Assembly (NCBI GenBank): GCA_020724555.1
Contig: DYGT01000004.1
Location: 9,564 to 73,563 of the forward strand
Direction: 5' to 3'
Length of the DNA: 64,000 nt
Source: Candidatus Microgenomatus sp.
GTDB taxonomy: Bacteria; Patescibacteriota; Microgenomatia; UBA8517
Under the pieces are notes generated by a model. That model was not told the origin of the DNA. It ran no database searches and saw only the letters and a program-made list of their open reading frames with translations. Positions 1 to 64,000 of this stretch are shown here, in pieces; positions within the stretch are counted from its first letter, which is position 1; the number at the start of each line of letters is the position of its first letter. A program made the translations under genes and the position numbers.

Positions 1-1395
1 GCTAAGATAAAGCTGCTTGCGTGGCGGTAAAACCCAACTATTCATATAAACCAAATGGTCCTTGTAAATTTTTAGCTTTTCTTCGCCTTTGGGTTTTTCT
101 AAATCAACCAGCGCTTCAAGTGTAGGTTTTAGCGAAACCCTCCAATAATCACGGTCCCACTTTTCATCCCAATCACCAGCAAAAACATTAAAATACACAT
201 AATGATTGGGGTGGTAAGTTATCATCCACCTCAATTGAATAGAAAATGACAAAAATAAGGCTAATATAGAAACATAAAATAATTTACTTGAATACTTATA
301 TATTTCCTGGAGCAAAAAAGCGTAAAGCAGCATAAGGCTGGGGTAGATAAAGTAAACATGTCGCCAGTCTCCATAAAGAGTTGAATTAAATACAATAATC
401 GCAACATACGAGACAATAATTACAAATAAAGGAAAAATATTATAAGCTCTTTTATACTTTATAACCAAGATAATTGTGGTCAACAATCCCCCTAACCAAC
501 CTGCTAAATAATTAAGCGGTGATGATATCGCAATCCAAACAGGAATATAATAAAACGGCAATTCAGATCCTTTTATCAAATTTCCGTTAAAGATTATCCT
601 ACTATTCCAATCGTCATATTTACTAAACTTTATAAAAGCATTAAATATTCCAACTAGAGGTTGATACCAAAGAAGCGGCCAGATAATATGCAGCAACAAA
701 AGCACCAACACGCCGTAACGCAATATTAATAATAATTTTTTTCTTATATCTATCGGCTTAACAGCTGTCCACAAAACATAAAATACGGGAATAAGCACAC
801 CCATAACCCGAGTATTTATGGCAAGTGCTGTAAATATAGAAAAAGCAAAAAGTCGTCTCTTGCTGGGTTTTTTATCATAAGAAAACATTAAGTAAGTAGC
901 AATAACAAATAAAGATAAAAATAGCGTATCTTTTATGTTATAAAAAGAATGTGCATAAATTCTGGGGTACAGCAAATATAAAATCGATACAAAAACGCTT
1001 ATTTTATCTTTTATGCCAATTAAGCCTAGTAGTTTATAGAAGCAATAGGCTGATACTAAAAACAGAGCATGAAGATATAAGTGTACTAATCTCCAGTAAA
1101 ATAGTGTTTCATGTCCCATCTCATGGGGTAAATATTCCAGCAAAAATAATGGGTATTGAGCCGCAGTTCCATAGTATAGATTCTTAATATCAATTTGCTC
1201 GTCGTATTCGTATGCACTTCTTGGGGCGTAATCTGTAAGACCAAGGAGATCAAAATATAATCCTGCTTGAAAAATTCTTCTGTTACGTTGTCCTGCCTCA
1301 TCTACTGATAAGCCATAATCATCTACGCCAAAAACTCCAATTACCGCAAAAACAATTAAAGTAAATAAGAAAAAATGTTTTTTTATTAGTGTCAT
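1..1395 (-). CDS. Partial CDS (C-terminus beyond left window edge). Polytopic membrane protein with an N-terminal signal/TM segment and an acidic first-loop motif (LSVDEAGQ). Probably another GT-C-like transferase.
   Basis: I translated the minus-strand frame by hand. ATG at 1395..1393 overlaps the TGA of the upstream gene (ATGA). There are no stop codons in 465 codons down to position 1. Translation MTLIKKHFFLFTLIVFAVIGVFGVDDYGLSVDEAGQRNRR... shows many hydrophobic stretches. The ORF track omits it because there is no stop inside the window. Confidence 0.6.
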   Translation of the reverse strand, partial: MTLIKKHFFLFTLIVFAVIGVFGVDDYGLSVDEAGQRNRRIFQAGLYFDLLGLTDYAPRSAYEYDEQIDIKNLYYGTAAQYPLFLLEYLPHEMGHETLFYWRLVHLYLHALFLVSAYCFYKLLGLIGIKDKISVFVSILYLLYPRIYAHSFYNIKDTLFLSLFVIATYLMFSYDKKPSKRRLFAFSIFTALAINTRVMGVLIPVFYVLWTAVKPIDIRKKLLLILRYGVLVLLLLHIIWPLLWYQPLVGIFNAFIKFSKYDDWNSRIIFNGNLIKGSELPFYYIPVWIAISSPLNYLAGWLGGLLTTIILVIKYKRAYNIFPLFVIIVSYVAIIVFNSTLYGDWRHVYFIYPSLMLLYAFLLQEIYKYSSKLFYVSILALFLSFSIQLRWMITYHPNHYVYFNVFAGDWDEKWDRDYWRVSLKPTLEALVDLEKPKGEEKLKIYKDHLVYMNSWVLPPRKQLYLS

Positions 1396-3089
1396 TTATG
1401 CACCAATAACATCTGCCAGGGAAAGATAATTTTGTGTTTTTTGATTTTAAAGCCGTGGCCGGCAATTGCCTTAGCAAAAGACTTTTTATTCCAGGCATTT
1501 ACATGCTCAGGATGTCTGCCTAATCTTTTTACATACTTGCCTCGGAGTAAGCTTACGATACTAAAGCTAGGTTCCCAGGGAACAGTGATAATGATATTAT
1601 TTTTGCCAATTCGTTTAAGTTCATCTAAAGCTTTGCCATAAGCGGGGATATGTTCAAGAATTTCAAGGGCAATAACTAAATCAAACTCTTTGTCTTTAAA
1701 TGGCAATTTGGTGGCATCCGCCTGGATAAACTCAACTTTTGGTAACTGTTTTTTTGCATAAATTAGCGCGGATTTGCTTAAGTCCACTCCAACAGTTTTT
1801 TTAGGCTCATAAACGCTTAAGATATGCTTTAAATCAAACCCTTCACCGCACCCTACCGACACCAGGCTTTTAGGTTTAAGGTCTATAATCTCACGCGCAA
1901 CTGCATCCTGCAATCTTTTTATCAAAAAACGCTGCAGGGGGTTACTGGATGTATGTTTTTTAAGATTAGTGCTACTCTGTTTTTTTGCATGAATTTTTTC
2001 TATAAGCGTCAGGCTTTTTTTTCTACTTTCCTCCCAGCTAAAGAGCTTGCTCCACAAGACCGCATTTTTTGCTAAAGCTTTTAGCTTTTCCGGCTGCTTT
2101 AAAAGCTCAGAAATATCATGAGCCATGGCTTGTGGGGTGTTTTCGGGGACAATAACCCCAGTTTTTTTTGTAACCGAATCAACAAGCCCCGGGGATTTGT
2201 AAGCAACAACCGGTGTGCCCATGGCATTGGCCTCTATATTTACCAGCCCCCAGCCTTCTCGCACCGAGGGATTAATTAAAATGTGCGATTTTGCCAAAAG
2301 TTTGAATTTTTCTTCATTGGAAACAAACCCCCAATAAACAAGCCTTCCTTTAAACTCGCGTTCAGCGCGCTTCAGAAGCTGCAAATATTTGCCTTCACCC
2401 TTCCCAATTATCCAAAATTTATAATTTCCTTTATCTTTTAAAATGTTAAAAACCTCAAGCACATCAAAAATTCCTTTATCCGGAGTAATTGCTCCTAAAA
2501 AAGTAATCGTTGGAATTTTTTCTTTTGAAGGCATTTTTCTGGGCTTTTTGATAATGACTCCATGCGAAATGACATGAATGTTTCGCGCCTGTATTCCCAT
2601 TTTTAATAAATCTTTTTTAGCCGAATCTGAACCTGTGATAAATGGTACTTTTTTATAGAAAGTAAAAATAAAAGGCTCAATTATGTATCCAAGTGTTCCC
2701 ACAATTTGTCTCAAAACAGGCGGTAGAGGTTGCCTGAACCACAGGTCTTTGGCTACTTCTTGGATAACCGCGATCTTAGGTACACGAATGTAGAGTGGTG
2801 TAAAAAACGGTATAAAGTGAAATTGATCAACCACCAAGTCGTATTTCTCTTTTTTGAAAAACAAATACCAAAAAAAGGCAGATACATGAACACCAAGCAG
2901 CTGTCCGCCATGTCTTATTATACGAACGCCGTCTATGGTCTCCTTTTTTGCACCCTTAAAACTTGAAGAAAAAAGAGTCACTTTATGTCCGGCCTCAATC
3001 CATCCCTTCATATGCTCGTGCATGACTTGCTCGGCGCCGCCAGCCAAAGGGTGTTTCGGATCACGCCAGGAGAAACATAAAATATTCAT
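1392..3089 (-). CDS. Bifunctional GT4 (family-1 fold) glycosyltransferase fused to a C-terminal class I SAM-dependent methyltransferase
   Basis: N-terminal GT4 motifs (NILCFSW...GGAEQ; EGWGLVNIEANAMGTPVVA). C-terminal MTase motifs (VLSVGCGEGFD...; DLVIALEILEHIP). Confidence 0.85.
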   Translation of the reverse strand: MNILCFSWRDPKHPLAGGAEQVMHEHMKGWIEAGHKVTLFSSSFKGAKKETIDGVRIIRHGGQLLGVHVSAFFWYLFFKKEKYDLVVDQFHFIPFFTPLYIRVPKIAVIQEVAKDLWFRQPLPPVLRQIVGTLGYIIEPFIFTFYKKVPFITGSDSAKKDLLKMGIQARNIHVISHGVIIKKPRKMPSKEKIPTITFLGAITPDKGIFDVLEVFNILKDKGNYKFWIIGKGEGKYLQLLKRAEREFKGRLVYWGFVSNEEKFKLLAKSHILINPSVREGWGLVNIEANAMGTPVVAYKSPGLVDSVTKKTGVIVPENTPQAMAHDISELLKQPEKLKALAKNAVLWSKLFSWEESRKKSLTLIEKIHAKKQSSTNLKKHTSSNPLQRFLIKRLQDAVAREIIDLKPKSLVSVGCGEGFDLKHILSVYEPKKTVGVDLSKSALIYAKKQLPKVEFIQADATKLPFKDKEFDLVIALEILEHIPAYGKALDELKRIGKNNIIITVPWEPSFSIVSLLRGKYVKRLGRHPEHVNAWNKKSFAKAIAGHGFKIKKHKIIFPWQMLLVHK

Positions 3090-3862
3090 GGGTTAAAAGT
3101 AAGCCAATTTTTTTTATTTTTTTCATCGTAATAATGTTTAATTCTTAGCCTATAAAATACAGCCAATGTATCCCAAAGCATTTTATAAACGGTTTTCCAG
3201 GAAATGGCGCTTGTGGCTTTATTAAAAGTGACTTCAATAGGGGCTTCATAAATCCGGTCAAAACCCAAGTATTTCGCAACCGCCAGCATTTCTATGTCCA
3301 TCGCATAGTCTTTTACCAAAAGCCTGGGCAAAATCGCATCAACCACTTCTCGTTTAAATATTTTTATCCCGCTTTGGGTATCGCTTAAGGGTAAACTAAA
3401 AAAAATACGTATCAGTAAATGGTACCCCATACTGTACAGTTTTCTTTTAAAAGGGTAATTCACGCGCGAAACGGGGTGCCTTTTGGACCCGACAACGATA
3501 TCGGCCTTATACCACTCCATATGAGCCATCAGCATCATAATGCCTTTAGGGCTTATGTCCATGCCCGCATCTAAAAACGAAATTAGCTCACCCTTTGCGT
3601 ATTTCATCCCTGTCCGCACCGCATACCCTTTACCATGATTGTCGCCGTAGCTTTTAACTTTGAGTTTTTTTGATCTTACTTTTTTTGCTTCAGTTTCGGT
3701 TTTATCCAGCTGCCCGTCAACCACACAAATAATTTCATAGTCATAAATAGCAGGTAAACCTTCGTCTAAAACAGATATAATATTTTCCAAATCCCGTTTT
3801 ATGGTTTTTTCCTGTTTGTAAGCAGGTACTACTATGGAAATAATTTGTTTATCTTTTGCCAT
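3086..3862 (-). CDS. GT2 polyprenyl-phosphate sugar synthase (DPM1/GtrB-like)
   Basis: ISIVVPAYKQE...; VVDGQLDKT; NHGKGYAVRTGM; DAGMD. 258 aa with no membrane domain. Confidence 0.75.
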   Translation of the reverse strand: MAKDKQIISIVVPAYKQEKTIKRDLENIISVLDEGLPAIYDYEIICVVDGQLDKTETEAKKVRSKKLKVKSYGDNHGKGYAVRTGMKYAKGELISFLDAGMDISPKGIMMLMAHMEWYKADIVVGSKRHPVSRVNYPFKRKLYSMGYHLLIRIFFSLPLSDTQSGIKIFKREVVDAILPRLLVKDYAMDIEMLAVAKYLGFDRIYEAPIEVTFNKATSAISWKTVYKMLWDTLAVFYRLRIKHYYDEKNKKNWLTFNP

Positions 3863-5093
3863 TTTTAAAATACGTAAAACTCATTAAGTATAATACTTGC
3901 CCGACAAACAAAACGAGCATTGCAATAAGCGACACTTGAATAACCTGAAGCAAGCTTTGGTGCCACAAAAAAATCCCACTAATCTGAAAAATTAAAATTA
4001 AGGCCGGCAATATCACCGATTTAGTCTTCCCTATTGATAGCATAAAATTCGCCAAATAATAGTCCAGAGTATAAAACGACAAAAATAGGCCCATCCAAAA
4101 GAGCTCGCTTGCGGCGGATAAATATTCCTCGCCGTACAAAAGACCTATAGCTATATCGGGTAAAAAATAGTATGTACCCACAACAAAAATAGATAAAAGC
4201 GCCGTTGCCGTGAATGTTAAATAAAACACTTGTTTAAAAGATTCTCCTTTTGCTTTTTTTCCCGAAACCAAAGGAAACATAACCATGCTGACAGGGCTTG
4301 CCGCAAAAAATATTATTTTACCCAAAGTAGAAAGGGCGGCATAAAGGCCCGCGTCATGCGGAGGAAAAAAATGTTTTACCAATATTAAATCCAGTGAAAA
4401 GAAGGCCGTAAACGCAAGGGCTTGCACAAGGGCTGGTGCAGAAAAATTTAAAAAATCTTTTAAGTCCCGGCCCGATTTTGGTTCTACAACTTCCTGTTTT
4501 ATATATATACGCGAAAACAAATAAGTAAGAGCCGTTGCCAAGGCAAGGCCTCCGATTGCACCAAAAGCGGCAAAACCAGCCAAAACCAATAATACTCCGA
4601 TTATGAGTTTACCCAAGGATGCAACTAAATTTATATTTACATATGCCCCGAAACGAAGAATTCCCTGCATTATGGATTGGTTGAGCATGGTGTTTAAACT
4701 GAAATATAAAATAGGGGCCAGTAAAACAACTATCCAAAAATTGCCAAGGTGCAAAAAATTATTAATAACGGGACTCAATAAAACAAGAATTATTGACATA
4801 TAAATTGCCAGATTGTTTATAATCTTTTTTAGACTTCCGTATAACAGCGCCAATTCCTTTTTGTCCTTACTCTCGGAGGAAAACTTAACTATGCCCACAC
4901 CCGCCGATTGAGGTACGATTGCAATCAAATAATAAAGAGAAAACATACTGGCAAGAACAGCATACTCACTTGGGCCTAAAATACGCCCCATTATTAAGTG
5001 GTAAAAATAGTTAATAACATTTATGGCGGTGCTGCCTGCAACCATTATCAAGCTGCCTGCGATTGTTTTGTTATTTTTCAGTTTTTCCTTCAT
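3849..5093 (-). CDS. PST/MOP-family flippase (Wzx/MurJ-like polysaccharide biosynthesis protein)
   Basis: 414 aa, about 12 hydrophobic segments. N-terminus GSLIMVAGSTAINVINYFYHLIMGRILGPSEYAVLASMFSL is typical of Polysacc_synt proteins. Confidence 0.6.
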   Translation of the reverse strand: MKEKLKNNKTIAGSLIMVAGSTAINVINYFYHLIMGRILGPSEYAVLASMFSLYYLIAIVPQSAGVGIVKFSSESKDKKELALLYGSLKKIINNLAIYMSIILVLLSPVINNFLHLGNFWIVVLLAPILYFSLNTMLNQSIMQGILRFGAYVNINLVASLGKLIIGVLLVLAGFAAFGAIGGLALATALTYLFSRIYIKQEVVEPKSGRDLKDFLNFSAPALVQALAFTAFFSLDLILVKHFFPPHDAGLYAALSTLGKIIFFAASPVSMVMFPLVSGKKAKGESFKQVFYLTFTATALLSIFVVGTYYFLPDIAIGLLYGEEYLSAASELFWMGLFLSFYTLDYYLANFMLSIGKTKSVILPALILIFQISGIFLWHQSLLQVIQVSLIAMLVLFVGQVLYLMSFTYFKNGKR

Positions 5094-6214
5094 GATATCC
5101 AGTAGCCGCGCGAAAACATGGACGTAGCCAAAATTAAACTTCCTAATGATACGCCGGCCAATACATACTTTACAATTTTTGGCAATCTGTTGGCAATATT
5201 TGCCATTAAGATAAATCCGGGAAACAAAACCAGAACGTATCTTGGAAGAGACGAAAAACTACCGGACAGTGTGGGCACTAAAAACCCCAAAAAAAGGTAA
5301 ATCCAATAACTAAGCCTTAATTTAAAATAGCCAAAAACCACTAAAATTAAAAATAAGACAGCAGTAAAAAGCTCTAGAAATGTTGTAAAAATTACAGGCC
5401 AATAAAAACTAAGCGCGGGAATAATTTTAAATAGATAGCGGTAAAATACCTGCGGCAGCATTACAAAACTCGCTGAGCGCTGGTTGCCATAAATCTCTAC
5501 TTTATGGATAAAAACCAGTGGATCACCGGTTTCCGAATATAAATACCAAAGATAAACTAGTAACCCCAATGCCATGACAAGGAGATATCCAAATAAACTG
5601 ACAGCTCTTTTGATATTAAAACTGTGCTTATACTGCACTAGCCATTCCACGGCAATTGAAACAATAAGCACTACGCCAATAACACGTGTGGCCGCGGCAG
5701 CCGAGACCAATAAGCTGGCAATCAAAAATTTATTTTTCCTTGCAAAGTAAAATGACCAGACGACAAACAGCAAAAACAAACTTTCTGTATAAACCGCAGC
5801 AAAATAAAATGAAGTTGGAAAAATTAAAAGTATGGTCAAAACAAAAAGAGGGTTATGGCCATCCAATTTCAATAGCTTATGTAAACCCCATACAGCCAAA
5901 AATAAACTGATGTGGGAAATAAAAATTCCGCTGATTAAATAACCCGCCAAATCAGTAGCCCAAAAACTAAAATACCTTATAAACAAGGGGTAGACCGGAA
6001 AGAAAAAATGCCGAAGCGGCCTGTAGCCTTCTTTAGCAATTGCCAAATAATGCTCTCCGTCAAAATTTGCATGCCACCAAAATTGAGGGTTATCTTGATA
6101 GTAAGTCACACCACCACCTAAAAAATTATTTTGTAAAACCAAAAAAGTTCCAAAATATACGGCAATTATTAATAAAAGTCTCCAGCCGATAATCATTAAT
6201 ATACTTTTATTCAT
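5090..6214 (-). CDS. Polytopic membrane protein, family D. PIG-V/Gpi18-like (GT76-type) GT-C mannosyltransferase candidate.
   Basis: Loop motif WHANFDGEHYLAIAKEGYRPLRHFFFPVYP resembles the conserved D-x-E-H-F-x-x-I-A-x-x-G-Y region of PIG-V-type mannosyltransferases (from memory). It is a paralog of 55020..56207. Confidence 0.5.
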   Translation of the reverse strand: MNKSILMIIGWRLLLIIAVYFGTFLVLQNNFLGGGVTYYQDNPQFWWHANFDGEHYLAIAKEGYRPLRHFFFPVYPLFIRYFSFWATDLAGYLISGIFISHISLFLAVWGLHKLLKLDGHNPLFVLTILLIFPTSFYFAAVYTESLFLLFVVWSFYFARKNKFLIASLLVSAAAATRVIGVVLIVSIAVEWLVQYKHSFNIKRAVSLFGYLLVMALGLLVYLWYLYSETGDPLVFIHKVEIYGNQRSASFVMLPQVFYRYLFKIIPALSFYWPVIFTTFLELFTAVLFLILVVFGYFKLRLSYWIYLFLGFLVPTLSGSFSSLPRYVLVLFPGFILMANIANRLPKIVKYVLAGVSLGSLILATSMFSRGYWIS

Positions 6215-7284
6215 TGAAGCGCTTTTTTATAAACTTTTATAGTTTCTAGTGCTGTTTTGTCCCAACTAAAATTTTTCAGTCGTTTTGATCCTTCCCTTAT
6301 CATGCTTTCTCTTAGACCTTGGTCATTTAAAAGGCTTTCAATTTTATTTATTAAATCGTCAATGTCTAAAGGTTTAAAATAAACGGCTCCTTTTTCCAAA
6401 ACCTCAACCATAGCTTGGGTTTGGGAAGCCACAACCGGGACATCACAAGCCAAAGCCTGAAGCGGAGGCAGCCCGAACCCTTCATAAAGCGAAGGTTGGC
6501 AATAGATACTCGCCAGATTATATATACCGACCAAGTCCGCGTTTTCCACAAATCCCAAAGTACTAACATGCTTTGATTCAAATAATTTTGCTAAGCTTTG
6601 GTAATGGGCAAGCTCCGGATGGGTTTGGCCTGATAAGCTACGAACGACATCTCTTATTCCTTTTCCCTTAAAATTCGCAATTGCATGATTAATATTCCCT
6701 GCACTTTTCCCTACAATAACAAGATGGGTCTTATTTTTTATACATGCGCGCGTTAATAATTCTATATTTTTGTTGTAATTAATGTCCCCCACATATAGCA
6801 CAAATTTATCGGGTAAATTATATTTATCTTTTATGGCCTTTAGTTTTTCTTTATCACCCACTTTTTTGTAAATCGGGTCGAAAGCCAAATATATAGGCAC
6901 TATTTTATCTTCCGGTACGTCAAGAAAACGGATTATATCTTTCTTGCTGGTTTCTGAATCTGTAATAACAAACTTAACTTTTTTAAGAGAATTTATTTGC
7001 TTTTTTAAATTTATCTTGCCTCTGATTCCCGGTTTATAATGCTTTGGGTATAAAAGCGGGATGACGTCGTGTATGGTAACTACAACTGGTTTTGAAAAAT
7101 TATCAGGAAGTGTATGAAAAAACAAATCAAAATAGGTATAATGAAGGACATCAAAAGAACCGTCCTCAACTAAGGTGACACTTTGGGTATTTTTTAAAGC
7201 TTCACAAAGTAGCCGCGTATATTCCCCGATACCACGTACCGCATGCCCACCCATCAAAGGGGTGTTGTCTATTTTAATTTTCAT
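6211..7284 (-). CDS. GT4 glycosyltransferase (Glycos_transf_1)
   Basis: C-terminal motif YCQPSLYEGFGLPPLQALACDVPVVAS. Confidence 0.85.
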   Translation of the reverse strand: MKIKIDNTPLMGGHAVRGIGEYTRLLCEALKNTQSVTLVEDGSFDVLHYTYFDLFFHTLPDNFSKPVVVTIHDVIPLLYPKHYKPGIRGKINLKKQINSLKKVKFVITDSETSKKDIIRFLDVPEDKIVPIYLAFDPIYKKVGDKEKLKAIKDKYNLPDKFVLYVGDINYNKNIELLTRACIKNKTHLVIVGKSAGNINHAIANFKGKGIRDVVRSLSGQTHPELAHYQSLAKLFESKHVSTLGFVENADLVGIYNLASIYCQPSLYEGFGLPPLQALACDVPVVASQTQAMVEVLEKGAVYFKPLDIDDLINKIESLLNDQGLRESMIREGSKRLKNFSWDKTALETIKVYKKALQ

Positions 7285-8034
7285 TTACAAAAGATTATAT
7301 CCTCCGTCTACAACTAAAAGTTCTCCGGTTATGGCGTCTGCTTCACTGGAAGCTAAAAACAAAAAAGCGTTTGCTATATCTTGTGGCTCTACCAAACGGC
7401 GAAGATAGCTATCCTCTAGCGCTTTATTGCGCGTTTCCTCGTCCCACACTGCACTTATGTCTGTATTAGCCGGACCGGGCGCAATGCCGTTAACTTTTAT
7501 AGTTGGAGCCAATTCTTTGGCCAGTGTAGTTGTAAAGTTGTAAAGTGCCGCTTTTGAGGCACTATAAGCGATGTTGCCCTGTCTGCCCGCATGATAAAGC
7601 GAGCGTACCGAGCAGGTATTCAAAATCTTGCCCCCTCCACGCTCAAGCATTATCCGTGCCGCTTCCTGTGCACACAAAAATGGGCCATAAAGGTTTGTTT
7701 TCATGGTTTCATCCCAGTCTGAAACAGTAAGTTCAAAAAAAGGCTTAGGCCTATCAATGCCTGCATTATTAACCAATACATCAAGCCCGCCAAATTCACC
7801 TACTGTTCGCTCAAACATGGCTTTTATCTCCTGGGGAACAGAAACATCGGCTTGGACTAAAATAGCCTGACCACCTGAATTTTTAATGGCAGAAACCACT
7901 TCTTCTCCCTCACTCACGTTTGCTCGGCAATTTACTACTACCTTGGCGCCTTCTCTGGCAAAGGTAAGAGCGGTAGCGCGGCCGATTCCCCGGGAAGACC
8001 CGGTTATGACTGCGATTTTTCCTTCAAGGCGCAT
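7285..8034 (-). CDS. Short-chain dehydrogenase/reductase (SDR) family oxidoreductase
   Basis: TGSSRGIG Rossmann motif, NNAG, and a YxxxK catalytic dyad (YSASKAA). Confidence 0.9.
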   Translation of the reverse strand: MRLEGKIAVITGSSRGIGRATALTFAREGAKVVVNCRANVSEGEEVVSAIKNSGGQAILVQADVSVPQEIKAMFERTVGEFGGLDVLVNNAGIDRPKPFFELTVSDWDETMKTNLYGPFLCAQEAARIMLERGGGKILNTCSVRSLYHAGRQGNIAYSASKAALYNFTTTLAKELAPTIKVNGIAPGPANTDISAVWDEETRNKALEDSYLRRLVEPQDIANAFLFLASSEADAITGELLVVDGGYNLL

Positions 8035-8051
8035 AATTCATTTTAAACACT

Positions 8052-8915
8052 TTAGCCCTCATTAATCCAGTGCTTATAAAAAGCCAGAGGGTAATGGAAC
8101 GAGGAAAAGACACACCAGACAAAGCCGCGAAGCCCGTCTTTATATCCGCGGTGGCGAAAATACATCTTTACAAATGTCAGTCCTGGTTTTAAAAACGTAT
8201 AGCTAAGTAAATTTTTATAATTTTTGCCTACACCACTGGCTGAAATATCTTTTGCGTGCTCCGAAGTATAGCGGTTTAGACGCATTAGGTAACGCCTGAG
8301 AGTGGGAGATTCGAAGTGCTCAAGATCGCTAAACAGCCAGGCAACCTTTCCCTTAACAACCATTTGTTCGTGCACATTTTTGGCAGGCAAATAAGCTTTA
8401 TTTTTTTTGACCAACCTGATGACTGCATCCGGGTATACTCCCCCGTGAATTAAAGGCTTTCCCAGAAAATAATTTTTACGGGGAATAAAAAAACCGGCGA
8501 CATCTCCTTTTCCAGCGGTCATACCACCACGACGCCTCAGTGCATTCTCATGGCGCTTAAACAACTTCCATTTGTTTTTATCATCAGGCCGACGACTTAT
8601 AATTTCTTTATCTACTAAATTTATAACCTCAACAATCTCCCGGGACAAATCCGGGCTCACCCGCTCATCGGCATCAAGTTGCAAAATCCAGTCACCACGG
8701 GCTTTTTCAATCGCCAATTGTTTACTTTCATGAAAATTGTTTATGTGCTTATTTTTAAACACTTTTGCACCCATCATCCTGGCAATTTCAGGGGTTTTGT
8801 CTGTGGAATATTCATCAACCACAATTATTTCATCGGCTATGCCACGCACAGATAAAAGGCAATCTTTGATGTTTGCTTCTTCGTTTTTTGTTGCCAGTAC
8901 AACGCTTAGTTTCAT
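8052..8915 (-). CDS. GT2 glycosyltransferase (WaaE/KdtX-like subfamily)
   Basis: LSVVLATKNEEANI; ADEIIVVDEYSTDKTPEIA; LQLDADE. Same subfamily as 27162..27941 and 27941..28837. Confidence 0.8.
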   Translation of the reverse strand: MKLSVVLATKNEEANIKDCLLSVRGIADEIIVVDEYSTDKTPEIARMMGAKVFKNKHINNFHESKQLAIEKARGDWILQLDADERVSPDLSREIVEVINLVDKEIISRRPDDKNKWKLFKRHENALRRRGGMTAGKGDVAGFFIPRKNYFLGKPLIHGGVYPDAVIRLVKKNKAYLPAKNVHEQMVVKGKVAWLFSDLEHFESPTLRRYLMRLNRYTSEHAKDISASGVGKNYKNLLSYTFLKPGLTFVKMYFRHRGYKDGLRGFVWCVFSSFHYPLAFYKHWINEG

Positions 8916-8918
8916 AAT

Positions 8919-10562
8919 TTAATTGGCGACTATCTGAAATGCTATTTCGCCACTAGGAAAATAAATCTCATAAACGACATTTGTTTCATCCGGAATTTCT
9001 TCATCTGTACCAATTATAAGGCTGTCCGGATTTTGGCGCGCAAGCTTGTAAAAATCTATTGCAACAAATCTGTATTTTGAATATGCGTCAACAGTGGAAA
9101 AACCGAATTCGTCTGCCTTTGTAAGCGTGTGATCTGCTTGAAAAAGTTCGGGCGGATACTTAGTGTAATACAACATAAGTATGTACGGCTGGTCGTAACG
9201 CGTGGTGATGAAAACTTTTTCAAACTTGTGCTCTTCTTGGACAACATAATCTGCCATTTGAGAAAATCCGTATTGCGAAGAATAAGGATATTCCTTGGGC
9301 AGATGTTTGTAATACATTATTAAATACCTGACGACGGAAAGGCAAAGAGAGAATATGATAAGCGAAAATAGTGTATACTTCATATAATTTTTTTGCTTTT
9401 TGGCAAAAATTAATATCTGCGATAATCCAAAACCACTAAAAATTGCCATGGGTATGACCATGTTTTGCGCCCGCAGAGCATGTGGAGACTGAAACGTAAA
9501 AGCCGCAGCCGCAGGAGATATCAATAGCCACCAAAAAACAAATCCCCATCCTTTAAATTTCTTGGCTATTTGCGACCCGGCAACGAGGATAAACACAATC
9601 TCCACTAGATATAAAAGCCCTGTTTCAGGGACTTTATTGCGCTGTATCTCATCTCCTGAAATAAACAAAAATTCACCTTTGTAGTGCTTTCCCCAATTTG
9701 AAAGAAATTTCATCGTATACTCAAGGGGTTTATTGTGAAAGGCTTTGGCGCTTATACCTCCAATATCCTGATGTTGGCCTCTAAGCTCATTAATGCGGTT
9801 AATAATTCCAGGGTCTGCCGTAATTCCCACTCCACCAGCGCGAGACAAACCCCCACCTATGAGTAACGAATAAATAAGCGGCAACGCCAAAACAATGCCA
9901 ATTGCAAGCGAGGCTATAAACGTTTTGGCGTTTCTTTTTATATAGGACCGGTTAAAAAACAAAAGGCCCAAACCTAAAAGAGGCGCAACAACCAAAGAGG
10001 CATGATAAATATATAAAGAAATTACAAAAGCTATAATCGAAAAAAAATAATATTTAGGTTTTTTTGTGGCATTTAAAAACAATAAAACGCCCAGCAACAT
10101 AAAAAACGTCGCAACATTCACTTCCCAGGCGCCGCGGGAAAAATGGATATGCCACGGGGAAATTGCAAGCATTAATGCCGCCGAAAGTGAAAAATACTCC
10201 TTTTTTTCTTCTTGCAGATTGCCAAACCAATTTTTTACCAACAATGCAATTAAAAATATGCTTAAACTTCCCAAAAAAATGGAAACAAATCTGATGCTTA
10301 ATGCATTTAAGCCAAATAAATAGACAAAGGGTAAAATCAGATAAACGTATCCGCCGGGCTTATAATCATTAAAAGACTGAAAATGTATCGGCCAGGCATT
10401 TCCATGCTCGTCTTTTCCGGTTTGGATTAAAGAATAGGCGTTGTATCCCAAAGCCGCCTCGTCCGCATTTATTGGAGGTAAAGTCGCGGACTTACATAGT
10501 CTTAAAATAAGACCAAGCAAGAAAATTAATAATAATAATAAATAATACTTATTCTGTTTCAT
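8919..10562 (-). CDS. GT39/PMT/ArnT-like GT-C membrane glycosyltransferase, family A paralog A1
   Basis: NADEAALGYNAYSLIQTGKDEHG first-loop DE motif, then FNDYKPGGYVYL. Central AFHNK...FLFISGD. Late LISPAAAAF..SPHALRA. 547 aa, polytopic. Confidence 0.75.
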   Translation of the reverse strand: MKQNKYYLLLLLIFLLGLILRLCKSATLPPINADEAALGYNAYSLIQTGKDEHGNAWPIHFQSFNDYKPGGYVYLILPFVYLFGLNALSIRFVSIFLGSLSIFLIALLVKNWFGNLQEEKKEYFSLSAALMLAISPWHIHFSRGAWEVNVATFFMLLGVLLFLNATKKPKYYFFSIIAFVISLYIYHASLVVAPLLGLGLLFFNRSYIKRNAKTFIASLAIGIVLALPLIYSLLIGGGLSRAGGVGITADPGIINRINELRGQHQDIGGISAKAFHNKPLEYTMKFLSNWGKHYKGEFLFISGDEIQRNKVPETGLLYLVEIVFILVAGSQIAKKFKGWGFVFWWLLISPAAAAFTFQSPHALRAQNMVIPMAIFSGFGLSQILIFAKKQKNYMKYTLFSLIIFSLCLSVVRYLIMYYKHLPKEYPYSSQYGFSQMADYVVQEEHKFEKVFITTRYDQPYILMLYYTKYPPELFQADHTLTKADEFGFSTVDAYSKYRFVAIDFYKLARQNPDSLIIGTDEEIPDETNVVYEIYFPSGEIAFQIVAN

Positions 10563-12210
10563 TGACTTTTAATACATAAAATGCGGCTGTACCGTCCGGA
10601 TAATCGATTTCTTTGCTTAAACTAAGCTTGGGTATTTGTGAAATTTTATCTAAAGGCAGGGTAACTGCACTAACAATTAAATATGAATTGTCCGTAGCAT
10701 ATATTTCCCCCCAATTAAGATCCTGAAAGTAAACATTGCCTACTTTTTCAACTAAACCTACGTCCGCATTTCCACTTTCTTTAAATGAATTAGCGTTTTG
10801 GTACTCCAGAGGGTCGTATTGGCTATAAAATAAATAATAAATATAGGGCTGGTTATACGACTGCTCAACAAAAACGGTGCTATCATCCGCAATTTTATCT
10901 ATTTCTAAAGCCATTTGTTTATATCCATAGCCCCACTGTCGGGCTTGAAGCTCTGGCAAGTGGACAAATTCCGCTTCGACAAACAACAAAAAAGAAACTA
11001 TGTATGAAAAAATCAATATAACCAGAGCTTTTTTACTAAATTTTTCATAAAGTGAGGCTACACCTAAGGCAGCCAAAATAATTAAGGGTACGGATAAATA
11101 TAAGGCTCTCACGGCATGGACTTGGTCGCGCGACAGGGCAGCCGGTAATGGTGCCAGTAATAACCAAAGCAAAACAAGCGCTCGGTTTTTATCAAACCTT
11201 CGGAATAAATAAAATAATCCCACGGGTATAGTTACGATGCTTGCCAGAAGCATCATGCCATGGTATGGAGGGCTATGTCTGGGGTTTTGCCAATCACCTG
11301 TAAAAAACAAAAAATCGGTTGAATAGTGATTAAAGTAGCGCCCCAATATTCCGCGCAAAAAATTATATGGTTCGGAATAAAACAGATAATAAGCCGTACT
11401 GCCCACTTTTACATTTGCCTGAGATATAAAAGCATCGCGGTACTGGCTTGGCCGGGGATAAGAAAAAACGCTGAAAACAGATAGCCGGCCGGTCTGGCCT
11501 TTAAAAAATGACATAGCCACCGGCAGCAAAAATATTAATCCAGTAATTATTGATATTAATAAGTACTTAAATCTTATTTTAATAAATTGCTGATAAAAAA
11601 GTGCCAAAAGAAAAATTAGTAAAAACAAACTCATGAATTTGGCGCCTTGATAAGTCCACAACGTCAATCCAAAAGCAATAGCCGAAAAGATTAAATATTT
11701 GTTCTTATTTAGGGCTATGAGGAAAAAATATACAGCCATTATTGTCAACAGCAAAGCAATATTTACTTCCCAAGCGCCGCGGGAAAAATGAACCGACCAG
11801 GGATTTATCGCAAGCAGAAGTGAAGAAATATACGCCGTTTTTTGCCCAAAAAGTTTTTTCATTAACAAATACATAAAGAGCACGGACAGCGTCCCACCTA
11901 AAACACTCGGTAAACGAACAGCAACTTCGGTTAAGCCAAGAAAAGCAACAAACGGAATTGTCAGATATACATATAGACCGGGCTTATAATCTCCAAATGA
12001 TTTGAAGATAACCGGTAAAAGTGCTCCGTGCTCATCGCGCCCGGTTTTTAATATGGAATACGCATTATATCCCAAAGCCGCCTCGTCCGCAGTTAAACTT
12101 GGAGGGTTACTACCAATATCATAAAACCTGATTATAAATGCCGCAGTTAAAATTGCGGCCATGGTTGCTATATTTTTATTCTTCATATATTTCATAGGCA
12201 ACATCCCCAT
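10549..12210 (-). CDS. GT39/PMT/ArnT-like GT-C membrane glycosyltransferase, family A paralog A2. The true start is probably an internal Met, which removes the 35-nt overlap with A3.
   Basis: TADEAALGYNAYSILKTGRDEHG; FGDYKPGLYVYL; FLFFTGDWQNPRHSP; LLAPLPAALSRDQVHAVRA. Confidence 0.75.
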   Translation of the reverse strand: MGMLPMKYMKNKNIATMAAILTAAFIIRFYDIGSNPPSLTADEAALGYNAYSILKTGRDEHGALLPVIFKSFGDYKPGLYVYLTIPFVAFLGLTEVAVRLPSVLGGTLSVLFMYLLMKKLFGQKTAYISSLLLAINPWSVHFSRGAWEVNIALLLTIMAVYFFLIALNKNKYLIFSAIAFGLTLWTYQGAKFMSLFLLIFLLALFYQQFIKIRFKYLLISIITGLIFLLPVAMSFFKGQTGRLSVFSVFSYPRPSQYRDAFISQANVKVGSTAYYLFYSEPYNFLRGILGRYFNHYSTDFLFFTGDWQNPRHSPPYHGMMLLASIVTIPVGLFYLFRRFDKNRALVLLWLLLAPLPAALSRDQVHAVRALYLSVPLIILAALGVASLYEKFSKKALVILIFSYIVSFLLFVEAEFVHLPELQARQWGYGYKQMALEIDKIADDSTVFVEQSYNQPYIYYLFYSQYDPLEYQNANSFKESGNADVGLVEKVGNVYFQDLNWGEIYATDNSYLIVSAVTLPLDKISQIPKLSLSKEIDYPDGTAAFYVLKVNETE

Positions 12211-13846
12211 TCAGAAAATAGATTTCGTCTATTTTATCCCAATCCGAAGGGGCATTACCCGCACTGGTTATCAACAAACAACGCGCCTCCCCGCAATCAA
12301 CCAAATCTCCGCTTTCCAGGTAAAAACTATACTGAGGGCCTTTTACAATTTCCCAATCGTTTAAAAAATAAAATTTGTCAAAGCTATCAACCCAGTACCA
12401 ATTTGATTGGTAAAAGCGCTTTAAATTTTCATCATTTCTATAATCTGCGGGGTCCCATGGCCAATAAAATAAAATAAACTCGTGTGGCTCGCCGTATTTT
12501 TTTGTAACCAAAAACTTATCATAGTTTTCATATCTATTTTTTATATAGTCAACAAGTTGTTTTGTTCCGTATTGCCAGCTCCACGAATAATTATTCCTGT
12601 ATTCGCCCGTATAATAATTGATATAGGCTGCATAACTTAATAATAAAATCGCTAAATATAAAGCCAAAAAAACATATTTATAAAAAATTACTTTTATCTT
12701 ATCCAAGATATGCTTTAACCCAGATGCGATAAAAACAACAGCAGCTGGCGCCATGATTAGACTCCTTAATGCATGGGGCGACTCGCGGGTTACACTTGCC
12801 GCCAGTGGTGCGAGCAATAACCACGACAAAAAAAGTATTTGCCATTTTTTGCGCTCACGCAAGGAAGCTAAAACGCCCCAATAAAAGGTAAGGACATGCA
12901 CAAAAGATAAAAGCCCAACTCCCGGCAGGCTAAATTGGTAATGACCGGAACCCCTAAAAAACAAAAATCTTGGGTCAAAATGAGAAATATAATTATTAAT
13001 AAATCTGGGGACAAAATAAGTTACGCGATTATATATGAAGCGAGTTATAAGCGGAGAATAGTTTGTATTTTGGCGCAATAAACCAATTTCATAAAGTGCA
13101 TTATCGTTAATAATAGCAACCAACCCATATCTGGCTTGGCCCTGAGGCATTATTAACTGATAAATCATTGGAAGAAAAAACAAAGAAAGCACTAATAAAG
13201 ACAGCAATAAATTAATTTTAGTAAAATTCTTAAACAATTCTTTTTTGTAAAGAATTAGCAAACCGGTAACAAAAAGAGGCGTAAAAACCCGTGCAGTATT
13301 ATAAGTCCAAACCGAAAGACCGAAAAACAGAAAACTAAACATTAAATTGGCGGTTTTGCCCTCTTTTGCTCTAAAGAAAAAAAAGACTGCTGCTAAAACA
13401 AAAAAATTGGCCAGATTTGCCTCCAGAGCGGCTCTTGAAACCAGCACAGTCCAAGACTCAAGTGCCATAAACAGAGCAGCAAAAACAGAAATTTTTTCGT
13501 CTTTTGTAACTTTTTTTATTAAAAAATAAATAAGAATCACCGAAGCCGTCCCCGCCAAAACAGACGGAAGCCGCACGGACCACGCATTCAAACCCAAAAG
13601 CCAGACAAAAGGCACGGTCGTATAGATGTATGCCGGAAGCTTATAATCCCCATATGCTCTAAAAATCAGAGGAAAACTTTTTCCCCACTCGTCTTTACCT
13701 GTTTTTAAAATTGAGTATGCATTATAACCATGGCTTACCTCGTCCCAATTTAGTGCTGGCGGATTGGTTGATAAACCGATTAATCTTACGAGAGCAGCTA
13801 TTATAAAAATGGCAACAAAAAAATATTTATAGATATATGTCTGCAT
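12176..13846 (-). CDS. GT39/PMT/ArnT-like GT-C membrane glycosyltransferase, family A paralog A3
   Basis: NWDEVSHGYNAYSILKTGKDEWG; YGDYKLPAYIY; FLFFRGSGHY; LLAPLAASVTRESPHALRS. Confidence 0.75.
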   Translation of the reverse strand: MQTYIYKYFFVAIFIIAALVRLIGLSTNPPALNWDEVSHGYNAYSILKTGKDEWGKSFPLIFRAYGDYKLPAYIYTTVPFVWLLGLNAWSVRLPSVLAGTASVILIYFLIKKVTKDEKISVFAALFMALESWTVLVSRAALEANLANFFVLAAVFFFFRAKEGKTANLMFSFLFFGLSVWTYNTARVFTPLFVTGLLILYKKELFKNFTKINLLLSLLVLSLFFLPMIYQLIMPQGQARYGLVAIINDNALYEIGLLRQNTNYSPLITRFIYNRVTYFVPRFINNYISHFDPRFLFFRGSGHYQFSLPGVGLLSFVHVLTFYWGVLASLRERKKWQILFLSWLLLAPLAASVTRESPHALRSLIMAPAAVVFIASGLKHILDKIKVIFYKYVFLALYLAILLLSYAAYINYYTGEYRNNYSWSWQYGTKQLVDYIKNRYENYDKFLVTKKYGEPHEFILFYWPWDPADYRNDENLKRFYQSNWYWVDSFDKFYFLNDWEIVKGPQYSFYLESGDLVDCGEARCLLITSAGNAPSDWDKIDEIYFLNGDVAYEIYEE

Positions 13847-15505
13847 TTAAGGTAAAGCTTGATAAGCAAAAGGCAAAGTATCGGGGTTTACTATCCAAAA
13901 AGCATCGGATAAATCGGGGTATTTTACGACATGGATAACGGGAGCATCCGGCGGAAATTCCTCCGGCCGGCCCACCAACAAAACAGAAGATAAAGCTTTA
14001 TATTTTGGATAATCCATGCTTGTAAAAACGTATTTACCCAGCCTGTACTCAGGCATTTGGTCTACCCATTTAACCCCCAGTTCACGATAATTCCAGTCTT
14101 TTACCGCATTTTGATAAACTGACGGATCTAAACGAGAATAAAAAGCATAATAAATATGCGCTTCTGATAATGATTTGGAAATAATAATTTGCTCGTATGG
14201 TTTGTCTATTTCATTTAAGTAAGTAAAAATATCTTCTGCTCCATAAAGCATAGCGCGGGCAGTTGTGTATTTTTGCTGAATAAAATATTTTTCAGCAAAA
14301 AACACTAAAGACAGTAAATATAAAGCCAAAACACATTTTGTAAATACGGCTTTCTTACGGCGAGACATGATCTCATAAATATTATTCCAACCCACTGCAA
14401 GTAAAATCGACAGCGCCGGAAGCATAATAATCGCGCGGTTGGCGGCATATCCCGGCCCACGCGACAAGGCCGCCGGAATCGGGGCGGTTAATAGCCAAAA
14501 CACAAGCCAGGGAGCTTTTTTAAGCTCTTTTATATTAATAAAAATACCAACAATAAACAGAAGTTCCAGTAAATACAAAACACCCACTCCTGGCATCATC
14601 CCGTATGTTCCCTCACCGGCTCCGCTGGAAAACAAAAATTGCGGTGAAAAATATTGAAAGTATTGATCCAAAAAAGTTTTTCCCAAAACCAAAAATCTGT
14701 TATTAAATAAACGCGCCCAAGTAAGGGGCAAACCGGCCAGCATTGCGTTAAACCTTGCATCTGCCGGAGGTTTGGTATCTAGGATTGTACTCGTCGCCAG
14801 ACGGTCTCCTGCCCCTTTAAACATACTTACCAAAGCGAGTATAAAAAAGGCAGCAAAAACCAAAAGAAAGATTAAAAAATTTCTATTCTTTAAATGATTT
14901 TGCCAATTTTTAGGATTAAATTTATATATGATTAAAAATCCCAAAACAAGAGGAGTTATAAGTCTTGCGGAATGGTAAGTAAAAAGATTCAAGCCCAAAA
15001 AGAACCCGGATAAAGCCGCCTGTTTTTTGGATTTCGTTATGCCCCAAAAAAAATAAATACCGGCTGTTAAAAAAAAGGTCGTGAGATTAGCCTCAAACGC
15101 CCCTCTGCTCATGGCAATGTGCCAAGGGGATATAGCCAAGATAAATGCCGCCATTAATGCTATTTTTTCGCTACCAAAACTGCGTTTTGTCAACAAATAA
15201 GTAAAATAGGTAGCGCCAACGCCCAAAAGTGCCACCGGCAAGCGGACGGCAAATTCGCTCAAACCAAAGATCAATACGCTGGGAATAGCCAGATATGCCA
15301 AAAGTGGCATTTTTCCGTCGCCAAAAGATTGAAGCACTATCGGGAATTTATTCCCCCATTGATCTTTGCCGGTTTTTAGTATGCTATAAGCATCATAACC
15401 AAACGATGCTTCATCGGGAGTAAAACCAAAAGGATAGTCAGATAAACCAATTAATCTAATAAAAGCAGAAATGGTTAAAATTAAAACCAATAATTTATTT
15501 CCCAT
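13847..15505 (-). CDS. GT39/PMT/ArnT-like GT-C membrane glycosyltransferase, family A paralog A4
   Basis: TPDEASFGYDAYSILKTGKDQWG; FSPQFLFSSGAGEG; LTAPIPAALSRGPGYAANRA. Its stop directly abuts the A3 start. Confidence 0.75.
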   Translation of the reverse strand: MGNKLLVLILTISAFIRLIGLSDYPFGFTPDEASFGYDAYSILKTGKDQWGNKFPIVLQSFGDGKMPLLAYLAIPSVLIFGLSEFAVRLPVALLGVGATYFTYLLTKRSFGSEKIALMAAFILAISPWHIAMSRGAFEANLTTFFLTAGIYFFWGITKSKKQAALSGFFLGLNLFTYHSARLITPLVLGFLIIYKFNPKNWQNHLKNRNFLIFLLVFAAFFILALVSMFKGAGDRLATSTILDTKPPADARFNAMLAGLPLTWARLFNNRFLVLGKTFLDQYFQYFSPQFLFSSGAGEGTYGMMPGVGVLYLLELLFIVGIFINIKELKKAPWLVFWLLTAPIPAALSRGPGYAANRAIIMLPALSILLAVGWNNIYEIMSRRKKAVFTKCVLALYLLSLVFFAEKYFIQQKYTTARAMLYGAEDIFTYLNEIDKPYEQIIISKSLSEAHIYYAFYSRLDPSVYQNAVKDWNYRELGVKWVDQMPEYRLGKYVFTSMDYPKYKALSSVLLVGRPEEFPPDAPVIHVVKYPDLSDAFWIVNPDTLPFAYQALP

Positions 15506-15526
15506 TATTTTATTATAACGATATAT

Positions 15527-17206
15527 TTAGTAAACCTCGACAATCAGCCAAGCAACTTCACCATTGGGGAACAAAACCTGCTCCACTACCCGAGCCTCAT
15601 TTGGGTCGATATCCTTGGGCCTTACCCGCTCCGGAGGCCCGACAAAAAGGTGCCCGGATTTATATCGATCCTCGGGCCAATATATAGGCCTGAATTCATA
15701 ATTATCATAGCCGGCGCCTTCACCTAAGGACTGTGGATCGGCCTGAATCAGTCGCGCTTGTGGTTGATACAGTTCCGGTGGATATTTTTGAAAGAACAAA
15801 AAGAATATGTAAGGACCTTGGTAAGTTGTATCTACCACAACTTTTTGATAATGAGCTGCAAGCGGGGTAACTTTATTAACTACCTCCTGATAACCCCACT
15901 GCCACCCTGCCGGGCCCTTATAATTTTTTTTAGGAGTATAAATGTAATAGCTTATAAAATAAAAGGCTAGTAAATATGTTGAAACTAAAGCGGCTAACAC
16001 CAATAATAATTTTTTTAATTTTACTGGTTGCTTTTTAATAATCGCCGCCGATTCCCAAAAGCCAAGCGAAGACAACATCAATAACGGATAAACCATATTA
16101 AACGCACGGCGGGCGTGTACCGGATCGCGTGTAATAGCAGCAGGCAGTGGAGCCAATAATAGCCACCCAACAGTAAACATGCGGTTCTTTTTTTTAAGCT
16201 TGCCAAGAGAAGTTAAACCCAAAAATATAAATGGCAAATCAAACAAATAAAGCATACCCATATCAAAAATGTATTGCCTGGGGTCTTCCGAAGGACCGAA
16301 AAAAAATAAAAATCTGGGTGAAAAATGAGTCAAATACCGATCGATAAACCCAAAAGTGCCTTCGGCCAGAGAACTATGAAACAAGTCATAAGTTAATACT
16401 GAAGTGCTTAATTTTTGAACTTGCGTAACATACTCGCCTGGGCGTTGATAGCCAAAGACAGTTGTTTTAAGAATTTTTTCCTGATGCCCTTGGGATACAA
16501 GAGACGAAAAAATGGGTAAGGCAAAAATAAGTATAACAAAGATGATTTTTAATAAAATCTTTTTTCTCTCAAAAAGTTGTTTACGGTTAACAAACAACAA
16601 CCATAAAAAAATGAGCGGAACAAACAATCTTTCTCCAAAATAACTATAGATAGAAAGTGAAAAAAATACAGCTGATAAATAATAAAGTTTGGGCTTTTTA
16701 TTACCATACAAGAAAAAGGCAATACCTGCTGTCGTAAATATGGTGGCAAAACCCACATCCGCCCCTCCTCTGCTGAATTGCAGATGCCAAGGAGAGAAAC
16801 AAAGCATTAAGGCCGAGACAAAAGCAACTTTTCTTTGCGTCAAAACTTTAACTATAAAATAAAAGGCCACAACGGAAAAAGAAGACGTAAGACTCGGAAG
16901 TAAACGGACAGACCATAAATTTAATCCAAAAATTTTAATAAAGGGTACCAAAGCATATATAAACAAAGGCGCTTTATAGTCTCCGACTGATTTAAATTGC
17001 AAGGGCATAAAATTGCCATATTCATCTTTGCCTGTTTTTAGGATTGAATAGGCATTATAAGCAAAACTAGTTTCGTCCCAATTTAAACTAACCGGTACTT
17101 TATTTATAAACACAATCCTTAGTAAAAAAGCTAGAATAAAGATACCGAAAGGCAGTAAAAGATCGCCACTTACCTTATTATTTTTAAATTTTTCCAGGAC
17201 TTTCAT
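15527..17206 (-). CDS. GT39/PMT/ArnT-like GT-C membrane glycosyltransferase, family A paralog A5
   Basis: NWDETSFAYNAYSILKTGKDEYG; FSPRFLFFFGPSEDPRQY; LLAPLPAAITRDPVHARRA. Confidence 0.75.
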   Translation of the reverse strand: MKVLEKFKNNKVSGDLLLPFGIFILAFLLRIVFINKVPVSLNWDETSFAYNAYSILKTGKDEYGNFMPLQFKSVGDYKAPLFIYALVPFIKIFGLNLWSVRLLPSLTSSFSVVAFYFIVKVLTQRKVAFVSALMLCFSPWHLQFSRGGADVGFATIFTTAGIAFFLYGNKKPKLYYLSAVFFSLSIYSYFGERLFVPLIFLWLLFVNRKQLFERKKILLKIIFVILIFALPIFSSLVSQGHQEKILKTTVFGYQRPGEYVTQVQKLSTSVLTYDLFHSSLAEGTFGFIDRYLTHFSPRFLFFFGPSEDPRQYIFDMGMLYLFDLPFIFLGLTSLGKLKKKNRMFTVGWLLLAPLPAAITRDPVHARRAFNMVYPLLMLSSLGFWESAAIIKKQPVKLKKLLLVLAALVSTYLLAFYFISYYIYTPKKNYKGPAGWQWGYQEVVNKVTPLAAHYQKVVVDTTYQGPYIFFLFFQKYPPELYQPQARLIQADPQSLGEGAGYDNYEFRPIYWPEDRYKSGHLFVGPPERVRPKDIDPNEARVVEQVLFPNGEVAWLIVEVY

Positions 17207-17796
17207 ACCTTAGCCGGCAGCAAATAAAGATAATCGTGCAAAAACCGTAAGTATTCATAAATAAAAATCATAAGTAAAAACAAAACAACTTTAGGTTTTA
17301 TTTTGATAAGCCTTGCCAAACCTACCCCGGCTAAGGTGCACAATATAAATAATGCGGGCAGTCTAACAAAAGTATTATATTCATGGGCGATAAAACCGGC
17401 CGGGAGTAATGAAACTATAAGACATATAAAAGTCAGTAAACGCAATTTATTGTTTAAATAGTAAATACCCGCCAACATCAAAGGTAAATAAGATAAATAC
17501 AAACAGCCCGCAATTATCGCTCCGGAAAAAAATAAGTAATGAGGCTCAAAAGTGTTGCCAATGCGAATAAGTATCATTCTTCCTCTATAAGTCACTTTGT
17601 TGGCAAAAAGCCTGGCCACAAAATTGGGCATTCCTGCCTCAAACAATAAGCCACGATTGTTGTTTATAGTTTCCCGGGCTACACGGTCTGAAACAGTAAT
17701 TGTTTCACCTGGCGAAAAGTCTTTCTGGCCTAAAGTAAAAAGAGCAGCAGGAGATAATATAAATAAAAATATTGCTGCTGTAATAATATTTTTCAT
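17203..17796 (-). CDS. Half-size family A derivative (197 aa). It matches only the central loop and following TM region of the GT39-like paralogs and lacks the catalytic DE N-terminus. It is either a truncated paralog/pseudogene remnant or an accessory subunit.
   Basis: ARLFANKVTYRGRMILIRIGNTFEPHYLFFSG aligns with A6 RLFHNKFTYWGDMIVNNYLDSFSLDFLFYEGD. SLLPAGFIAHEYNTFVRLPALFIL aligns with the APIPAAxTRD region. It has a signal-peptide-like N-terminus and ATGA overlaps at both ends. Confidence 0.55.
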   Translation of the reverse strand: MKNIITAAIFLFILSPAALFTLGQKDFSPGETITVSDRVARETINNNRGLLFEAGMPNFVARLFANKVTYRGRMILIRIGNTFEPHYLFFSGAIIAGCLYLSYLPLMLAGIYYLNNKLRLLTFICLIVSLLPAGFIAHEYNTFVRLPALFILCTLAGVGLARLIKIKPKVVLFLLMIFIYEYLRFLHDYLYLLPAKV

Positions 17797-19037
17797 TTAC
17801 TATTAAAAAAGTATTTCCCATAAAGAAAGGCAAAAATTATCAGTTGGGTTGCGGCAACAATATTCATAAATGCCGGATTTGTATATAAAGCTTCCCAGAA
17901 ATCAACATTAGGTACCCAAAACAGATGGTATAAATTCATAAGATGCGCCAAAGATAAGATTGAAATGGGTATAACTAGTTTTGGCTTATATGTCATCAAT
18001 ACCGTGGCTACCGGAAAAAATGGATACAGGTAGCGCTCGTGAATACGGCTCATAAACAAAAATGTGATTAAGGCGGATAGTGCCAGCGCATAAAAAACCT
18101 TCTCATTTTTAGGTTTTTTAAGCCTTAAAAAAAGTAGCGCGATTAAACCCAAAGATAGTAAATATCCCCAAAGGCGAGCTGTTAAGCCAAAAAATTTAAT
18201 AGAATCATATGTCCTACCCGGGTCAACAAGCCACCAAAAATTAAATGCGTTTGCCGTTAAAAAGCCAATCTCTCCCGGTAAAATCCGCTCACGGTAAAGG
18301 TTAATAAGCCAGATAAATAAATCAAACTTTGGATAAAACCACAAAGATACGCCTACCGCTATTAGAGCTGCAGCGAAAATCGCTTTCAACCATACAGTTG
18401 GTTTGTAATTTTGTTTGACTGCAACAAAAAGCAAAACAGGTACAAAGATGGCAAGCGAACCTTTAAAAAGAATAGACAAAGTAAAATACACGGAAGTAAA
18501 AACTAACTTTTTATTCAGAAGTGCAAATATTCCTAATAGTCCTAATAAGTTTACAATTGCGTCCGTTTGCCCCCAGACTGCTGAATTGTACCATGTAACC
18601 GGATTTATCAGCCAGATAACAAGTGCCAAAAGTGCGTATTTTGGCTTATGTTTTTTTACAAAATTATAAAGCAGCAAACCGATGCCCAAGTCGGCTAAAA
18701 TTGAAGGTATTTTTACTAAAAAAGTCATCCCGCGCTCTTCCCAAAACCAAATAAAGGGAGAGGGAAAAATAGGTATTTGTGCGTTCAGAGAACGGATAAA
18801 ATCATAAACATACTCCCAAACTGCCCGCAAAAAAACAAATAATAAAATATATAAAGGTGGCTGGTTGGGAGCTGAAAAAGACCAGATGTCATATTCATAA
18901 AAACCATTTAAACCGCGCACAAAACCCATAGTTCCCCAGGAAATGTTATTATTAAGATCTCCGTGGTAACCCCAAAACATCACCATTAGCCGCAAAACAA
19001 ATCCCAAAATCAAAATAATTAAAACTTTTTTATTCAT
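17793..19037 (-). CDS. Polytopic membrane protein, family E (GT-C-like candidate)
   Basis: 414 aa, about 11 TM segments. N-terminal loop GYHGDLNNNISWGTMGFVRGLNGFYEYDIW. It is a paralog of 44094..45362 (LHPDLWGHSFTAYFFSSEGVFNIYEY). Confidence 0.45.
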   Translation of the reverse strand: MNKKVLIILILGFVLRLMVMFWGYHGDLNNNISWGTMGFVRGLNGFYEYDIWSFSAPNQPPLYILLFVFLRAVWEYVYDFIRSLNAQIPIFPSPFIWFWEERGMTFLVKIPSILADLGIGLLLYNFVKKHKPKYALLALVIWLINPVTWYNSAVWGQTDAIVNLLGLLGIFALLNKKLVFTSVYFTLSILFKGSLAIFVPVLLFVAVKQNYKPTVWLKAIFAAALIAVGVSLWFYPKFDLFIWLINLYRERILPGEIGFLTANAFNFWWLVDPGRTYDSIKFFGLTARLWGYLLSLGLIALLFLRLKKPKNEKVFYALALSALITFLFMSRIHERYLYPFFPVATVLMTYKPKLVIPISILSLAHLMNLYHLFWVPNVDFWEALYTNPAFMNIVAATQLIIFAFLYGKYFFNSK

Positions 19038-20766
19038 TGGCGGCGCCAGTTAACAAATAAAATACCGGTTCCCCCGAAGGATATGCTACCGAGTGCATAA
19101 GCGAAAGACCCGGTGGAGTTCTTTGGGGTTCAAGAATTAGATTCATAGGTATTTCTTTGGCTGAGGCGACATACAAAGTTTTATTATCTAATATTTCCGC
19201 CCACCGAAATACGTTTTCTTTGGGCGAGGCAAAATAAAATTTATCAATGTGGCTCGCATCCCCAAAGCCTTCCAGAGGTACAACATTATCCAGTGGAAAA
19301 TTCTCCTGCCAAAGTTTAGGCGGATATTCATACCAAGCTGCAAAAAATATCCAAGGCGGTTCGTTAGCTACTGAAAAAACTACCCTATCGTATTCACTCT
19401 CATGCTCTTTTACATAAGCGACGGCTTCCTCAAAACCACTGTGCCACCAACGCTCGGAGTTCCATGGGTAATGAACCCAATAATTGTGTTGATAAAATAT
19501 AAAATTAAGCAAAAACAAGCCGAGGTAAGCAGATACAAAAAAAACTTTTTGGCCACGCTTTAATCTTGTTAATGTGTTAAAAAGTCCCCAAGCCATCAAA
19601 ATTATTAAAGGCGGCAGCATTAAAATAAGTCTGGTTGCGTGAGTGCCACCGTCTCTGGTAATTGCTGAGGGAATAGGGGCTGTCAGTATCCAAAAAAGTA
19701 TTAACCATTTTTTACGAACATCGGCCTTACTCCCACCCGAAAAGTAAAAGACTATACCTAAAAATAAAGCCACTGCCTCAACTACATAAAACTGGCCTAT
19801 TCCTCCGATTGAGTGACGGGGGTTGATGTCTCCCTCGTAAAATAAAAAATCCAGAGAAAATGAATCCAAATAATTATTTACAATCATATCTCCCCAGTAA
19901 GTAAATTTATTATGAAATAACCTATCAGTATAACTTGCTGCAAATTCCCCACCTTGCTTTTCGCGAAAGACAACATCGTGTAGCCTCTTATCCCCTACCG
20001 CATACTCTGTATTGGGGTCGGAAAATACGCCAATGTAAGAAAAACGCTGGGCTGCTCCACCGGCAAAAACGCTATAAGCGGTAGGGAGGCCGACTATCAC
20101 AAAAGCAAGAAAAGCGCCAAAAAGATGTTTTGGCTTAAGCTTTTTGAGATCACGCCAGTATAAAATTACCAATATTCCCACAATAACGGGCGTGTACAAT
20201 TTGGCTGAGCTATATATCCAGGGCATAAGCCCCAAGCACAAAGCCGAAAGCCAAAGCCATTTGCCGTCTTTTAATCCTTTGAAAAAAAGATACAAACCCA
20301 TAAAAAAGAAAAACAAAAGTTCGGTTACTTCAAAAGCTCCACGGCTATACTGAATATGCCAAGGCGAAAAAGCCAAAAGAGCTGAAGCCAAAAGTGCCAA
20401 TTTTTCGTTTTTGTAAAAAAAACGGACAAACAAAAACAAAGCAATTATTCCCAATATGCCAAAAATTGCGGCCGGCAAACGCACTCCCAAAGGGCTTATG
20501 CCAAAAAGCCACACCGTGGGAACAGCGGAATATAAATAAAGGGGCGTACGCCACTCAGCCAAAGAGTGCAGATGAAACGGTAAAAAATTGCCGTAATAAT
20601 CGCGTCCGGTTTTCAAAAGAGAATATGCATGGTAACCAACGTCTAATTCATCTCCAAACAATGACACAGGGACTTTGGCCAGCCCGTTAAGCCTCAAGAG
20701 CGAAGCTATAATAATAATCCCGCAAAAAAGCCATTTATTTTTCTTGCTCATATAAAAATTGTACAC
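19030..20766 (-). CDS. GT39/PMT/ArnT-like GT-C membrane glycosyltransferase, family A paralog A6
   Basis: FGDELDVGYHAYSLLKTGRDYYG; FHNKFTYWGDMIVNNYLDSFSLDFLFYEGD; LTAPIPSAITRDGGTHATR. Confidence 0.7.
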   Translation of the reverse strand: MYNFYMSKKNKWLFCGIIIIASLLRLNGLAKVPVSLFGDELDVGYHAYSLLKTGRDYYGNFLPFHLHSLAEWRTPLYLYSAVPTVWLFGISPLGVRLPAAIFGILGIIALFLFVRFFYKNEKLALLASALLAFSPWHIQYSRGAFEVTELLFFFFMGLYLFFKGLKDGKWLWLSALCLGLMPWIYSSAKLYTPVIVGILVILYWRDLKKLKPKHLFGAFLAFVIVGLPTAYSVFAGGAAQRFSYIGVFSDPNTEYAVGDKRLHDVVFREKQGGEFAASYTDRLFHNKFTYWGDMIVNNYLDSFSLDFLFYEGDINPRHSIGGIGQFYVVEAVALFLGIVFYFSGGSKADVRKKWLILFWILTAPIPSAITRDGGTHATRLILMLPPLIILMAWGLFNTLTRLKRGQKVFFVSAYLGLFLLNFIFYQHNYWVHYPWNSERWWHSGFEEAVAYVKEHESEYDRVVFSVANEPPWIFFAAWYEYPPKLWQENFPLDNVVPLEGFGDASHIDKFYFASPKENVFRWAEILDNKTLYVASAKEIPMNLILEPQRTPPGLSLMHSVAYPSGEPVFYLLTGAANE

Positions 20767-21671
20767 TAGGTTTGCTTGTTAAATTTGGCAAATACTGCTT
20801 CATCTGAAACTTTGCTTTGCTTAGCTTCAGCCTTTCTTTTTTTAAGCACCAAATTTCTTTTTTTGCCTGCCAGGTAAATTATTCGGAAATAACCCGGGTG
20901 TTTTAAAGCCCGAATAACCATAGCCCGTATGTGCTTACGAATAAGTCGCCTGCTGGTAACGTTTTTCCAAATTACCAAAAGTTCGTTTCGTTCTTTGATG
21001 CGGTTTAAATATTTTAATTGAAAACTGTATTGGTTTATCACAGATTCATGTTCATGGATGACGTGCGCCTTAGGCTCCCACAAAAGCTCATAGCCGCGTT
21101 TATGTCCGCGATAACCCAAATCCAAATCTTCCCAGTAAAACGGACTAAAAAGTTCTTCATCCAGCCCTTTTAACTCCATCCATATGCTTCGCCTAAACAC
21201 ACCACTGCCGCCACTCACCCAAAACGTAGCATGAGCTTTATCCGCGGTAACGCCGGGCGAATGTTGAATATAACCATCAGCAAAACTAACGTTTGCCCAG
21301 GATGCTCCTTTTTCATGCAGCCCCACGGCAAAAACATTTTTATTTTTAAAATGTGGGATCACGGACTCCAAAAAATCAGCGGCGGGGATAACGTCCGTAT
21401 TTAAAAGACATACCAATTCTCCTTTTGCCATCCTTACGCCGTGGTTAACGCTGTAGCTGAAACCTCTATTTTTGGATTGCTTTATTAAGCGGATCTCACC
21501 TTTATAATTTTTTTGTAAAAAATTAACCGAATCATCTGATGAAAAATCGTCCACTATGATTATTTCCAAAATACTGTTTTTAGGATTTTTAGCTGAAGAC
21601 AAGACAAAAGGCAGATTTTTTTCTAATAAGTGTCTGCCGTTCCAGTTGGGAATTATTACACTTACATTCAT
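20766..21671 (-). CDS. GT2 glycosyltransferase (rhamnosyl/hexosyl-transferase type)
   Basis: VSVIIPNWNGRHLLEKNL; IIVDDFSSDDSVNFL; NRGFSYSVNHG; LLNTDV. Confidence 0.8.
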   Translation of the reverse strand: MNVSVIIPNWNGRHLLEKNLPFVLSSAKNPKNSILEIIIVDDFSSDDSVNFLQKNYKGEIRLIKQSKNRGFSYSVNHGVRMAKGELVCLLNTDVIPAADFLESVIPHFKNKNVFAVGLHEKGASWANVSFADGYIQHSPGVTADKAHATFWVSGGSGVFRRSIWMELKGLDEELFSPFYWEDLDLGYRGHKRGYELLWEPKAHVIHEHESVINQYSFQLKYLNRIKERNELLVIWKNVTSRRLIRKHIRAMVIRALKHPGYFRIIYLAGKKRNLVLKKRKAEAKQSKVSDEAVFAKFNKQT

Positions 21672-22318
21672 TTTATTTTTCTAATTTTAACAAGGTTAAG
21701 CATACCCCAGGCAAAATTACGATCCACCTCTACTCCAAAACCGGCTGCTTTTGCATATTTAGACAACTTATTATCTTTACTAAAAGACTGGATGTGGGTA
21801 TTATCCCATATTTTTGCCCACCAAAAATTTGTCACAAACCACCAAATAATTGTAAACAAAACGCTGTCGGTAGGGACGAGCAATATAGCATAGCCATCTT
21901 TTTTTAAAACGCGCTTTATTTCTTTTAGAACGATTTTAGGGCTTCTGACGTGTTCCATTACTTCCAGTGCAAATACTGCATCAAACTCGCTCTCGGCAAA
22001 AGGAAGTTTATGGGCATCTCCCAGTTTAAATTCCATTTTTTTTGTCCGCCAATGCTTATTTGCCCAATTTACGGATGATTGCAAAACATCAACTCCTATT
22101 AACTTGTCCGCTTTTGTTTTACTCATAATTTCATGGCTAAACAAGCCGTCAGCGCTACCGATATCAAGCACCGATTTAGCTTTATCTATTTCTTTTTTTA
22201 CTTCCCTGAACCGCATATTATGCCAATAACGCTGAAGCACATTCCTTCGTATAGATTGAAAATACCAATCGGGTGGTACGTTTTTATGCAGCGATGCTGC
22301 CTCTTTGAGACTATTCAT
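21668..22318 (-). CDS. Class I SAM-dependent methyltransferase
   Basis: VLDIGSADGLFS (motif I); FDAVFALEVMEHV. Confidence 0.8.
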   Translation of the reverse strand: MNSLKEAASLHKNVPPDWYFQSIRRNVLQRYWHNMRFREVKKEIDKAKSVLDIGSADGLFSHEIMSKTKADKLIGVDVLQSSVNWANKHWRTKKMEFKLGDAHKLPFAESEFDAVFALEVMEHVRSPKIVLKEIKRVLKKDGYAILLVPTDSVLFTIIWWFVTNFWWAKIWDNTHIQSFSKDNKLSKYAKAAGFGVEVDRNFAWGMLNLVKIRKIK

Positions 22319-23834
22319 TATTTAACTTTCTTTTTTGTACTACAATATCACCAAAGGACTTTTCCTCAAGCAAAACAGACCTACTATCCTCATATGAAAT
22401 AGTATCACTAATAAATTTGCTTGGTATACCGGCAGATGGTTCTAAAATCAAAAAACTAACGTCGGATTTTACCTCACTCGGCAGGTTATTGCCTAGCCTG
22501 CCCACCTGATCGCGGCCGATCCAAACTGGTAAAAAGCCGTATTTATCCACTCCGTACCAATTGTACAAATAAGACCAAACAGAGTTGATCCACAATGGAG
22601 AAGTAACGGAATTGATGGCAAAATTGCCACCACCTTCGCTATATGTATAATCAATTGCCGCAAGCTCTTTGGCCAGCACCATATCTTTTTGAATCGAGAA
22701 TATGGTTGCACCATTTTTATTCTCGCGCAAAATCATGGATATATTTGTTATAGCAATTAATATAACAAAAATACCTACCCCAACTCTTTTGCCGGTTTCC
22801 CATTGCTTTCTGAGAAAAATTCCCATTAAAACCGTGACTGCCGGCCCAATCCCAACCATTAAAAAAGGTGTACTTGTGCCACCAACCGAAACGACACTCA
22901 GATGCGCCAATAGCCATGTTGCTAAAAACGGCTCCCAGGAAATCGTGCGTGTATTTTTACTTTTGCGCCAATAGACAAGGCTCATTATTAAAATGGTAAA
23001 TACAAAAAAGGCCCCATAACCTATGTTGCCCGGATATGTCCAATAAGCAAAAACACGACCTATTTGGTTTAAAAATAAAATCAGATAATCGCCAAAACTT
23101 TTAGCCATTTTCAATGAACCTTCCGCGTTTGCCAAACTTGTCAAACCCCAAAAACCCCTAAAGCCAAATTTAATTTCCGTTAAAATCATGGTGCTGACGG
23201 ATAACAAACCACAGACAATAAATTGAAACACTTCTTTTTTGTTGATTTTCTCTCGCGCCACCCACAGCCAGATTAATAGAGGGAGCGTATGGTAAAGTAA
23301 AAACACCTCCGCTTGTACCGAAAAACCCAAAGCAACTGCGGCCAACGCCGGGGCATATTTGTGTTTTTTATTTATCCATAACCAAAGCCCTAAATAAAAA
23401 ACAGGTACTGTAACTATGGCTATTGTGGGGTTACTTAACCAAGTTGCATATTGAGTGGCTTCAAACGACACGGCATAAAAAAATCCCGTTAAAATTGCCG
23501 CACCCCATTTTTTGGTCATAAAATAAGCAATCACCGAAACCACAAAAATTCCTAGAGAATTAAAAATGGCAAGCCAATAAGCAGCAACTACAGGATTGTC
23601 CGACACAAGATATGGAGGCACTAAAAAGTAATAATATAAAACGCCGTGGTATAGCCCCGGAGTCGAAGACGGAGGCCCAAGTACTTTTAAATCCCCGGAA
23701 ATAATTTCTTTTGTGACATATGCGTCGCGCGCTTGGTCATAACCAAAAGTAAGCGAATTTTGCGGCAAAAACATTACTCGCAAAAAAATTCCAAATAAAA
23801 ATATTAAAACAAATATAATAATTTTACTTTTCAT
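22311..23834 (-). CDS. ArnT-like GT-C membrane glycosyltransferase, family C paralog C1
   Basis: FGYDQARDAYVTKEIISGDLKVLGPPSSTPGLYHGVLYYYF. 507 aa, polytopic. Confidence 0.6.
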   Translation of the reverse strand: MKSKIIIFVLIFLFGIFLRVMFLPQNSLTFGYDQARDAYVTKEIISGDLKVLGPPSSTPGLYHGVLYYYFLVPPYLVSDNPVVAAYWLAIFNSLGIFVVSVIAYFMTKKWGAAILTGFFYAVSFEATQYATWLSNPTIAIVTVPVFYLGLWLWINKKHKYAPALAAVALGFSVQAEVFLLYHTLPLLIWLWVAREKINKKEVFQFIVCGLLSVSTMILTEIKFGFRGFWGLTSLANAEGSLKMAKSFGDYLILFLNQIGRVFAYWTYPGNIGYGAFFVFTILIMSLVYWRKSKNTRTISWEPFLATWLLAHLSVVSVGGTSTPFLMVGIGPAVTVLMGIFLRKQWETGKRVGVGIFVILIAITNISMILRENKNGATIFSIQKDMVLAKELAAIDYTYSEGGGNFAINSVTSPLWINSVWSYLYNWYGVDKYGFLPVWIGRDQVGRLGNNLPSEVKSDVSFLILEPSAGIPSKFISDTISYEDSRSVLLEEKSFGDIVVQKRKLNNE

Positions 23835-26193
23835 ACCAAACTAGTATAGCAGACCTAATTAACGCAGTTAGGACAAAAAATCCGGAAAACATGCTTATAA
23901 ATAAAGCTAGCTTGAACGATTTTGGATAATAATTTAAGGTCAGGCTGTGGCGTCCTTCAGGAATTGCTACGCCTTGAAAGGCATAGTTGGCAGCAAAAAT
24001 ATCTACATCAACGCCATCGAGTTTAGCTTGCCAACCGGGATAATTTGTATTTGATATAACTAAAATGCCGGGACTATTTGTATCTATAGATATCACACTT
24101 TTTTGCGGATTATATTCTTTGAAATCCACTTGATTAGCTGTATCTTTTTGGGGCTTGACAGAAGGGCGATTTTCAACAACCACCTCTTTGTCCATTTCAA
24201 AATCGCTGCCAAGAAGTATGTCAAAAGCATCCAGACCTTCCGCGACTTGCCAATCAAATACCATATAAGCTCTAGGAAGTGCGTCCACGGCTTCCATGAC
24301 AACCACACTTTTATCCTCAAATACCGGTTTAAAGCGCTCGGATAAAAATCTTTCCGGCAGCTCACCTTCCGGGCTCGGCTTGCCCCGGCTAGTTTTCAAA
24401 GCCAGATAATATTTGGTATTTGCCATAGCAAGTAGCGGACTCGTGTCGTTATCGATTATGCCGTATCTGCCCGCGGGATCGGCGTCTTTGGAGTTGCTGT
24501 TAAGAGCCGCTATAAAACGCGATGCTTTCTCGGGACGCATTGTTTCATAGCCACCCAAAGTTTCCAATCCATACGGCATGTGTAAATTTACAGGCATCGT
24601 ATCCCCCAAACTTATGCGAAAAGGTGGCTCTTGGCTTTTTAAAAATTCAATTACCGGCGTTGTCGGATATATAAAACTACGCGGAGCAAAAGAAGTAAAT
24701 TTCCAGCCAAAACGAAATAACTCAAGGACTGCCAGCATAAAAACAATTAATACTCCAAGATATACTTGTTTTAACTTTTTTGCTAAAAAAAGCACTAAAA
24801 ATGTCGTCGTCAAGATCGCGCCGGGAAACAGCAAATTTCTCATACCGACCATATAATTTTCGTTATTATTGTCTATTTTGTACAAATAAAAGCTAATTAA
24901 AAAATAAACCCCCAAAATAATTCCGGTAGATAAACTTACCAAAATTGTTTTAGTACTTTTTCTTTCTTTTAAATATGCATCTACTCCAAAGGCGCAGAGC
25001 AAAGCAACAGCCAGATTTAGTAAAACCAATCCGCGGTGTGCCGAAGACGAGCGCATGCCAAACAAATTATTTTTCCATGCAAATATCGAAATGGGCGTGG
25101 GGTAAACCAAAATTAAACTAACAATAAGAAGAATTATTGGATATTTCATAAATTTTTTTCGCTGCGCCGCAGCTAAAGCATAAAATGTAAACATAAATGC
25201 GATTACTCCGGAAAAACCGGTGTTGCTCGTATAATCCTGAGGTCCCCAATAATTTCCGGTTGCATGGTTGCCAAAAAAATCAGGTGCAATAAAAGTTATT
25301 GTCTTTATAAACGGCAAAAACGCCCACTCAAAAGGGTGTGGTTCGGCTGTCCATTGAGAAAGGCCCAATAATTCTATACTTGGTATAAGCTGAATTGCTG
25401 ACAAACCTAGTCCTAATAGATAATAAAACCCTAGCCTGCCGGTTTTATATATAAAATCAATGTCATTTTTGAAATACAAAAACCACAACAATAAGCTGGC
25501 AATTCCCGTATAAATAATTGTTTGCGGGTATCCGGAAAAAATTTGGAAACAGAAAATTATTGCCAAGCCAAGACCGCTAAATCTACCCATCCCTTTTAGA
25601 ATTCTATCTTCAAAATAGAGTAGCAAAGGTATGAATGCGGCTCCCAAAGCATGTCCGTTCCATCCGGACCAGATCATATTAAAACCGGAAAATGCATAAA
25701 CAATTCCCCCCAAAACGCTTGCTATTTTCGACGCTTTCCAGTGCCGAAGAAGAATATACGTAAACAAAGCTGCGAAAAAATGCTGACTGATGATTTGTAT
25801 CGTCCAGGCATCGAAAACATTAAAAATAAAATAAAATATTGCCGTAGGAGAAAACGGTGCTGATTGAAAATTTGCTAAAAGCGGAGTGCCTCCCAAAATA
25901 AACGGATTCCACAAAGGCCAAAAACCTTGTTTTAATTGCTCGACGGCAAAAGTTTGCATCGGAAAGATAAAAGACGGAATATCTGCTAAGATTGGATTTT
26001 TAACCGGTACTCCTACCTCAAAACCCCATTTATAATCCAGCCATGGATAATAAATACCGACAACAAAATCTCCGGGGAAAGGTACCAAACCGATAACAAC
26101 TCTCCAAAAAAATACCAATACGGCCACTAAAATCATAAAAACCGGCCAATATTTTTTACAAAAGGGAGTTAATCTTTTCAAAAAATCTTTCAT
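23824..26193 (-). CDS. YfhO-like large polytopic membrane protein (789 aa), a GT-C-type candidate
   Basis: N-terminal region GDFVVGIYYPWLDY...FWPLWNPFILGGTPLLANFQSAPFSP. About 15 or more hydrophobic segments plus a C-terminal extracytoplasmic domain, reminiscent of the YfhO family. I cannot confirm without an HMM search. Confidence 0.45.
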   Translation of the reverse strand: MKDFLKRLTPFCKKYWPVFMILVAVLVFFWRVVIGLVPFPGDFVVGIYYPWLDYKWGFEVGVPVKNPILADIPSFIFPMQTFAVEQLKQGFWPLWNPFILGGTPLLANFQSAPFSPTAIFYFIFNVFDAWTIQIISQHFFAALFTYILLRHWKASKIASVLGGIVYAFSGFNMIWSGWNGHALGAAFIPLLLYFEDRILKGMGRFSGLGLAIIFCFQIFSGYPQTIIYTGIASLLLWFLYFKNDIDFIYKTGRLGFYYLLGLGLSAIQLIPSIELLGLSQWTAEPHPFEWAFLPFIKTITFIAPDFFGNHATGNYWGPQDYTSNTGFSGVIAFMFTFYALAAAQRKKFMKYPIILLIVSLILVYPTPISIFAWKNNLFGMRSSSAHRGLVLLNLAVALLCAFGVDAYLKERKSTKTILVSLSTGIILGVYFLISFYLYKIDNNNENYMVGMRNLLFPGAILTTTFLVLFLAKKLKQVYLGVLIVFMLAVLELFRFGWKFTSFAPRSFIYPTTPVIEFLKSQEPPFRISLGDTMPVNLHMPYGLETLGGYETMRPEKASRFIAALNSNSKDADPAGRYGIIDNDTSPLLAMANTKYYLALKTSRGKPSPEGELPERFLSERFKPVFEDKSVVVMEAVDALPRAYMVFDWQVAEGLDAFDILLGSDFEMDKEVVVENRPSVKPQKDTANQVDFKEYNPQKSVISIDTNSPGILVISNTNYPGWQAKLDGVDVDIFAANYAFQGVAIPEGRHSLTLNYYPKSFKLALFISMFSGFFVLTALIRSAILVWYEK

Positions 26194-27184
26194 ACGAGTA
26201 ATTTTTGCTTTTTATAAGTGCGTTTTTTCCAAATTTACGAAGTATTTTATTATCCTGAGCCAACTGTAAAGTTTTTTCCTTTAGCCCGGCTTTTGTCTTC
26301 CAGAAAAAGCCATTAATGCTGTCATCTATAATTTCCACTTGGCCTCCTCCTTTATAAACCAGAGGAACGGCCCCACTTGCCATGGCCTCCAGTGTGCTTA
26401 TGCCGAAATGCTCCATTTTTTCAGGATTTTTATCTTCTTCTATGTCGTACCCGCTTGCAGACCAAAATATTTTGGCTTTCCCATACAAGTCCTGAAGCGT
26501 AGCCAGATCGGGGCTCTCTAAAATCGTAACCGGGTAAGACATAATACTGCCGCGGAGAGCTTTCAAAAAACTATCGGCTCCTACTTCAGCTCCTCCGGCA
26601 AGAACTAATCTCCAGTCTTTTAATCCTGAATCATAAACTTTTTTAAAGGCGTCTATCAGGTGTTCCTGGCCTTTGGCTTGCTTTAATGCTGAAAAACGCC
26701 CTACGTATAAAATTATATTTTCTTTTTTTTTCGGCTTAAATCTTTTAATATCAACGGGGGGATAAATAACAACACTATTTACTCCATATTCTCGGTCAAT
26801 AAATTTTTTAGTAAATTGGGAATTACAAATCACCTTTGCAATCCGAAAGAATTTCATTTTGTTGATTAAAGTTTTTCCGCCTACTTTTTGGAAAGGCACT
26901 TGAAAATGAAGCCAATTTTTTCGCGCTCGCAACAAGGGTATGCTTCCGTCGCTAACCCAGAAACAAATATCATAACCGTCTCCTCTTTTGATATCACCCA
27001 CAACCTCCGTATCTTTTAAAGCAAAACCAAAGCGCTCCTCAAGTTTTTTTAATATTTCCCTGTCTTTCCACTCAACATAAACTTTATAATTAGCTTTTTG
27101 TAAAGCTTGAACAACGGCCAGGGTATAGCGCTCTCCCCCTCCCATGGTATCAAGATAAGGATTAAATATTGCTGCTTTTTTCAT
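26156..27184 (-). CDS. GT4 glycosyltransferase
   Basis: GGGERYTL at the N-terminus; ISTLEAMASGAVPLV; GGGQVEII. Confidence 0.8.
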   Translation of the reverse strand: MKKAAIFNPYLDTMGGGERYTLAVVQALQKANYKVYVEWKDREILKKLEERFGFALKDTEVVGDIKRGDGYDICFWVSDGSIPLLRARKNWLHFQVPFQKVGGKTLINKMKFFRIAKVICNSQFTKKFIDREYGVNSVVIYPPVDIKRFKPKKKENIILYVGRFSALKQAKGQEHLIDAFKKVYDSGLKDWRLVLAGGAEVGADSFLKALRGSIMSYPVTILESPDLATLQDLYGKAKIFWSASGYDIEEDKNPEKMEHFGISTLEAMASGAVPLVYKGGGQVEIIDDSINGFFWKTKAGLKEKTLQLAQDNKILRKFGKNALIKSKNYSYERFFEKINSLL

Positions 27185-27941
27185 ATTTTAATTGCATCTC
27201 CCAAAGCTTTGCATAGCTGGTAAATCGACTAAACACCTGATAAACAGCGTAGATAATCCCTTCCGGTCCGTCTAAAAATGCCATTTGCCTAAACATGCGA
27301 AGGTAAAATTCACGCGACATGGCCGTCATAAAACGCCACACATTCATTGGGGGGTGATTGGCTTTAAACATCAGTTCCGCCTCAAGCTCGCTCCAAGAAT
27401 TGGTCTTCTCTACCATCTCGGACAGGTTTTCGTGCTTGATGTGAAGAAAGCTTGCTTTCAAATGCCCAAGCCCTCCTTCAAATTGCGGCTCTTCGTGGAG
27501 CTTGCCCATCCATTGGGAAAGAGCGTTTTTCTGGAAAAGTCTTTTGACATAATCGGGCCTTTGCCCTGTATGTTTAAACTCGCGGCCAAATATAAAGTTA
27601 CGCCTGGGAATTGCATAAGCTGAAAATTTCGGATCGTTAATAACATCCAAAATCTCATCGCGTAATTTATCGTCCACCCTTTCATCAGCATCTATATAAA
27701 AAAGCCACCTACAATTCGCTTCTTTTAACCCTCTGTTTCTGGATTGGGAAAAATTTGGCTCATCAAGCCTTGGAAGGTCAATAACTTTGGCGCCGTACTT
27801 TTTGGCAATCTCGGCGGTTTTATCTATTGAACCGTTATTAATAACTACTATTTCATCTACCCAGCCAAGGCTCTTTAAACAATCGGGAAGCATACGCTCT
27901 TCATCTTTGGCTATTATTATTGCGGAGATGTTTTTCTTCAT
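27162..27941 (-). CDS. GT2 glycosyltransferase (WaaE/KdtX-like subfamily)
   Basis: ISAIIIAKDEERML; VDEIVVINNGSIDKTAEIA; YIDADE. Confidence 0.8.
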   Translation of the reverse strand: MKKNISAIIIAKDEERMLPDCLKSLGWVDEIVVINNGSIDKTAEIAKKYGAKVIDLPRLDEPNFSQSRNRGLKEANCRWLFYIDADERVDDKLRDEILDVINDPKFSAYAIPRRNFIFGREFKHTGQRPDYVKRLFQKNALSQWMGKLHEEPQFEGGLGHLKASFLHIKHENLSEMVEKTNSWSELEAELMFKANHPPMNVWRFMTAMSREFYLRMFRQMAFLDGPEGIIYAVYQVFSRFTSYAKLWEMQLKYEKSSNI

Positions 27942-28837
27942 TATATTTTTAGTTTCCGCTTAATTCTATTAATTACGCCGCCGTATTCCTCAACCAAAGT
28001 ATTGTTGTACCAATAGTGAAAACTTTTTTCGTTGTGCTTAAAAGCATTAATACTATCGGCTACTTTAATGGTTTTTTGCGGGAATTCGGCCATTTGCCAC
28101 AGTTTTAAATAAACTACAAGCTCGGAAACTGCTTGTAACAAAGATACGCCAAGTCCATGCACTCCGTCTTTATATCCCTGTCCATAAAAATAACGGCTTA
28201 AAAATTCTGCCGAGGGCTTTTCGATTAAAGCTTGCCAACTAAATTTTTTTTCTTGTTTATGTAAAAGTCGAGCTTGGACCGTAGTGTAGCGGTTCATGCG
28301 CTCGACGTATTGCTCAATTGAATCGTAATGGCGATGAATGATAGCCATATCCTCTTTGGCCTCAAGATCGAGCCCCCTGCCATGGGTCAAAGGTACTCCA
28401 TGAATAATCTCATTCCACAAAACGGCTCCTTTTTTAAAAAGACGGATATTATAATCCGGCCACCATCTGGAGTATTCAAGCCATTTACCAAAAACGATAT
28501 TTTTCCGCGGCAGACGGTAATAATCTGCCTCGGATTCAGCAATAATTTGCCTGATATTTTCCTGCAGTTTTGGGCTTATTCTTTCATCCGGGTCCAAAAT
28601 CAAAATCCAGGGGCCGTTTGCTTTTTCAATGCCGAAATTACGCGCCGGTTCTACATAGTCAAGCCTCTTATGCGGATAGACTGTGGCTCCCGCCTTTTGA
28701 GCTATCTCAGCGCTACCATCGCTTGATTCCATATCAATTACCACGATTTCATCGGCAAGTTTTTTAACCGAAGCTATTGCCTTTTTTAGGTTATCCTTTT
28801 CGTTTAAATTATTTATAACAACCGACAGCTTGGCCAT
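27941..28837 (-). CDS. GT2 glycosyltransferase (WaaE/KdtX-like subfamily)
   Basis: LSVVINNLNEKDNL; ADEIVVIDMESSDGSAEIA; ILDPDE. Confidence 0.8.
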   Translation of the reverse strand: MAKLSVVINNLNEKDNLKKAIASVKKLADEIVVIDMESSDGSAEIAQKAGATVYPHKRLDYVEPARNFGIEKANGPWILILDPDERISPKLQENIRQIIAESEADYYRLPRKNIVFGKWLEYSRWWPDYNIRLFKKGAVLWNEIIHGVPLTHGRGLDLEAKEDMAIIHRHYDSIEQYVERMNRYTTVQARLLHKQEKKFSWQALIEKPSAEFLSRYFYGQGYKDGVHGLGVSLLQAVSELVVYLKLWQMAEFPQKTIKVADSINAFKHNEKSFHYWYNNTLVEEYGGVINRIKRKLKI

Positions 28838-28868
28838 AATTTGATTTTATCACGCTGGCAACATTTAT

Positions 28869-30461
28869 TTATATACCATATACCAGCATTGCAATTGGGT
28901 AAGCGTTGACGTCGAAAATAGTTTCTGACCGAAAACCGGCAAGCCCGCCTTCTTGAAACTCATCCGGGCTTGCGACAAACAAAGTGTTTTCCATATTTTT
29001 ATCTACCTGCCAATTAAGGTCACGAAAAATAAATTTACCGAAATCAAATGAATGACGAGGCGTACCGATTGCCTCCAAGTCCAGCTCGCGATAATAACGC
29101 TCCGGATCAAACTTGCCATAAAAAAGGTAAAAAATATAAGGCTGGGCATGAGGGGAATCTATCAAAACCGTCTCAAAACTGCGCTCCATTGCCATAACCT
29201 TCGGAACGATTAAATCAAATCCCGGCTGCCAGTTGGGGCTATCGCGGTGTACCAGTTGGACATGGATTGAATCAAATACGTATATCGCCCTTGTAATTAA
29301 AAACCCGACTAAAGCTAAATATAAAAATATCTTCACACTCCGAATATTTAAAGAAAAAAAACGGATCAATTCATCAAGACCGATGGCAATAACTATACTA
29401 AACGTGACAAAAAGTGTGAGTGCCCTGCCCGGTTGGAACCAATTCCATGTCAATGCAGCAGGAATTGGCGCTAAAAATATTAAAGCCAGTAAGTATTTAT
29501 TCTTATATTTTTTTAGCAAAAGATAAAGCCCGACAGCCCAAGGAACAAACTCAAAAGGATGAAAAATAGAATTTCCCGCTAGTACCGTTGCGGGCTCCAG
29601 GGGCTCGCGGACAAAAAGGTTTGCAGGTGAAAAATATGCCATATAGCGCCCTACAATCTGCCAAAACATTTGATATACGGGGTTGGCAAAAACAAACTCT
29701 TTCAGGTTTGAGGGCAATCCGGTCCAAAGCGTAAAAATATGGGTTGAGCCTACCCTGGCAAACATTTGCCCTTTAAGCACAAAATACAAAAAAATCACAA
29801 AAAAGGCGGTTATTATCCCAAAACTTATACGCTTATACTTTGTGTGTAAACTTTTCAAATATTTACGGTCGCAGAAAAGCAAAAATGCCAGAAACAGTGG
29901 TACCAGCAATTTATTGGCATTATAAGTAAACCAGGATAATCCCATAAATAAAGCCGAAAAGACGATTAAATATGACCTTTTCTTTGCGGATATATAAAGC
30001 AACAGACCCATTAAAAGAAAAAACAGGGCAATATTTGCATCGTGATAAACACGGGCCATGTGTACTGCCCAAGGCTCAACGGCATATAAAAACGCGCTCA
30101 AAAGTGCGTATCTTGTGTTTTTAAAAAGAGTTAAAACCAAAAAGTACAACAAAATAATATTGATTGACCCCAAAATCGACGAAGGCAAACGCACCGCATT
30201 TTCCGTTAAACCAAAATAACTTATAAATGGAATCATTAAATAGCTCGGCAGAGCAGGCTTATATTCATCAAAAGATCTTGTAAAAACGGGCAGTCTTACT
30301 CCATACTCATCTTTACCGGTTTTCATGAGCGAATATGCGTTATAACCCCAGGCAGCTTCGTCCCAATTTAGCGTCGGAGGCGACGACGATAAACGATAAA
30401 TTCGCAAAAAGGCTCCTAGCACAAATATTAAAATTAAAATGAGAATACCCAATCTTTTCAT
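28869..30461 (-). CDS. GT39/PMT/ArnT-like GT-C membrane glycosyltransferase, family A paralog A7
   Basis: NWDEAAWGYNAYSLMKTGKDEYG; FDEYKPALPSYL; LAPIPAALTWNW. Confidence 0.7.
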   Translation of the reverse strand: MKRLGILILILIFVLGAFLRIYRLSSSPPTLNWDEAAWGYNAYSLMKTGKDEYGVRLPVFTRSFDEYKPALPSYLMIPFISYFGLTENAVRLPSSILGSINIILLYFLVLTLFKNTRYALLSAFLYAVEPWAVHMARVYHDANIALFFLLMGLLLYISAKKRSYLIVFSALFMGLSWFTYNANKLLVPLFLAFLLFCDRKYLKSLHTKYKRISFGIITAFFVIFLYFVLKGQMFARVGSTHIFTLWTGLPSNLKEFVFANPVYQMFWQIVGRYMAYFSPANLFVREPLEPATVLAGNSIFHPFEFVPWAVGLYLLLKKYKNKYLLALIFLAPIPAALTWNWFQPGRALTLFVTFSIVIAIGLDELIRFFSLNIRSVKIFLYLALVGFLITRAIYVFDSIHVQLVHRDSPNWQPGFDLIVPKVMAMERSFETVLIDSPHAQPYIFYLFYGKFDPERYYRELDLEAIGTPRHSFDFGKFIFRDLNWQVDKNMENTLFVASPDEFQEGGLAGFRSETIFDVNAYPIAMLVYGI

Positions 30462-31979
30462 TTATTTATATTTAATTACCCACAGGCTATCCCCCATTTC
30501 GGGGTTATTAATGGAAATATTTTCTATTTTTTCATCCGGCTTAAAATTACCTCCAAACTCACCGGGAAACCCAACCCAAATCTGTCCTTGTCTTTTGTCT
30601 TCTTTTTGAAAATCAAAGGAGCGATAAGTTACGTTACCCACCGATTCAATCCTTTGCCGACCATCCGGGGTAGTTATCCCAAGTACACGCTTGTTGTAAA
30701 AATCATCTCTTCCGACTTGTTCATAAAATAAATAAAAATAAATGCCTTCGCCTATCCTGTCGGTTATAATTATCTGATTTTGTGAAATTTCCTCTTCGCT
30801 TATCCGCTCCCAGATTTCCCGGCTGCCGCGCGCCAGGCTTGTTTGCCATGGCGCATTCCTAAAAATATGTAAAAAATTAGCAAAAGAAAATATGACCAAA
30901 ACCAAAAAGGCATATTTATAAAGCTTTTTTATTTTTAAGTTTTCGACGAGCTGACTATATGCCAATAAAAATATGGGAATTAAAAGCCCAAAGGCACCGG
31001 TTCCCCAAAAAAAGTACCCCAAAAATACAAAAACACAAAATGCTTTAATTTTTGGGTTTGCATTTTTAAATAATAAATATAATCCATAAATCAGCAGTGG
31101 TACTTCCCAAAAATATAACCAGGGCAGGGGCGTGAATAAATTCTGCTTTGCCAAGATAGTGTTTGCTTTATCAAAACTGGTTAAATATTCATAATCAAAA
31201 ATGTTTGCAAACCACACAAACACTCTTCTAATAATAAAACTGGGTTTGTTGTAAAACAGTCGATTAAAGTTAAACGAGTCCGTAATTAAGGGCGAATCAT
31301 GGATAACCCCGTAAGATAAATTATTATCCAAGGTAAAAACATAAGAACTGGGGTGAATAAACTTAATGATACTTGTTTGATAAATAAAATTTTTCAACGG
31401 AGTTGAAATAATTATGAAAAGTAGTGCTAAAGGTATCAGCACAAAAACCGGGCGTTTTAGAGCCAACCCGGTGCTTACTAGGATAATAAAAACGATGTTA
31501 TAAAAAGAAGTAAAAAACAAAAGAATCAGTAAAAAAAATAATTTTACATCTTCCTTTTTAAGCAAATTATCCAAAAACAAAAGCATTAATCCAAAAGTAA
31601 AAATCAAACCAAAATCATCAGTGCTAACCCTGATAAAAGATATCAAAAACGCCGTCACAACGACTAATAAGTTTGCCTGTTTTTTATTTTTAATAATGTT
31701 TGGGGAAACTCTCCAAACTATAAACAACGAAAATATTCCGGCAATTAGATTCGGTAACCTCACGGCAAAGGTGTTTAAACCAAATAGTTTAATGCTTAAT
31801 GCTTTCAAATAAACTCCAAGCGTCGAAACATAATAATTGTCCGTCCGGTATAATATTTTTGGTTCGAAAATAAATGCCGTATATCCTTCTTTAACTTCCT
31901 CGTATGACAAGGGGTAATTAATAGCGATATGTGTTAAAAAAAATATTAGAAGTGCGACAAAAAAATATATTTTTTTCAT
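30462..31979 (-). CDS. Divergent family A-like polytopic membrane protein (A9). The canonical DE is replaced by EE.
   Basis: FGLNTFAVRLPNLIAGIFSLFIV matches the family A segment FGL..AVRLP..L.G. 505 aa, polytopic. It lacks the DEAxxGYNAYS motif. Confidence 0.45.
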   Translation of the reverse strand: MKKIYFFVALLIFFLTHIAINYPLSYEEVKEGYTAFIFEPKILYRTDNYYVSTLGVYLKALSIKLFGLNTFAVRLPNLIAGIFSLFIVWRVSPNIIKNKKQANLLVVVTAFLISFIRVSTDDFGLIFTFGLMLLFLDNLLKKEDVKLFFLLILLFFTSFYNIVFIILVSTGLALKRPVFVLIPLALLFIIISTPLKNFIYQTSIIKFIHPSSYVFTLDNNLSYGVIHDSPLITDSFNFNRLFYNKPSFIIRRVFVWFANIFDYEYLTSFDKANTILAKQNLFTPLPWLYFWEVPLLIYGLYLLFKNANPKIKAFCVFVFLGYFFWGTGAFGLLIPIFLLAYSQLVENLKIKKLYKYAFLVLVIFSFANFLHIFRNAPWQTSLARGSREIWERISEEEISQNQIIITDRIGEGIYFYLFYEQVGRDDFYNKRVLGITTPDGRQRIESVGNVTYRSFDFQKEDKRQGQIWVGFPGEFGGNFKPDEKIENISINNPEMGDSLWVIKYK

Positions 31980-33658
31980 TTAACTTCGTAGATCGTCACC
32001 CGGCTATTTTTGTAAATTTCTTCTATCCCGAGTTGGGTTTCTCCCAAAACTGCCCGCTGCCCATAAAGCCAGTAAATATAAGAAATGTTGTTATCCCTTA
32101 AAAAATTGTAAACAAAGCCATGGTCTTGGCTATTTAACCATTCTTCCACGCTTTCGCGTCTTTTAACCCAATCGTAGCCGGTAATGGTCAAGTTTACTTC
32201 ATCTTCCAAAAATACGGGCTTTTTCGAAAAAGAAGATACATAAGCACTACTTACATATGCGTATAACGGCACCGGAGGCACCATTTTGTCTTTAAGCAAA
32301 GGATCATAAGGATAAGTCAGGACAACGCCTTCCGGTTCATTGGCTAAAAATTGCAAAGCCTCAAATTCTTCTCGCAGCAAGGCTGCGGGTGGTACTTTTG
32401 TTAAGTAATGATATTTTAAAGTAGCAATACTCGTTGGTATTGTAAAAATTATTATCAAAGTAGTAAATAAAATAGCGGCCTTGCGGGGTAATTTTTTGTT
32501 TATACCAGACAAGACAATACCGGCTAAAATAGCCATAAAAAATTGCGCATAATATAAAAACTGTATCGTATTCCAGGCTGTGCCCTTTTGCAAAAAAATC
32601 ATTGGAGCTGCTATCCCGCCGAGAATAATCAAGGCGGAAATTATACTTTCCATTTCATATTTTTTTTCTTTAATTCTAAAAAAATACAATAAACCGAGAA
32701 GTTTTGTACTAAAGTTCCCCAAAATAAAAATGACAAATGCCCCTATATAAGAAGCAACCAATTTTAGATACACCCCTTGGGATTTATAGGCCGTCATGGC
32801 CTCGAAATAGCGTTGCCAACCAAAGCGGTCCGAAAGTCCCATCATTGTTTCTAAAAACCAAAAAGGCTTAATCACCAGAAGCCCGGATGAATTCCGATTA
32901 AGCGGTATAAATAAAATTAAGGATAAAACCAAAGACGCTAAAAATACAAAAAATTCTGAAAACTTTTTATTTTTAAAATAGCGGTATAAAGAATAGATAA
33001 ACAAAGCTGATAAAAGCAGTACCCCGGCGTACGCTTTAATTGATAAAAGAACCGAAAAACAAGTAGTGGCACCCCATGCCGTTTTGTTTTTTTTAGTTTT
33101 TAAATAAGATTGATAAAAAATAAGCCCCAAAAGCAGAATGATTAAAGACATGGCATAGGGAGGATTTATGAGCGTCGAAATTGCCTGTTGTGACCAAAAC
33201 ATAGACTCACCGTCAAAATTACCGTTTCTTATAAAACTTACAAGCCAGCCCAATGAGCCGCCAAAATATATAAAAAACAAACTCCAGTTCGCACTATCCC
33301 TACCCCGCCAATTTCCAACAAAGATATAAGTCAAGACACCGATAAGCAGCGAAAATAAGACAGGAATTATTTGAAAATATAAATATCTGACCGGAATTCT
33401 TGTCAACGCGTGTAAGATAGCAACAAAGATATCAAAACCTATATGGTAATTTCTTATACTTTCACCGGCAAAAATGGGCATTTCCAAACTCCCCTTTGCC
33501 AAAGATTCAATAATTGACATATGCCATATACCGTCATGTCCGTTCGGGCCCCAAAAACCAAGACCGTATTCATACATCAGACCTGAACGAACCATAACAA
33601 AGGACCAAGAGATACTGCCGATTAAGATAATAAATATGGTTAAGCGTTTTGCGCCCAT
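31976..33658 (-). CDS. Large polytopic membrane protein (560 aa), unclassified. Possible GT-C-like enzyme with a GHDGIWHMSIIESLAKG loop.
   Basis: About 13 hydrophobic segments. The loop motif is loosely reminiscent of family D DGxHYxxIAxxGY. Confidence 0.35.
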   Translation of the reverse strand: MGAKRLTIFIILIGSISWSFVMVRSGLMYEYGLGFWGPNGHDGIWHMSIIESLAKGSLEMPIFAGESIRNYHIGFDIFVAILHALTRIPVRYLYFQIIPVLFSLLIGVLTYIFVGNWRGRDSANWSLFFIYFGGSLGWLVSFIRNGNFDGESMFWSQQAISTLINPPYAMSLIILLLGLIFYQSYLKTKKNKTAWGATTCFSVLLSIKAYAGVLLLSALFIYSLYRYFKNKKFSEFFVFLASLVLSLILFIPLNRNSSGLLVIKPFWFLETMMGLSDRFGWQRYFEAMTAYKSQGVYLKLVASYIGAFVIFILGNFSTKLLGLLYFFRIKEKKYEMESIISALIILGGIAAPMIFLQKGTAWNTIQFLYYAQFFMAILAGIVLSGINKKLPRKAAILFTTLIIIFTIPTSIATLKYHYLTKVPPAALLREEFEALQFLANEPEGVVLTYPYDPLLKDKMVPPVPLYAYVSSAYVSSFSKKPVFLEDEVNLTITGYDWVKRRESVEEWLNSQDHGFVYNFLRDNNISYIYWLYGQRAVLGETQLGIEEIYKNSRVTIYEVK

Positions 33659-34527
33659 GCTTCAAATTCTCCTGTATAAGCACGAAAGGAATAATTATTT
33701 ATACCCAATTTTATTGATAATTTTTTAAGATTTTCAAATATAAACGGGGAGTAATATTTAAGCCTGTTAAAAACATACTCAACACTTAAAACATGATAAG
33801 TTGTACTAATTTCTATATTTTTGAAACCAGCAAGTTCCAAAGCTTTACGCATGGATTGTTTATTAAAATAAGTCACATGCTCACCGGGTTTATAATGGTA
33901 CCACAACGAGCGCAAAATTTTTGCCCAATAGCCTCCTATATCACAGGTAATTAATAAAAGTATGCCGTTATTTTTTAAATATTTTCTGGCAAAACGAAGT
34001 TCCTCCACGGGATCTATAATATGCTCAATTACATCCTGGTAAATTATTACGTCATAAGTTCCCCTAAGTTTTGCTTTTCTTAAAGGGCCTTTATACACTT
34101 TTAAATTTCTTTTTCTGGCCTGAGATCTGGCAAATGCGGACACTTCCACGCCGTGCGCTTTGCTCCACCCCATTTTTTTTGCCTCAACCAGGCAATCGCC
34201 AAAAGCGCATCCTACGTCTAAAATGCTTCCTTTTCCGTATTTTTTAGCAATTTTTTCTAAACGGTGGCGAAATGTTTTTTTACTAATCTTCATCCCTTCA
34301 TAATAATTCGCGTAACCGCCTTTGGGATTATCATTAATATAATATGACCTATCATACTGCGCTAATAAATCGTCAGCGGGTGTGTGATCCCAGACCATAG
34401 AACATTTTTTGCACCTACTTAAACGGTAACCCTGCATTGCCCAATACTTTTCCCTGTCTCGGCTTCCACACACCGGACAGGAATCAATTGTTTTTAACGG
34501 TATTTCTGATAATTTTTTTGGCATCAT
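33640..34527 (-). CDS. Class I SAM-dependent methyltransferase with an N-terminal CxxC...CxxC zinc ribbon
   Basis: CPVCGS...CKKCSMVW; ILDVGCAFGDCL; YDVIIYQDVIEHIIDP. Confidence 0.8.
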   Translation of the reverse strand: MMPKKLSEIPLKTIDSCPVCGSRDREKYWAMQGYRLSRCKKCSMVWDHTPADDLLAQYDRSYYINDNPKGGYANYYEGMKISKKTFRHRLEKIAKKYGKGSILDVGCAFGDCLVEAKKMGWSKAHGVEVSAFARSQARKRNLKVYKGPLRKAKLRGTYDVIIYQDVIEHIIDPVEELRFARKYLKNNGILLLITCDIGGYWAKILRSLWYHYKPGEHVTYFNKQSMRKALELAGFKNIEISTTYHVLSVEYVFNRLKYYSPFIFENLKKLSIKLGINNYSFRAYTGEFEAWAQNA

Positions 34528-35965
34528 AAATTAAGCTTTTTCCGATTATTAAATATGAAAAAATTAAATAAAATATTCCACCGCTTCCTACCATAAATAC
34601 AAAATTAAACCAATTTGCCGACAGCCGGTTGACTAAAACAAATAAATATATCCCCATACTAATCGCAGATACAAAAGGCGCCGCTGCTTTTAGGATAGAA
34701 AAATCTACATATTTTTTCCCTACCCATATGGCCACAACAGAACTTAACCCTACCAATGCGTATCCGGCAGATGCTCCTAAAACATCCCATTTTATAGCCA
34801 AAATCGGCACTAAAATAACAGTCAGGATTGTATACATTATCGTAATCTTAATAGTTGTCTTCACTCTGCCAATGGCGGTAAGCATATTTGATATTTGCGT
34901 AGCAAAAGCGGCAAACAAAACATTAAAAGCTACAAACCACATTAACGGAGCCGCCGGTGCCCATTTTTGATATCTGGGAAGGATTATCATCAAATCCGGC
35001 GCCAGCAACAAAAAGCCAATGACGCTTGGATATACCAAAAAAGTTATAAACATGATTGAACGCGTGACAACTTTTGCCAGCTCGATTTTGTTGTCCTGCA
35101 TACGGGAAAATGCCGGAAAAGAAACTTTGGTAACGTTGTCCATAAAAAGCCGGAGTGGTATTTGTGTTAACCGCATAGCCGTTCCCAAGTAGCCGACGGC
35201 CGCTTGGCTTAAGATGCCTCCAAGCAAAAGAATAACCCCCTGGTCTTTCAAAACGGAGATAAAAGTATTAATTTGATACGGAATACCGAATTGCAAAAGA
35301 CCCTTAAGTGCCTTTCGGGAAAATGCGATACCCGGCATCCACGGCTCAAGAATATAAATAGTAACAAGTCCTACAACACCGCGGATAAGAACAGCATATG
35401 TAAAACTTCTAAGTCCCAAACCCGTATAAGCAAAATAAACCAAAGACACGTTATAAAATAAATTTTCTAATATTTCGGGCAGTACAAATTTTCCAAATTC
35501 AAGCTTACGCTCCAACAAAACCGAGGGAATGCTTTTTAAAGAAGAAAAAAACAAAGAAAAGCCCAAAGCAAAGAGCAAATATTTCCCCTCAGTGCTTAGA
35601 TCATAAGCTTTTATAACAAGCGGACTTGATAAAAAAAGTATCAAAATCAAAACTATTACCAAGCCTTGCTGAACGGTAAAGGTGGTTTTTAGTTCCAAAT
35701 CGCTTAACTTTTCTTTTTTCTGGATCAGTGCTGCTGCCAAACCCACGTCTGAAAAATACATTAGAAAATAGACAAAGGCGTTTACTATGTAATAAACCCC
35801 GATTTCCTGCGGATCCAAAAAGGCCAAAAGTAAAAGCTGGGAAACGGTGGTAATTGCATTTAACAAAAACCCTCGACCGGTCAAAATTGCCACCCCCCTG
35901 ACCGCTCTTTTTTTAACGGTATCTAAGTTAAGCTCGATGGCGTTATCTAAATTCTGCTCTTCCAC
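34484..35965 (-). CDS. PST-family oligosaccharide/polysaccharide flippase (Wzx-like)
   Basis: RGVAILTGRGFLLNAITTVSQLLLLAFLDPQEIGVYYIVNAFVYFLMYFSDVGLAAALIQ is a typical Polysacc_synt N-terminus. 493 aa, about 14 TM segments. Confidence 0.8.
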   Translation of the reverse strand: MEEQNLDNAIELNLDTVKKRAVRGVAILTGRGFLLNAITTVSQLLLLAFLDPQEIGVYYIVNAFVYFLMYFSDVGLAAALIQKKEKLSDLELKTTFTVQQGLVIVLILILFLSSPLVIKAYDLSTEGKYLLFALGFSLFFSSLKSIPSVLLERKLEFGKFVLPEILENLFYNVSLVYFAYTGLGLRSFTYAVLIRGVVGLVTIYILEPWMPGIAFSRKALKGLLQFGIPYQINTFISVLKDQGVILLLGGILSQAAVGYLGTAMRLTQIPLRLFMDNVTKVSFPAFSRMQDNKIELAKVVTRSIMFITFLVYPSVIGFLLLAPDLMIILPRYQKWAPAAPLMWFVAFNVLFAAFATQISNMLTAIGRVKTTIKITIMYTILTVILVPILAIKWDVLGASAGYALVGLSSVVAIWVGKKYVDFSILKAAAPFVSAISMGIYLFVLVNRLSANWFNFVFMVGSGGIFYLIFSYLIIGKSLIYDAKKIIRNTVKNN

Positions 35966-36015
35966 TTGATAATTGTATCATCCGGTTTGATGTAAAATAA
36001 ATCTAGTTTAAAATA

Positions 36016-36837
36016 ATGATTCGCCTAAAAAATATTTACAATAAAACAAAACTTCCTGTCTTGGTTTTTCTTTCAATAATTTTTTGGCCACTTAATCTTT
36101 TCATCAACAATTCTCCGAAAACTTTTTTGGTATCCGTAGCTCCGGCAATACTCACAGCTTTGTCTTATCAAGAGCCGTTATTTCTGCTTTTTATTCCCAT
36201 AATTTCTCCTAAATTGTTACTATTTCCGCTTATATTCATCCTGGTGGTGTTTTATTTCAAAAAAATATCTAAAACCAACGTCTTTTTATTTTTAATATTT
36301 TACTCATTCATCTTTTTATTAAGATGGCCTGACTTTTATAACCAGTCTATTTTTCCTTATGACTATGAAGCTCAACAACAAGTAGTTCGGGACACACAAC
36401 TATATGACTCAGTGTTTTTGGCCAGATTATTTCACAATAAGGCAAAAATTAGGATTGATGATTTTAACACCAATCTGTTTTCGCTTCTGGACCCAAACAA
36501 TTATTTCTTCAATTTTCATCCACGCTTACCCCTCTCTCCCAACCAAATGCTGTCAAAATATGGCTTTGCTACCTTCGTACCACTCCTAATTGGTTTTATA
36601 AATTTAAATAAGATTAAGTATAAGGAATATTTGATAAGCGTTTTTATTGGCGCATTGGTCAGCCTGTCTTTTTTGAAAATTTTCGACGCGCACGATTTTA
36701 TCTTGTGGATACCGCTTTCTATTCTAATTTCATCCGGTTTATCAAAAATTGATAATTTATCAAATAGAAAAAATTACTTTGGGGAAATTTATGCAGTAGT
36801 TTTATTAATTGAACTAGTCAGATTGGTAATTAAATGA
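36016..36837 (+). CDS. Half-size family A derivative (273 aa), homologous to the central region of the GT39-like paralogs and lacking the DE N-terminus and C-terminal domain
   Basis: ARLFHNKAKIRIDDFNTNLFSLLDPNNYFFNFHPRLPLSP parallels family A FHNK...FLFFTGDWQNPRHSPP. ATGA overlap with the downstream full-length A8. Confidence 0.5.
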   Translation: MIRLKNIYNKTKLPVLVFLSIIFWPLNLFINNSPKTFLVSVAPAILTALSYQEPLFLLFIPIISPKLLLFPLIFILVVFYFKKISKTNVFLFLIFYSFIFLLRWPDFYNQSIFPYDYEAQQQVVRDTQLYDSVFLARLFHNKAKIRIDDFNTNLFSLLDPNNYFFNFHPRLPLSPNQMLSKYGFATFVPLLIGFINLNKIKYKEYLISVFIGALVSLSFLKIFDAHDFILWIPLSILISSGLSKIDNLSNRKNYFGEIYAVVLLIELVRLVIK

Positions 36838-38507
36838 TGAATAAATTTAAAAAATACTTAATCTATATAATCTTTTTTGTTATTTTACTCCTTGCTTTTG
36901 TAACGCGTTTTTATAAATTGGGCCAGGCTCCCGCTGGTCTTTATTTAGACGAAGCGGCACAAGGTTACAATGCATATTCAATTTTAAAAACAGGCAAAGA
37001 CGAATTCGGAAAAGGTTTTCCGATAATTTTCAGGTCATTTAATGATTTTAAAACACCTGTTTATATTTATCTGATCACTCCGCTTATACCAATTTTTGGA
37101 TTAACTAAATTTACTGTTCGTTTTCCGTCTTTTCTCTTCAGCCTTTTAACTTTTCCCTACTTATACTTACTTATTAGCAACATCACAAACAAAAAACTTG
37201 CCAAAAAACTGGCATTATTAACATCTCTTTTGCTTGCAATTTCCCCTTGGCATATTTTATTTGGCAGAACGAACTTTGAATGCAATGTTGCCCTATTTTT
37301 CTTCATTGCCGGATCATATTATTTTTTTATTGGTCTTAATAAGCCAAAATATCTGATTTTATCGGCCCTATTTTGGGCACTGGCAATCCCGAGCTACCAT
37401 TCACAACGCATCATAACGCCCATTATGATGCTTGTGCTTTTATTTAAATACAAAAACCAACTTTTAAAAGATGGCTCCCGAAAATACATTTTATACGGCT
37501 GTTTGCTGGGGTTTATAATTTTGCTTCCAACATTGTTAGTTTCATTTACTCCGGGTTTTTTATCCCGGGCTACCACTTTAAATATCTTTAAAACTTCACC
37601 GGTGGGAATTATTGATACCAAAAGCATTTTCTCTTTTATCATTAACAATAAAATTTACCTAAACGTAAGGGAATTTATGTCTTTGTATATATCTTATTTC
37701 TCTCCTATAAATATGTTTGTTTTAGGAGATTACGGTTTGCGAAGTTCTTTTCCTGCTCTTTCAACTTTTTTTGTGTGGCAGGCGCCTTTTTACTTTATCG
37801 GACTGTACTACCTTCTTAAAGATAAAAATCTTGGAAAAATCAGGCACTACACAATAAGTCTGCTTTTAATCGCACCCATTCCGGCTGCCGTCACCCGTGA
37901 TCCGTACACAACAATACGTGCTTTACCTTTAGTTATACCGCAATTAATCGCTATTTCCCTGGGAATCATCTTTGTTTATGAAAAGCTTGCAAAACAATGG
38001 ATTAAAATAGCTGCCATAATTTTATTTTTGTCCACGGTCGGCTACAGCCTTCTTAAGCTATATAGTTCAGTAATAGTCCTTAACGAATATTATCGTGCAC
38101 CGTATTGGAACTATGGCTGGGAAAAAGTCGTTGATTCCATAAAACTACACGCCGGAGAGATGCCGGTGGTCGTGGACGACGCCAGAGGTGAACCATATAG
38201 CCAAATTGTCTTTTTTCTAAAATATGACCCTGAGGATTTTCAGGCCAAAAACACTATAGATTTAAAAAATTACTACACCGACATGAGCAGAAGAAAAAGC
38301 AAAACTATTGGCAATATAGAAACCCGGGGAATCAACTGGGAACACGATTTAAAAAAAGAACAAATTCTGGTTGGGGATTCTCTGGCTATCTCCCGAGAAC
38401 AAATAGAAAGACACAATTTAACTTTATTAGATGAAATTTTATTTCCGGATGGCTCTGTGGCTTTTAGAATAGTTCGCACCAACCAAGAGGCCAAAGACAG
38501 CAATTAA
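36834..38507 (+). CDS. GT39/PMT/ArnT-like GT-C membrane glycosyltransferase, family A paralog A8 (the only plus-strand one)
   Basis: YLDEAAQGYNAYSILKTGKDEFG; FNDFKTPVYIYL; LIAPIPAAVTRDPYTTIRA; C-terminal FPDGSVAFRIV. Confidence 0.75.
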   Translation: MMNKFKKYLIYIIFFVILLLAFVTRFYKLGQAPAGLYLDEAAQGYNAYSILKTGKDEFGKGFPIIFRSFNDFKTPVYIYLITPLIPIFGLTKFTVRFPSFLFSLLTFPYLYLLISNITNKKLAKKLALLTSLLLAISPWHILFGRTNFECNVALFFFIAGSYYFFIGLNKPKYLILSALFWALAIPSYHSQRIITPIMMLVLLFKYKNQLLKDGSRKYILYGCLLGFIILLPTLLVSFTPGFLSRATTLNIFKTSPVGIIDTKSIFSFIINNKIYLNVREFMSLYISYFSPINMFVLGDYGLRSSFPALSTFFVWQAPFYFIGLYYLLKDKNLGKIRHYTISLLLIAPIPAAVTRDPYTTIRALPLVIPQLIAISLGIIFVYEKLAKQWIKIAAIILFLSTVGYSLLKLYSSVIVLNEYYRAPYWNYGWEKVVDSIKLHAGEMPVVVDDARGEPYSQIVFFLKYDPEDFQAKNTIDLKNYYTDMSRRKSKTIGNIETRGINWEHDLKKEQILVGDSLAISREQIERHNLTLLDEILFPDGSVAFRIVRTNQEAKDSN

Positions 38508-40091
38508 AGACACCAAGCTAATGATATCAACCAACGCCCTACTTCTGGTCTCTTTCCACTTTACATAAACTTTGTGTTTGCCGGGGGACAGGAAAAAAGT
38601 GATTTGGCCATAGGGCTCTCCGGGTGTAGTTTTAACTTCAGTTCCGTCTACTTTTGTCACCCAACCTGGGAAATAATACGCCCAGAAGGTGAAAGTCGAA
38701 TCCTTTTCGGCTAACACTTCAAACTCATAGTGGATATCAGAAATTTTCTTGGTTTCAAATATCTGTCCATTTGTAATTTCAGCTTTACTTTCAAAGGGCC
38801 TTTCCGGGCGCTTGTCTGCCCATTTGGGTAAAAGCAAATAATCTTCGCTGTAGTTAGGGTCGTTAAAAAAACGCTCCAAATAATAAGCGTCGGACTTATA
38901 AACAACTTCTGCAGGTCTAAAGTAATTAAAAGTTAATATCAAAGAAAAAGTTATAAAAATTAAGGCAAATATTTTTTCGTTTTTTGTGTTATCTAAAAAT
39001 ATTGCTAAAGAAATAGCAGAAAAAAATCCGGTTAAAAACAAAAGCCTCCAGGGAAACTGGATAAAACCATAAAAAGGTATTACTCTCCAAATGGGATAAG
39101 TCCTTATGTTCATAAACAAAACGCTTATGGCAAAACCGAATATTGTAAGTAAAGCCAATGTCAATTGCTTTGTTTTTTTTCTTTTTAAGAAAATCAAGAT
39201 TCCCAGCGATAAAACGGCAGCCATGTTTACAATCCCTAACTGAAATGAAATCTCGTCCCCGGGTCCCCATACGGAACTGCCATAACCCCAGCTAGGCAAA
39301 AGCAGTTGTTTTATAAAAGGGAAATGGTCAACCAATAAAAAAGGCGTTTTATCTGCCACTAAACCCTGATCCATAAGCGCCGGCAGCCACCAATAAATAG
39401 TGATCAAAGCCGAAGAAAATGCACTAAGAATTAATTTTCCCAAAATCTTTAATCTATCCTTTTGTTTGTAGATTTCGAAAATTGCCAATATCCCCAAAAA
39501 AGGTATTGTTAATACCCACAAATAATTATGCGATAATAAATAAATACTTAAAACAAGGCTGAATATTGAAAAATTTTTGATGTTTGTCTTTCTGATTAGC
39601 CTTACTAAACCCCATGCGACAAGTGGCAAAATTGCAATGATTAATACCTCTCCCATCGCTCCACGCACATATAGTTGTACGGCTCTGTAGGGCGTGTATA
39701 AATACAATAAGGCACCGGCCAGGGATGCTATTTTGTCCATATAAAGTCGCAAAAACCCATACATGCTGTAAAGAGATACAAATATACTTGTAAGAAAAAC
39801 CAATTTAAAAGCCAAGGTGAGACTGCCCAATAACGAGTAATATAAAGCCCCGAGATAAAAAGGAAAAACGTAATAAAAATGGAATAAAGGATATCCCAAA
39901 CCCCAGGTAAAATCCGGCCCTAACCGCGGCGGCAACTGCCCAGCAAAAAAAGCGCGGTACATCTCATAAATATCGGCTAAATGGTGTAGGTCATGGGGCT
40001 CGTAAAATCCGGGTAACAAAAGCGGCAGACCCGCTGGAATCGCACCAAAAGTTAATATTATTAATGGCCAGTATTTTTTTAAGTATTTCAT
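38439..40091 (-). CDS. Polytopic membrane protein, family B paralog B1 (GT-C-like candidate)
   Basis: PGFYEPHDLHHLADIYEMYRAFFAGQLPPRLGPDFTWGLGYP; late FIQFPWRLLFL. 550 aa. Confidence 0.5.
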   Translation of the reverse strand: MKYLKKYWPLIILTFGAIPAGLPLLLPGFYEPHDLHHLADIYEMYRAFFAGQLPPRLGPDFTWGLGYPLFHFYYVFPFYLGALYYSLLGSLTLAFKLVFLTSIFVSLYSMYGFLRLYMDKIASLAGALLYLYTPYRAVQLYVRGAMGEVLIIAILPLVAWGLVRLIRKTNIKNFSIFSLVLSIYLLSHNYLWVLTIPFLGILAIFEIYKQKDRLKILGKLILSAFSSALITIYWWLPALMDQGLVADKTPFLLVDHFPFIKQLLLPSWGYGSSVWGPGDEISFQLGIVNMAAVLSLGILIFLKRKKTKQLTLALLTIFGFAISVLFMNIRTYPIWRVIPFYGFIQFPWRLLFLTGFFSAISLAIFLDNTKNEKIFALIFITFSLILTFNYFRPAEVVYKSDAYYLERFFNDPNYSEDYLLLPKWADKRPERPFESKAEITNGQIFETKKISDIHYEFEVLAEKDSTFTFWAYYFPGWVTKVDGTEVKTTPGEPYGQITFFLSPGKHKVYVKWKETRSRALVDIISLVSLIAVFGLLVGANYSKSHRAIRK

Positions 40092-41750
40092 CTAAGTGTA
40101 GTCAAAAATCTTTTTCTTATTTTTAATCCAAATACCGGAAATTACAACAAAAATAAAGGTAATAATGGTAAAAAGGTCTGCTAACGCTCGAAACCGGGTT
40201 TCTTCAAAAAACCCACGCACCATATATGTACCGGGTTCCAAATTAAGAGAAATTAACCCAAGCTCCCGCGTGGGGATAATTTGCTGTTTTTCATTTTCCA
40301 AATAAACGTTCCATCCCGGGAAATAAATTACCGGAACAGCGATCTCTGCCGCAGTGTAGACTTTTGCGTCAAAAAAGAAATAGTTTGATTTTTTTGTAAA
40401 ATTTAAAGTCTCAGCTTCTCCCGTAAGTACTAAAGCATGGTTTGGTGCCAATGCCTTTGGATTAGTTGAGGCAGTTTTCGGCAAATAATCAAGTACAGCT
40501 GACCCTTGTTGCTTTATTAAGTTTCTGCCCGTTAATTTGCTAATATCCGTTTCATTAGGATAGTGGTGCTCGGCTCTAAAATAGCCGTGATACAAAAGTA
40601 TCGGTACAACCAAAACCATAGCCACAATTGCTTTTGATATTTTGCTATTTAAGACAGAACCCGACACAAAGGACAACAAAAAAATACTTATTCCCAAAAA
40701 ACGCCAGGGAAACTGGACAAACTCCAAAAACGGCAAGCTCTGCCAAATAAAGCTTGAGCGACCGTGTGTCATGAAGGTTGAAAGTGAAACTCCGAGCAAC
40801 AAAACCCAAATTAGGGCAAATTTTGTTTTATCTTTTTTCCAAAATTTTAGCGACAATAATGCAGCCAAAACCGCGGTCAAGCTATGAAACCAGCCAATTT
40901 GAAAAGACATGCCATCCTCCGGTCCAAAAACAGAACCCCCAAACCCCCAGGATCGCTCAAAAAAAAGCTGTTTTAATGAAACGAAGTGTGCATGAAAATC
41001 ATAATATTCATCAATAAATAATTCAGTTTGGATCAAATTGCGCTCAAAAAACGCAGGGAACAAAAAAAAGGCAGACAGACCAAATGCCAATATAAGCGCA
41101 AACCCATAATCAATAAGTAAACTTGCCCTTTTTGTCTTTAGAAATAAATAAGCAGTCCAAATGACGGTAAAAGGCGCAAACATCACTAAAGATATATTGT
41201 GTGTCATAAACAAAAACCCCAAACTAATGCTTGTGTACAAAACATATTTCCAGCGTCTTTTTGTAGAGAGTAAATATAATCCATGCCAAACAAATGGCAA
41301 CAGCATAAGTGCAAAACTTTCAGCCAAGGCTCCACGCACATAGATGTCGAGCGCATGATAGGGCGCATAAACATACAAAAGTGCAGAAAACAGCGCTCCT
41401 CTATTTCCCCAAAATTCACGCGCAAAAATATACATGCCAATGCCCGACCCCAAAAGAGATATTAAAAACAATGCCTTTACGGCAGTAATATAAGACAATG
41501 AAAACTTGACTAAAATAGCGCCCAGATAATAGGGAAAGGCACTGTAATAATTAAACATCGCCTGGCCATAACCCCATGCCATATCTGGTGAATAGCGGCA
41601 CGGTATTTGCCCGTCCATTAAGCATTTATCCATCTGCCAAAGACGCATCACCTGTAAATCATCGTGCATACTGAAATAACCCGGGCGAAGCAAATACCAC
41701 CATGCCGGTATAGTCAATATTAAAAAAATGATTAAATATTTTTTAAACAT
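40092..41750 (-). CDS. Polytopic membrane protein, family B paralog B2 (GT-C-like candidate)
   Basis: PGYFSMHDDLQVMRLWQMDKCLMDGQIPCRYSPDMAWGYGQ; FVQFPWRFLGI. Confidence 0.5.
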   Translation of the reverse strand: MFKKYLIIFLILTIPAWWYLLRPGYFSMHDDLQVMRLWQMDKCLMDGQIPCRYSPDMAWGYGQAMFNYYSAFPYYLGAILVKFSLSYITAVKALFLISLLGSGIGMYIFAREFWGNRGALFSALLYVYAPYHALDIYVRGALAESFALMLLPFVWHGLYLLSTKRRWKYVLYTSISLGFLFMTHNISLVMFAPFTVIWTAYLFLKTKRASLLIDYGFALILAFGLSAFFLFPAFFERNLIQTELFIDEYYDFHAHFVSLKQLFFERSWGFGGSVFGPEDGMSFQIGWFHSLTAVLAALLSLKFWKKDKTKFALIWVLLLGVSLSTFMTHGRSSFIWQSLPFLEFVQFPWRFLGISIFLLSFVSGSVLNSKISKAIVAMVLVVPILLYHGYFRAEHHYPNETDISKLTGRNLIKQQGSAVLDYLPKTASTNPKALAPNHALVLTGEAETLNFTKKSNYFFFDAKVYTAAEIAVPVIYFPGWNVYLENEKQQIIPTRELGLISLNLEPGTYMVRGFFEETRFRALADLFTIITFIFVVISGIWIKNKKKIFDYT

Positions 41751-43395
41751 GTTTAAATTTATACCAATAAAGCACCAAAGCTAATACGCTTGCCACAGTT
41801 AAAGCATTTGCAATTTTGCGGATAGGGGTGTCCACCAATTCCAAATACAAGGCATATTCTCCCCGACCCAGGGTAAAAGAAGGCAAACCAAGCGGGTTAT
41901 CGTAGCTAAATTTTGTTTTTTGCCCGTTAACATAAAGATTTGTCTCCGGAAAATAATATTGCGGTAAACTAATGACGGCACTATCGGATATGACCGAGAT
42001 GTTATAGTTTATCCAGTCCGTACCTCTTTTTTGGGAATTGACTAATAATTGCCCTTGTTCAACAATCGGCCCGTCAGGTGCCTTATCGTTCGGAGGCTCA
42101 GTGGCATAAATCGGTAAATAATCAAAAATGCTTATTGTTTGTTGTTTATCCCAAAGTTCACCTGAAAATTTTTCTTTGTCCGTCATGGCTACTATTTTTT
42201 CCGGTTTAAAAAAAGAAAAATTAAATAACGCCAAAAAAACAACAACCATTGCCAATGGCAGTAACTTTGGCTTTAAATAATCTCCAAATAATCCCGCCAG
42301 CAGCGAAATAAACAAAATGGCTAAAGTTAAAAACCGCCAGGGAAACTGGACAAATGACAATACTGGAAATAACCCCCAAATAAAATTCGAGCGGCTATGA
42401 GTCATAAATATGCTCAAGAAAAAAAGAAATAATACAAAAATAAAAAGCTTCAGATTTTCAGATTTCCTTAAAACAATAAGGGACAAAAGCGAAATAACGG
42501 CAAAAATTATGTGAGCCATGCCTAAACCCAAAAATAACTCATCTTTCGGCCCCAAATCGCTTGTCCCATAACCCCAAAAAGTACGGACAAAAAGCTGGGA
42601 GAGGCTTAAAAAATGCCGCTTATAATCAAAATATCCCATGGTTATAGTATCAATATGTACATATTTTTTCTCAAACCAAGCAGGAAGCAAATAAAAAGCG
42701 GATAGTCCAACTCCCCCAAGCACGGCGCATATTAAATTAAAAATAGATTTTTTAATATTACTTTTGTTTTGTAGCAAAAAATATCCGGCCCAAAGGGCAA
42801 AAAAGGGGGCAGCAATTAAGCTTGTGATATTATGCGTCATCAGCAAAAATGCAAAAAACACGCTTAAACCAAGTGTCGCGTGCTTTTTGTTTTCAATTAC
42901 CCGTTTTGTGTACAAAAATATGAATGGTAAGAAACTCATAGCCCAAAATTCGCCCACAGCACCCCTGACATACATATCTACCGCACGGTAAGGGGCATAC
43001 ACAAAAAACAAAACCGCCAGCATACTTGCCGTTTTATTGAAAAATTCACGCGCCAACAAATACATGCTTATGGCCGATATGGGGATAGTTATAATAAACC
43101 CGACTTTTACGCTGTCGATAATGCTTATTCCTAAAAAAGTTAATGCAGCCATAAAGTAATAAGGCAGAGGACCATAAAAATTAAACTGTGGATAACCGTA
43201 ACCATACCCCATGTCCGGCACCCACCGGCAAGGGATTTGCCCGTCTAAAATACATTTACGCATCTCTAGCGTGCGCATTGCCTGCATGTCGTCGTGCATA
43301 GGAAAATATCCGGGCTTTGCGATACTCCAAAAGGAAGGGAGCAATAGAATTACTAAAATTATAAAAAACAAATTTTTTTTAAGAAGCCTTTTCAT
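41743..43395 (-). CDS. Polytopic membrane protein, family B paralog B3 (GT-C-like candidate)
   Basis: PGYFPMHDDMQAMRTLEMRKCILDGQIPCRWVPDMGYGYGYP; FVQFPWRFLTL. Confidence 0.5.
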   Translation of the reverse strand: MKRLLKKNLFFIILVILLLPSFWSIAKPGYFPMHDDMQAMRTLEMRKCILDGQIPCRWVPDMGYGYGYPQFNFYGPLPYYFMAALTFLGISIIDSVKVGFIITIPISAISMYLLAREFFNKTASMLAVLFFVYAPYRAVDMYVRGAVGEFWAMSFLPFIFLYTKRVIENKKHATLGLSVFFAFLLMTHNITSLIAAPFFALWAGYFLLQNKSNIKKSIFNLICAVLGGVGLSAFYLLPAWFEKKYVHIDTITMGYFDYKRHFLSLSQLFVRTFWGYGTSDLGPKDELFLGLGMAHIIFAVISLLSLIVLRKSENLKLFIFVLFLFFLSIFMTHSRSNFIWGLFPVLSFVQFPWRFLTLAILFISLLAGLFGDYLKPKLLPLAMVVVFLALFNFSFFKPEKIVAMTDKEKFSGELWDKQQTISIFDYLPIYATEPPNDKAPDGPIVEQGQLLVNSQKRGTDWINYNISVISDSAVISLPQYYFPETNLYVNGQKTKFSYDNPLGLPSFTLGRGEYALYLELVDTPIRKIANALTVASVLALVLYWYKFKHV

Positions 43396-44107
43396 ATTTT
43401 CCTTGAATATTCCACCAACGTATCAGCAAAAGGTCACGAAGCGATGTGACAACGGCGTCAAACAATTTCACTTTTGTATCTTTTCGATTCTTCCAGGCAA
43501 CGGGGATTTCTTTAATTTCATACCCATATTTGTGAGCTAAAAACAAGATTTCGGCGTCATATACCCAGCGATTGATCAATGCATGGGAGAAAATATCTTT
43601 GGCAGCAGCCCTTCTAAATCCTTTAAAACCGCAGGTAAAATCTGATAAATTTACGCCCATAATCGTCCTTGTTAAAGTTGTAAATACTTTTCCCATCGAT
43701 TCGCGGGCAATTGGTTGATGAACGACAATATCCGAGCCTTTAGTTCTTCTGGAAGCAATTGCTACATCCGTTGATTTTAGGGCTTCCAAAAAATCTTTTA
43801 CTTTTTTTATATCAACCGACAAGTCTACATCAGAAAAGATTATGTAATGACCCTCTGCTGCCTGCATCCCTTTTTTAAGGGCAGCGCCTTTACCCATGTT
43901 TTTGCCTGATTTTAGTAGCTTTACATTTTTATTTCCATATTTTCTGACGATCGCAGCAGTTTTATCTCTTGAACCATCATCAACTACGATTATTTCCCAG
44001 TTTAGATTTAACTTAGTCAAGTACGCTACACTTCTATCCAAGGTATTTTGGATAATATTTTCTTCGTTATATGCCGGAAATATTAAGGTTAAATCAGGAT
44101 TTTTCAT
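43379..44107 (-). CDS. GT2 polyprenyl-phosphate sugar synthase (DPM1/GtrB-like)
   Basis: LTLIFPAYNEENII; WEIIVVDDGSRDKTAAIV; GKGAALKKGM; SDVDLS. Confidence 0.8.
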   Translation of the reverse strand: MKNPDLTLIFPAYNEENIIQNTLDRSVAYLTKLNLNWEIIVVDDGSRDKTAAIVRKYGNKNVKLLKSGKNMGKGAALKKGMQAAEGHYIIFSDVDLSVDIKKVKDFLEALKSTDVAIASRRTKGSDIVVHQPIARESMGKVFTTLTRTIMGVNLSDFTCGFKGFRRAAAKDIFSHALINRWVYDAEILFLAHKYGYEIKEIPVAWKNRKDTKVKLFDAVVTSLRDLLLIRWWNIQGKYEKAS

Positions 44108-45362
44108 AAATTGCCTTTAGAGATATATAAAAAGAAGAAGCCGCAAATATGCTTCTGACTATACTTTTAACCATAAAAACATCGATATAGTGGGATAGGA
44201 TTTTGTCTAAAGGTTTAGCTTGTAAAATTTTAGGAAATAGCGGGTTAAACAATCCAAATGAAAGTGAGGGTTCAAACAAAAACGTCAAAACCAGCCAGCT
44301 TATAAATATGACCGCCACCAACTCCCACATATAAAAATTATTTTTTACTAAAAACCATATCAGCAGTGGGCTCGCCCACACAAACCATTGGGGGTGAAAA
44401 TGGCTTACGGAAAAAATTAACAACAAGGCGGCCAGATACAATCCGTTTAAAGAAACGCGGTGTCTTTGGTAATAAACTAAAAAATATAATACAAACAATA
44501 AAAGTACAAATGGATAAACCACCTCGGCGGCCGTAACATTAAGCCCCATAAATAGCATTTTTTGGCTTTTGGGAGAAAATAAAACCATGCTGCGGAAAGC
44601 GCTTGAACCTAAAAAAGGCAGGATTGTTATAACAAATGGGGTTAAGCCTAAAAGAATCAGCTTAAATCTTGATAAAAATTTACCCGATAAATAAAAGGCT
44701 GCAAGGGGCAACAACAAAAGCGGATACAATTTATACGCCCCTCCGATTCCCAGACTGACCACCGCTAAGTTAGGCTTCTGTTTTTTAACAAAATAAAGCG
44801 AGAGCACAACAAAAAAAGTGGGCAAAATATCGAGCTGCCCGATCATAAAAGTGGCGTATATCGTCAGCGGATTAAACATCCAAAAAGCAAACGCTTTTAT
44901 TTTTTGTTTTTTATCAGAAAACAAGCTAGAAAGCATAAAGGCTATCCCGATATCAAAAAACAAATATGGTAATTTATAAAACAAGAGGTGGCGATAAAGG
45001 CCCTGATATTCATAAACATTATCCAGATTACTCCAAAGCCATGGAATAAAATTATTATCTGTAAACGGAGCGACTAAGATCCGAAATAACCCAAGCGTAA
45101 AATATGTAAGAGGTGGATAGATAAAAATATCAGAAACCCCGAAATTTAAAACCAAAGGGTGTTCAGGGGGAAGACTTAGCAAGTACTCGTAGATATTAAA
45201 TACGCCCTCGGAAGAAAAAAAATATGCCGTAAAGCTGTGCCCCCAAAGGTCCGGGTGCAGGGTTATAGGCATTAAAATTAGCCTGAGCATTATTCCCAGA
45301 ATAGCCATTTTAAACCACCAAAAATTTTCTGTTTTTTTCATATTTTTAAAGTTTATCATCAT
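44094..45362 (-). CDS. Polytopic membrane protein, family E paralog E2
   Basis: LHPDLWGHSFTAYFFSSEGVFNIYEY. 422 aa, many TM segments. Confidence 0.45.
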   Translation of the reverse strand: MMINFKNMKKTENFWWFKMAILGIMLRLILMPITLHPDLWGHSFTAYFFSSEGVFNIYEYLLSLPPEHPLVLNFGVSDIFIYPPLTYFTLGLFRILVAPFTDNNFIPWLWSNLDNVYEYQGLYRHLLFYKLPYLFFDIGIAFMLSSLFSDKKQKIKAFAFWMFNPLTIYATFMIGQLDILPTFFVVLSLYFVKKQKPNLAVVSLGIGGAYKLYPLLLLPLAAFYLSGKFLSRFKLILLGLTPFVITILPFLGSSAFRSMVLFSPKSQKMLFMGLNVTAAEVVYPFVLLLFVLYFLVYYQRHRVSLNGLYLAALLLIFSVSHFHPQWFVWASPLLIWFLVKNNFYMWELVAVIFISWLVLTFLFEPSLSFGLFNPLFPKILQAKPLDKILSHYIDVFMVKSIVRSIFAASSFYISLKAIYEKS

Positions 45363-46926
45363 TCATGCTTGTTTCCGACATAAGCTCAAAAAGATAAAAA
45401 GTATCATATTCTCCGTGTTTATGAAATTCAAAAATATCTTGGGGGCGCAAAGCTTTTTTAAATTCTTTTACAATACGAAGGTTATGATTTTCAAAATCAG
45501 AAAACTTTAGCCTCGAACTGTTCACTGCAAAATAGGTTAAATTACCGGCTTTTTTTGACTCAACAAGGCTCTCGGGAACTTCTTTAAAATCCAACCCGGT
45601 GCCGATTACCAAAACATTTGGCGTTCCCTGCAAATAAATTTGCATGCCGTCCGGAAGCGTACCAAAATAACCTTCCGTTCCCACAACTATTTTTTTGTCC
45701 GGATTTTCCGTTTGAATATCTTTAATTATGTCCGACGCTTCCTTAATACCCGTGCCCGATGTCCACTCTTCCAGATAACCGGACCGTTCGCTTCTGGGGA
45801 GATTGGCGGCGCTTGGGTTAGTTAAAAGTTTTTGATTATAAATAAAGGCCTGCAGTATAAATATGCCAAGTATTATTAGAGCAGCTTTTTTTAAATATAA
45901 TTTTTGAGTAGAAAAAAAACCGGCCGCTAATATATACAAAGGTGGAAGCGTAAACAAAATATAGCGTGCCGTAAATACCTTGGCATACATTGCCTGTATG
46001 CTTAGCGGAAACAAAAATAAAAATAAAAGCAAAAGTGTCTCACGCCATTTGCTTTTTATATTTAAAAATACGGCTCCAACGGCTAAAAACAAGATTGTTC
46101 CTGGTCCCATAATCCAAATCCACTCCAAAGCACGGTCAAGATGAGGAATAAACGGATCCATGGGATTTTGCCAAATATGACTGATGGGAAAAACATAGTC
46201 CTGAGTACGCGAGCTTAGCATATGAAAATTGGGGCCTAAGCGCTGAATGTTATATAAACAAAAAGCAAAAGTATAAATAACACCCACCAAAAACCCCAAT
46301 TGCAAAATGTTTATAAATATCTTTTTTTTAGGCCAAGGAAGGCTTAATATCCAAAACAAAGGCAGCATGATTGCTACAAATAAAGCCGGTGATTTAGTAA
46401 GACTGGTCAGCCCCAGAAACATACCTGTCATAATTGCGGTATCGATTCGTTTTGTTTTAGCGGTAAGGGCTGCAAACATAAAAGTCAGGGTTGTTAAAAA
46501 AGCCAAAAGAGAATCCACCAAAGCCATCCGGTCAAAAAACAGCGAAAAAGGCGATATTGCCCAAAGCAAAGAGGCTACAAGCGATACTTTTTTGTCGTTA
46601 AATAACAACTGGCTAAGTAAAAATATTGCTATCACAGTCCCCAACCCAGCTGCTACGGAAACCAATCTTCCGGCAACTAACGGGTCAGAGAATCGGTTTA
46701 CTAAAAACATTAAAACCCACATAAATAAAGGTTGTTTACCATCGGAAAGTGGCAAAAAACGAAGCGTCGGCTCGGCCGCCATCACTTGCGACCAGCGTAT
46801 ATAGATGGCTTCGTCTGCAAATATAGGTAAAATCGTTAGGTTAAAAATCCGAAGAAATAAAGCGATTAATAAAATTATGAGTAACACCGCCAAATAGGGC
46901 AACCAAGACATAATTTCTTTTCTCAT
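45346..46926 (-). CDS. ArnT/GT39-like GT-C membrane glycosyltransferase (A10) with a C-terminal extracytoplasmic domain
   Basis: ILPIFADEAIYIRWSQVMAAEPTLRFLPLSDGKQPLFMW parallels ArnT DEARYAEISREML...PHLNGLRYFEKPPLGYW. Confidence 0.6.
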   Translation of the reverse strand: MRKEIMSWLPYLAVLLIILLIALFLRIFNLTILPIFADEAIYIRWSQVMAAEPTLRFLPLSDGKQPLFMWVLMFLVNRFSDPLVAGRLVSVAAGLGTVIAIFLLSQLLFNDKKVSLVASLLWAISPFSLFFDRMALVDSLLAFLTTLTFMFAALTAKTKRIDTAIMTGMFLGLTSLTKSPALFVAIMLPLFWILSLPWPKKKIFINILQLGFLVGVIYTFAFCLYNIQRLGPNFHMLSSRTQDYVFPISHIWQNPMDPFIPHLDRALEWIWIMGPGTILFLAVGAVFLNIKSKWRETLLLLFLFLFPLSIQAMYAKVFTARYILFTLPPLYILAAGFFSTQKLYLKKAALIILGIFILQAFIYNQKLLTNPSAANLPRSERSGYLEEWTSGTGIKEASDIIKDIQTENPDKKIVVGTEGYFGTLPDGMQIYLQGTPNVLVIGTGLDFKEVPESLVESKKAGNLTYFAVNSSRLKFSDFENHNLRIVKEFKKALRPQDIFEFHKHGEYDTFYLFELMSETSMNDDKL

Positions 46927-47007
46927 TACTCTAAATTGTAGCGCAAACGAAGTTATTTAAAAATTGCATCTTTTTATTTTTTTTGTTTTTCTGGTCTAAA
47001 CGCTTTA

Positions 47008-47021
47008 ATGTATCGATACAT
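47008..47021. promoter_or_regulatory. Perfect 14-bp palindrome ATGTATCGATACAT in the only sizable intergenic gap (46927..47087) of the minus-strand gene string. Candidate operator or promoter element.
   Basis: Read directly from the sequence. It lies upstream, on the minus strand, of the start of 45346..46926. Confidence 0.3.
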
Positions 47022-47028
47022 CAATACA

Positions 47029-47050
47029 AATATAACAAAATATAACAAAA
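47029..47050. repeat. Short tandem direct repeat (ATATAACAAAA x2) in the intergenic gap
   Basis: aatataacaaaatataacaaaa read from the sequence. Confidence 0.4.
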
Positions 47051-47087
47051 ATAAAATTAAGGACATGGAGCAAAAAATAGAATTTAA

Positions 47088-47894
47088 CTAAGAATTGATT
47101 TTATACTTACCTTGAATTGCATTCAGGCGCACACGAACTAAGTCCCGCAATCCCTGCCATGCGTCTTTTATGGGACTAACTCTTTTTGTATCCTGGTGGT
47201 GCCAAATGACTGGAACTTCCACAACTTTCAAACCAAGCTTTCTTGCTACATAAAGTACTTCCAAATCAAAACCGGCAGTAACGGCAGCACCTTTTGCTTT
47301 TTGTTCTTCACTAAAAATCTTTAAGCGTTTAAAAATTTCCTTTGACGCGTCTTGTTTGAATGCTTTAAAACCACACTGGGTATCTTTAAAGGGCAAACGC
47401 AATATGAGGCTACGAAGGAAAGAAAATCCCCAGGCCATGGCTTTTCGGACCAAAGGAGCTCCCTGCCTTCCTGAACGTACACCAATCACCACATCTGCTC
47501 CTTTTCTGAATTCCGGTATAAACTTATCAAATTCAGGCAAAGGGGTTGCCTGGTCCATATCTGTAAATAAAACAATATCCCCCCTGGCTTCAAGCATACC
47601 GGCAATTACCGTACCGCCTTTACCGCGGTGTGGCTGGGCAGATACACGAAATCCTTTGTGTTTTTTGGCGTAATCTTGTGCCAATTTTAAGGTATTATCT
47701 GTAGACTTATCGTCTACCACCAGCACTTCCCAGGTAAAATTTTGTTTAACTAAATACTGGTTTACACTCTCAAGCGTACCGTTTTTGATATTATCCGCTT
47801 CGTTATATGCGGGTATAACAACGGACAGATAAAGATTTTTTGTGTCTAAAGCCATAGCCTTTATTATTGTAACTTGATTACTTTGTAAAACCAA
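47088..47894 (-). CDS. GT2 polyprenyl-phosphate sugar synthase (DPM1/GtrB-like)
   Basis: LSVVIPAYNEADNI; WEVLVVDDKSTDNT; GKGGTVIAGM; TDMD. Confidence 0.8.
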   Translation of the reverse strand: MVLQSNQVTIIKAMALDTKNLYLSVVIPAYNEADNIKNGTLESVNQYLVKQNFTWEVLVVDDKSTDNTLKLAQDYAKKHKGFRVSAQPHRGKGGTVIAGMLEARGDIVLFTDMDQATPLPEFDKFIPEFRKGADVVIGVRSGRQGAPLVRKAMAWGFSFLRSLILRLPFKDTQCGFKAFKQDASKEIFKRLKIFSEEQKAKGAAVTAGFDLEVLYVARKLGLKVVEVPVIWHHQDTKRVSPIKDAWQGLRDLVRVRLNAIQGKYKINS

Positions 47895-49374
47895 ACATAG
47901 GATCGGTCAAATTTGCATTATTCCCACTGCAGCTTTTTTTGATTTCATCCTCCTTTTTGTGAGAATATTTTTCATAATCCGGCAGGATTAACCCTAGTGC
48001 ACCAAAAGATTTATCAATCCTGTCCACTTTGGTATGGGGAAAGACAATTGTATACACGGGGCTGCCAGAAGATGGCTGGTTGGCGTGCAGATCGTTTAAA
48101 TAAAAAATGTAGCGGTAACCAAGCTCATAACCGGGGTCTACAATGTATGAAACCGAAACACACGGGTAATTATGATCTTCGGCATCTTCGGCAATAAAAG
48201 CGACAACCTCATTTTTCTGTAAATAACCGCTTTTATTTTCCGGATAACGGGAAAAACGGTACAAATTAATAACAACAAACAAGGCAAGAATAAATACAAC
48301 AAAAGTTCTCATGTATCGCGTTAAATAAGCCAAGGCGGCACTTATTCCGAATATCCACACAACCACCATTCCGTTTAAATAATATTCGGATACATTAATC
48401 GCATTTAATGTGAAAAAAGAAACATATAATATTAACCAGATTACTAAAAGAGTCGCAAATCTGGGTTTTATATGCTTTTTAAAAACAGCGTATGTAAATA
48501 ACAAAAGAATAAGTCCATGTGCCCATATGTCCGGTATGTTAAAGACATCACCCCACAACAAATTCCGCGCATTTGTATTTGCAATTTGCATTAATCTGCC
48601 AAAACGAGAAGGTAAAGAAACATCTGCCGCAGAAGTGCCTCCCAATATAATAGCCTGTGTTTGGATAAACCCGTGCCTCAATTCAAAAACAAAATACGGA
48701 AGCATTGGTAAGATAAACGCGGCTAAAAAATAAAAAATGTTTTTAATGGCAATTTTTTGTTTAGATATGATTATTGCCAGAAAAAATAACGGAGCGACAA
48801 TCGCCAGCCCCAGGTTTAAATGCCACACTAAACCAAACAATAACCCGGCAGCGATAAATGCGCTTTTTTGTTTTCTTGCCAATACGAGATGAAGTGTATA
48901 CAGGAACCAAATACTCCAAAGATAAACAGGCATGGTGGGAACGACCTCTCGGTCCGTAAAAATTACAACATACGAAAAGCTGTATATTATGGCACCAATC
49001 AAGCCGGCTTTTCTGTCTATAATTTTTGTAAATACAAAATATATACTAAATACGGATAAAAGACTCAATATAGCGACCAACAAAAGACCGCCGTAAGGCT
49101 GTCCCGCAAAAAGTAGATAAAAAGGAATCAGTAAATAATAAAAAAACGGCCCTATAAATACGCCATGGACAGATGTCTCTTGGCCGATAAGCCTAAGGTG
49201 GCTGTTTTTAACCACATCCAAATAAAACCACGATGCCAAATCCTGATCGTGCCCATAATAATAATATGAAAGCGGCTTATAAACTCTTAAGGCAAAAGCA
49301 GCAATCATTACCACAAAAAAAACGTAATCTATTGGCTTAAGGTTGGAAAAAATATTTTGTAAGTTTTTCTTCAT
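47878..49374 (-). CDS. ArnT-like GT-C membrane glycosyltransferase, family C paralog C2
   Basis: YGHDQDLASWFYLDVVKNSHLRLIGQETSVHGVFIGPFFYYLLIPFYLLF. Confidence 0.55.
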   Translation of the reverse strand: MKKNLQNIFSNLKPIDYVFFVVMIAAFALRVYKPLSYYYYGHDQDLASWFYLDVVKNSHLRLIGQETSVHGVFIGPFFYYLLIPFYLLFAGQPYGGLLLVAILSLLSVFSIYFVFTKIIDRKAGLIGAIIYSFSYVVIFTDREVVPTMPVYLWSIWFLYTLHLVLARKQKSAFIAAGLLFGLVWHLNLGLAIVAPLFFLAIIISKQKIAIKNIFYFLAAFILPMLPYFVFELRHGFIQTQAIILGGTSAADVSLPSRFGRLMQIANTNARNLLWGDVFNIPDIWAHGLILLLFTYAVFKKHIKPRFATLLVIWLILYVSFFTLNAINVSEYYLNGMVVVWIFGISAALAYLTRYMRTFVVFILALFVVINLYRFSRYPENKSGYLQKNEVVAFIAEDAEDHNYPCVSVSYIVDPGYELGYRYIFYLNDLHANQPSSGSPVYTIVFPHTKVDRIDKSFGALGLILPDYEKYSHKKEDEIKKSCSGNNANLTDPMFGFTK

Positions 49375-50284
49375 CTATACCTTTATATTTATATTTATCT
49401 ATGTTTTTCAGGGCTATTTTGCCAGTAAAAAGGTTGATAAGTTTATTTTTGTTTATATTTTTAATTTTTTGTTCATGATAATAATACATTGCAGGCTTAA
49501 TAAAATCACCAGGCTTTGACGTATTAACAAAGCCAAATTTATGTCTAGCCGCCCTTTGCCAAGCCAGATCTTTTGAAAAACCAATACTTCTGAAATATTC
49601 GTAAATATCCCTTAAACTCCCTTTCGTACCAATATTTGTGGCAACATATTCAGCAGCATGCTGATAATATGAGCTTTCTCCGCCGGGACTAAAAAAATCC
49701 TGAACATAAGACGCAAGTCCCTCATCTGTAGGTAAAAAACCAGCTTTAAAACGGATTTTGTTGTATTTTCCATTTATAAAACGCACAATATGAACCATTT
49801 CATGTTTTACCAGACCTTCAATACTTATATAATCAGTAACAATATCTGCACCTATGTAAACCTTATTTTTGCTATAAGCAGGACGTACATTAAAACCGCC
49901 GGTTTTTAAAAATTGGATTTTAAAGTCTATACCAAAAAGCTTTAGGGTTTTTTGTAATTGCTTTTTTAATTTTTCAGTTTCTGTTGACATCCTTTGCGGT
50001 TTTGTTTTTTTAATGTACTTTTCGGCTTCCTTAAGAACCTCGCTGTTTATGTCGGTTTCAAAATATTTTTTTGCCTTACTTTCAATTAATTCATTATCTT
50101 GTGCCTTCATGGCTTTAAAAAGTGCAGACTTTCTGCCCAAATGATCATGCGGAGCATGTTTATTTTGCCAAACATACATAAACACGGGGTTGTATGTTTT
50201 TGAAGCATAAAATTTCTCTTTTTCTGTGTGTAAATTTAATGGAGTAGTTAACCAAATAAGGCTTTTTTTGTTATTCATCTGCAC
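49337..50284 (-). CDS. DUF1704/MATCAP-like putative zinc metallopeptidase (HExxH plus an EGLA-type motif)
   Basis: HEMVH (in VKHEMVHIVRF) followed by TDEGLASYVQD, which resembles the QEGLA signature of DUF1704 proteins. Soluble, 315 aa. Confidence 0.45.
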   Translation of the reverse strand: MQMNNKKSLIWLTTPLNLHTEKEKFYASKTYNPVFMYVWQNKHAPHDHLGRKSALFKAMKAQDNELIESKAKKYFETDINSEVLKEAEKYIKKTKPQRMSTETEKLKKQLQKTLKLFGIDFKIQFLKTGGFNVRPAYSKNKVYIGADIVTDYISIEGLVKHEMVHIVRFINGKYNKIRFKAGFLPTDEGLASYVQDFFSPGGESSYYQHAAEYVATNIGTKGSLRDIYEYFRSIGFSKDLAWQRAARHKFGFVNTSKPGDFIKPAMYYYHEQKIKNINKNKLINLFTGKIALKNIDKYKYKGIDEEKLTKYFFQP

Positions 50285-51830
50285 TTAAACGTATACGTTT
50301 TTCTACTGTTATTCCTCCAAAACGCACTCTTTTTACAACTTTTCCTATTCCATCCTGCCTTTTAAGCCAATTTTCAAGTCTTTCCGGATGTGGAGGATCA
50401 ACCTCATACAAAGTGTATAAAATATTTTCTTGAGTCTCTTTTGAGGGTTTTTCTCCCCTCAAGTTCCCGCGCCAGAGAAACAAATAATCATAGGCATGCG
50501 GAATAACCGGCGGCACGTACACATCCACATTAAAAGGTTTTCCTTTTGCATCTTCATAAACCCAGTCAACCGCCTGAACTTCATTTTTTAGGGCAATCGA
50601 ATGCTCTCCCGTGACCCCGTCTGATATCTTCGCCCAAATTACCGGAATATTATTGTTCAAAACAGCAAATAAAAACAGTAAAACAAATATTTTGCCTGCT
50701 AAATTTTTCCAGGCTCTACCCAAAATAAACGCTACTAAAAGCAAAAAAATCAGATAATATCCGGTGAGATAATAATCATAGATATTTCCATAGTTCCCCT
50801 GAAAAAATAAAAGCCCAAGCATGGGTGAGATGAGAAGAATAACCAAAATTTTAAAGCCGTCATTTTTCCACAGGTCTTTTATATATAAAACGAATAAAAA
50901 CAAAAGGCCAATAAGCAGGCTTACTTCAAAATCGCGCCGCCAATGGAAAAGTTTGTTTGTAAAAACATCATAATAAAAATTTAGTCTTATTCTCAAAACA
51001 TCCCAAAAATTTGCTTTAAAGGTTCCTTTTTCAAATATAAAATTCTTTATATTGCCGATCAGGATGCCGTCATGGCGGATATCAAACAAAATTAACGGTA
51101 GAATTGTCAAAAAAAAGAGAAGTATAGAAACTACCCACGTTTTGCCGTTTGGCAAATTCTTTCTTTGCCAAAATGCGATTAAAAATACCGCGGGAAAATA
51201 AAAAAGTTCTCCACTGGAGCCAAAATGAAAAAGACTCATACCCAAAATTAAAGAAATAGCCGCCCAGAGCCACCGATAACCCTTTGTCACAAAATAAAGG
51301 CAAATCACAAGCAGCATACTTAAAAAAAGCATGGGCGTAGGGTTACTCAACCAACGTGCGGCCATATTAATATAAAAAGAAAAGCTTGCCAGAAAAACCG
51401 CAATTAGGCCGGTTACTCTCGATTGTGCGGAAGCAGCATAAATATACATCACGACAAACGCCAATATAGTCAATATCGACAAAAATATCGCAGGCCACAC
51501 TGGGTTTCCATTGCCTAAAAAGTAAAAAGGAGTAATTAAAAAATAATAAAAAGGTCCTCTGAAGATACCGGCTATTCCAGTTGTTGGCCCCACTAAAAAC
51601 AGCTTACCTTCGTGTAAAAAACGCCAGATAACCATAGCATCCCTGCCTTGGTCAAAATAAAAACCCAGCACCTTGTCAACACGGTAAACCTGCAAAAACA
51701 AACCAATGGCCAAAATGGTGAGCAAAAGAAAATAAATATAAATATTATCTTTAATTTCTTTTTTGATTTTTACATACATCGCACGCAACATTATGAATTT
51801 TCTTAATAGCCCGGTCAAATGGCAGGCCAA
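50271..51830 (-). CDS. ArnT-like GT-C membrane glycosyltransferase, family C paralog C3. The true start is probably an internal Met, which reduces the overlap with the upstream DHH gene.
   Basis: FYFDQGRDAMVIWRFLHEGKLFLVGPTTGIAGIFRGPFYYFL. Confidence 0.55.
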   Translation of the reverse strand: MACHLTGLLRKFIMLRAMYVKIKKEIKDNIYIYFLLLTILAIGLFLQVYRVDKVLGFYFDQGRDAMVIWRFLHEGKLFLVGPTTGIAGIFRGPFYYFLITPFYFLGNGNPVWPAIFLSILTILAFVVMYIYAASAQSRVTGLIAVFLASFSFYINMAARWLSNPTPMLFLSMLLVICLYFVTKGYRWLWAAISLILGMSLFHFGSSGELFYFPAVFLIAFWQRKNLPNGKTWVVSILLFFLTILPLILFDIRHDGILIGNIKNFIFEKGTFKANFWDVLRIRLNFYYDVFTNKLFHWRRDFEVSLLIGLLFLFVLYIKDLWKNDGFKILVILLISPMLGLLFFQGNYGNIYDYYLTGYYLIFLLLVAFILGRAWKNLAGKIFVLLFLFAVLNNNIPVIWAKISDGVTGEHSIALKNEVQAVDWVYEDAKGKPFNVDVYVPPVIPHAYDYLFLWRGNLRGEKPSKETQENILYTLYEVDPPHPERLENWLKRQDGIGKVVKRVRFGGITVEKRIRLSADE

Positions 51831-52749
51831 TCACTTTCCCGGCTGCAGCCCAGCGGTGGCCTCCGCCATCCAACTTTTCAGCTATTTCAGACACATCAAA
51901 ACCGCTTCTGGAACGAAGGCTTACAGATACATAGCCATCATTTTCCTCCACTATCACCATACCAAATTCAGTACCTTTTATGCTTTGAAAAATGATGTCT
52001 GCAATCTCAGATTTACTCCCAACAGGCGAGCCGTATTTCCCAAAAACGTCCCGTCCAATTGCAGACCAGACATAGTTATATTCAGAATTTATCTCTAAAT
52101 TTTCAAGGATCTCACCCCATAGCTTTACTGATTCAAGCTCATAAGACTGGTATAAATTTTTTATAATTTCGTCTTTGTCAGCAAACTCCATTAAATCAAG
52201 CGCCGCCTTAAAAGTTTCCGCATCCGCCTCGGGAAAACGAAAAGCGCCCGTATCCCCAATAATTCCGGTTAAAAGGGGAGTTGCAACCTCACTGCCCTTT
52301 ATATCAATATCCCAGTCTTTAAATAAATTGATAAGGAGCTGGCATGTGGCTGCGATACCGGGATCTAGCAAATTTAAATCTCCAAACTGTGTATTGGTTT
52401 TGTGGTGATCGATTACCACCATTTTAATCATTGGTCGTTTAACATCGGAATCTGCAGCCACCCTTTGCCAGCTTGATGAATCCAAACAAATCAGCAAATC
52501 CCACTCAAAAAAATTGAAATCGCGAAAAATAATTTTGTCAATCGCACCAAACTTTTCTAAAAATTTTAGGTTTCTGGGTATTTCATCCGGACAAATCACT
52601 TTAACTTCTTTTCCCCAGCCCAATAGAACCTGCCGCAATGCTTGAGCACTGCCGACACTGTCTGCATCCGGCCGGCTATGGCAATTCAATAGAATCCTGT
52701 CCGCCTCTTTAATTAATTTAAGTATTTCTGACGATTCTGGATAATTCAT
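51751..52749 (-). CDS. DHH-family phosphoesterase (NrnA-like nanoRNase/pAp phosphatase)
   Basis: HSRPDADSVGSA; VIDHHKTN (DHH motif); GGGHRWAAAG (DHHA1 motif). Confidence 0.85.
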   Translation of the reverse strand: MNYPESSEILKLIKEADRILLNCHSRPDADSVGSAQALRQVLLGWGKEVKVICPDEIPRNLKFLEKFGAIDKIIFRDFNFFEWDLLICLDSSSWQRVAADSDVKRPMIKMVVIDHHKTNTQFGDLNLLDPGIAATCQLLINLFKDWDIDIKGSEVATPLLTGIIGDTGAFRFPEADAETFKAALDLMEFADKDEIIKNLYQSYELESVKLWGEILENLEINSEYNYVWSAIGRDVFGKYGSPVGSKSEIADIIFQSIKGTEFGMVIVEENDGYVSVSLRSRSGFDVSEIAEKLDGGGHRWAAAGKVIGLPFDRAIKKIHNVACDVCKNQKRN

Positions 52750-54314
52750 TGTGTTTGTGGATTTGAGTGAATAAGTTTAAATATGGTTATCCCATCGACT
52801 TGCCAGGTTTTTTCAATCTGAGACCAGCCAAAATTAGCAACTTCGGCTTTGGGGTTATGCGTTGGGTCGCACTCACTTTCCGGTTTTTCGCAAACAACAA
52901 AAAGCTGATCAGCAATTGTTTCCTCTGCACGCAAAGGATCAATATCTACGACCCCCGTATTCCATTTTTCCAAAAAATACTGGTAAGCATCCTCATAGTT
53001 GCGTTCGGCAATTACCGCTAGATTAAATGGTTGATCACCCGCTTCTTTTCGGATAGATTCAGATACTCTGGCAGTACGCCTTAACTGATAATTCGGAGGA
53101 TCTTTTAGTGGTATATTGGTTAAATCCGCCCAGGCTATAAATATTATTGCCAGCCCGGAAATCCAAATTCCGCGGATTTTATGGTTATCTATCAGTTGAT
53201 TAAGCATGCCCCCCAAAAGCAAAAATGGTGCCGGGTATAAAAAACCAAAATAATGATCATAAATATGCTGTTTGTATAACCCCAAACCCATTAAGCCAAA
53301 GCCAATCCAAATAAGAATCAGTAAATACGCAGATTTCTCTTTGGGGTGAATATTTATTTTTTTGTCCTTGCCCCAAAGCCACAACAGGACTCCTGCAAGC
53401 CCAACTGCCACCCATTTGCCAAACGTTTCTTCTCTACCAGTAACAACCCGCGCTACAAACTGCTGCCACAAAGGCCACATCTGGGGTATAGCATTCCAGG
53501 GACGCGCAGACACAGTGGTTTGGCGCACTGTAAAAAATGTCTTCATGGCGTTAAAATTTATAAAATTGTGTCGCAAGTCAAAAATTAAAAGCGGGGACAT
53601 GAGAAACGCAAAAACAAAAAAAGAGAATATTGAATATCGAAGATAGAGAGAAGTATTTTTAAGATATCTGGCTTCTATTAGAGCTAAAAACCAAATTGCA
53701 CCTAAAGCTGGCGCCAAAAGGAGACCTAAATAGTGAGACTGTAAAACAAATGCAAATGCTATGGCAGCAAAAACAAGCCAATAATATTTACGCCTCTTCC
53801 ACACTTGCCAGATAGCCCAGAAGCACAAAAGTGAAAAAAACGGCATAATATTAGGGTTCCAGGATGCGCGCGAATAAATAATCACGGTGGGAGAAATACT
53901 ATACAAAAAAGCGGCAATTAGACCGGCTTTTACTCCAAACCAGCTCCTACCTGCCCACCAGATAAAACCGACGGTTACCACTCCCAATAAAGCGACAAAT
54001 ACGGATGGACCCACTGGCGAAAAATTTGCGAAAAGAAGAGCAGGGGCAATTAGATAATAATATAATGGCCCAAGATACATGTTGCCGATTGACGTCCCCG
54101 GCCCGATCAAAATTGGGTCAAAATCTACCAAAAGCCGTCTGACAATTATCGCATCCCTGCCCTCATCGCCCAAAAACGTCATATATCCGGCAATTTTATA
54201 AAGACGCAAAAACGAAGCCAGTATTAAAATAATGCCAATTAAAATAGCTTCAATTTTGTGAGATTTAATCCAGCTTTTTATTTTTGTCTTCGCCATGATT
54301 TTTGTCTTCGCCAC
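52746..54314 (-). CDS. ArnT-like GT-C membrane glycosyltransferase, family C paralog C4. The annotated start is GTG, with an in-frame ATG 6 codons downstream at 54296.
   Basis: FLGDEGRDAIIVRRLLVDFDPILIGPGTSIGNMYLGPLYYYL. The N-terminus MAKTKIMAKTKI arises from an 18-bp tandem duplication. Confidence 0.55.
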   Translation of the reverse strand: MAKTKIMAKTKIKSWIKSHKIEAILIGIILILASFLRLYKIAGYMTFLGDEGRDAIIVRRLLVDFDPILIGPGTSIGNMYLGPLYYYLIAPALLFANFSPVGPSVFVALLGVVTVGFIWWAGRSWFGVKAGLIAAFLYSISPTVIIYSRASWNPNIMPFFSLLCFWAIWQVWKRRKYYWLVFAAIAFAFVLQSHYLGLLLAPALGAIWFLALIEARYLKNTSLYLRYSIFSFFVFAFLMSPLLIFDLRHNFINFNAMKTFFTVRQTTVSARPWNAIPQMWPLWQQFVARVVTGREETFGKWVAVGLAGVLLWLWGKDKKINIHPKEKSAYLLILIWIGFGLMGLGLYKQHIYDHYFGFLYPAPFLLLGGMLNQLIDNHKIRGIWISGLAIIFIAWADLTNIPLKDPPNYQLRRTARVSESIRKEAGDQPFNLAVIAERNYEDAYQYFLEKWNTGVVDIDPLRAEETIADQLFVVCEKPESECDPTHNPKAEVANFGWSQIEKTWQVDGITIFKLIHSNPQTQ

Positions 54315-55003
54315 AAAGTGAATAAATCTTTAAAACTTTGAATAATAACATTAAAATTACGCCCTGTGGGTTTTCCCCCGGCGCGTGGATAATGCGTAAC
54401 CGGCACTTCAACTATTTTAGCACCGTTTTGTTTAGCTTTAATCAATAATTCGCTGCTTATAAATGCTCCGCGTTCACTTTCGAGCTTGGGAATTTTATCC
54501 ACAACTTCTTTTCTTATTAGCTTAAAACCGCAATCAATATCGCGCACATGCAGTCCAAAAAGTAAAAATACCAAAAGCTCCCAAAGCTTGGATGTAATGA
54601 TTACACTTTTTTTAACCTGTCTTTTTTTGTAGTATCCCACTATTAAATCGGCGTTGGTTTTTTGTTGCTTGTCTATAAATTTTGTGATTTCCGAAAAGTC
54701 AAACTGGCCGTCTGAATCCGTAAAAGTAATCCACGGGTATTGGGCCGCGTATATTCCGCTCTTAAAAGCCGCTCCATAGCCTCGGTTGGGATTGTGGTGA
54801 ATAACGCGAATGTTTTTATTTTCGCGGGCAAGCTCATCTGCGATTTTTCCCGTACTGTCGGTAGACCCGTCATCCACAATTATTATTTCCCATAAATCGA
54901 ATTTGTCCTTTAAAACCTTTAGAGCTTTTCTAACCGTATTTTCAATATTTTCCTCTTCGTTATAGGCAGGAAAAAAGACGCTTATTTCTTTAAAAGAATC
55001 CAT
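54278..55003 (-). CDS. GT2 polyprenyl-phosphate sugar synthase (DPM1/GtrB-like)
   Basis: ISVFFPAYNEEENI; WEIIIVDDGSTDSTGKIA; NRGYGAAFKSG; TDSDGQ. Confidence 0.8.
   Translation of the reverse strand: MDSFKEISVFFPAYNEEENIENTVRKALKVLKDKFDLWEIIIVDDGSTDSTGKIADELARENKNIRVIHHNPNRGYGAAFKSGIYAAQYPWITFTDSDGQFDFSEITKFIDKQQKTNADLIVGYYKKRQVKKSVIITSKLWELLVFLLFGLHVRDIDCGFKLIRKEVVDKIPKLESERGAFISSELLIKAKQNGAKIVEVPVTHYPRAGGKPTGRNFNVIIQSFKDLFTLWRRQKSWRRQK
54281..54316. repeat. Imperfect 18-bp tandem direct repeat (tttttgtcttcgccatga / tttttgtcttcgccacaa) spanning the C4 start codons and the 3' end of the upstream GT2 gene
   Basis: Read directly from the sequence, 16/18 identity. It produces the duplicated MAKTKI peptide. 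Confidence 0.7.
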
Positions 55004-55019
55004 ATTTGCAGTCTAGCAT

Positions 55020-56207
55020 ATGAGCGAAAAATATTATAATATTGGGCTACTTATGAAAAAAATGGGCAAATACTTCCCTTTGATTTTTTTCACCTTAATA
55101 CCCACTTTACTTATCTGGTTGCCGTTTTTTTTTCGCTTAGATAGTTTTTGGAATATCCCTCTCCCTCGTGATGGTATGCTAACTATAGTTTCTAATTACG
55201 ACGGTCCACTCTATATCGCGGTCGCAAAAACACTATACAACAAAGAAGCACTAGCACAATTTTCTTTTGATCTACCTTTGGAATATTACGCTGCTCACTT
55301 TCCCTTGTTTCCCCTTTTAATTAGACTTCTCGGGAACGTATTAGTATACCCATACGCCATGCTTTTAGTCACTGTTTTCGGCTCTTTTTTGTCAATAGTT
55401 TATTTTTACAAATTAATAAAAAATTATGTAAGACCTCAAAAAGATGCCTTTTGGGCAACATTTGTTTTTTCCATTTTCCCGGCGCGTTGGCTAATTGTAC
55501 GCTCCGTAGGCAGCCCGGAGCCTTTGTTTGTAGGAGCCATAATAGCCTCAATATACTACTTTAAAAATAAAAAATATTTCTGGGCAGGAGTTTGGGGAGC
55601 ACTGGCGCAGTTAACTAAATCTCCCGGGATACTTCTTTTTATAGCCTATATCGGAGCTATTATCTTGCCCGAAATCCGAAAACTTGCTGCAACTCGCTTA
55701 GAGCACTGGATTAAAACCATCGAATTTAAATCCTTTTGGGTATTTTTAATACCGGCCTCCTTACTGGGTGTTTTTGTTTTTTATTCACAAACCATGAACG
55801 ACTTTTTTGCTTATTTCCACTCGGGCGATAACATCCATTTGGTTTTTCCCCCTTTTCAAGTTTTTAATTACCAAGCAAGCTGGGTAAACACACATTGGCT
55901 TGAGGAGATAATCATATTTTACCTTCTGGCGGCTTGGGGAGTACTTAAGCTTATTGAAAAAAAAGAAGAAACGCTTGCTTGGTTTACCGGAATCTTTTTG
56001 CTTTCCATTTTTTTTGTTTCTCACCGCGATATAATCCGCTATGCGCTTCCAATTATTCCCTTTTTATACGTAGGCTATAGCGAAATAATTACCAGCCAAA
56101 AATTTAAAATTGCCTTTATATTAATTATCCTACCCATATATTTATTTTCTTTGGCGTTTATATCTAAAAATGTGATGCCAATTTCTGATTGGACCATGCT
56201 CCTTTAA
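55020..56207 (+). CDS. Polytopic membrane protein, family D paralog D2 (PIG-V/Gpi18-like GT-C candidate)
   Basis: NYDGPLYIAVAKTLYNKEALAQF...HFPLFPLLIR parallels D1 DGEHYLAIAKEGY...FFFPVYPLFIR. Confidence 0.5.
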   Translation: MSEKYYNIGLLMKKMGKYFPLIFFTLIPTLLIWLPFFFRLDSFWNIPLPRDGMLTIVSNYDGPLYIAVAKTLYNKEALAQFSFDLPLEYYAAHFPLFPLLIRLLGNVLVYPYAMLLVTVFGSFLSIVYFYKLIKNYVRPQKDAFWATFVFSIFPARWLIVRSVGSPEPLFVGAIIASIYYFKNKKYFWAGVWGALAQLTKSPGILLFIAYIGAIILPEIRKLAATRLEHWIKTIEFKSFWVFLIPASLLGVFVFYSQTMNDFFAYFHSGDNIHLVFPPFQVFNYQASWVNTHWLEEIIIFYLLAAWGVLKLIEKKEETLAWFTGIFLLSIFFVSHRDIIRYALPIIPFLYVGYSEIITSQKFKIAFILIILPIYLFSLAFISKNVMPISDWTMLL

Positions 56208-56449
56208 AAAAACTTGAGAGCCTTTGAAAGCGAAAACTTCTTAAAATAGATACATGGCAGAAAGAAGACCCGGTCTCAATTCCAGTGAAAGAAGATTACA
56301 CAGAGCAAGAACGGTATTTCTTGCAGCAACGAACCCAGACGGGACATTATTGGTACCTTGGGGCTCAGCTCAACCAAGAAACGGCTTCTCAAAAGAAACG
56401 CCAAAAACTATTAATATTGAACACGAGCGGCCGCCGGAGGTAAAAACCA

Positions 56450-57313
56450 TTACTGTATACGAAGCCCAAGCCGCTGATTGACTAAAGCCACCTGTGTTTG
56501 AGCAACTTTGCCACCCATAAGCTTTTGGCGGTACACATTTACGATTTCATAAACACCGCTTCTTAGCTTCCCGGCGTTGGCTAATTGGGCAATTTCAGCA
56601 AAACTCAAAAACCTATACTCCTTCATGCGGAAACTCGAAAAGCCTTGTGTTCCAGCAATTTCAACCGGTATTTCCAGATGGTAAATAAAAAGCGAAATAT
56701 CCAGTATTTTTATTTTAAAAATCAAATCAAGGTCTTTGTCCGAAATTTTTACGGGGACTACGCCATTGACTGCATTTTTGGAAAAAACCTCTTGCTGAAG
56801 TACACGCATCGCGGAAATCGTTTTATTTTCTCCCTTTTTGGAAAAAGTCATGGGGATGCTGATGGCGCCTCTTTTTTTACCATAAACAAAATTCGGCATG
56901 GAAATGTCTCTGGCTGTTAAAATTTTTTGGGCTTCATTTTTAACGGTTATAACCAGACCGGTAGCGGCACGCCTGGTAATGTCTTGCTTTATGTGGTTAT
57001 AAATCCTGTGCAAGGTAATTTTGGAGGTTTGAAAACTCGGGGGAAGTTTTTTATAAAGCTCTTCTAATGGCAGTTTTTCTTCTGCCAAATACTCCATAAA
57101 CGCCAATGCTTCGCTCATTTTTCCATGAGGACCCGCGGCTTTTACGATATTGTTTTTGTCCAGAAGCCTATGATACGAAGCCGGTGAAATAGGCAAAGCG
57201 TAATAATGTTTTTTTAAAACTGCGTCAACAGAACCATATTTTAAATACTGGGAAATTAAAAATTTATTAAAATCTTCCTCTTTTTTGCGGGGATCTATAT
57301 TCATCATGAACAA
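56450..57313 (-). CDS. Hypothetical soluble protein (287 aa)
   Basis: Long ORF with no recognisable motif. Only the ORF itself supports it. Confidence 0.4.
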   Translation of the reverse strand: MFMMNIDPRKKEEDFNKFLISQYLKYGSVDAVLKKHYYALPISPASYHRLLDKNNIVKAAGPHGKMSEALAFMEYLAEEKLPLEELYKKLPPSFQTSKITLHRIYNHIKQDITRRAATGLVITVKNEAQKILTARDISMPNFVYGKKRGAISIPMTFSKKGENKTISAMRVLQQEVFSKNAVNGVVPVKISDKDLDLIFKIKILDISLFIYHLEIPVEIAGTQGFSSFRMKEYRFLSFAEIAQLANAGKLRSGVYEIVNVYRQKLMGGKVAQTQVALVNQRLGLRIQ

Positions 57314-57338
57314 ATATTATATCGTTTTTACAGAAAGT

Positions 57339-58544
57339 TTATGTTTTAATTACCCGCTTCCCACCAAACATGCGTGGCAACTTCCAGCTTTTCCAAATAA
57401 CGACATTGTACATAAAATAATTATAAGGAAGTACCAAAAACACGATAATGAACGGTAGCAACAATTGGCGGTATTGTTGGCCCAAGAGACTCACCCCTAA
57501 CGAGCCTACCACTGTTTGAATTAAAAGCGCCCCTATTGACGTGCCGTTAAACTGGATAAATTTCAAAAATAACTCACGCGCTCCGGTAATTTTTTCTTTT
57601 TTAAATGTCCAAATATTGTTAAAGGTAAAATTGTTTATTATGGCCAATTCCGTAGAACCCGCCCAGGCGAATACTTCCGGCCAATGCAAACGGCTGGCAA
57701 AAATATAAAGAAAAAACGCATTCACCAGATATCCGGCAAAACCAACCGTTCCGAATTTAATAAACTTTTGCTTGTCTTTTATTCCCAAAATTATGGCTAC
57801 ACGAAAAGTTGATATCATCTCTTTCATACTAAATTTAGAAGTCTCCTCCGTGCGGGGCGCAAACTCCAGAGGGACCTCTTTCACATTTTTAGCGTTTTTT
57901 ATTGATTGATACAAAAGATCTACTTTATAGGCAAACCGTTCGGGCTCCATCAGGCTGTCAAGGTCAATTTTGTCCAAAACGCCTTTTACTTTAGTGAGGC
58001 GAAAACCGGTAGTAAGGTCGTGTAATTTTGGCTTAAGCAAAACCAAACGGATAAATAAATTGCCGAAATAAGATATGGCTTTTCTGTGGATTGCCCACTC
58101 AGAAGGAACCGACCCGCCGGGTATATAACGGCTACCAATAACATAATCCGAACCGTTTAAGTAAGCCTCGACCATGGGCTTCACAAACCTGGGCGGGTGC
58201 TGAAAATCCGCATCCATTTCCATAACAGCATCCGCATTAAGCTTATCTTTGGCATATTTCATACCCCTTATGTATGCCCAGCCAAGGCCTTGTTTAGTTG
58301 ACTCCAAAAGATGAAGATTTTTATATTTTTTCATCTGAGACCGGACAATGTCTCCCGTCCCGTCGTCGGTGCCTTCCGCTGTCAAATCGTTGACGACCAA
58401 AAGATGCATATCTGCAGCAATTTTGGGAAACTCTTTTTCAAACAAAACAGGTACCATTTTACTAATATTTTCAGCCTCCTTATAGGTAGGCATAATAATT
58501 ACGACTTTTTGTTTTAAATTACTCACCATAATCCAATATATCAC
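57339..58544 (-). CDS. GT2 polyprenyl-phosphate sugar synthase (DPM1/GtrB-like) fused to a C-terminal GtrA-like 4-TM domain
   Basis: VVIIMPTYKEAENI; LLVVNDLTAEGTDDGTGDIV; GLGWAYIRGM; MDADFQH. C-terminal GTVGFAGYLVNAFFLYIF...ELAIINNFTFNNIWTFK is the GtrA signature. Confidence 0.85.
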   Translation of the reverse strand: MIYWIMVSNLKQKVVIIMPTYKEAENISKMVPVLFEKEFPKIAADMHLLVVNDLTAEGTDDGTGDIVRSQMKKYKNLHLLESTKQGLGWAYIRGMKYAKDKLNADAVMEMDADFQHPPRFVKPMVEAYLNGSDYVIGSRYIPGGSVPSEWAIHRKAISYFGNLFIRLVLLKPKLHDLTTGFRLTKVKGVLDKIDLDSLMEPERFAYKVDLLYQSIKNAKNVKEVPLEFAPRTEETSKFSMKEMISTFRVAIILGIKDKQKFIKFGTVGFAGYLVNAFFLYIFASRLHWPEVFAWAGSTELAIINNFTFNNIWTFKKEKITGARELFLKFIQFNGTSIGALLIQTVVGSLGVSLLGQQYRQLLLPFIIVFLVLPYNYFMYNVVIWKSWKLPRMFGGKRVIKT

Positions 58545-58546
58545 AC

Positions 58547-60205
58547 CTAATTGTTTTTACGAAAGTACATTTGCACTTTATCTTCTTCGATTTGTGTGGT
58601 GGGTGTTTTAAAAAGATGCTCAGGCAGCTCTGCAATATTGTTATAGCCGTAATCCAAAATATCCAAAGTTACTTTTTCAAAATCTCCCTTAGCAATAATT
58701 TTATTTAATTCATCTTCATAAAAATGGTTTTTTCTGGGGATAACCACGTCAACTTCCTCATCTTTAAAATCTTCAGAATACCCATTCTCCACAACCACTT
58801 TGCTGTCAAAATAAAAAACATAAGTATAACTTGCATAATTTGTGGCAATAACAAGATCTTTTTTATTTTTATACCTACCGTCAATTTCAGTGAGGATTAA
58901 ATCCATAGGCCCCACATAATCGTACGTCAACTCATACACATTTCCCCACCAAGATGGTAATTTAAAAATGCTACTTATAACTAAAATAGACACTAAAAAA
59001 TATTGATATGCTTTTTTTGCTTCAGGCGATAAAACCCTCAAGATACAAATGCTATCGACTAATATTGAAGCTATACCAAGAGGAATAAGAAGAAAATAGT
59101 AACGTATAAAAAGTACGGGTACGCGTGTGATAACTACTATATAAATTACATAAATAATAAAAAAATAAATGCTAATATTTAATAAATTATTCTTTAAAAT
59201 TTCTTCTTTAAATTTTTTATTCAAACTTCGCGAAAACCCCGCTCGGCGGGGATAAAGCAATGCCGTGAACGAACTTTGAGAATAAGTAATATAAAATAAA
59301 ATAATTTTTGTAGTTAAAACTACAAATAAATACTCATGTTTAAATAAATACTCTAAAGTTTTTCCCAAATTCCAAAGTTGAAAGCGAAAGCTAAAATTTT
59401 TACTGCCAAAAAACAAAAGGGAAGTAAAATCAGTAAGCTCCTTTGAAGTTTTAAACGTTTCAAAAAATAAAGATAAAGGCAGAGTAATCAAACCAATAAA
59501 TATGAGCATGCCTAATTTCTTTTTAGATACTTTCTTGTATAAAAGCGACAAAAAAACTTCAAAAATAAAAGTAGAAAACAAAACAATATAAAATGCCGGA
59601 TGATATGACAAATAAAAAAATAGGCTGCTAATTATCAGTAAAAACGCCCATAGCCATTTGCGCGAATATTTTTCCTTAAATTTCAAATAGGCAGATAGAT
59701 AAAACGAGAAAGATAAAATAACAAGTGAGTAATACCTCGCTTCAATAGAATGAAGTGTGTATGAAACAGATAATATAAGAAGCATAAATAAAGCTGCAGC
59801 AAACCTTGGTTTTTCCTTATTATCCAGATAGCGGCTGATAGTAAAATATAAAATTAGCACACCACCTATTGATGCAAAAGCAAATGGAGTGCGGATAAGA
59901 GCGGTTTTTAAATATAAATCATTGGTTAAATTGCCCAAAAAAACAAACGGAGCAGCCACATAAAATTCAGCCCATCCATGGCAAAGATATAAATTTAAGC
60001 TATCTTTTACACAGATAGAATTACCTTTTTTTAAGGTAACATTTAAATTTGTTTTGCCGTCATCCACAAGAGGCACACCATAACGAAGAACCCTTTGCGC
60101 CATCGCCCCAGTGTTGCCTTCATCGTTCCACAGCAAATAATCATCTATCCGTACTAAAATATTTAAGCTAAAAAGAAAAAATATAATTAGCGCCAGATAA
60201 CGCAT
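58547..60205 (-). CDS. Large polytopic membrane protein (552 aa), unclassified. Possible GT-C acceptor-transferase partner of the adjacent GtrB-GtrA fusion.
   Basis: First-loop acidic segment WNDEGNTGAMAQRVLRYGVPLVDDGKTN. Many TM segments plus a C-terminal soluble domain. The assignment rests on context only. Confidence 0.35.
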   Translation of the reverse strand: MRYLALIIFFLFSLNILVRIDDYLLWNDEGNTGAMAQRVLRYGVPLVDDGKTNLNVTLKKGNSICVKDSLNLYLCHGWAEFYVAAPFVFLGNLTNDLYLKTALIRTPFAFASIGGVLILYFTISRYLDNKEKPRFAAALFMLLILSVSYTLHSIEARYYSLVILSFSFYLSAYLKFKEKYSRKWLWAFLLIISSLFFYLSYHPAFYIVLFSTFIFEVFLSLLYKKVSKKKLGMLIFIGLITLPLSLFFETFKTSKELTDFTSLLFFGSKNFSFRFQLWNLGKTLEYLFKHEYLFVVLTTKIILFYITYSQSSFTALLYPRRAGFSRSLNKKFKEEILKNNLLNISIYFFIIYVIYIVVITRVPVLFIRYYFLLIPLGIASILVDSICILRVLSPEAKKAYQYFLVSILVISSIFKLPSWWGNVYELTYDYVGPMDLILTEIDGRYKNKKDLVIATNYASYTYVFYFDSKVVVENGYSEDFKDEEVDVVIPRKNHFYEDELNKIIAKGDFEKVTLDILDYGYNNIAELPEHLFKTPTTQIEEDKVQMYFRKNN

Positions 60206-60214
60206 AAATCATTG

Positions 60215-60220
60215 TATAAT
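60215..60220 (+). promoter_or_regulatory. Perfect TATAAT hexamer 6 nt upstream of the trmD ATG. Possible -10 element of a leaderless trmD transcript.
   Basis: tataat at 60215..60220. The ATG is at 60227, which is 21 nt from the divergent minus-strand start at 60205. Confidence 0.3.
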
Positions 60221-60226
60221 AGCCTT

Positions 60227-60895
60227 ATGCAAATAGATATTCTTACCCTTTTTCCCGAAATATTTTCCGGCCCTTTTAGTGAGTCCATGCTCAAGCGCGC
60301 GCAAGAAAAAAAACTTGTTCAGATTAATATTCATAACCTTCGAAGCTGGGCTGTTGATAAACACAATACGGTAGATGATAGACCATATGGCGGTGGCGCA
60401 GGAATGGTTATCATGGTAGAACCGGTGGACAAAGCTTTAAATCAAATTAAAACAAAAGATGCTCATGTCATTCTTATGTCGCCACAAGGGACGCGTTTTA
60501 ATCAACAGATGGCACAAAATTTAGCCAAAAACAAACATATTATTATTATCTGCGGGCATTATGAAGGCTTTGACGAGCGCATCCGTCTGCATTTAATTGA
60601 TGAAGAAATTTCTTTGGGAGATTTTATCCTCACTGGCGGCGAAATTCCTGCTATGGCCGTCGTGGATGCAACTGTCAGACTTTTACCGGGTGTTTTGGGA
60701 AAAACAGAGTCTTTGGCTGAAGAATCACACACAAAACCCGGTTACCTGGAATACCCTCACTACACGCGTCCGGTGGAATACAAAGGCTGGGAGGTGCCCG
60801 AAGTGCTTTTATCCGGAAACCATGCAGAAATCAAAAAATGGCGGGAGAAAAATTCTAGGAAGACTTCCGGGATTTCTGATACCAATAACGGTTGA
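60227..60895 (+). CDS. trmD: tRNA (guanine37-N1)-methyltransferase TrmD
   Basis: MQIDILTLFPEIF...TVDDRPYGGGAGMVIMVEPV...ICGHYEGFDERI...LTGGEIPAMAVVDA...LSGNHAEIKKWR is collinear with E. coli TrmD. The ORF-track start at 60212 is a TTG, so ATG 60227 is the likelier start. Confidence 0.95.
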   Translation: MQIDILTLFPEIFSGPFSESMLKRAQEKKLVQINIHNLRSWAVDKHNTVDDRPYGGGAGMVIMVEPVDKALNQIKTKDAHVILMSPQGTRFNQQMAQNLAKNKHIIIICGHYEGFDERIRLHLIDEEISLGDFILTGGEIPAMAVVDATVRLLPGVLGKTESLAEESHTKPGYLEYPHYTRPVEYKGWEVPEVLLSGNHAEIKKWREKNSRKTSGISDTNNG

Positions 60896-61577
60896 CTTCA
60901 TACAAACTGTCAAATGTTCCTGCATCACTCCAAAAACCGTTTAAAGTGGCACTTTTTAAGCTTCCTTCCCGCAAATAAATATTATTTAAATCAGTTACTT
61001 CCAGTTCGCCCCGAGCCGATGGTCTGAGCATTCGGATTTTATCAAATACCGTGTTATCGTAAATATAGAGTCCGGTTTGCACAAAATTTGACTTTGGTTT
61101 TTTAGGTTTTTCTTCTATTGCGATTAATTTGCCTTTTTTATCAAACACACCCACGCCAAAACGTGAAGGATCCTTAACTTTCTTAAAAAATATCAAGGCT
61201 CCGTCTTTAAAATTTTTAACCTCCCGGGAAATGTCGGCATCTGTACAATTATCACCCAAAATCACGCATATCGAGCTATTATCCGAAAAATCCTCTGCTA
61301 AAGAGAGCGCCTGAGAAATACCACCTTCTTCTTCCTGATAAGCAAATTCGATGTGTTTTACCCCAAGCTCTTTGCCGTTTTTTAAGACACGCACAAAATG
61401 ACCCGCATATGGCCCCCCAACTACCACCAAAATTTCATCAATACCAGTTTTAACAAGAGTACTGATGGGATAATAAACCATTGGCTTATCATACACCGGC
61501 AGCAGGTGCTTATTGGTTGCGTATGTTAAAGGATATAGCCGTGTACCCAAACCACCGGCAAGTACTACACCTTTCAT
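60855..61577 (-). CDS. Sugar-phosphate nucleotidyltransferase (glucose-1-phosphate thymidylyltransferase RmlA-like, short form)
   Basis: MKGVVLAGGLGTRLYPLTYATNKHLLPVYDKPMVYYPISTLVKTGIDEILVVVGG. Confidence 0.75.
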   Translation of the reverse strand: MKGVVLAGGLGTRLYPLTYATNKHLLPVYDKPMVYYPISTLVKTGIDEILVVVGGPYAGHFVRVLKNGKELGVKHIEFAYQEEEGGISQALSLAEDFSDNSSICVILGDNCTDADISREVKNFKDGALIFFKKVKDPSRFGVGVFDKKGKLIAIEEKPKKPKSNFVQTGLYIYDNTVFDKIRMLRPSARGELEVTDLNNIYLREGSLKSATLNGFWSDAGTFDSLYEVNRYWYQKSRKSS

Positions 61578-61592
61578 ATATGATTATTCCTT

Positions 61593-62105
61593 TTAAGTAT
61601 ATCTGTCGGCGACAGTGCTTGCAGCCCAGCTTTCCGGTTTTGTTTTAGCTATAAAACCGTTTCCGGTCACCATACCCACTACTTCGCGGATCATTTGGCG
61701 CGTTGGCCCCAGAGCACCCACGTCAATGTGTATCTCCAAATCATACTTTGCCGGGGATATGGCTGCACGCAAATCCGGTACCAACTCGTGGGCGATTTCC
61801 AAAGATTTCATGGTTTCCGCGTATATTTTATCGCGAAGAACAAAAGGTTTATTAATTTTTTCTTTATACCAAAAATAGCGCGCACCACGCCCCATTCTAT
61901 GGATGACAATTGCCGTAACAAAATCGCATTCACTATGGCTATTTACCCGTTTGAGCTGTGAATCCGTTCCAATGACCAAACGGTAATAATCAAACGGCTC
62001 ACTTTTCACAAACTCAGAAATTTCCTGGATCATATAGCCCGTTGATAACAGGCCTTTGCTGGGGCTATAAAAATTTATATTTTTCATCCTCCCAGAGTAT
62101 ACCAC
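61593..62105 (-). CDS. Hypothetical protein, possibly DUF458/YkuK-like with an RNase H-like fold
   Basis: 170 aa. LVIGTDSQLKRVNSHSECDFVTAIVIHR resembles the N-terminal acidic beta-strand of that family. Weak evidence. Confidence 0.3.
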   Translation of the reverse strand: MVYSGRMKNINFYSPSKGLLSTGYMIQEISEFVKSEPFDYYRLVIGTDSQLKRVNSHSECDFVTAIVIHRMGRGARYFWYKEKINKPFVLRDKIYAETMKSLEIAHELVPDLRAAISPAKYDLEIHIDVGALGPTRQMIREVVGMVTGNGFIAKTKPESWAASTVADRYT

Positions 62106-62106
62106 T

Positions 62107-62376
62107 TTAACTTCGGAAAATTACCGAAAGCACGACCGCCAAACCAAATAAGGCTACTGCCACATATTCTAAAACAATCTCCAACGATAAATCTTGATGG
62201 ATGTGGTGGTGAACAATACCCCAAATAACGTGTGATATGGCTAAAGATATAGCTACCCCCGCTTGGAACTGTTTGTCATAAGAAAATATCCAAAAAGCTA
62301 AAATTCCCGCTGTAAAAATACCAATTAAGGGCAAATAATGGGGCAGATGATCATACCTATTTATATTTTTTGACAT
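62107..62376 (-). CDS. Small membrane protein (89 aa, 2-3 TM segments, His-rich loop HHHIHQD)
   Basis: ORF plus hydrophobicity. Its stop abuts the start of the downstream gene. Confidence 0.4.
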   Translation of the reverse strand: MSKNINRYDHLPHYLPLIGIFTAGILAFWIFSYDKQFQAGVAISLAISHVIWGIVHHHIHQDLSLEIVLEYVAVALFGLAVVLSVIFRS

Positions 62377-63330
62377 TTATATAATCTGACCTGCTTTAAC
62401 TATAAGAACAACTAAAATTATCATACCCATAAAAGAAACGTGTGCCAGACTCCTTCCGGTCGAGCGCACAATACCCTTTTTGAAAGCAATTACCGAATCT
62501 ATCAGCAAAACAACCAAAAACATCGAAACTAGGGTAATTGACACAATTTTGGTCAGATTTAAAGGCGATATCACCACCTCTCTTATTTCATCGGCTGCGC
62601 TTAAGGTAACGCCGTTATCTAAGACAATCGCGTCAATGGCAATTGCGTTTGGTTTAACCTGCTCTTTGTTCTCTGTCTGAGGAGCGTTTTTTACCTCCAC
62701 CACTTCAGCAACAGACTCCCCCGGGGCCTGTGCAACTAGGTTTTGAGGGGCCTTGTTGGCGGGCACTCCGGCGGTTTGTCCCGCTTGGGTTCCAAACAAC
62801 TGAACCACAAGCGTTGTTTCTACACCGTTTAAATCCCCCTCAACCACAGCTACACCTATCTCGTTGTACTTATCGGACAATAAATTATCCCTGTGTGTAG
62901 GTGAAGCCATCCACGCTTCCACGGCGCTACCGGGGCTACTAAAATCACGCGCCAGGTTTTCACCGGCATAGCGGTAATCGTACCCCACTGATTGAAAAAA
63001 ATACCATGGCTCAACACCATCCGGAGAAACGTGTGCCCAATAATCTTTTTCCAGCATATCAAGCCCTTTTTGCCTTGCGGCTTCTACAAGTAGCGGATTT
63101 TCACTCAAAGGCGAAAGTCCTGCTTCCAGCCTTTTATCGTTACTTAACTTAATAACTTCTGCTGGAGAAATTTGCGAAGCATAACCCAATACACCAATTT
63201 TCCCGGTAATATCAATGACTTCCTGATACAAAAAAACAAAAGCTATTAAAACCAAAAGACCGGGAAGCTGAAGAAGCCGCGCTCGGTAATTATTATTTGA
63301 ATGGGGTACAAAAACATGGGCAAGGCTCAT
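62377..63330 (-). CDS. CAP/SCP/PR-1-like domain protein (YkwD-like) with an N-terminal TM anchor and a C-terminal TM segment
   Basis: YAGENLA; AVEAWMASPTHRDNLLSDKYNEIGVAV. Confidence 0.75.
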   Translation of the reverse strand: MSLAHVFVPHSNNNYRARLLQLPGLLVLIAFVFLYQEVIDITGKIGVLGYASQISPAEVIKLSNDKRLEAGLSPLSENPLLVEAARQKGLDMLEKDYWAHVSPDGVEPWYFFQSVGYDYRYAGENLARDFSSPGSAVEAWMASPTHRDNLLSDKYNEIGVAVVEGDLNGVETTLVVQLFGTQAGQTAGVPANKAPQNLVAQAPGESVAEVVEVKNAPQTENKEQVKPNAIAIDAIVLDNGVTLSAADEIREVVISPLNLTKIVSITLVSMFLVVLLIDSVIAFKKGIVRSTGRSLAHVSFMGMIILVVLIVKAGQII

Positions 63331-63379
63331 ATATAAATATTACCCCGTAGGATCACCTTAATCAACGAGATAAGTTGGG

Positions 63380-63769
63380 TTAAATATACTGCTTTAACCG
63401 TTCAATCACTTCTTTGGGAGTATAATTTGCTTTTATCAAATACTCCTTTACACCAAGCTCCTTGGCCTTGCCGTCCTCTGCTTCCTGCGAAAGGTTTGAG
63501 ATTATAACAACAGGGATATTTTTGCCATATGCGTCTTGGCGCAGACGGGTGAGCATATCAATTCCCGATAATTTAGGCATCATTACATCCAAAATAATTC
63601 CATCCGGCTTATATTCCAAAGCTTTTTTCAAACCCTCCTGCCCATCTTGAGCAGTTATCACACGAAATCCCTCTGAGGCTATTTTGGTTTTATACATTTT
63701 GGTAAGTAAAGGATCGTCCTCAATTACCATCAAAAGTTTTGCTTGAGTCTTTGTGTTTTGGTTTATCAC
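63380..63769 (-). CDS. Response regulator, receiver domain only (CheY-like)
   Basis: LMVIEDDPLLTKMY...DGIILDVMMPKLSGIDML...NIPVVIISNL. Confidence 0.85.
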   Translation of the reverse strand: MINQNTKTQAKLLMVIEDDPLLTKMYKTKIASEGFRVITAQDGQEGLKKALEYKPDGIILDVMMPKLSGIDMLTRLRQDAYGKNIPVVIISNLSQEAEDGKAKELGVKEYLIKANYTPKEVIERLKQYI

Positions 63770-63781
63770 GAGTTTATTATA

Positions 63782-64000
63782 CTACAAATTTCCGGTGTCA
63801 CTTTTATTAATTTTAATTGGCAGTTCAAACCAGAAATCAGACCCCCTGCCCGGCTTCGATTCCACGCCAATGTTTCCACCAAATTTTTGTATCAAAAGCT
63901 TAGAAATATAAAGCCCCAGCCCGCTTCCGATGGTTTTACCCACATCTGAGCGTATTCTATAAAATTTATTAAACAATTTCTTTTGTTCATGCTGTGAAAT
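63782..64000 (-). CDS. Sensor histidine kinase, C-terminal HATPase_c portion (partial; the N-terminus lies beyond the right window edge)
   Basis: GSGLGLYISKLLIQKFGGNIGVESKPGRGSDFWFELP (G2 box). Confidence 0.75.
   Translation of the reverse strand: MSQHEQKKLFNKFYRIRSDVGKTIGSGLGLYISKLLIQKFGGNIGVESKPGRGSDFWFELPIKINKSDTGNL

Follow-up and report, generated by a model that had tools for sequence, protein, structure and literature searches.

Our comparative analysis supports the view that two overlapping genes, S1 and A8, form a GT-C glycosylation unit in which a full-length enzyme is accompanied by a dedicated truncated paralog; the comparative evidence for this is strong, and the mechanism is one that we infer. 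The genes lie in a 64,000-nucleotide stretch of DNA from Candidatus Microgenomatus sp., here called the window, which carries 14 GT-C paralogs of the PMT_2 type (family A). GT-Cs such as ArnT, oligosaccharyltransferase, the PMTs and the Emb proteins have been treated as single-chain enzymes that hold the catalytic and substrate-binding modules together. In the GT-C_A class, a conserved module comprises helices one to seven and carries the catalytic base on its first luminal loop, and the variable module that comes next provides most of the acceptor contacts (PMC13503287). ArnT has a flexible loop, PL4, connecting TM7 with TM8; the carrier phosphate is contacted by residues beyond this TM7–TM8 loop (Y345; in oligosaccharyltransferases, an Arg) (PMC7801869). 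Judged from gene order and protein comparison, S1–A8 points to an undescribed two-protein glycosylation unit; a search of open-access papers found neither a half-size GT-C partner nor GT-C expansions of Patescibacteria/CPR described.

The features of the S1 gene and its surroundings, in window coordinates, are as follows.

34484..35965, minus strand: Wzx-like flippase gene (Pfam Polysacc_synt_3, E = 7.7e-52), directly adjacent to S1
35966..36015, no strand: divergent intergenic region of 50 bp between the Wzx-like flippase gene and S1
36016..36837, plus strand: S1, a 273-aa helical membrane protein and truncated GT-C-like module, from the ORF map
36430..36540, plus strand: codons of the hallmark loop motif, S1 residues 139–175, consensus ARLFxNK…NFFxLxDPNNYFFxFHPRE
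36834..36837, plus strand: ATGA junction, overlap of the S1 stop codon and the A8 start codon
36834..38507, plus strand: A8, a 557-aa full-length GT-C (ArnT/PMT_2-like) that has both the DE motif and a soluble domain at the C-terminus; cognate partner of S1

An earlier note, made from the letters of the window, had described S1 as a 273-aa membrane ORF immediately 5' of A8 and sharing an ATGA junction with it. The ORF map and an all-helical structure model agree with the first part of this description, and the second is read directly from the junction sequence, ttaaATGAtgaat, where TGA occupies 36835–36837 and ATG occupies 36834–36836. Such a stop/start overlap is typical of genes that may be translationally coupled. 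The peptide cited in the note, FHNKAKIRIDDFNTNLFSLLDPNNYFFNFHPRLPLSP, corresponds to S1 residues 139–175. According to the ORF map, the S1–A8 pair is a plus-strand island in a locus that is mostly on the minus strand, and promoter and terminator scans gave promoter-like matches around the pair that were not above shuffled expectation. The 3' end of A8 overlaps a convergent PTPS_related gene, 38439..40091 on the minus strand, by 69 nt (window 38439–38507), so that there is no space for a terminator between the two genes. The S1 protein entry in the databases carries no name.

The partner A8 is predicted to be a bona fide, complete GT-C_A enzyme by its PMT_2 match, its first-loop DE pair and its ArnT/STT3-like fold. 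The match to Pfam PMT_2 has an E-value of 3.3e-13, the nearest solved relative by sequence is ArnT (E = 3.6e-8) and the DE pair is invariant across A8 orthologs. In the AlphaFold2 model (pLDDT 85), A8 has the same arrangement as S1 around its 238–313 loop; this S1-like part is preceded by an N-terminal part, which bears the DE motif, and followed by a C-terminal alpha/beta domain. A Foldseek search with this model returned ArnT as the best match (5ezm, E = 5e-8, probability 1.00), followed by STT3, AglB, PglB, ALG9/12 and Pmt4.

The AlphaFold2 model of S1 (pLDDT 89.9, pTM 0.86) consists of four helices, an extracytoplasmic loop of about 70 residues containing short helices, and four further helices; the segment 54–82 is probably re-entrant. 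As the earlier note had stated, S1 has neither a DE loop nor a soluble domain at its C-terminus, and the alignments to full-length enzymes span only enzyme residues ~165–425. The distribution of K+R along the family alignment (positive-inside rule) places the N-terminus inside and assigns the FDRNDF loop, like the big loop, to the outer side, in keeping with GT-Cs. In the alignment of 43 close homologs, 21 positions are invariant and 30 near-invariant. The conserved positions include W24, N32, Q110, Q121, R137, K142, D159, N162, Y163, F164, F165, P169, Q177, K181, D224, D227 and G241, and the invariant or near-invariant residues of the motif are R137, K142, N153, D159, N161, N162, Y163, F164, F165, H168, P169 and R170.

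The likeness between S1 and family A is above chance and, as far as sequence comparison can tell, detectable at the profile level only. In hhalign, the single S1 sequence aligned to the 14-paralog alignment with a probability of 95.7% (E = 8.9e-9; S1 114–247 on family A columns 255–387), and the 43-sequence S1 profile did so with 96.4% (E = 1.2e-9; S1 116–263 on family A 254–406). An HMM built from 74 sequences of the short family and run against other genomes found several full-length GT-Cs at E-values of 1e-5 to 1e-10, its positions 7–225 (about 220) being collinear with residues ~165–425 of the enzymes. These comparisons bear out the proposal that S1 is a half-size relative of family A. The common core is a polar loop sequence, beyond the hydrophobic helices: the pattern shared by family A is F-x-N-K … Y…F-[SD]-P-x-F-L-F-x-x-G-D…P-R, and that of S1 is A-R-L-F-x-N-K … N-F-F-x-L-x-D-P-N-N-Y-F-F-x-F-H-P-R-E. 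The earlier note had illustrated the parallel with a central-loop peptide of one paralog introduced by FHNK. The paralog 10549..12210 does carry FLFFTGDWQNPRHSPP, but FHNK is absent from it and occurs instead in 19030..20766 and 8919..10562.

In terms of the GT-C_A architecture, S1 matches the end of the conserved module, a PL4-like loop and the helices of the variable module. Homology over the region from TM7 through the loop to TM8..11 was found by hhalign, by HMMER and through the second short protein S2 as an intermediate, and the seven-TM N-terminal module with an acidic residue in the first loop (DE/DxD) was not found, there being no DE-type loop after helix 1 of S1. S1 itself has no hit in Pfam or NCBIfam, and no PMT_2/PMT or other GT-C model matches any of its 43 close relatives or of 10 more distant family members. 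Pfam models of GtrA (about four TMs) and of Polysacc_synt/MOP flippases likewise match no S1 member, and the Wzx-like genes are separate ORFs. A PDB sequence search with S1 or its family gave nothing meaningful. Against the A8 clade itself, profile–profile comparison of S1 reached E-values of only 0.05 to 7e-5, and a recent copy of its own partner was rejected as the origin of S1 on these values; against the partner clade of S2 the E-value was 5e-5.

Members of the S1 family are numerous. A word-indexed search found 53 homologs, nearly all 260–280 aa long and 34–50% identical, and a profile search run exhaustively over 1.84 billion cluster representatives (50% identity clusters) yielded 356 clusters with E-values at or below 1e-3, 83 of which were at or below 1e-30. 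The best 150 of the 356 matches are 80–306 aa long, save one spurious repeat protein, P0145, a protein of 1243 aa with about 17 tandem repeats that reaches E = 1.5e-21 through a short repeated stretch and looks like a repeat-driven match rather than a relative of S1. A simple pattern scan found the hallmark motif in 111 of 145 representatives, and its form NK…DxNxYFFxxHPRE is kept down to about 20% identity. The named close homologs belong to Woesebacteria and other Microgenomates, to which a scan of GTDB species adds Collierbacteria. With more than 350 clusters and its invariant polar residues, S1 is a widely conserved, unannotated family and no chance pseudogene, in agreement with what had been argued from the window.

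The short gene is followed by a full-length GT-C gene in every locus that could be tested, and the recurrent two-component organization proposed in the earlier note is upheld by this synteny survey. A direct look-up in five distinct genomes found a gene of about 275 aa and then a same-strand PMT_2 gene of 552–581 aa, overlapping or abutting, and the short gene on the source genome's own contigs is likewise followed by a PMT_2 gene. The GTDB species scan, with the 43-sequence alignment as query, gave 25 loci; in 23 of them the short gene precedes a family A gene of 517–589 aa at a spacing of −76 to +34 nt, and contig ends truncate the remaining two. Close loci with the short gene directly before a GT-C number 28. 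A more distant set came from a metagenome scan with the 'HPRERxG' subgroup, which is about 20–25% identical to S1: 65 of its 70 distinct short genes directly precede a family A gene, and the five exceptions comprise four with less than 170 nt of contig left and one 103-aa fragment. The modal junction is a 4-nt overlap, seen in 22 of 59 distant pairs.

The enzymes downstream are of one type. The 27 close partners share 41–61% identity with A8 and no more than 33% with the next window paralog, and A8 is the best match of all distant full-length partners (59 of 59, at 31–38% identity). When full-length ORFs in the fetched loci were counted, the short gene lay upstream of 78 of 81 A8-type enzymes and of 1 of 99 other family A types; these loci had been chosen for the presence of S1; each contains several paralogs, and which of them the short gene accompanies still carries information. 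The genome L014 has the cassette twice: the second copy (L014 1–2000, minus strand) consists of a 191-aa short gene with the motif NYFFIGHPRER and, directly downstream, an A8-like GT-C sharing 36% identity with A8. Both genes were here duplicated together, as a unit. Over about 100 related uncultured bacteria, these gene neighbourhoods show an obligate and clade-specific linkage to the A8-type enzyme in every testable case. The pair thereby combines the marks of a two-subunit system: adjacency, a common strand, stop/start overlap and a single partner clade. Several loci with this Microgenomates-type cassette (L014–L018, L022, L025, L029, L030 and L032–L034) bear the GTDB titles 'uncultured Gammaproteobacteria' or 'Pseudomonadales', which look like placeholder or wrong taxon labels of these metagenome-assembled genomes.

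A second short ORF of the window has a comparable setting.

17203..17796, minus strand: S2, a second short GT-C-derived module of 197 aa, in which the HPRE motif is absent
15527..17206, minus strand: partner of S2, a 559-aa GT-C (Pfam PMT_2, E = 1.5e-12) with an ATGA overlap with S2

The ATGA junction between S2 and its full-length partner, also pointed out in the earlier note, was read in the sequence. The single S2 sequence aligned by hhalign to family A 222–417 with E = 1.4e-10. In one series of profile–profile comparisons, S2 reached E = 3.6e-18 against family A and 9.8e-14 against S1, and S1 reached 2e-9 against family A; S2 is closer than S1 to family A and is an intermediate between the two. 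A word-indexed search with S2 found a 97% identical copy as its sole match. However, S2 as an orphan was rejected, since orthologs of its partner keep S2 homologs upstream: in three genomes (63%, 52% and 48% identity of the partner), a gene of 197, 222 and 220 aa, respectively, lies directly upstream, is 46%, 34% and 32% identical to S2 and matches the family A HMM at 1e-10 to 7e-23. On this comparative evidence, S2 represents another conserved family of short proteins, linked to an enzyme orthogroup of its own, and neither S1 nor S2 is a recent copy of its own partner. The two cases had been presented as independent instances of one arrangement; both are conserved, but they need not be independent, S2 being closer to S1 (E = 9.8e-14) than S1 is to family A (E = 2e-9). 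Two separate truncations, or one ancient truncation and a duplication of the whole cassette, fit equally well.

Next to S2, the gene 17793..19037 (minus strand) encodes a 414-aa membrane protein with no Pfam match, which hhalign aligns only to the N-terminal columns 84–197 of family A (probability 90%). A single split GT-C gene made up of this gene and S2 was rejected: the 414-aa protein is complete, is separately conserved and matches the N-terminal part of family A only. Genes of 417–437 aa with no Pfam match also flank the S1–A8 pair in L001, L005, L006 and L014, and genes of the 17793..19037 type may constitute a further small GT-C-like family.

As to the function of S1, we lean, by a modest margin over even odds, towards a GT-C-derived, non-catalytic subunit acting together with the cognate A8, the complex, the lack of catalysis and the ligand binding being features that we infer. 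In this proposal, S1 would descend from the central part of an ArnT-like GT-C and be a functional protein under purifying selection. It would have kept the last helices of the conserved module, the equivalent of the ArnT PL4 loop and four helices of the variable module, and have lost the catalytic DE motif of the first loop together with the periplasmic C-terminal domain. Being co-transcribed and, through the overlapping stop and start codons, translationally coupled with the A8-clade gene, S1 would be made in a fixed proportion to A8, and the two would assemble in the membrane, with S1 as the non-catalytic subunit. Its outward loop (R137, K142, D159, N162-Y-F-F, H168-P-R170 and D224/D227) might bind a polyprenyl-phosphate-linked substrate or an acceptor, and S1 might in this way deliver substrate to A8 or modulate how specific A8 is in its extracytoplasmic glycosyl transfer. 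Binding of a polyprenyl-phosphate-linked donor or acceptor is suggested because the retained part lines the carrier/acceptor site in solved GT-Cs; the mapping of ligand residues is tentative, as the alignment between S1 and the A8 clade is unreliable at the residue level (E = 0.05, shifting register). S2 may do for its partner 15527..17206 what S1 would do for A8. A broader proposal, that S1 and S2 represent a new class of stand-alone 'loop plus variable-module' subunits that would bind the substrate, either a lipid-linked donor or an acceptor, in trans for a full-length GT-C, is one that we put forward only tentatively.

Among the points that speak against a subunit role, the partner A8 seems complete by itself, and no fusion ('Rosetta stone') of S1 with a GT-C was found among the best 150 of the 356 matches or in the metagenome loci checked. 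The lack of fusions would also suit an S1 that works in the same pathway as an enzyme or transporter in its own right, acting on a polyprenyl-phosphate-linked intermediate (by flipping, recycling, hydrolysis or as a small transferase) and tied to A8 by gene linkage only. We regard this as a possible but rather doubtful alternative. The invariant D159, D224 and D227, the near-invariant D116 and E118 and the outward R137, K142 and R170 resemble an active site, and S1 could have a catalytic activity given the conserved acidic residues D116-Y-E118, D159, D224 and D227. S1 is also far diverged from the A8 clade, and extracytoplasmic glycosylation systems require a flippase for the carrier-linked sugar (PMC9574508). 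Nevertheless, the locus already contains two Wzx-like flippases, one of them adjoining S1, and the catalytic loop of GT-Cs is absent from S1. In addition, one-to-one pairing with a single clade, overlapping codons and duplication as a unit are more like the behaviour of a subunit than that of a pathway neighbour.

Two further explanations dispense with a function for S1 or with its kinship to GT-Cs. The resemblance to family A could be compositional, arising from hydrophobic helices in an unrelated small membrane protein that happens to lie beside a GT-C. BLASTP of S1 against the 14 window paralogs gave no match, Foldseek of the S1 model against the PDB gave nothing significant (best STT3, E = 0.53), and the only Pfam matches in the S1 family are stray sub-threshold ones to unrelated families (weak EpsG and TgpA_N in a few members). 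This explanation is effectively excluded and very improbable, however: the aligned region is centred on the polar loop with its shared F-x-N-K, [SD]-P-x-x-[FY]-[LF]-F and P-R elements, the HMMER matches to several full-length enzymes extend to 1e-10 over collinear positions, and S2 stands as an intermediate at about 1e-18 to family A and 1e-14 to S1. Alternatively, S1 and S2 could be functionless, decaying remnants of tandemly duplicated GT-C genes, as their truncation relative to family A and the near-identical single homolog of S2 in the word-indexed search would allow. Conservation effectively refutes such pseudogene fragments, to which we attach a negligible probability: S1 keeps its length and motifs from about 50% to about 20% identity across hundreds of clusters, in three other genomes the S2 homologs (32–46% identity) have retained their length, their reading frame and their place, and the high-confidence fold of S1 argues for a stable protein.

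An association of the kind proposed for S1 as a subunit of A8 has parallels outside the GT-C fold. In GtfA–GtfB of streptococcal serine-rich-repeat glycosylation and in the split Alg13/Alg14, an inactive or partial glycosyltransferase-fold protein is the obligate partner of an active one; these are GT-B proteins, soluble or peripheral, unlike S1. Among GT-Cs, Pmt1–Pmt2, EmbA–EmbB and the Pmt4 dimers are paired paralogous membrane proteins, as presumed for S1–A8, but both of their protomers are full-length and catalytic, whereas S1 would be a non-catalytic half. With respect to ArnT and the PMT_2 enzymes (GT39/GT83-like GT-C_A), of which A8 is a full member, S1 and S2 show homology to a central stretch of ~260 residues, made up of the TM7–TM8 loop and its flanking helices. 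Unlike these enzymes, they have neither TM1–4 with the catalytic DE loop nor the periplasmic C-terminal domain; they fall below every Pfam threshold and have a signature of their own, DPNNYFFxFHPRE. The S1 locus also resembles the three- and four-component systems (GT-A, GtrA or Wzx flippase and GT-C, with or without GacJ) in having GT2, Wzx-like flippase and GT-C genes (PMC9574508). GacJ-type activators and S1 are each a small membrane protein dedicated to one enzyme; however, GacJ acts on the cytoplasmic GT-A (PMC9574508) and is unrelated to GT-Cs, whereas S1 is coupled to a GT-C and is itself GT-C-derived.

If the broader proposal of stand-alone subunits is true, GT-C enzymes can be modular two-chain machines, and one ancient GT-C clade of Patescibacteria depends on a half-enzyme. 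A truncated paralog locked to one clade would be a natural experiment that sets the 'variable module plus loop' apart from the catalytic module, and it would give a route to what this part binds. S1 also defines an unannotated protein family, and S1–A8 is a marker cassette of cell-envelope glycan loci in Microgenomates/Patescibacteria, which are mostly known from metagenomes and whose surface biology is poorly characterized.

The window itself is an exceptionally dense envelope-glycan locus between 1392 and 60205, nearly all of it on the minus strand. In addition to family A it contains three PTPS_related GT-C-like genes (38439–43395), one YfhO (23824–26193), nine GT2 and several GT4 genes (one of the latter fused to a methyltransferase, 1392–3089), the two Wzx-like flippases and several methyltransferases. 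A 315-aa protein encoded at 49337–50284 (minus strand) matches Pfam MATCAP, the microtubule-associated tyrosine carboxypeptidase family, with an E-value of 1e-6 and a score of 28.4 bits (cut-off 27); this family is unexpected in a Patescibacteria genome. Three large minus-strand ORFs, 31976–33658, 5090–6214 and 44094–45362 (560, 374 and 422 aa, respectively), have no Pfam match, and the first encodes a polytopic membrane protein of 560 aa and lies where a further GT-C-like enzyme would typically be found.

Follow-up and report, generated by a model that had tools for sequence, protein, structure and literature searches.

A long-established trio of PF10131 membrane proteins in a Microgenomates bacterium: probable GT-C glycosyltransferases supplied with polyprenyl-phosphate sugars

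The B3-B2-B1 locus and its neighbours

The window analysed here, a whole stretch of 64,000 nucleotides from an uncultured Microgenomates bacterium, contains three genes, B3, B2, and B1, which encode polytopic membrane proteins of about 550 residues (Table 1). As a preliminary description of this DNA had reported, they are contiguous, co-directional tandem paralogs; the open reading frames lie exactly where it had placed them, and the proteins align over their full length at 29%–38% identity (BLASTP). B2 and B3 are 38% identical (E 4e-115), B1 and B2 32% (E 8e-67), and B1 and B3 29% (E 5e-61), similarities far above chance. A search with the family HMM recovers B1, B2, and B3 only, and additional copies within the window were rejected on this basis.

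The adjoining gene GT2a encodes a cytoplasmic glycosyltransferase whose end overlaps the start of B3 by 17 nt; B3 and B2 share 8 nt, and the ATG of B1 comes directly after the stop codon of B2, making GT2a-B3-B2-B1 a tightly, translationally coupled gene string. All of these genes are on the minus strand, and GT2a therefore precedes the trio in transcription. The earlier statement that a GtrB-like synthase directly follows the trio is thus right about an adjacent and coupled enzyme of the DPM1/GtrB class but wrong about its position, which is upstream. The best NCBIfam matches of GT2a are PgfS, dolichyl-phosphate hexose transferase, and ArnC, and its PDB sequence matches include GtrB (5ekp, 2e-16), PfDPMS (5mlz, 1e-13), and ArnC. 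Both GT2a and a second such protein, GT2b, lack the GtrB-type transmembrane (TM) hairpin; hence, GT2a is DPM1-like and not a strict GtrB orthologue. A promoter and terminator scan of 37.5–50.5 kb returned no more sites than shuffled sequence and is therefore silent on operon boundaries.

The neighbourhood of the trio consists of glycan-assembly genes only. M422, which has no significant family assignment, accompanies GT2a in close relatives. No GtrA-family gene was found between 34.5 and 50 kb, the sole GtrA domain in the window (GtrA_DPMS_TM) being fused to a GT2 at 57339–58544.

Translation bears out the sequence motifs first noticed in the trio. HDD and DGQIPCR(Y/W) occur in both B2 and B3, with HDL and GQLPPR as the counterparts in B1, and QFPWR is common to all three proteins.

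Table 1. Coordinates of the trio, its motifs and domains, and other genes in the window.
Feature	Positions	Strand	Details and basis
B3	41743–43395	minus	550 aa, ATG start, first of trio in transcription order (ORF list)
B2	40092–41750	minus	552 aa, ATG start, middle of trio (ORF list)
B1	38439–40091	minus	550 aa, ATG start, divergent copy, last of trio (ORF list)
HDD of B3	43288–43296	minus	translation
HDD of B2	41658–41666	minus	translation
HDL of B1, replacing HDD	39987–39995	minus	translation
DGQIPCR of B2	41595–41612	minus	translation
QFPWR of B2	40701–40715	minus	translation
Beta-sandwich domain of B2	40197–40568	minus	AF2 model
C-terminal TM helix of B2	40122–40196	minus	AF2 model
GT2a, cytoplasmic GT2 of DPM1/GtrB/ArnC class	43379–44107	minus	242 aa, no TM; Glycos_transf_2 E 4e-33
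M422, polytopic, ~9 TM	44094–45362	minus	422 aa; weak GT87 match only, E 0.053
PMT45, PMT_2-type GT-C	45346–46926	minus	526 aa; PMT_2 E 1.9e-10, PMT E 2.1e-7
GT2b, second DPM1-like GT2	47088–47894	minus	268 aa; Glycos_transf_2 E 1.2e-27, PgfS E 1.2e-18
Wzx-like flippase (Polysacc_synt_3), downstream of trio	34484–35965	minus	493 aa; E 7.7e-52
YfhO gene (true), away from trio	23824–26193		found within window

Family membership, fold, and conserved residues

The proteins were initially taken for an unclassified, perhaps undescribed family, a view that does not survive comparison with Pfam. Family B is already catalogued as PF10131 (PTPS_related): B1, B2, and B3 score 28.4, 39.7, and 34.5 bits against a gathering cut-off of 26.4, which 58 of 58 aligned relatives exceed as well. 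Only part of the profile is matched (positions 1–310 of 621), beginning at about protein residue 66; TM1 and the HDD...DGQIPCR loop therefore fall outside the Pfam model, from which family B also differs in having a short beta-sandwich and a TM anchor as its C-terminal half. The family profile is matched by 18,567 cluster representatives (50% identity clusters), and NCBIfam holds no model for B1, B2, or B3. PF10131 is one of the 19 families listed under GT-C clan CL0111, where its function is given as unknown (PMC7801869). The searchable literature on PF10131 or PTPS_related contains no experimental data for any member—only bioinformatic mention and transcriptome tables—and nothing relevant was found on GT-C enzymes in Patescibacteria or Microgenomates.

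Relatives carry the NCBI name '6-pyruvoyl-tetrahydropterin synthase-related protein', and this name, together with the PTPS of the Pfam label, would speak for a pterin-related enzyme; a transporter or a protease are other ways in which the B proteins might not be glycosyltransferases at all. Any such function is extremely improbable and was rejected on profile and fold comparisons: no transporter, protease, or PTPS family matches B1–B3 at E ≤ 1 in Pfam or NCBIfam, the strong structural matches are of another kind (below), the family is listed in the GT-C clan, and the neighbourhood is given over solely to glycan assembly. The PTPS in the name is historical, the PTPS catalytic domain not being found in B1–B3 in the same searches.

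In the AF2 model of B2 (pLDDT 91.2), 11 TM helices lead into a beta-sandwich of about 120 aa (approximately residues 395–518), which is followed by a twelfth TM helix (519–543). The preliminary description, which had about 12 TM segments followed by a C-terminal soluble domain, missed that one further helix follows the domain. Its suggestion of a GT-C-like architecture agrees with both the clan listing and the fold comparison, in which all strong structural matches of the model are GT-C enzymes or the GT-C-fold protein PIG-U. As modelled, the protein qualifies as a GT-C fold, whose hallmarks are a membrane domain of many helices that includes the conserved N-terminal module, plus a first external loop of defined structure. 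Fold comparison alone succeeded here; PDB sequence searches with B2 and with a 58-sequence family profile gave nothing meaningful.

Among the best structural matches are AglB, STT3, and PglB, and these would suit a reading in which the B proteins act as oligosaccharyltransferase, ligase, or polymerase, transferring or polymerising whole oligosaccharides from polyprenyl-diphosphate carriers together with the Wzx flippase. In 42 of 65 loci the B genes do have a Wzx orthologue downstream, as does the trio of the window, and one relative has a weak Wzy_C match. GT66 enzymes have a WWDxG motif, and an STT3-type C-terminal domain where family B has its beta-sandwich; B1–B3 contain no WWD and have no STT3 Pfam match. 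Transfer of whole oligosaccharides is regarded as unlikely, and transfer of single sugars from polyprenyl-monophosphate donors is preferred.

The acidic motif in the first loop, as originally noted, is predicted to be on the non-cytoplasmic side of the membrane and not to face the cytoplasm. The N terminus begins MFKK, Lys and Arg abound in the short odd-numbered loops, and in four GT2-B fusion proteins the cytoplasmic GT2 domain and HDD lie exactly one TM segment apart. In addition, Cys43 and Cys51 co-vary, with both present in 139 sequences, both missing in 44, and one alone in none; a disulfide is probably formed in the first loop of B2 and B3. Each B protein would thus span the membrane 12 times with both termini in the cytoplasm, directing outward a first loop with an invariant, catalytic-type Asp, and the beta-sandwich would sit on the outer face between TM11 and the C-terminal anchor helix.

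Residue conservation was read for each orthologue group from the hmmalign column table. D30 is invariant, with 41 B1-like, 61 of 64 B2-like, and 75 of 77 B3-like sequences carrying it, a pattern that suggests a catalytic-type role for this Asp in family B. R52, D56, R139, E144, H184, H255, and Q346-F-P-W-R350 are conserved across the B1-, B2-, and B3-like groups. B1 retains D34, the R, and the D, together with the equivalents of R139, E144, H184, H255, and QFPWR, and departs with its group only at the second Asp (Glu in 16 sequences, Leu in 13, Asp in 11), the first-loop Cys pair, which it lacks, and Arg36. This pattern is kept among its own orthologues. Hence, B1 is a divergent copy with HDL, as had been stated, but it is not a decayed one.

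Conserved gene order, partners, and proposed function

Across Woese-, Davies-, Collier-, and Shapirobacteria, 33 loci preserve the order B3-B2-B1, as do 7 more that carry a fourth copy, a B3-like protein always being first. Conservation of this order across Microgenomates means that the triplication is old, and a recent tandem duplication was rejected by the positional orthology of B1, B2, and B3.

The same coupling and conserved order would also suit a single hetero-oligomeric machine, with B1 as a subunit that is regulatory or has no catalytic activity. EmbA and EmbB, which form a heterodimer, offer an analogy; the B1 group lacks the second Asp, both first-loop cysteines, and Arg36, and double-domain B-B ORFs (P0121 and P0122) occur among the cluster representatives, although these fusions are known as gene calls only. 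B1 and its 41 orthologues, however, keep the invariant Asp and all other family-invariant polar residues, and theirs is therefore not a dead-enzyme pattern; moreover, a B gene stands singly in 26 of 80 loci (flanks limited to 6 kb), so the trio is not obligatory. A machine of this kind accordingly has only a small chance of being correct, and three separately acting enzymes remain the favoured arrangement.

The adjacent GT2 was originally read as half of a donor-synthase/transferase module. Its coupling to the trio stands, but GT2a lies directly upstream of B3 in only 14 of 65 loci, all Woesebacteria-like, and is a lineage-specific insertion. The deeper conserved partner is GT2b together with the PMT_2 GT-C: in 33 of 65 loci the B genes are directly preceded by the GT2b-PMT45 pair, and a PMT_2-type GT-C is the commonest immediate upstream gene of the trio in other Microgenomates. 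Either GT2a or the GT2b-PMT_2 pair holds this position in 47 of 65 loci, a figure to be read knowing that GT2 and GT-C genes abound in Microgenomates genomes and that chance alone should produce some co-occurrence.

GT2 and PF10131 domains are also joined in single proteins (L041, L046, L066, L068, P0133, P0136, P0140, and P0156); P0190 has a fusion-like layout, but its C-terminal half, which matches the family profile, has no PF10131 match at E ≤ 1e-4. Of the four fusion loci examined, three carry a fused GT2 of the GT2b type, with the N-terminal domains of L041, L046, and L066 being 42%–45% identical to GT2b versus about 30% to GT2a. The GT2 domains of L068, P0133, P0140, P0156, and P0190 are of a different subtype and may not synthesise polyprenyl-phosphate sugars.

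Synteny and fusion with GT2 proteins of the DPM1/GtrB class indirectly suggest a lipid-phosphate-linked donor for family B. As regards activity, donor class, acceptor, and division of roles, we infer that B3, B2, and B1 are probably anciently diverged, non-redundant GT-C membrane glycosyltransferases that move polyprenyl-phosphate sugars to surface acceptors; separate roles are proposed because the order of the three is kept in so many loci. Cytoplasmic GT2b, joined in this lineage by GT2a, would charge polyprenyl phosphate with a sugar taken from a nucleotide sugar, and the lipid-linked monosaccharide would be flipped across the membrane. Each B paralog would then attach the sugar at a site of its own on an acceptor outside the cytoplasm, with the PMT_2-type GT-C encoded just upstream acting alongside. 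As acceptor, a surface glycopolymer is the most likely candidate and a protein a possible one. For the bacterium, the most likely role is addition of lipid-carried sugars to the cell surface.

New here are the old triplication order, GT2b with PMT_2 as the deeper partner, and the recurrence of GT2-PF10131 fusions. A large (its profile matches about 18,500 clusters built at 50% identity) and misleadingly named family thereby gains a probable role, which leaves the understanding of GT-C enzymes unchanged, and the invariant residues listed above supply mutation targets for PF10131 proteins. In Candidate Phyla Radiation bacteria such as Woesebacteria, GT-C enzymes take up very long gene strings. 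The order GT2-PMT_2-B3-B2-B1-Wzx and the recurrent fusions give PF10131 a concrete, testable donor-transferase pairing.

Comparison with known systems

Family B is homologous to PMT_2 at the superfamily level without being a member of it. The three B proteins score 20.9, 16.3, and 23.6 bits against PMT_2 (PF13231), below the gathering score of 26.1, and hhalign relates the family profile to the 13 PMT_2 paralogs of the window with a probability of 98.2% (E 3.6e-14), aligning the invariant Arg residues and bringing HDD within 2–3 residues of the PMT_2 DE motif. PMT_2/ArnT-like (GT39/GT83-type) enzymes have D-E where family B has H-D-D, and family B has signatures of its own in DGQIPCR, YVRGA..E, THN, and QFPWR.

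The organisation of the trio recalls mycobacterial EmbC-EmbA-EmbB, a likeness that is analogy only: sequence identity to the Emb proteins and AftD is about 10%, the B proteins are half their size or less, and no Arabinose_trans or DUF3367 match was found in B1–B3 with Pfam. Taken further, the analogy would make B3-B2-B1, the PMT_2 GT-C, and the DPM1-like GT2 an Emb-like, multi-subunit outer-face machine that uses polyprenyl-phosphate sugar to build or branch a surface glycopolymer specific to Microgenomates. Such a machine is speculative and rather doubtful; if it is real, PF10131 would found a glycosyltransferase family new to CAZy, acting on a new class of acceptor.

Parallels also lie in three-component periplasmic glycosylation systems. 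One of them, the Citrobacter GT136 system, pairs a polyprenyl-phosphate-sugar synthase with a GT-C that has an extra outer carbohydrate-binding-like domain (PMC11127046). As in the three-component GtrA/GtrB/Gtr* systems, a synthase of GtrB-like class (GT2a) is encoded with a GT-C bearing an additional outer domain; unlike them, the trio has no dedicated small flippase gene adjoining it, three GT-C genes take the place of one, and GT2a and GT2b lack the GtrB TM hairpin.

YfhO (PF09586) is a Firmicutes GT-C of about 800–860 aa, against about 550 aa for the B proteins, that glycosylates teichoic acids or Ser/Thr-rich proteins with a CsbB/GtrB/PgfS-type GT2. B1, B2, and B3 have no PF09586 match at E ≤ 1, 5 of 58 family B relatives do match it, and the family profile aligns with the window's single YfhO protein at an hhalign probability of 16%, a value that is uninformative with a template of one sequence. 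In YfhO-type systems, a cytoplasmic GT2 makes C55-P-sugar and an extracytoplasmic GT-C transfers the sugar (PMC12041528). The logic proposed for the trio, in which a GT2 supplies the donor and a GT-C transfers it, is the same, and PgfS is the best NCBIfam match of both GT2a and GT2b.

Family membership and gene arrangement

B1, B2 and B3 form a new and uncharacterised set of members in a GT-C glycosyltransferase family that Pfam already lists, and are not unclassified as the preliminary description had it. Each protein belongs to PF10131 (PTPS_related), one of 19 families in the Pfam GT-C clan CL0111, with its function given as unknown (Eisenhaber et al., PMC7801869). PMT_2 (PF13231) scores of B1–B3 fall below threshold, NCBIfam has no model for them, and no PDB entry for the family was detected by sequence or by profile. 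The PF10131 match starts near residue 66 and covers only profile positions 1–310 of 621; the Pfam model thus includes neither TM1 nor the previously highlighted HDD...DGQIPCR loop. PF10131 is matched by all 58 aligned relatives, with additional matches to PMT_2 in seven and to YfhO in five. A profile of 58 relatives matches 18,567 cluster representatives at E <= 1e-3, of which 6,048 also pass E <= 1e-30. PF10131 also lies on nearly all of the >3,000 scored matches in a collection of 5.8 billion proteins, where few matches have names; those that do belong to Candidatus Woesebacteria or Patescibacteria, under the labels "hypothetical" or "6-pyruvoyl-tetrahydropterin synthase-related protein". 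A specialist should find no surprise in B1–B3; what is added here is the conserved triad, GT2b and PMT_2 as its ancestral partners, GT2 fusions that recur, a probable disulfide in the HDD loop and an inventory of invariant residues.

The contiguous ORFs agree exactly with the coordinates first described, and the motifs quoted for them are present in the translations: DGQIPCR(Y/W) occurs in B2 and B3 (GQLPPR being the B1 counterpart), and QFPWR is common to all three. Full-length BLASTP identity is 38% for B2/B3 (E 4e-115), 32% for B1/B2 (E 8e-67) and 29% for B1/B3 (E 5e-61), and a family HMM run on the 50 large ORFs of the window picked up no copy besides these three. The GT2 gene GT2a had been said to follow the trio; as all genes lie on the minus strand, it in fact precedes it. 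The four genes are translationally coupled, with overlaps of 17 nt between GT2a and B3 and of 8 nt between B3 and B2, and with the B1 ATG immediately after the B2 TAG. At its 3′ end, B1 overlaps that of a convergent PMT_2 gene by 69 nt (38439–38507), and identical metagenome contigs have the same gene calls on record.

Features of the family B locus and its surroundings (window positions)
Feature	Position	Strand	Remarks
B3	41743-43395	minus	ATG-started ORF, 550 aa
B2	40092-41750	minus	ATG-started ORF, 552 aa
B1	38439-40091	minus	ATG-started ORF, 550 aa
HDD motif of B3	43288-43296	minus
HDD motif of B2	41658-41666	minus
HDL motif of B1	39987-39995	minus
GT2a	43379-44107	minus	GT2, 242 aa
M422	44094-45362	minus	polytopic, 422 aa
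PMT_2 of module	45346-46926	minus
GT2b	47088-47894	minus	GT2
Convergent PMT_2	36834-38507	plus
YfhO	23824-26193		single copy in island
GT4 fused to methyltransferase	1392-3089		one of 3 GT4 genes
Wzx-like flippases	3849-5093; 34484-35965		two in island
Polytopic ORFs without Pfam match	31976-33658; 22311-23834; 17793-19037; 17203-17796; 5090-6214; 58547-60205; 44094-45362		seven, including M422
Sugar-phosphate nucleotidyltransferase	60855-61577		NTP_transferase, E 2e-56
Short-chain dehydrogenase	7285-8034		E 3e-63

Fold and predicted topology

In profile–profile comparison, family B aligns with the 13 PMT_2 paralogs of the window over 359 columns (98.2% probability, E 3.6e-14). The invariant Arg139 of family B is aligned with the sole invariant Arg of the PMT_2 set, and HDD lies within 2–3 residues of its D-E motif. 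This alignment speaks against the first outcome that the preliminary description would have taken as a refutation, a confident hit to a membrane family other than glycosyltransferases. A role outside glycosyl transfer finds no support.

A model and hydropathy profile predict 11 TM helices, an extramembrane beta-sandwich (about residues 395–518) and a C-terminal TM12 (519–543). Three independent lines would place the HDD loop (the first loop, EL1) outside the cytoplasm. The N-terminus is MFKK, and Lys/Arg-rich short loops (REFWGNRG, KRR, TKRA, KFWKKDK and NKKK) fall on the predicted cytoplasmic side. B2 has only two cysteines, C43 and C51, both within the HDD loop; 139 aligned family members have both, 44 have neither and none has one, a disulfide-pair pattern that makes an EL1 disulfide probable. 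Finally, at four loci a GT2 domain, cytoplasmic because its substrates are nucleotide sugars, is fused N-terminally to a family B protein, with exactly one hydrophobic segment between it and HDD. The family-invariant polar residues (H29/D30, R52, D56, R139, E144, H184/N185, H255, Q261 and Q346-F-P-W-R350) would all lie on the outer face.

A conserved module with three old copies

With each species represented by one genome, a scan yielded 274 relatives, with 80 loci kept, from Woesebacteria, Daviesbacteria, Collierbacteria, Shapirobacteria, Amesbacteria and unclassified Microgenomates or Patescibacteria. Many loci (L004, L005 and L011–L013 among them) come from binchicken or SRP co-assemblies titled 'uncultured Gammaproteobacteria' or 'uncultured Pseudomonadales'; they are syntenic with Woesebacteria and Microgenomates, and these names look like placeholders or mislabels.

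When family B ORFs were typed by best-matching window paralog, 33 of the 80 loci had the order B3-B2-B1 and seven more had it with a fourth copy; within 6-kb flanks, 13 had two copies and 26 had one. Across an hmmalign column table of 41 B1-like, 64 B2-like and 77 B3-like sequences, D30 is invariant; the second Asp persists in the B2 and B3 groups, whereas B1-like sequences have E, L or D there and, as a group, neither the two EL1 cysteines nor Arg36. The remaining invariant residues are common to all groups. On these patterns, the copies are old and distinct, and B1, which keeps those residues, is a conserved specialised copy rather than a duplicate in decay. The trio could also be read as a hetero-oligomer with a non-catalytic B1, a reading compatible with the gene coupling and with putative B–B double-domain ORFs (P0121 and P0122), although B1 has lost none of the invariant residues beyond the second Asp, the EL1 cysteines and Arg36.

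Upstream sequence sufficed for synteny at 65 loci. Orthologues of GT2b and then of the module PMT_2 gene lie directly upstream of the B genes at 33 of these, and an orthologue of the Wzx-like flippase at 34484-35965 lies downstream at 42. In three of the four fusion proteins, the GT2 domain shares 42–45% identity with GT2b and only ~30% with GT2a. Synteny and fusion identities together thus define a conserved module, GT2b - PMT_2 - B3 - B2 - B1 - (Wzx). GT2a and M422 directly precede B3 at 14 of the 65 loci, all Woesebacteria-like, and by this comparison are an insertion into the module in this lineage. Without TM segments, GT2a has polyprenyl-phosphate glycosyltransferases as its closest solved relatives (GtrB, 5ekp, 2e-16; P. 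furiosus DPMS, 5mlz, 1e-13; ArnC) and PgfS as best NCBIfam match.

Cluster representatives include more GT2–PF10131 fusions of ~820–830 aa (P0133, P0136, P0140 and P0156), some fusions carrying another GT2 subtype; in P0190, similarly arranged, the B half is matched by the family profile alone, without PF10131 at E <= 1e-4. GT2 fusions weaken the suggestion, raised by matches to AglB and STT3 and by a Wzx gene close by, that B proteins transfer diphosphate-linked oligosaccharides en bloc, as does the finding of neither a WWDxG motif nor an STT3-type domain in B1–B3. Very long ORFs (P0139, 3329 aa; P0154, 1670 aa; P0121, P0122 and P0170) join PF10131 + PF10131, PF10131 + PMT_2 or YfhO + PF10131 + PMT_2; they may represent genuine fusions of several enzymes or read-through in gene calling.

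Glycan-assembly island and working model

Almost the whole window (1-60205) is a glycan-assembly island, nearly unidirectional on the minus strand, with ~13 PMT_2-type GT-C paralogs, three PF10131 genes, at least nine GT2 genes, three GT4 genes and two stand-alone methyltransferases. Seven polytopic ORFs (197–560 aa, 6–12 predicted TM) have no significant Pfam match; several have orthologues in related loci (e.g. 31976-33658 and 17793-19037), and the seven may encode additional divergent proteins of GT-C or Wzy-like type. ORF 57339-58544 joins GT2 to a C-terminal GtrA/DPMS transmembrane domain (PF04138), an archaeal DPMS-like architecture; the window has no other candidate flippase domain of GtrA type. 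Within the glycosylation gene string, ORF 49337-50284 (315 aa) matches PF08014 (MATCAP, microtubule-associated tyrosine carboxypeptidase) just above threshold (28.4 vs 27 bits), which points to a putative metallopeptidase-like protein. The nucleotidyltransferase and dehydrogenase, which also lie in the island, may supply or modify nucleotide sugars.

In the proposed mechanism, a cytoplasmic DPM1/GtrB-type GT2 would load a sugar onto polyprenyl phosphate, the resulting lipid-linked sugar would be flipped across the membrane, and on the outer face each B paralog would move it to its own acceptor position, with D30 as the putative catalytic or metal-binding acid of EL1. The best-supported reading is that the trio would work by two-/three-component extracytoplasmic glycosylation, a logic established for GtrA/B/Gtr*, CsbB/YfhO, PgfS/PgfM1 and the GT136 system (PMC11127046, PMC12041528).

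Follow-up and report, generated by a model that had tools for sequence, protein, structure and literature searches.

Candidate core of a vertically inherited cell-envelope glycosylation operon, with putative passenger genes, in Candidatus Woesebacteria

Nearly the whole of the analysed stretch of DNA, a 64-kb window from Candidatus Woesebacteria, a CPR lineage with a tiny genome, is a glycosylation island. The region at positions 47088-55003 is probably (we put this at about 60%) the core of a Microgenomates cell-envelope glycosylation operon that lies on the chromosome, is inherited vertically and includes passenger genes. All its parts come from known enzyme families, and the interest lies mainly in the conserved layout.

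Seven ORFs are found there on the minus strand, in the order GT2a, C4, an NrnA-type DHH/DHHA1 protein, C3, a MATCAP/DUF1704-like peptidase, C2 and GT2b. Both the order and the families agree with the initial annotation. In the ORF coordinates the first six genes, GT2a to C2, overlap, and the overlapping stop and start codons reflect tight gene packing. An independent gene call on an identical contig places the starts of C3 and GT2b 13 codons later each, and that of the peptidase 2 codons later. With the starts corrected, the overlaps from GT2a to C2 are 4-41 nt, and a gap of 22 nt separates C2 from GT2b. The rest of the window encodes GT-C, GT2 and GT4 enzymes, Wzx (Wzx-like proteins at 34484 and 3849), YfhO, methyltransferases and an RmlA-like enzyme.

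Gene order was surveyed in 80 Microgenomates loci (GTDB). The conserved core consists of two pairs, GT2a→C4 and GT2b→45346. The latter transferase (45346..46926, minus strand) lies outside 47088-55003 and is the conserved transferase of the second module; it is a GT-C protein of the PMT/ArnT type (PMT_2 1.9e-10, PMT PF02366 2.1e-7) with the canonical ADE loop-1 motif, FADEAIY, after TM1. GT2a immediately precedes the C4 orthologue in 69/74 loci, the 45346 orthologue directly follows GT2b in 56/64, and the two pairs abut in 18/67. Dozens of genomes share this gene order, and thus the layout is not due to chance. The slot between the pairs varies: it may be empty or contain C3, C2 or NrnA, and in some loci a PHP-type RNase AM/pAp phosphatase stands there together with a NUDIX or MazG-like gene. 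C3, C2, the NrnA-type protein and the peptidase are fillers of this variable slot, and neither C2 nor C3 has a synthase of its own. The module boundaries drawn initially are not supported, the real pairs being the two named above. The core is syntenic in Woese-, Ames- and Shapirobacteria, and it is chromosomal and vertically inherited. In the trees GT2a, GT2b, C4, C3, C2 and 45346 each form an old, separate orthologous clade, at variance with the proposed co-duplication of modules. The C3 clade is patchily present, many Shapirobacteria carry C2 on the other strand, and C1, a further paralogue, branches beside the C3 clade.

Family C has four members on the minus strand: C4 (52746-54314), C3 (50271-51830, start at 51791 in the gene call), C2 (47878-49374) and, elsewhere in the island, C1 (22311-23834). 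PMT_2 is matched by C4 (4.5e-10), C2 (1e-9) and C3 (1e-4); C3 and C1 miss the Pfam gathering score, and C1 has no Pfam match. C1 was linked to the family by BLASTP to C3 (24% identity over 525 aa, E = 5e-21), in agreement with its earlier assignment. C3 is 25% identical to C4 (522 aa, E = 1.7e-29) and also 25% identical to C2. The family signature noted earlier is real: D50, G71, G82 and Y86 do not vary among C1-C4 and 29 homologues. The loop-1 motifs are FDQGRDA in C3 and YDQARDA in C1; two members depart in part, C2, whose divergent motif HDQDLAS lacks RDA, and C1, which has GVLYYY without GP. In C4 the N-terminus before TM1 is rich in Lys and Arg, which gives an N-in topology and puts the motif loop outside the membrane.

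The assignment of family C to the ArnT-like GT-C transferases is supported by modelling. The high-confidence AF2 model of C4 (pLDDT 89, pTM 0.90), which shows the GT-C fold and includes a small C-terminal alpha/beta domain, has ArnT 5f15 as its top Foldseek match (E = 1.6e-8, TM 0.57), followed by STT3, AglB, PglB, Pmt4 and ALG9/12; AftA, AftB, AftD, Emb and PimE are also among the matches. In HHalign, where the probability of the C4-ArnT match is just 33%, the D-[EQ]-x-R-D-A motif falls on D31-E32-T-R34-Y-A36 of E. coli ArnT, with D50 on D31. No significant sequence match of C4 to any solved GT-C was found. More than 3440 homologues of C4 carry the NCBI and JGI names "glycosyltransferase family 39" or "ArnT-like".

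GT2a (54278..55003, minus strand; PF00535 1.8e-35) and GT2b (47088..47894, minus strand, start at 47855 in the gene call; PF00535 1.2e-27) are predicted from sequence to be polyprenyl-phosphate sugar synthases of the GtrB/ArnC/DPMS type and partners of C4 and 45346, respectively. The best matches of the two are ArnC, P. furiosus DPMS, GtrB sll0501, PpgS and Dol-P hexose transferases, in line with their description as GtrB-like. Against PDB, GT2a matches ArnC 9bhc (4e-16), DPMS 5mlz (1e-13) and GtrB 5ekp (3e-13), and GT2b matches DPMS 5mlz (1.3e-15), GtrB (5e-13) and ArnC (4e-11). The matches to polyprenyl-phosphate glycosyltransferases span the full catalytic and juxtamembrane region; GT2a is 27% identical to E. 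coli ArnC over 226 aa and lacks the C-terminal TMs of the latter. Since no TM helices are predicted in GT2a or GT2b, unlike GtrB, ArnC and DPMS, and none of the GT2s reaches an NCBIfam equivalog cutoff, polyprenyl phosphate is named here as the predicted acceptor. PpgS-like synthases are a precedent for TM-less enzymes acting on polyprenyl phosphate. GT2a and GT2b are 33% identical, and the five GtrB-like GT2s of the window (3086, 43379, 47088, 54278, 57339) are 26-33% identical, far from the near-identity that would have spoken against donor diversification; such divergence allows different sugar donors.

These data suggest the following scheme. GT2a and GT2b would load the sugar of a nucleotide-sugar, probably a different one for each, onto polyprenyl phosphate on the cytoplasmic side of the membrane. 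The lipid-linked monosaccharide would then be flipped across the membrane. No flippase gene adjoins the modules; candidates are the GtrA domain of the GT2 protein at 57339 and the two Wzx-like proteins. At the outer face an ArnT-like GT-C enzyme, using the invariant Asp that opens the first outer loop, would transfer the sugar to a surface glycopolymer or glycoprotein. C4 and the PMT-like 45346 would be the dedicated partners of GT2a and GT2b, whereas C3, C2 and C1 may be old accessory paralogues adding further linkages with donors shared with GT2a/GT2b or made elsewhere in the island. The NrnA-type protein and the peptidase would be soluble cytoplasmic passengers in the variable slot, co-transcribed with both modules and probably translationally coupled to them.

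The closest known systems are the three-component polyprenyl-phosphate-sugar glycosylation systems GtrA/GtrB/GtrC, CsbB/GtcA/YfhO and ArnC/ArnEF/ArnT (reviewed in PMC11127046 and PMC7389260). The common features are a GT2 synthase, matching ArnC, GtrB and DPMS, next to a GT-C gene, the GT-C fold with an acidic motif in loop 1, and the occurrence in the island of a GtrA domain and of a YfhO protein. However, the synthases studied here have no TM helices, the module has no dedicated flippase, GtrA being fused to another GT2 two genes upstream, the two modules follow each other in tandem, separated by as many as three additional GT-Cs that lack a synthase, and in CPR the locus is inherited vertically rather than being mobile. 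The Gtr system is a mechanistic analogy only.

ArnT (GT83; Cupriavidus metallidurans PDB 5F15/5EZM; E. coli), the best structural match of C4, is similar to it in size, in the small C-terminal soluble domain and in the aligned D-E-x-R-x-A directly after TM1. On the other hand, identity is about 12%, there is no sequence-level match to solved ArnT, C4 has conserved motifs of its own (GPxTSxG, GPLYYY, FDxRH and a Cys pair), and arnABCD-type Ara4N genes are absent here. Lipid A synthesis is not known in CPR bacteria. In mycobacteria (PpgS Rv3631 with Rv3779; Ppm1 with the PimE, Mpt, Aft and Emb arrays), many GT-C paralogues likewise draw on a few small GT2 lipid-sugar synthases, and GT2a matches the PpgS model at positions 4-218 of 226. 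However, there is no orthology, all NCBIfam scores being far under the cutoffs, and about 60 kb is given to such genes in a genome of about 0.9 Mb (relative CP055307.1).

The NrnA-type gene (51751-52749, minus strand) encodes a soluble, cytoplasmic stand-alone DHH/DHHA1 phosphoesterase (nanoRNase, dinucleotidase or pAp phosphatase; DHH 5.8e-15, DHHA1 5.9e-10). Its similarity to TmPDE 5o1u (8e-44) and NrnA 5j21 (2e-27) bears out its original naming; NrnA is also the best NCBIfam match, under the cutoff (83.6 vs 350 bits). It shares the two domains with the NrnA and TmPDE phosphodiesterases and differs from them in being embedded among, and overlapping, GT-C genes. It lies between C4 and C3 in 13/80 GTDB loci and also in L085/L086, L096, L097 and same-species contigs. 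At the same position four loci (L008, L011, L014, L018) have a PHP-type protein, with RNase RNM and pAp phosphatase as best matches of the slot PHP proteins, sometimes accompanied by a NUDIX or MazG-like hydrolase. This replacement of DHH by PHP points to a retained housekeeping function, and the NrnA-type enzyme may serve the nanoRNA/pAp clean-up of the cell. The embedding of such genes, initially considered unexpected, is confirmed as to position, but it is less odd for the nanoRNase since the slot of relatives holds an analogue of either type.

The peptidase (49337-50284, minus strand, start at 50278 in the gene call) is a compact MATCAP/DUF1704-like Zn metallopeptidase with HEMVH and E188 (PF08014 1e-6, 28.4 bits vs GA 27). 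As proposed initially, it resembles human MATCAP (KIAA0895L; PDB 7Z5G/7Z6S; PF08014, formerly DUF1704): the profile match to 7z5g is full-length (E = 9e-26), and the AF2 model (pLDDT 93) has MATCAP as its only close fold in Foldseek (TM 0.64-0.70). The Zn-binding His/Glu/His and the Glu of PTEEGLA are shared, and H161, H165 and E188 are invariant. Unlike MATCAP, the protein is bacterial, without a tubulin substrate, has about 315 aa (identity 19-20%) without the N-terminal extension, has a canonical HExxH at the site where the aligned MATCAP sequence reads HEIGTH, one residue longer, and falls in a clade confined to CPR whose roughly 80 clusters all carry the label "hypothetical". It has no TM segment and is cytoplasmic. 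The same slot holds the peptidase in three further Woesebacteria lineages (L085, L096, L097); in several other CPR it is outside glycan loci. It may be a lineage-specific guest, with ATP-grasp ligases as its usual partners in other CPR.

The NrnA-type protein and the peptidase could be more than passengers, because the peptidase position is kept in these three lineages and nanoRNase function is kept by non-homologous replacement. One possibility is that they act in the glycan pathway, the phosphatase removing a nucleotide by-product, e.g. pAp from PAPS- or CoA-dependent decoration, and the carboxypeptidase-like enzyme trimming an amino-acid decoration or the C-terminus of an acceptor protein. 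The recurrent NrnA or PHP proteins after C4 and the overlapping C3-C2 position of the peptidase at 47-50% identity are consistent with this, as is its location after 7TM_transglut and ATPgrasp_ST genes, with an acyltransferase gene nearby, in two other CPR. However, sulfotransferase, PAPS, carrier-protein and ATP-grasp genes were not found in the window, many Microgenomates have nothing or only GT-Cs between the modules, and the close relatives L005 and L006 have no peptidase. Moreover, the NUDIX and MazG-like companions are generic house-cleaning enzymes, both proteins would be separated from GT-C chemistry outside the cell, and unrelated genes in overlapping strings are routine in CPR genomes. 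Thus this role seems unlikely.

Far less probable still, and largely refuted, is the earlier suggestion that the chromosome captured an array of phage-type Gtr serotype-conversion cassettes (gtrA-gtrB-gtrC), with every duplicated synthase-transferase module adding a different sugar. Such cassettes use the same chemistry, with a GT2 lipid-sugar synthase and a GT-C transferase, and distant GT2a relatives (27-36% identity) occur in phage records. However, none of 50,697 phage records contains a C4 relative, tRNA genes are lacking in the window, and the 42 ORFs scanned gave no match to an integrase or any other phage-type family. The syntenic core, the old unpaired clades, the synthase-less C2 and C3, the missing GtrB-type TM helices and the absence of a stand-alone GtrA likewise contradict it. 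A more plausible, although still doubtful, variant of the glycosylation operon differs in the acceptor alone: family C would be PMT-like protein O-glycosyltransferases acting on Ser/Thr of secreted S-layer or pilus proteins. The PMT_2 matches, the "family 39" name, and Pmt4 and OST subunits among the structural matches agree with it, whereas the best structural match, ArnT, is a lipid-acceptor enzyme, the MIR domain is absent, and the Wzx, GT4, GT2 and YfhO genes of the island are typical of glycopolymer assembly.

Two neighbours accompany the core of this operon upstream in Woese- and Amesbacteria. The gene at 57339..58544 (minus strand) encodes a fusion of GT2 (PF00535 3.9e-19) with a GtrA-type 4-TM domain (PF04138 GtrA_DPMS_TM 4.9e-14), the sole GtrA-like candidate flippase of the window. 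The gene at 55020..56207 (plus strand), a conserved neighbour of GT2a and divergent from it, encodes a multi-TM protein with weak matches to GT-C (PMT_2 4.5e-4) and to the NCBIfam AZOBR_p60025 cell-surface glycopolymer formation family (9e-12, under the cutoff).

We read the region 47088-55003 as a conserved chromosomal glycosylation operon of known enzyme families, whose sugars, flippase and acceptor we infer. The seven minus-strand genes listed in the initial annotation are reproduced exactly by the ORF listing. In the direction of transcription these are the synthase gene GT2a (54278-55003; Pfam GT2, 1.8e-35), C4 (52746-54314; PMT_2, 4.5e-10), an NrnA-like gene with DHH and DHHA1 domains (51751-52749), C3 (50271-51830; PMT_2, 1e-4, under the gathering score), a MATCAP/DUF1704-like peptidase gene (49337-50284; 28.4 bits, cutoff 27), C2 (47878-49374; PMT_2, 1e-9), and the second synthase gene GT2b (47088-47894; GT2, 1.2e-27). 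C2, C3 and C4, together with the distant C1, form family C of ArnT-like GT-C proteins. GT2b is followed by the gene 45346-46926, encoding a PMT/ArnT-type GT-C protein with the canonical ADE motif.

Most junctions overlap. By the gene calls on the identical public contig L001, where the C3, peptidase and GT2b starts are slightly further downstream, the overlaps are 37 nt (GT2a/C4), 4 nt (C4/NrnA), 41 nt (NrnA/C3), 8 nt (C3/peptidase) and 38 nt (peptidase/C2), and C2 and GT2b are separated by 22 nt. GT2b and 45346-46926 are set apart by an AT-rich spacer of 161 nt (46927-47087), or 176 nt with the start chosen by the gene caller, whereas in relatives these two genes mostly overlap (median -14 nt). 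The spacer contains a promoter-like TTGCGC-17-TACAAT immediately ahead of the ATG. At the other end, only 16 bp (55004-55019) lie between the divergent starts of GT2a and the plus-strand multi-TM gene 55020-56207, and thus their promoters should lie within each other's coding regions or further off. Scanning 44000-59000 for promoters and terminators gave fewer sites than shuffled sequence did, and thus is uninformative for operon mapping.

The layout was compared in 80 related loci, in which ORFs were called and labelled by BLASTP against the window proteins. In 69 of 74 loci the gene immediately preceding the C4 orthologue is GT2a, and in 56 of 64 the one immediately following GT2b is the 45346-46926 orthologue. 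These two pairs, GT2a-C4 and GT2b-45346, are the true modules; neither C2 nor C3 comes with its own synthase. The two pairs adjoin each other, with an empty slot, in 18 of 67 loci. In the others the slot content is variable: C3, C2, other GT-C genes, NrnA and, occasionally, an IS200-like fragment. C2 is often inverted in Shapirobacteria. The backbone continues downstream with a PTPS_related GT-C, Wzx, gene 31976 and several GT2 genes. In one Shapirobacteria genome a fragment of an IS200-like Y1 transposase follows C4 in the slot (L060:11390-11842), which fits a permissive insertion site. This twin-module core with a variable slot appears to be undescribed in the literature searched.

The initial annotation described the synthase and transferase genes as repeated modules that could have been co-duplicated, and likened them to phage Gtr serotype-conversion cassettes. 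The first idea is rejected by neighbour-joining trees, where GT2a, GT2b, the GT2-GtrA fusion protein, C4, C3, C2 and 45346 form separate orthologous clades, each spanning Woesebacteria, Amesbacteria and Shapirobacteria. The trees were built on BLOSUM62 distances without bootstrap, and the clades agree with the synteny. By these trees the modules are ancient rather than recent co-duplicates. Divergence of the synthases, on the other hand, is confirmed: the five GtrB-like GT2 proteins of the window are mutually 26-33% identical, far from near-identity.

A phage source for the genes is not borne out either. GT2a has matches among phage records, all at the family level (27-36% identity), and C4 has no relatives among 50,697 phage records. 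No integrase or phage families were found among the 42 ORFs scanned in the window, and scans of the window revealed no tRNA and no Rfam family. Phage gtr cassettes have a stand-alone small gtrA at the head, whereas 47088-55003 has none. Further, such cassettes occur in a mobile context and have a patchy strain-level distribution, whereas here three CPR classes have the core in conserved gene order. In both modules a GT2 gene lies beside a GT-C gene, as in the polyprenyl-phosphate-sugar three-component class, to which Gtr-type glycosylation systems belong (PMC11127046, PMC7389260). Gtr is a valid analogy for the predicted mechanism, as a three-component system, and is not the origin of these genes.

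The closest solved structures to GT2a and GT2b are polyprenyl-phosphate glycosyltransferases: ArnC, the Dol-P-Man synthase of P. furiosus and Synechocystis GtrB. E. coli ArnC and GT2a share 27% identity over 226 aa, in the region ahead of the TM helices of ArnC, which begin where GT2a ends. GtrB and ArnC have C-terminal TM helices, whereas GT2a and GT2b are similar to them in the catalytic region and a Kyte-Doolittle scan found no TM helices in either. In this they are more like mycobacterial PpgS and other small peripheral synthases. The best NCBIfam matches of the synthases are PgfS, ArnC, Dol-P hexose transferases, AglJ and PpgS, but the equivalog cutoff is reached by none, and hence no sugar specificity can be called from the sequence. 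The GtrA domain (PF04138) occurs in the window only as a fusion to the GT2 protein encoded by 57339-58544 (minus strand). This domain and two Wzx-like MOP proteins are the flippase candidates of the island, and none lies within either module.

Assignment of C4 required a fold search, since sequence searches of the PDB gave no significant GT-C match: nothing meaningful was found by single sequence, a 33-sequence profile retrieved only AglB (E = 0.0097), and neither phmmer nor hmmsearch matched C4 to the solved ArnT. The AlphaFold2 model built from the alignment has pLDDT 89 and pTM 0.90. All 40 best Foldseek matches of this model in the PDB are GT-C enzymes, headed by ArnT (5F15; E = 1.6e-8, TM 0.57) and followed by STT3, AglB, PglB, Pmt4, ALG9/12 and Aft/Emb. 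According to the model, C4 has the multi-TM GT-C fold.

The resemblance of the family C signature to the ArnT motif, proposed in the initial annotation, was recovered by HHalign at low statistical confidence: D50-E51-G-R53-D-A55 of C4 aligns with D31-E32-T-R34-Y-A36 of E. coli ArnT (probability 33%, E = 4.7e-4, 273 columns). D50 is invariant in all 33 sequences (C1-C4 and 29 homologues), and E/Q51, R53 and D54 are nearly invariant, C2 being the exception. D50 opens the predicted first extracytoplasmic loop. C4 and C3 have 5-7 Lys/Arg residues ahead of TM1, and by the positive-inside rule the motif loop with D50 would lie on the outer side of the membrane. C4 (40.4 bits) and C2 (39.3) pass the PMT_2 (PF13231) threshold of 26.1 bits, and C3 (23.0) is below it. 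C1 (22311-23834) has no Pfam match, yet is 24% identical to C3 over 525 aa (E = 5e-21). The C-terminal soluble domain of C4 contains a cysteine pair, C475/C482, peculiar to the C4 orthologues, in which it is nearly invariant; C1-C3 lack it. The pair fits a possible extracytoplasmic disulfide.

Homologues of C4 are already named "glycosyltransferase family 39" or "ArnT-like" in public sources. However, C4 is not an ArnT (GT83) in the strict sense, having no sequence-level match to it beyond the HHalign alignment, and homologues of arnA, arnB and arnD of the Ara4N pathway were not found in the window. Nor are C1-C4 PMT (GT39) proteins in the strict sense. The latter have the PMT domain and a luminal MIR domain, whereas family C matches only PMT_2, with no PF02366 and no MIR. 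The 45346-46926 protein does match PF02366 of PMT, but likewise has no MIR domain. Family C is an uncharacterised ArnT-like subfamily with motifs of its own, and as a distinct subfamily it also appears to be new.

The NrnA-like protein is similar over its full length to the T. maritima TmPDE structure (8e-44) and to NrnA (about 1e-27). It has the stand-alone DHH plus DHHA1 architecture, with the DHH and GGGH motifs visible. Its score of 83.6 bits is below the NCBIfam NrnA equivalog cutoff of 350, and it is a putative distant NrnA member. NrnA lies between C4 and C3 in 13 of 80 GTDB loci (37-68% identity), in four further contigs (L085/L086, L096, L097) and in same-species contigs. In four Woesebacteria loci its place directly after C4 is occupied by a gene for a PHP-domain protein: L008:11358-12545; L011:11581-12606, followed by a MazG-like gene; L014:11638-12645 and L018:9066-10091, both followed by a NUDIX gene. 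A MazG-like gene also adjoins NrnA in L012. The best matches of the PHP proteins are RNase RNM (RNase AM) and 3',5'-nucleoside bisphosphate phosphatase (PDB 7ug9, 2yb1). In function, RNase AM of the PHP type corresponds to NrnA. The exchange of DHH for PHP at a fixed position looks like non-homologous replacement of one function, and seems to be new as well. A link to pAp via sulfation or carrier proteins was considered and dropped, as the supporting genes are absent from the window.

The profile of the CPR peptidase family matches human MATCAP (7z5g) over the full length (E = 9e-26), with PTEEGLA conserved. The AlphaFold2 model of the window peptidase (pLDDT 93) aligns with MATCAP at TM 0.64-0.70, and no other fold is close. 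Thus profile, fold and the conserved residues H161, E162, H165 and E188 place it in the MATCAP family. The CPR clade has the HExxH zinc motif in its canonical form, HEMVH; its counterpart in the alignment of human MATCAP is HEIGTH, in which the ligands are one residue further apart. The family comprises about 80 clusters of roughly 315 aa, all from CPR and all labelled "hypothetical". None of the 80 GTDB loci has the peptidase in the slot, nor do the closer relatives L005 and L006, as if it were a recent species-level insertion. This idea is rejected because L085, L096 and L097, three more Woesebacteria lineages, have the gene (47-50% identity) at the same place, overlapping its neighbours C3 and C2. 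The peptidase is best read as a lineage-specific guest.

In other CPR the peptidase gene is found twice after genes for 7TM_transglut and an ATPgrasp_ST ligase, and otherwise among unrelated genes. In L091 (3712-6948) it follows these genes directly; in L093 (1819-6954) a second unannotated 317-aa ORF and a RimK-like ligase gene intervene. An Acyl_transf_3 gene is upstream in both. The layout hints at a ligase paired with a carboxypeptidase, much as in the tyrosination and detyrosination of tubulin. Literature searches on DUF1704 and on MATCAP with ATP-grasp found nothing useful; the clade of compact MATCAP proteins, with its links to ATP-grasp ligases in other loci, also appears new.

Two readings of the slot may be compared. 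We read its genes as housekeeping nucleotide clean-up. Alternatively, the slot could be a functional part of the pathway: the assembly of surface glycans in Woesebacteria would need a cytoplasmic nanoRNase/pAp phosphatase and, in one subclade, also a MATCAP-type carboxypeptidase editing an amino-acid tag or the acceptor C-terminus. We consider this improbable, at about one chance in ten. Were it true, the nanoRNase/pAp phosphatase activity would have been kept in place even through the DHH-to-PHP replacement, and the peptidase would be a bacterial counterpart of the tubulin ligase/MATCAP cycle, because it adjoins ATP-grasp ligases in other CPR. The findings as a whole do not overturn current understanding, since all parts belong to annotated families.

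Nearly the whole window is a glycosylation island, as defined by BLAST clustering and Pfam. The window has about 38% GC and almost all genes are on the minus strand. The island contains 14 PMT_2-like GT-C proteins in one BLAST cluster, three PTPS_related/PMT_2 proteins, one YfhO protein, several multi-TM proteins without family assignment, nine GT2 and three GT4 proteins, two Wzx-like proteins, several methyltransferases, an SDR and an RmlA-like nucleotidyltransferase. About 60 kb (1-60205) of a genome of the 0.9-Mb class is one island with at least 24 GT-C-like membrane proteins. Ten GT-C-like paralogues with mutual identity of about 30% are located at 8919-20766, 28869 and 36834, the three PTPS_related proteins are in tandem at 38439-43395, and the YfhO protein is at 23824. 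No account of such arrays was found in the literature searched on GT-C, GT39 or mannosyltransferase enzymes of CPR, Microgenomates or Woesebacteria. CPR have genomes of about 1 Mb and are attached to other cells, which makes surface chemistry central to their way of life; the class-wide core, together with the slot, offers a defined target for heterologous expression and the study of its glycans.

A soluble 287-aa protein without Pfam or NCBIfam match is encoded at 56450-57313 (minus strand), flanked by the GT2-GtrA gene and the multi-TM gene that diverges from GT2a; it is kept at this place in Woesebacteria loci with 33-69% identity. The window belongs to a Candidatus Woesebacteria (Microgenomates, CPR). 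At the genome level its nearest relatives are MAGs of Woesebacteria, among them CP055307.1, a complete genome of 0.9 Mb, and the same or near-identical contigs exist in public assemblies. Many MAG records carrying the locus (L005, L007-L009 and others) are titled "uncultured Gammaproteobacteria bacterium", one "Clostridia" and one "Methanoperedens". These titles are probably mislabelled, given that the gene content and synteny clearly match Microgenomates.

What the first reader, a model, noticed from the sequence alone, without database searches (positions are those of the whole stretch)
49337..50284. DUF1704/MATCAP-like HExxH protein embedded in the glycosyltransferase operon
The soluble 315-aa protein contains HEMVH. 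About 25 residues downstream it has TDEGLASYVQD, which resembles the QEGLA motif defining DUF1704. The eukaryotic member MATCAP is a tubulin tyrosine carboxypeptidase. Bacterial members are uncharacterised. Its start overlaps the upstream family C gene by 38 nt, so it is co-translated with the glycosylation genes. A peptidase here could process the protein acceptors or the enzymes.
Basis: partly seen in the sequence, partly recalled or inferred. Interest (0 to 1): 0.55.

Follow-up and report, generated by a model that had tools for sequence, protein, structure and literature searches.

The report
Compact bacterial MATCAP-family metallopeptidase gene
This gene encodes a small cytoplasmic zinc-type peptidase related to the human tubulin-trimming enzyme MATCAP; it belongs to a little-annotated branch found in tiny-genome bacteria, and its position among sugar-transferase genes looks like a lineage-specific gene order rather than proof of a shared job.

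Summary
The ORF is real: window 49337-50284 on the minus strand, 315 aa (313 aa from the ATG at 50278), with no predicted transmembrane segment. HEMVH lies at residues 161-165 and TDEGLASYVQD at 186-196.

The family assignment holds.
- Pfam PF08014 scores 28.4 bits against a 27-bit cutoff.
- A 27-sequence profile hits human MATCAP at E 2.9e-17.
- An AlphaFold model (pLDDT 93.9) has MATCAP as its only strong PDB match (TM 0.68).
- H161, H165 and E188 are invariant. E162 aligns with the catalytic E281 of MATCAP.

The protein belongs to a compact subfamily of about 100 sequences. The named source genomes are Patescibacteria. In this subfamily the family's HExxxH motif is shortened to HExxH.

The 38-nt overlap is at the gene's 3' end, over the start of the downstream GT-C gene, not at its own start.

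The GT-C flanking is conserved only in the window's own clade (47-85% identity). Across 34 other loci it is not enriched.

The recurrent informative partner is an ATP-grasp ligase: gene fusions in the wider family, and adjacent 7TM-transglutaminase plus ATP-grasp genes in some subfamily members. None lies in this window.

Most likely it is an active carboxypeptidase-type hydrolase whose substrate is unknown.

The parts
49337..50284 (-). CDS of the MATCAP/DUF1704-family protein: 315 aa from GTG 50284, or 313 aa from ATG 50278
   Evidence: ORF list and translation. The start region was read. P0001 (99% identical, 313 aa) starts at the ATG. Pfam PF08014 hit.
50174..50245 (-). N-terminal family motif TPLNLHTEKEKFYASKTYNPVFMY (residues 14-37)
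   Evidence: P15, N17, E21, Y31 and P33 are invariant in the subfamily. The stretch aligns with MATCAP 'RPTNMDRERDKFFQSHYTYNPQFEY' and with canonical bacterial members.
49790..49804 (-). HEMVH (residues 161-165): two predicted metal-binding His and the predicted catalytic Glu
   Evidence: H161 and H165 are invariant and E162 is conserved in at least 90%. The motif aligns with MATCAP H280-E281-x3-H285 with a one-residue gap. E281 is required for activity (PMC10499314, PMC13269789).
49697..49729 (-). TDEGLASYVQD (residues 186-196); E188 is the predicted third metal ligand
   Evidence: E188, G189 and A191 are invariant. The motif aligns with MATCAP P-T-E-E316-G-L-A. The 'EEG' motif is named as the third ligand in PMC10499314.
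49484..49561 (-). Conserved basic block WQRAARHKFGFVNTSKPGDFIKPAMY (residues 242-267), inferred to be the substrate/carboxylate-binding region
   Evidence: W242, R244, R247, K249, G251, T255, G259 and K263 are invariant. R247, K249, G251, T255, P258, G259, K263 and Y267 align with identical residues in MATCAP 'RAKRGQTDTSLPGCFSKDQVY'. The functional role is an inference.
49337..49374 (-). 38-nt overlap between the 3' end of this CDS and the start of the downstream GT-C gene
   Evidence: Read directly. Comparable overlaps of 38-53 nt occur in relatives L037, L040 and L042.
50271..50284 (-). Overlap of this CDS start with the stop of the upstream GT-C-like gene (14 nt from GTG, 8 nt from ATG)
   Evidence: Overlaps of 8-14 nt occur in L037, L040 and L042.
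47878..49374 (-). Downstream neighbour: GT-C-type membrane glycosyltransferase (PMT_2), 498 aa, 9 predicted TM segments
   Evidence: Pfam PF13231 at E 1e-9. TM count.
50271..51830 (-). Upstream neighbour: GT-C-like membrane protein, 519 aa as listed, 9 predicted TM segments
   Evidence: Pfam PMT_2 at 23 bits, below the cutoff. TM count. Orthologues in relatives are called at 502-507 aa.
51751..52749 (-). DHH/DHHA1 phosphoesterase gene embedded in the same gene string; it serves as a control for guilt by association
   Evidence: Pfam DHH at 5.8e-15 and DHHA1 at 5.9e-10. The same position is kept in L037, L040 and L042.

Best explanation
The gene encodes a cytoplasmic, probably active, metal-dependent hydrolase of the MATCAP/DUF1704 family (gluzincin type).

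Inferred mechanism: H161, H165 and E188 hold a divalent metal. E162 activates the water. A conserved basic block (R247, K249, K263, Y267, shared with MATCAP) holds the substrate's free carboxylate, so that C-terminal residue(s) are trimmed from a peptide or protein tail.

It belongs to a distinct compact clade (about 310-320 aa). The named source genomes of this clade are Patescibacteria/CPR. In this clade the family's extended HExxxH is shortened to the classical HExxH, and the distance from the first His to the EGLA motif is 26-27 residues instead of about 32.

At family level the natural partner is an ATP-grasp amino-acid ligase of the RloC/'sugar-transfer-associated' type. The likely ancestral role is therefore to undo or limit ligase-added C-terminal residues, paralleling the TTL/TTLL versus MATCAP relationship in eukaryotes.

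In this genome the gene sits alone inside a roughly 60-kb glycosyltransferase block. It is tightly overlapped with GT-C genes on both sides, so co-transcription is likely. That placement is a gene order specific to its own clade and does not by itself show a role in glycosylation.

Shown: the ORF, the motifs, the homology, the fold, the conservation and the contexts. Inferred: activity, carboxypeptidase chemistry, cytoplasmic location and the relation to a ligase. Unknown: the substrate.
For: Homology and fold:
- PF08014 at 28.4 bits against a 27-bit cutoff.
- phmmer against the PDB: MATCAP 7z5g at E 4.5e-7.
- The 27-sequence profile A1 hits MATCAP at E 2.9e-17, including the N-terminal motif.
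- hhalign of A1 against 22 canonical bacterial members: probability 100%, E 1.7e-60, 309 aligned columns.
- AF2 model pLDDT 93.9, pTM 0.92. Foldseek against the PDB gives MATCAP at E 4.5e-9 and TM 0.68/0.65. The next hit, an M32 carboxypeptidase, is at E 8e-3 and TM 0.21.

Active site:
- Invariant residues are H161, H165, E188, G189, A191, R247, K249, K263 and others.
- They align with MATCAP H280, E281, H285, E316, R373, K375 and K389.
- E281 mutants are inactive and the EEG Glu is the third ligand (PMC10499314).

Subfamily:
- Among 199 full-length relatives, 98 have HExxH with spacing 26-27. These are the strongest hits (down to about E 1e-55).
- 96 have HExxxH with spacing of about 32.
- In a rough neighbour-joining tree (no support values) the compact clade groups together apart from three canonical outgroup sequences.

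Partner evidence:
- ATPgrasp_ST + MATCAP-domain fusions of 786-805 aa: P0141, P0145, P0169.
- 7TM_transglut + ATPgrasp_ST directly upstream of HExxH-subfamily genes in L010, L046 and L047. A double ATP-grasp lies upstream in L012.
- Eukaryotic TMCPs also remove ligase-added polyglutamate (PMC10499314).

Location and context:
- No predicted TM segment. The protein is basic: K+R 55 against D+E 32.
- Clade-specific synteny GT2-GTC-DHH-GTC-target-GTC-GT2 is seen in L037-L042.
Against: - No enzymatic data exist for any bacterial family member.
- The Pfam score is marginal. Only 11 of 27 subfamily members hit PF08014 at E<=0.01. NCBIfam, which I recall includes the QEGLA model TIGR02421, gave no family hit.
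- The hallmark HExxxH is not present.
- No ATP-grasp gene lies in the 64-kb window (tblastn). ATP-grasp adjacency was seen in only 4 of about 40 subfamily loci, which fall in two clades.
- A few members have Asp in place of the catalytic Glu: L011 has HDLVH and P0057 has HD.
- I could not inspect the model coordinates to verify metal-site geometry.
- Tight overlaps with GT-C genes conserved down to 47% identity could reflect a real functional link that this explanation downplays.
Confidence: 0.6

Rival explanations
1. The peptidase is a dedicated accessory of the surrounding glycosylation machinery. It would trim the C-terminus of a protein acceptor or of a GT-C/GT2 enzyme, or remove an amino acid from a lipid-linked glycan intermediate, on the cytoplasmic side.
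For: - Overlapping reading frames with GT-C genes on both sides.
- The same order and overlaps are kept in relatives down to 47% identity.
- A second, separate clade (L028/L029) has a PMT_2 gene starting 4 nt after the stop.
- The Woesebacteria-type clade has GT2-GT2-Wzy_C within four genes.
- The family's ATP-grasp partner is the Pfam family named 'sugar-transfer associated'.
Against: - There is no enrichment of GT-C-like neighbours outside the window's clade: 1 of 62 adjacent, and 7 of 120 within two genes against 11 of 384 further away, p = 0.16.
- GT2 is more frequent among distant genes (10 of 140) than among near ones.
- 24 of 52 ORFs in the window are GT-C-like, so adjacency is expected by position alone.
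- A DHH/DHHA1 gene is embedded in the same way.
- Many subfamily members sit in unrelated housekeeping contexts.
- In the Woesebacteria-type clade the target gene is flanked by opposite-strand genes.
Confidence: 0.2
2. It is a general cytoplasmic carboxypeptidase that scavenges peptides, supplying amino acids to an auxotrophic small-genome bacterium. It would have no dedicated partner or pathway.
For: - The subfamily is widespread in small-genome MAGs with highly variable neighbours.
- Aminoacyl-tRNA synthetase genes are adjacent in several loci: L014, L023, L024, L017 and L021.
- There is no partner gene in the window.
Against: - The wider family shows specific ATP-grasp fusions and operons.
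- Characterised eukaryotic members are substrate-specific tail-trimming enzymes (PMC10499314).
- The strong conservation of many surface basic residues suggests a defined acidic substrate. This point is an inference.
Confidence: 0.15
3. It is a catalytically dead pseudo-enzyme, retained as a binding or scaffold protein, or it is a spurious ORF.
For: - The canonical HExxxH is altered.
- The Pfam score is marginal.
- Some members carry HDxxH.
Against: - All predicted metal ligands and the catalytic Glu are conserved across about 100 homologues.
- HExxH is the standard zincin motif (PMC10499314).
- The fold is predicted with confidence.
- The ORF is conserved at 36-99% identity in many assemblies.
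Confidence: 0.04

Closest known systems
Human MATCAP1/TMCP1 (KIAA0895L; PDB 7Z5G, 7Z5H, 7Z6S) and TMCP2 (KIAA0895)
   Same: - Same fold over the whole chain (Foldseek TM 0.68).
- Same N-terminal P-x-N...E..KFF...YNPxF.Y motif.
- Same catalytic Glu and both His, the same third-ligand Glu in (E/D)EGLA, and the same R-x-K-x-G..DTS.PG..K...Y block.
   Different: - Only 18-19% identity.
- The motif is HExxH here against HExxxH there.
- The His-to-Glu loop is about 5 residues shorter.
- The alignments cover only the catalytic domain of the 471-aa MATCAP chain, so the window protein has no counterpart to the parts of MATCAP outside it.
- The subfamily-invariant H209 and E212 correspond to Ala and Leu in MATCAP.
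- No tubulin substrate is expected in a bacterium (from general knowledge; not searched here).
[quoted passage not shown]
   Same: Homologous over 309 columns (hhalign probability 100%). Same ligand set and the same conserved blocks. Also uncharacterised biochemically.
   Different: - Canonical members are about 350-380 aa with HEIxxH and a spacing of about 32.
- The window protein gave no NCBIfam family hit.
- Canonical members include ATPgrasp_ST fusions. No such fusion was seen in the compact clade.
ATP-grasp ligase plus peptidase modules: RloABC and RimK-RimB of Pseudomonas (PMC11957051)
   Same: Some HExxH-subfamily genes sit directly after RloB-like (7TM_transglut) and RloC-like (ATPgrasp_ST) genes (L010, L046, L047). 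This is a ligase-plus-hydrolase arrangement.
   Different: - In Rlo/Rim the peptidase is a retropepsin-like aspartic protease, not a zincin.
- The window has neither an RloB-like nor an RloC-like gene.
M32 (Taq-type) HExxH metallocarboxypeptidases, e.g. FisCP 5E3X and BsuCP 3HQ2
   Same: They are gluzincin-type HExxH carboxypeptidases, and they are the next-best structural hits.
   Different: The similarity is only marginal (E 8e-3 to 0.3, TM 0.2-0.3) and the proteins are about 500 aa. The window protein is not a member.

Membership tests
Pfam PF08014 (MATCAP / DUF1704) | Whole-protein score at or above the curated gathering score (27 bits) | tested here: met
   28.4 bits, E 1e-6, covering residues 92-297. 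The margin is small: only 11 of 27 subfamily members match at E<=0.01.
Pfam PF08014 (MATCAP / DUF1704) | Profile-level homology to characterised or canonical members | tested here: met
   The A1 profile hits MATCAP 7z5g at E 2.9e-17. hhalign of A1 against canonical bacterial members gives probability 100%, E 1.7e-60.
Pfam PF08014 (MATCAP / DUF1704) | MATCAP catalytic-domain fold | tested here: met
   AF2 pLDDT 93.9. The Foldseek top five hits are all MATCAP chains, E 4.5e-9 to 2.1e-8, TM 0.67-0.68.
Pfam PF08014 (MATCAP / DUF1704) | Extended HExxxH metal-binding motif (PMC10499314; I also recall it from the TIGR02421 description) | tested here: not met
   The motif is HEMVH (HExxH). A one-residue gap appears in every alignment. 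All 98 compact-clade members have HExxH, while 96 other family members have HExxxH.
Pfam PF08014 (MATCAP / DUF1704) | Third-ligand Glu in the (Q/E)EGLA motif | tested here: met
   D187-E188-G-L-A. E188, G189 and A191 are invariant. The motif aligns with MATCAP E315-E316-G-L-A.
Pfam PF08014 (MATCAP / DUF1704) | Metal-dependent carboxypeptidase activity | not testable with these tools
   This needs biochemistry. It is shown only for eukaryotic TMCP1/2 (PMC10499314).
NCBIfam TIGR02421 (QEGLA-motif protein; accession recalled from memory) | Match to the NCBIfam model | tested here: not met
   The NCBIfam scan at E<=10 returned only an irrelevant sigma-70 hit at E 0.074.
RloB/RloC-type ATP-grasp module with an associated peptidase | Adjacent 7TM_transglut and ATPgrasp_ST genes | tested here: not met
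   tblastn of L010/L012/P0141 ATP-grasp and 7TM queries against the window found nothing better than E 0.1. The feature is met in relatives L010, L046 and L047.
Component of the GT-C/GT2 glycosylation gene cluster | Co-directional and overlapping with GT genes in this genome | tested here: met
   Overlaps of 38 nt (3' end) and 8-14 nt (5' end). Neighbours annotated.
Component of the GT-C/GT2 glycosylation gene cluster | Association with GT-C genes conserved across independent lineages | tested here: not met
   The association is kept only in the window's clade plus L028/L029. Elsewhere there is no enrichment.

The most novel reading that the evidence does not exclude
In this lineage the compact HExxH MATCAP-family enzyme has been recruited as a cytoplasmic editing step of the giant GT-C/GT2 glycosylation system. 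For example, it could trim the C-terminal tail of an acceptor protein or a GT-C enzyme, or hydrolyse an amino acid amide-linked to a lipid-linked glycan. That would be the first pathway assignment for any bacterial MATCAP homologue and a new type of accessory for bacterial GT-C glycosylation.
Probability: 0.12. Interest if true: 0.65.

Novelty: new member of a known kind. Interest (0 to 1): 0.3.

Why it matters
Bacterial MATCAP/DUF1704 proteins have no known function. The eukaryotic members were only recently shown to be tubulin detyrosinases and deglutamylases.

This gene represents a compact clade of roughly 100 sequences, mostly annotated as 'hypothetical'. The named source genomes are Patescibacteria. 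The clade carries a classical HExxH instead of the family's HExxxH. It is small and predicted to fold confidently, which should make it a convenient target for biochemistry.

At family level, fusion to or adjacency with ATP-grasp ligases suggests a bacterial ligase/peptidase pair analogous to TTL/TTLL versus MATCAP. That pairing would be the more interesting thread to follow.

For the question actually posed, a peptidase serving the glycosylation operon, the evidence is weak, so the finding is mostly an annotation improvement.

Tried and rejected
- Plus-strand translation of the given coordinates is full of stops. The gene is on the minus strand.
- NCBIfam scan: no family hit.
- Exact-sequence look-up of the window protein in public assemblies: not on record.
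- phmmer of all window proteins against neighbours in 36 related loci gave only scattered weak GT2 or methyltransferase hits. I therefore used Pfam counts on near and far neighbour sets and a hydropathy proxy for GT-C.
- tblastn for ATP-grasp and 7TM-transglutaminase genes in the window: nothing.
- tRNA scan of the window, as a clue to taxonomy: none found.
- Cluster-member look-up for source names: nine of ten clusters unnamed, and the tenth (P0073) is named only 'hypothetical protein' / 'Uncharacterized protein'.
- Literature: 'DUF1704' returns one irrelevant paper. The Landskron 2022 Science paper is not held. A QEGLA search gave only a Photobacterium transcriptome table, in which the QEGLA protein (RS17025) and a glutathione synthase gene with the adjacent locus-tag number (RS17020) are both listed.
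- M32 carboxypeptidase membership is rejected on weak structural scores.
- The pseudo-enzyme reading is rejected on ligand conservation.
Full report
**1. The observation**

The coordinates 49337-50284 hold an ORF, but on the minus strand. The plus-strand translation is full of stops. The six-frame list gives 49337..50284 (-), 315 aa, with a GTG start.

An ATG two codons downstream (50278) is the start used by the 99%-identical metagenomic protein P0001, which is 313 aa.

HEMVH is residues 161-165 (window 49790-49804). TDEGLASYVQD is residues 186-196 (49697-49729). A hydropathy scan finds no transmembrane segment. The protein is basic, with K+R 55 against D+E 32.

Positions 49337-49374 are the 3' end of this gene overlapping the ATG of the downstream GT-C gene (47878-49374). 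At the 5' end the gene overlaps the stop of the upstream GT-C-like gene (50271-51830) by 14 nt from the GTG, or 8 nt from the ATG.

**2. Family assignment**

- Pfam gives a single hit, PF08014 (MATCAP, formerly DUF1704): 28.4 bits against a 27-bit gathering score, E 1e-6. On its own this is marginal.
- phmmer against PDB sequences finds only human MATCAP (KIAA0895L; 7z5g, 7z6s) at E 4.5e-7.
- A database search returned 79 close homologues of 36-99% identity, all about 304-330 aa. Three distant PF08014 proteins came in at E of about 1e-8.
- A 27-sequence alignment (A1) has mean column identity of 51%. Its profile hits MATCAP at E 2.9e-17, including the N-terminal P-x-N...E..KFF...YNPxF.Y motif.
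- hhalign of A1 against 22 canonical bacterial members (A4) gives probability 100%, E 1.7e-60, over 309 columns.
- An AlphaFold2 model built from A1 has pLDDT 93.9 and pTM 0.92. Its only strong PDB matches are MATCAP chains (E 4.5e-9, TM 0.68/0.65). The next hit, an M32 carboxypeptidase, is at E 8e-3 and TM 0.21.

**3. Catalytic residues**

H161, H165, E188, G189 and A191 are invariant in A1, and E162 is conserved in at least 90% of sequences.

In the HMMER alignment H161/E162/H165 pair with MATCAP H280/E281/H285, and E188 pairs with E316 of 'EEGLA'.

E281A and E281Q mutants are catalytically dead, and the 'EEG' Glu is the proposed third metal ligand (PMC10499314; PMC13269789).

A second block, R247-x-K249-x-G...T255-S-x-P-G...K263...Y267, is shared with MATCAP 'RAKRGQTDTSLPGCFSKDQVY'. 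I infer that it holds the substrate carboxylate.

By this reading the protein has everything expected of an active enzyme. Rare members carry HDxxH: L011 and P0057.

**4. How it differs from the family**

MATCAP and canonical bacterial members carry HExxxH, for example HEIGTH in P0080-P0082. PMC10499314 describes this as an unusual extension of the gluzincin HExxH. The window protein has HExxH, and every alignment places a one-residue gap inside the motif.

Among 199 full-length relatives:
- 98 have HExxH with a spacing of 26-27 from the first His to EGLA.
- 96 have HExxxH with a spacing of about 32.
- 3 have HExxH with a spacing of 31.

The HExxH, short-spacing group corresponds to the strongest hits of an exhaustive profile search: the full-length members score E<1e-74 and fragments reach about E 1e-55. 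That search found 1,318 representatives at E<=1e-3 and 64 at E<=1e-30. In a rough neighbour-joining tree, which has no support values, this group sits together, apart from three canonical outgroup sequences.

Related loci come from MAGs. Where the names are informative they are Microgenomates, Woesebacteria, Dojkabacteria, Saccharibacteria and Kerfeldbacteria. Others carry 'Pseudomonadales' or 'Gammaproteobacteria' labels that I did not verify.

No source gives any member a functional name.

**5. Context in the window**

The window is essentially one glycosylation block of about 60 kb on the minus strand.
- 24 of 52 ORFs are at least 350 aa with at least 7 predicted TM segments. Several of them hit PMT_2, PMT or YfhO.
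- They are interleaved with GT2, GT4, methyltransferase, SDR and nucleotidyl-transferase genes.
- Among the ORFs scanned between about 1.4 and 56 kb, the only genes with a Pfam annotation unrelated to glycosylation are this one and a DHH/DHHA1 phosphoesterase (51751-52749). A few ORFs there had no Pfam hit.

With this density of GT genes, being flanked by GT-C genes carries little information.

**6. Context elsewhere**

Close relatives (P0002 at 85%, P0004 at 50%, P0006 at 47%) keep the order GT2-GTC-DHH-GTC-target-GTC-GT2, with the same short overlaps. They form one clade with the window protein.

In 34 loci from other clades (35-46% identity) the neighbours differ. Pfam counts on 119 genes within two positions of the target are led by:
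- methyltransferases (11)
- Ig-like surface proteins (10)
- HAD hydrolases (6)
- Wzy_C (5)
- radical SAM (4)
- ATP-grasp (3)

PMT_2 and GT2 are not in the top 25 families for the near set. By contrast, 10 of 140 genes at five or more positions away are GT2.

With the hydropathy proxy, large multi-TM neighbours are 1 of 62 at distance 1. Within two genes they are 7 of 120, against 11 of 384 further out (Fisher p = 0.16).

One separate clade (L028/L029) has a PMT_2 gene immediately downstream. Other loci show unrelated housekeeping neighbours.

GT-C adjacency is therefore specific to particular clades and is not a property of the family.

**7. The informative association**

- In the wider family, proteins of 786-805 aa fuse an N-terminal ATPgrasp_ST domain to a C-terminal MATCAP domain: P0141, P0145 and P0169. 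P0169 also has weak Asp-protease-like and TTL-like signals.
- Within the HExxH subfamily, L010, L046 and L047 have 7TM_transglut followed by ATPgrasp_ST directly upstream and co-oriented. L010 and L046 add a second subfamily copy. In L046 a RimK/R2K ATP-grasp gene and an Acetyltransf_6 gene are also annotated; L010 has ORFs of the same sizes at the same positions, which I did not annotate.
- L012 has an 831-aa double ATP-grasp directly upstream.

The 7TM-transglutaminase/ATP-grasp pair is the RloB/RloC pair of Pseudomonas. There it works genetically with a secreted retropepsin and affects envelope-related phenotypes (PMC11957051). Eukaryotic TMCPs remove residues added by the ATP-grasp ligases TTL and TTLL, including polyglutamate (PMC10499314).

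The best family-level inference is a hydrolase that counteracts an ATP-grasp amino-acid ligase. The window itself contains no such ligase, and the rest of the genome could not be examined.

**8. Verdict**

The operon embedding is real for this clade. The proposed link to glycosylation has no support beyond that synteny.

The gene is a new member of a known but functionally uncharacterised bacterial family. It sits in a distinct compact HExxH subclade.

- Best explanation: an active cytoplasmic carboxypeptidase-type hydrolase with an unknown substrate, confidence about 0.6.
- Glycosylation accessory: about 0.2.
- General peptide scavenger: about 0.15.
- Pseudo-enzyme: about 0.04.
- Interest: 0.3.

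Noticed in passing
window 1-60205, mostly minus strand: A glycosylation supercluster of about 60 kb. 24 of 52 ORFs are large proteins with at least 7 predicted TM segments (GT-C-like: PMT_2, PMT, YfhO). They include tandem runs of paralogues of about 550 aa (8919-17206 and 38439-43395), interleaved with GT2, GT4, methyltransferase, SDR and nucleotidyl-transferase genes.
   Followed up: partly
window 51751-52749 (-): A DHH/DHHA1 phosphoesterase gene (I take it to be NrnA-like) lies between two GT-C genes with overlapping ends. The position is conserved in relatives L037, L040 and L042. No obvious link to glycosylation.
   Followed up: partly
P0141, P0145, P0169 and about a dozen other 769-814-aa proteins: Single polypeptides fuse an ATPgrasp_ST ligase domain to a MATCAP-family peptidase domain. 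P0169 also shows weak TTL-family and Asp-protease-like signals. This is a possible bacterial counterpart of the tubulin ligase/carboxypeptidase pairing.
   Followed up: partly
L010:7084-13216 and L046:1819-7980: A module with the gene order 7TM_transglut - ATPgrasp_ST - HExxH MATCAP-like - a 288-aa gene on the opposite strand - a second MATCAP-like copy - a gene of about 325 aa - ... MutS. In L046 the 288-aa gene is a RimK/R2K ATP-grasp and the following gene is Acetyltransf_6, which I take to be FemAB-like. The matching L010 ORFs were not annotated.
   Followed up: partly
L011:5384-13580: The gene order is mirror-symmetric around position ~9,190, with two identical-looking HDLVH copies on opposite strands. 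This is either an inverted duplication or an assembly hairpin artefact. These copies carry Asp instead of the catalytic Glu.
   Followed up: no
L003, L005, L008-L013, L025, L031-L034 (record titles): Many MAG contigs that carry this subfamily are labelled 'uncultured Pseudomonadales/Gammaproteobacteria' in TPA assemblies. Their gene content resembles the Woesebacteria- and Dojkabacteria-labelled loci, so the taxonomic labels look unreliable.
   Followed up: no
window 56450-57313 (-) and 44094-45362 (-): Two ORFs have no Pfam hit. One is a 287-aa soluble protein next to a GT2+GtrA gene; genes of similar size (277-298 aa) at the corresponding position in L037-L042 also have no Pfam hit. The other is a 422-aa protein with 7 predicted TM segments.
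   Followed up: no
window 50271-51830 (-): The listed TTG start would overlap the DHH gene by 80 nt. Orthologues are called at 502-507 aa, or 474 aa in L042, so the true start is probably further downstream.
   Followed up: no
L002-L005, L011, L016, L019, L022, L025: One clade shows a recurrent neighbourhood: GT2 - GT2 - Wzy_C, then an Ig-like/Glucodextran_B protein on the opposite strand, the MATCAP-like gene, a methyltransferase on the opposite strand, and a radical-SAM gene.
   Followed up: partly
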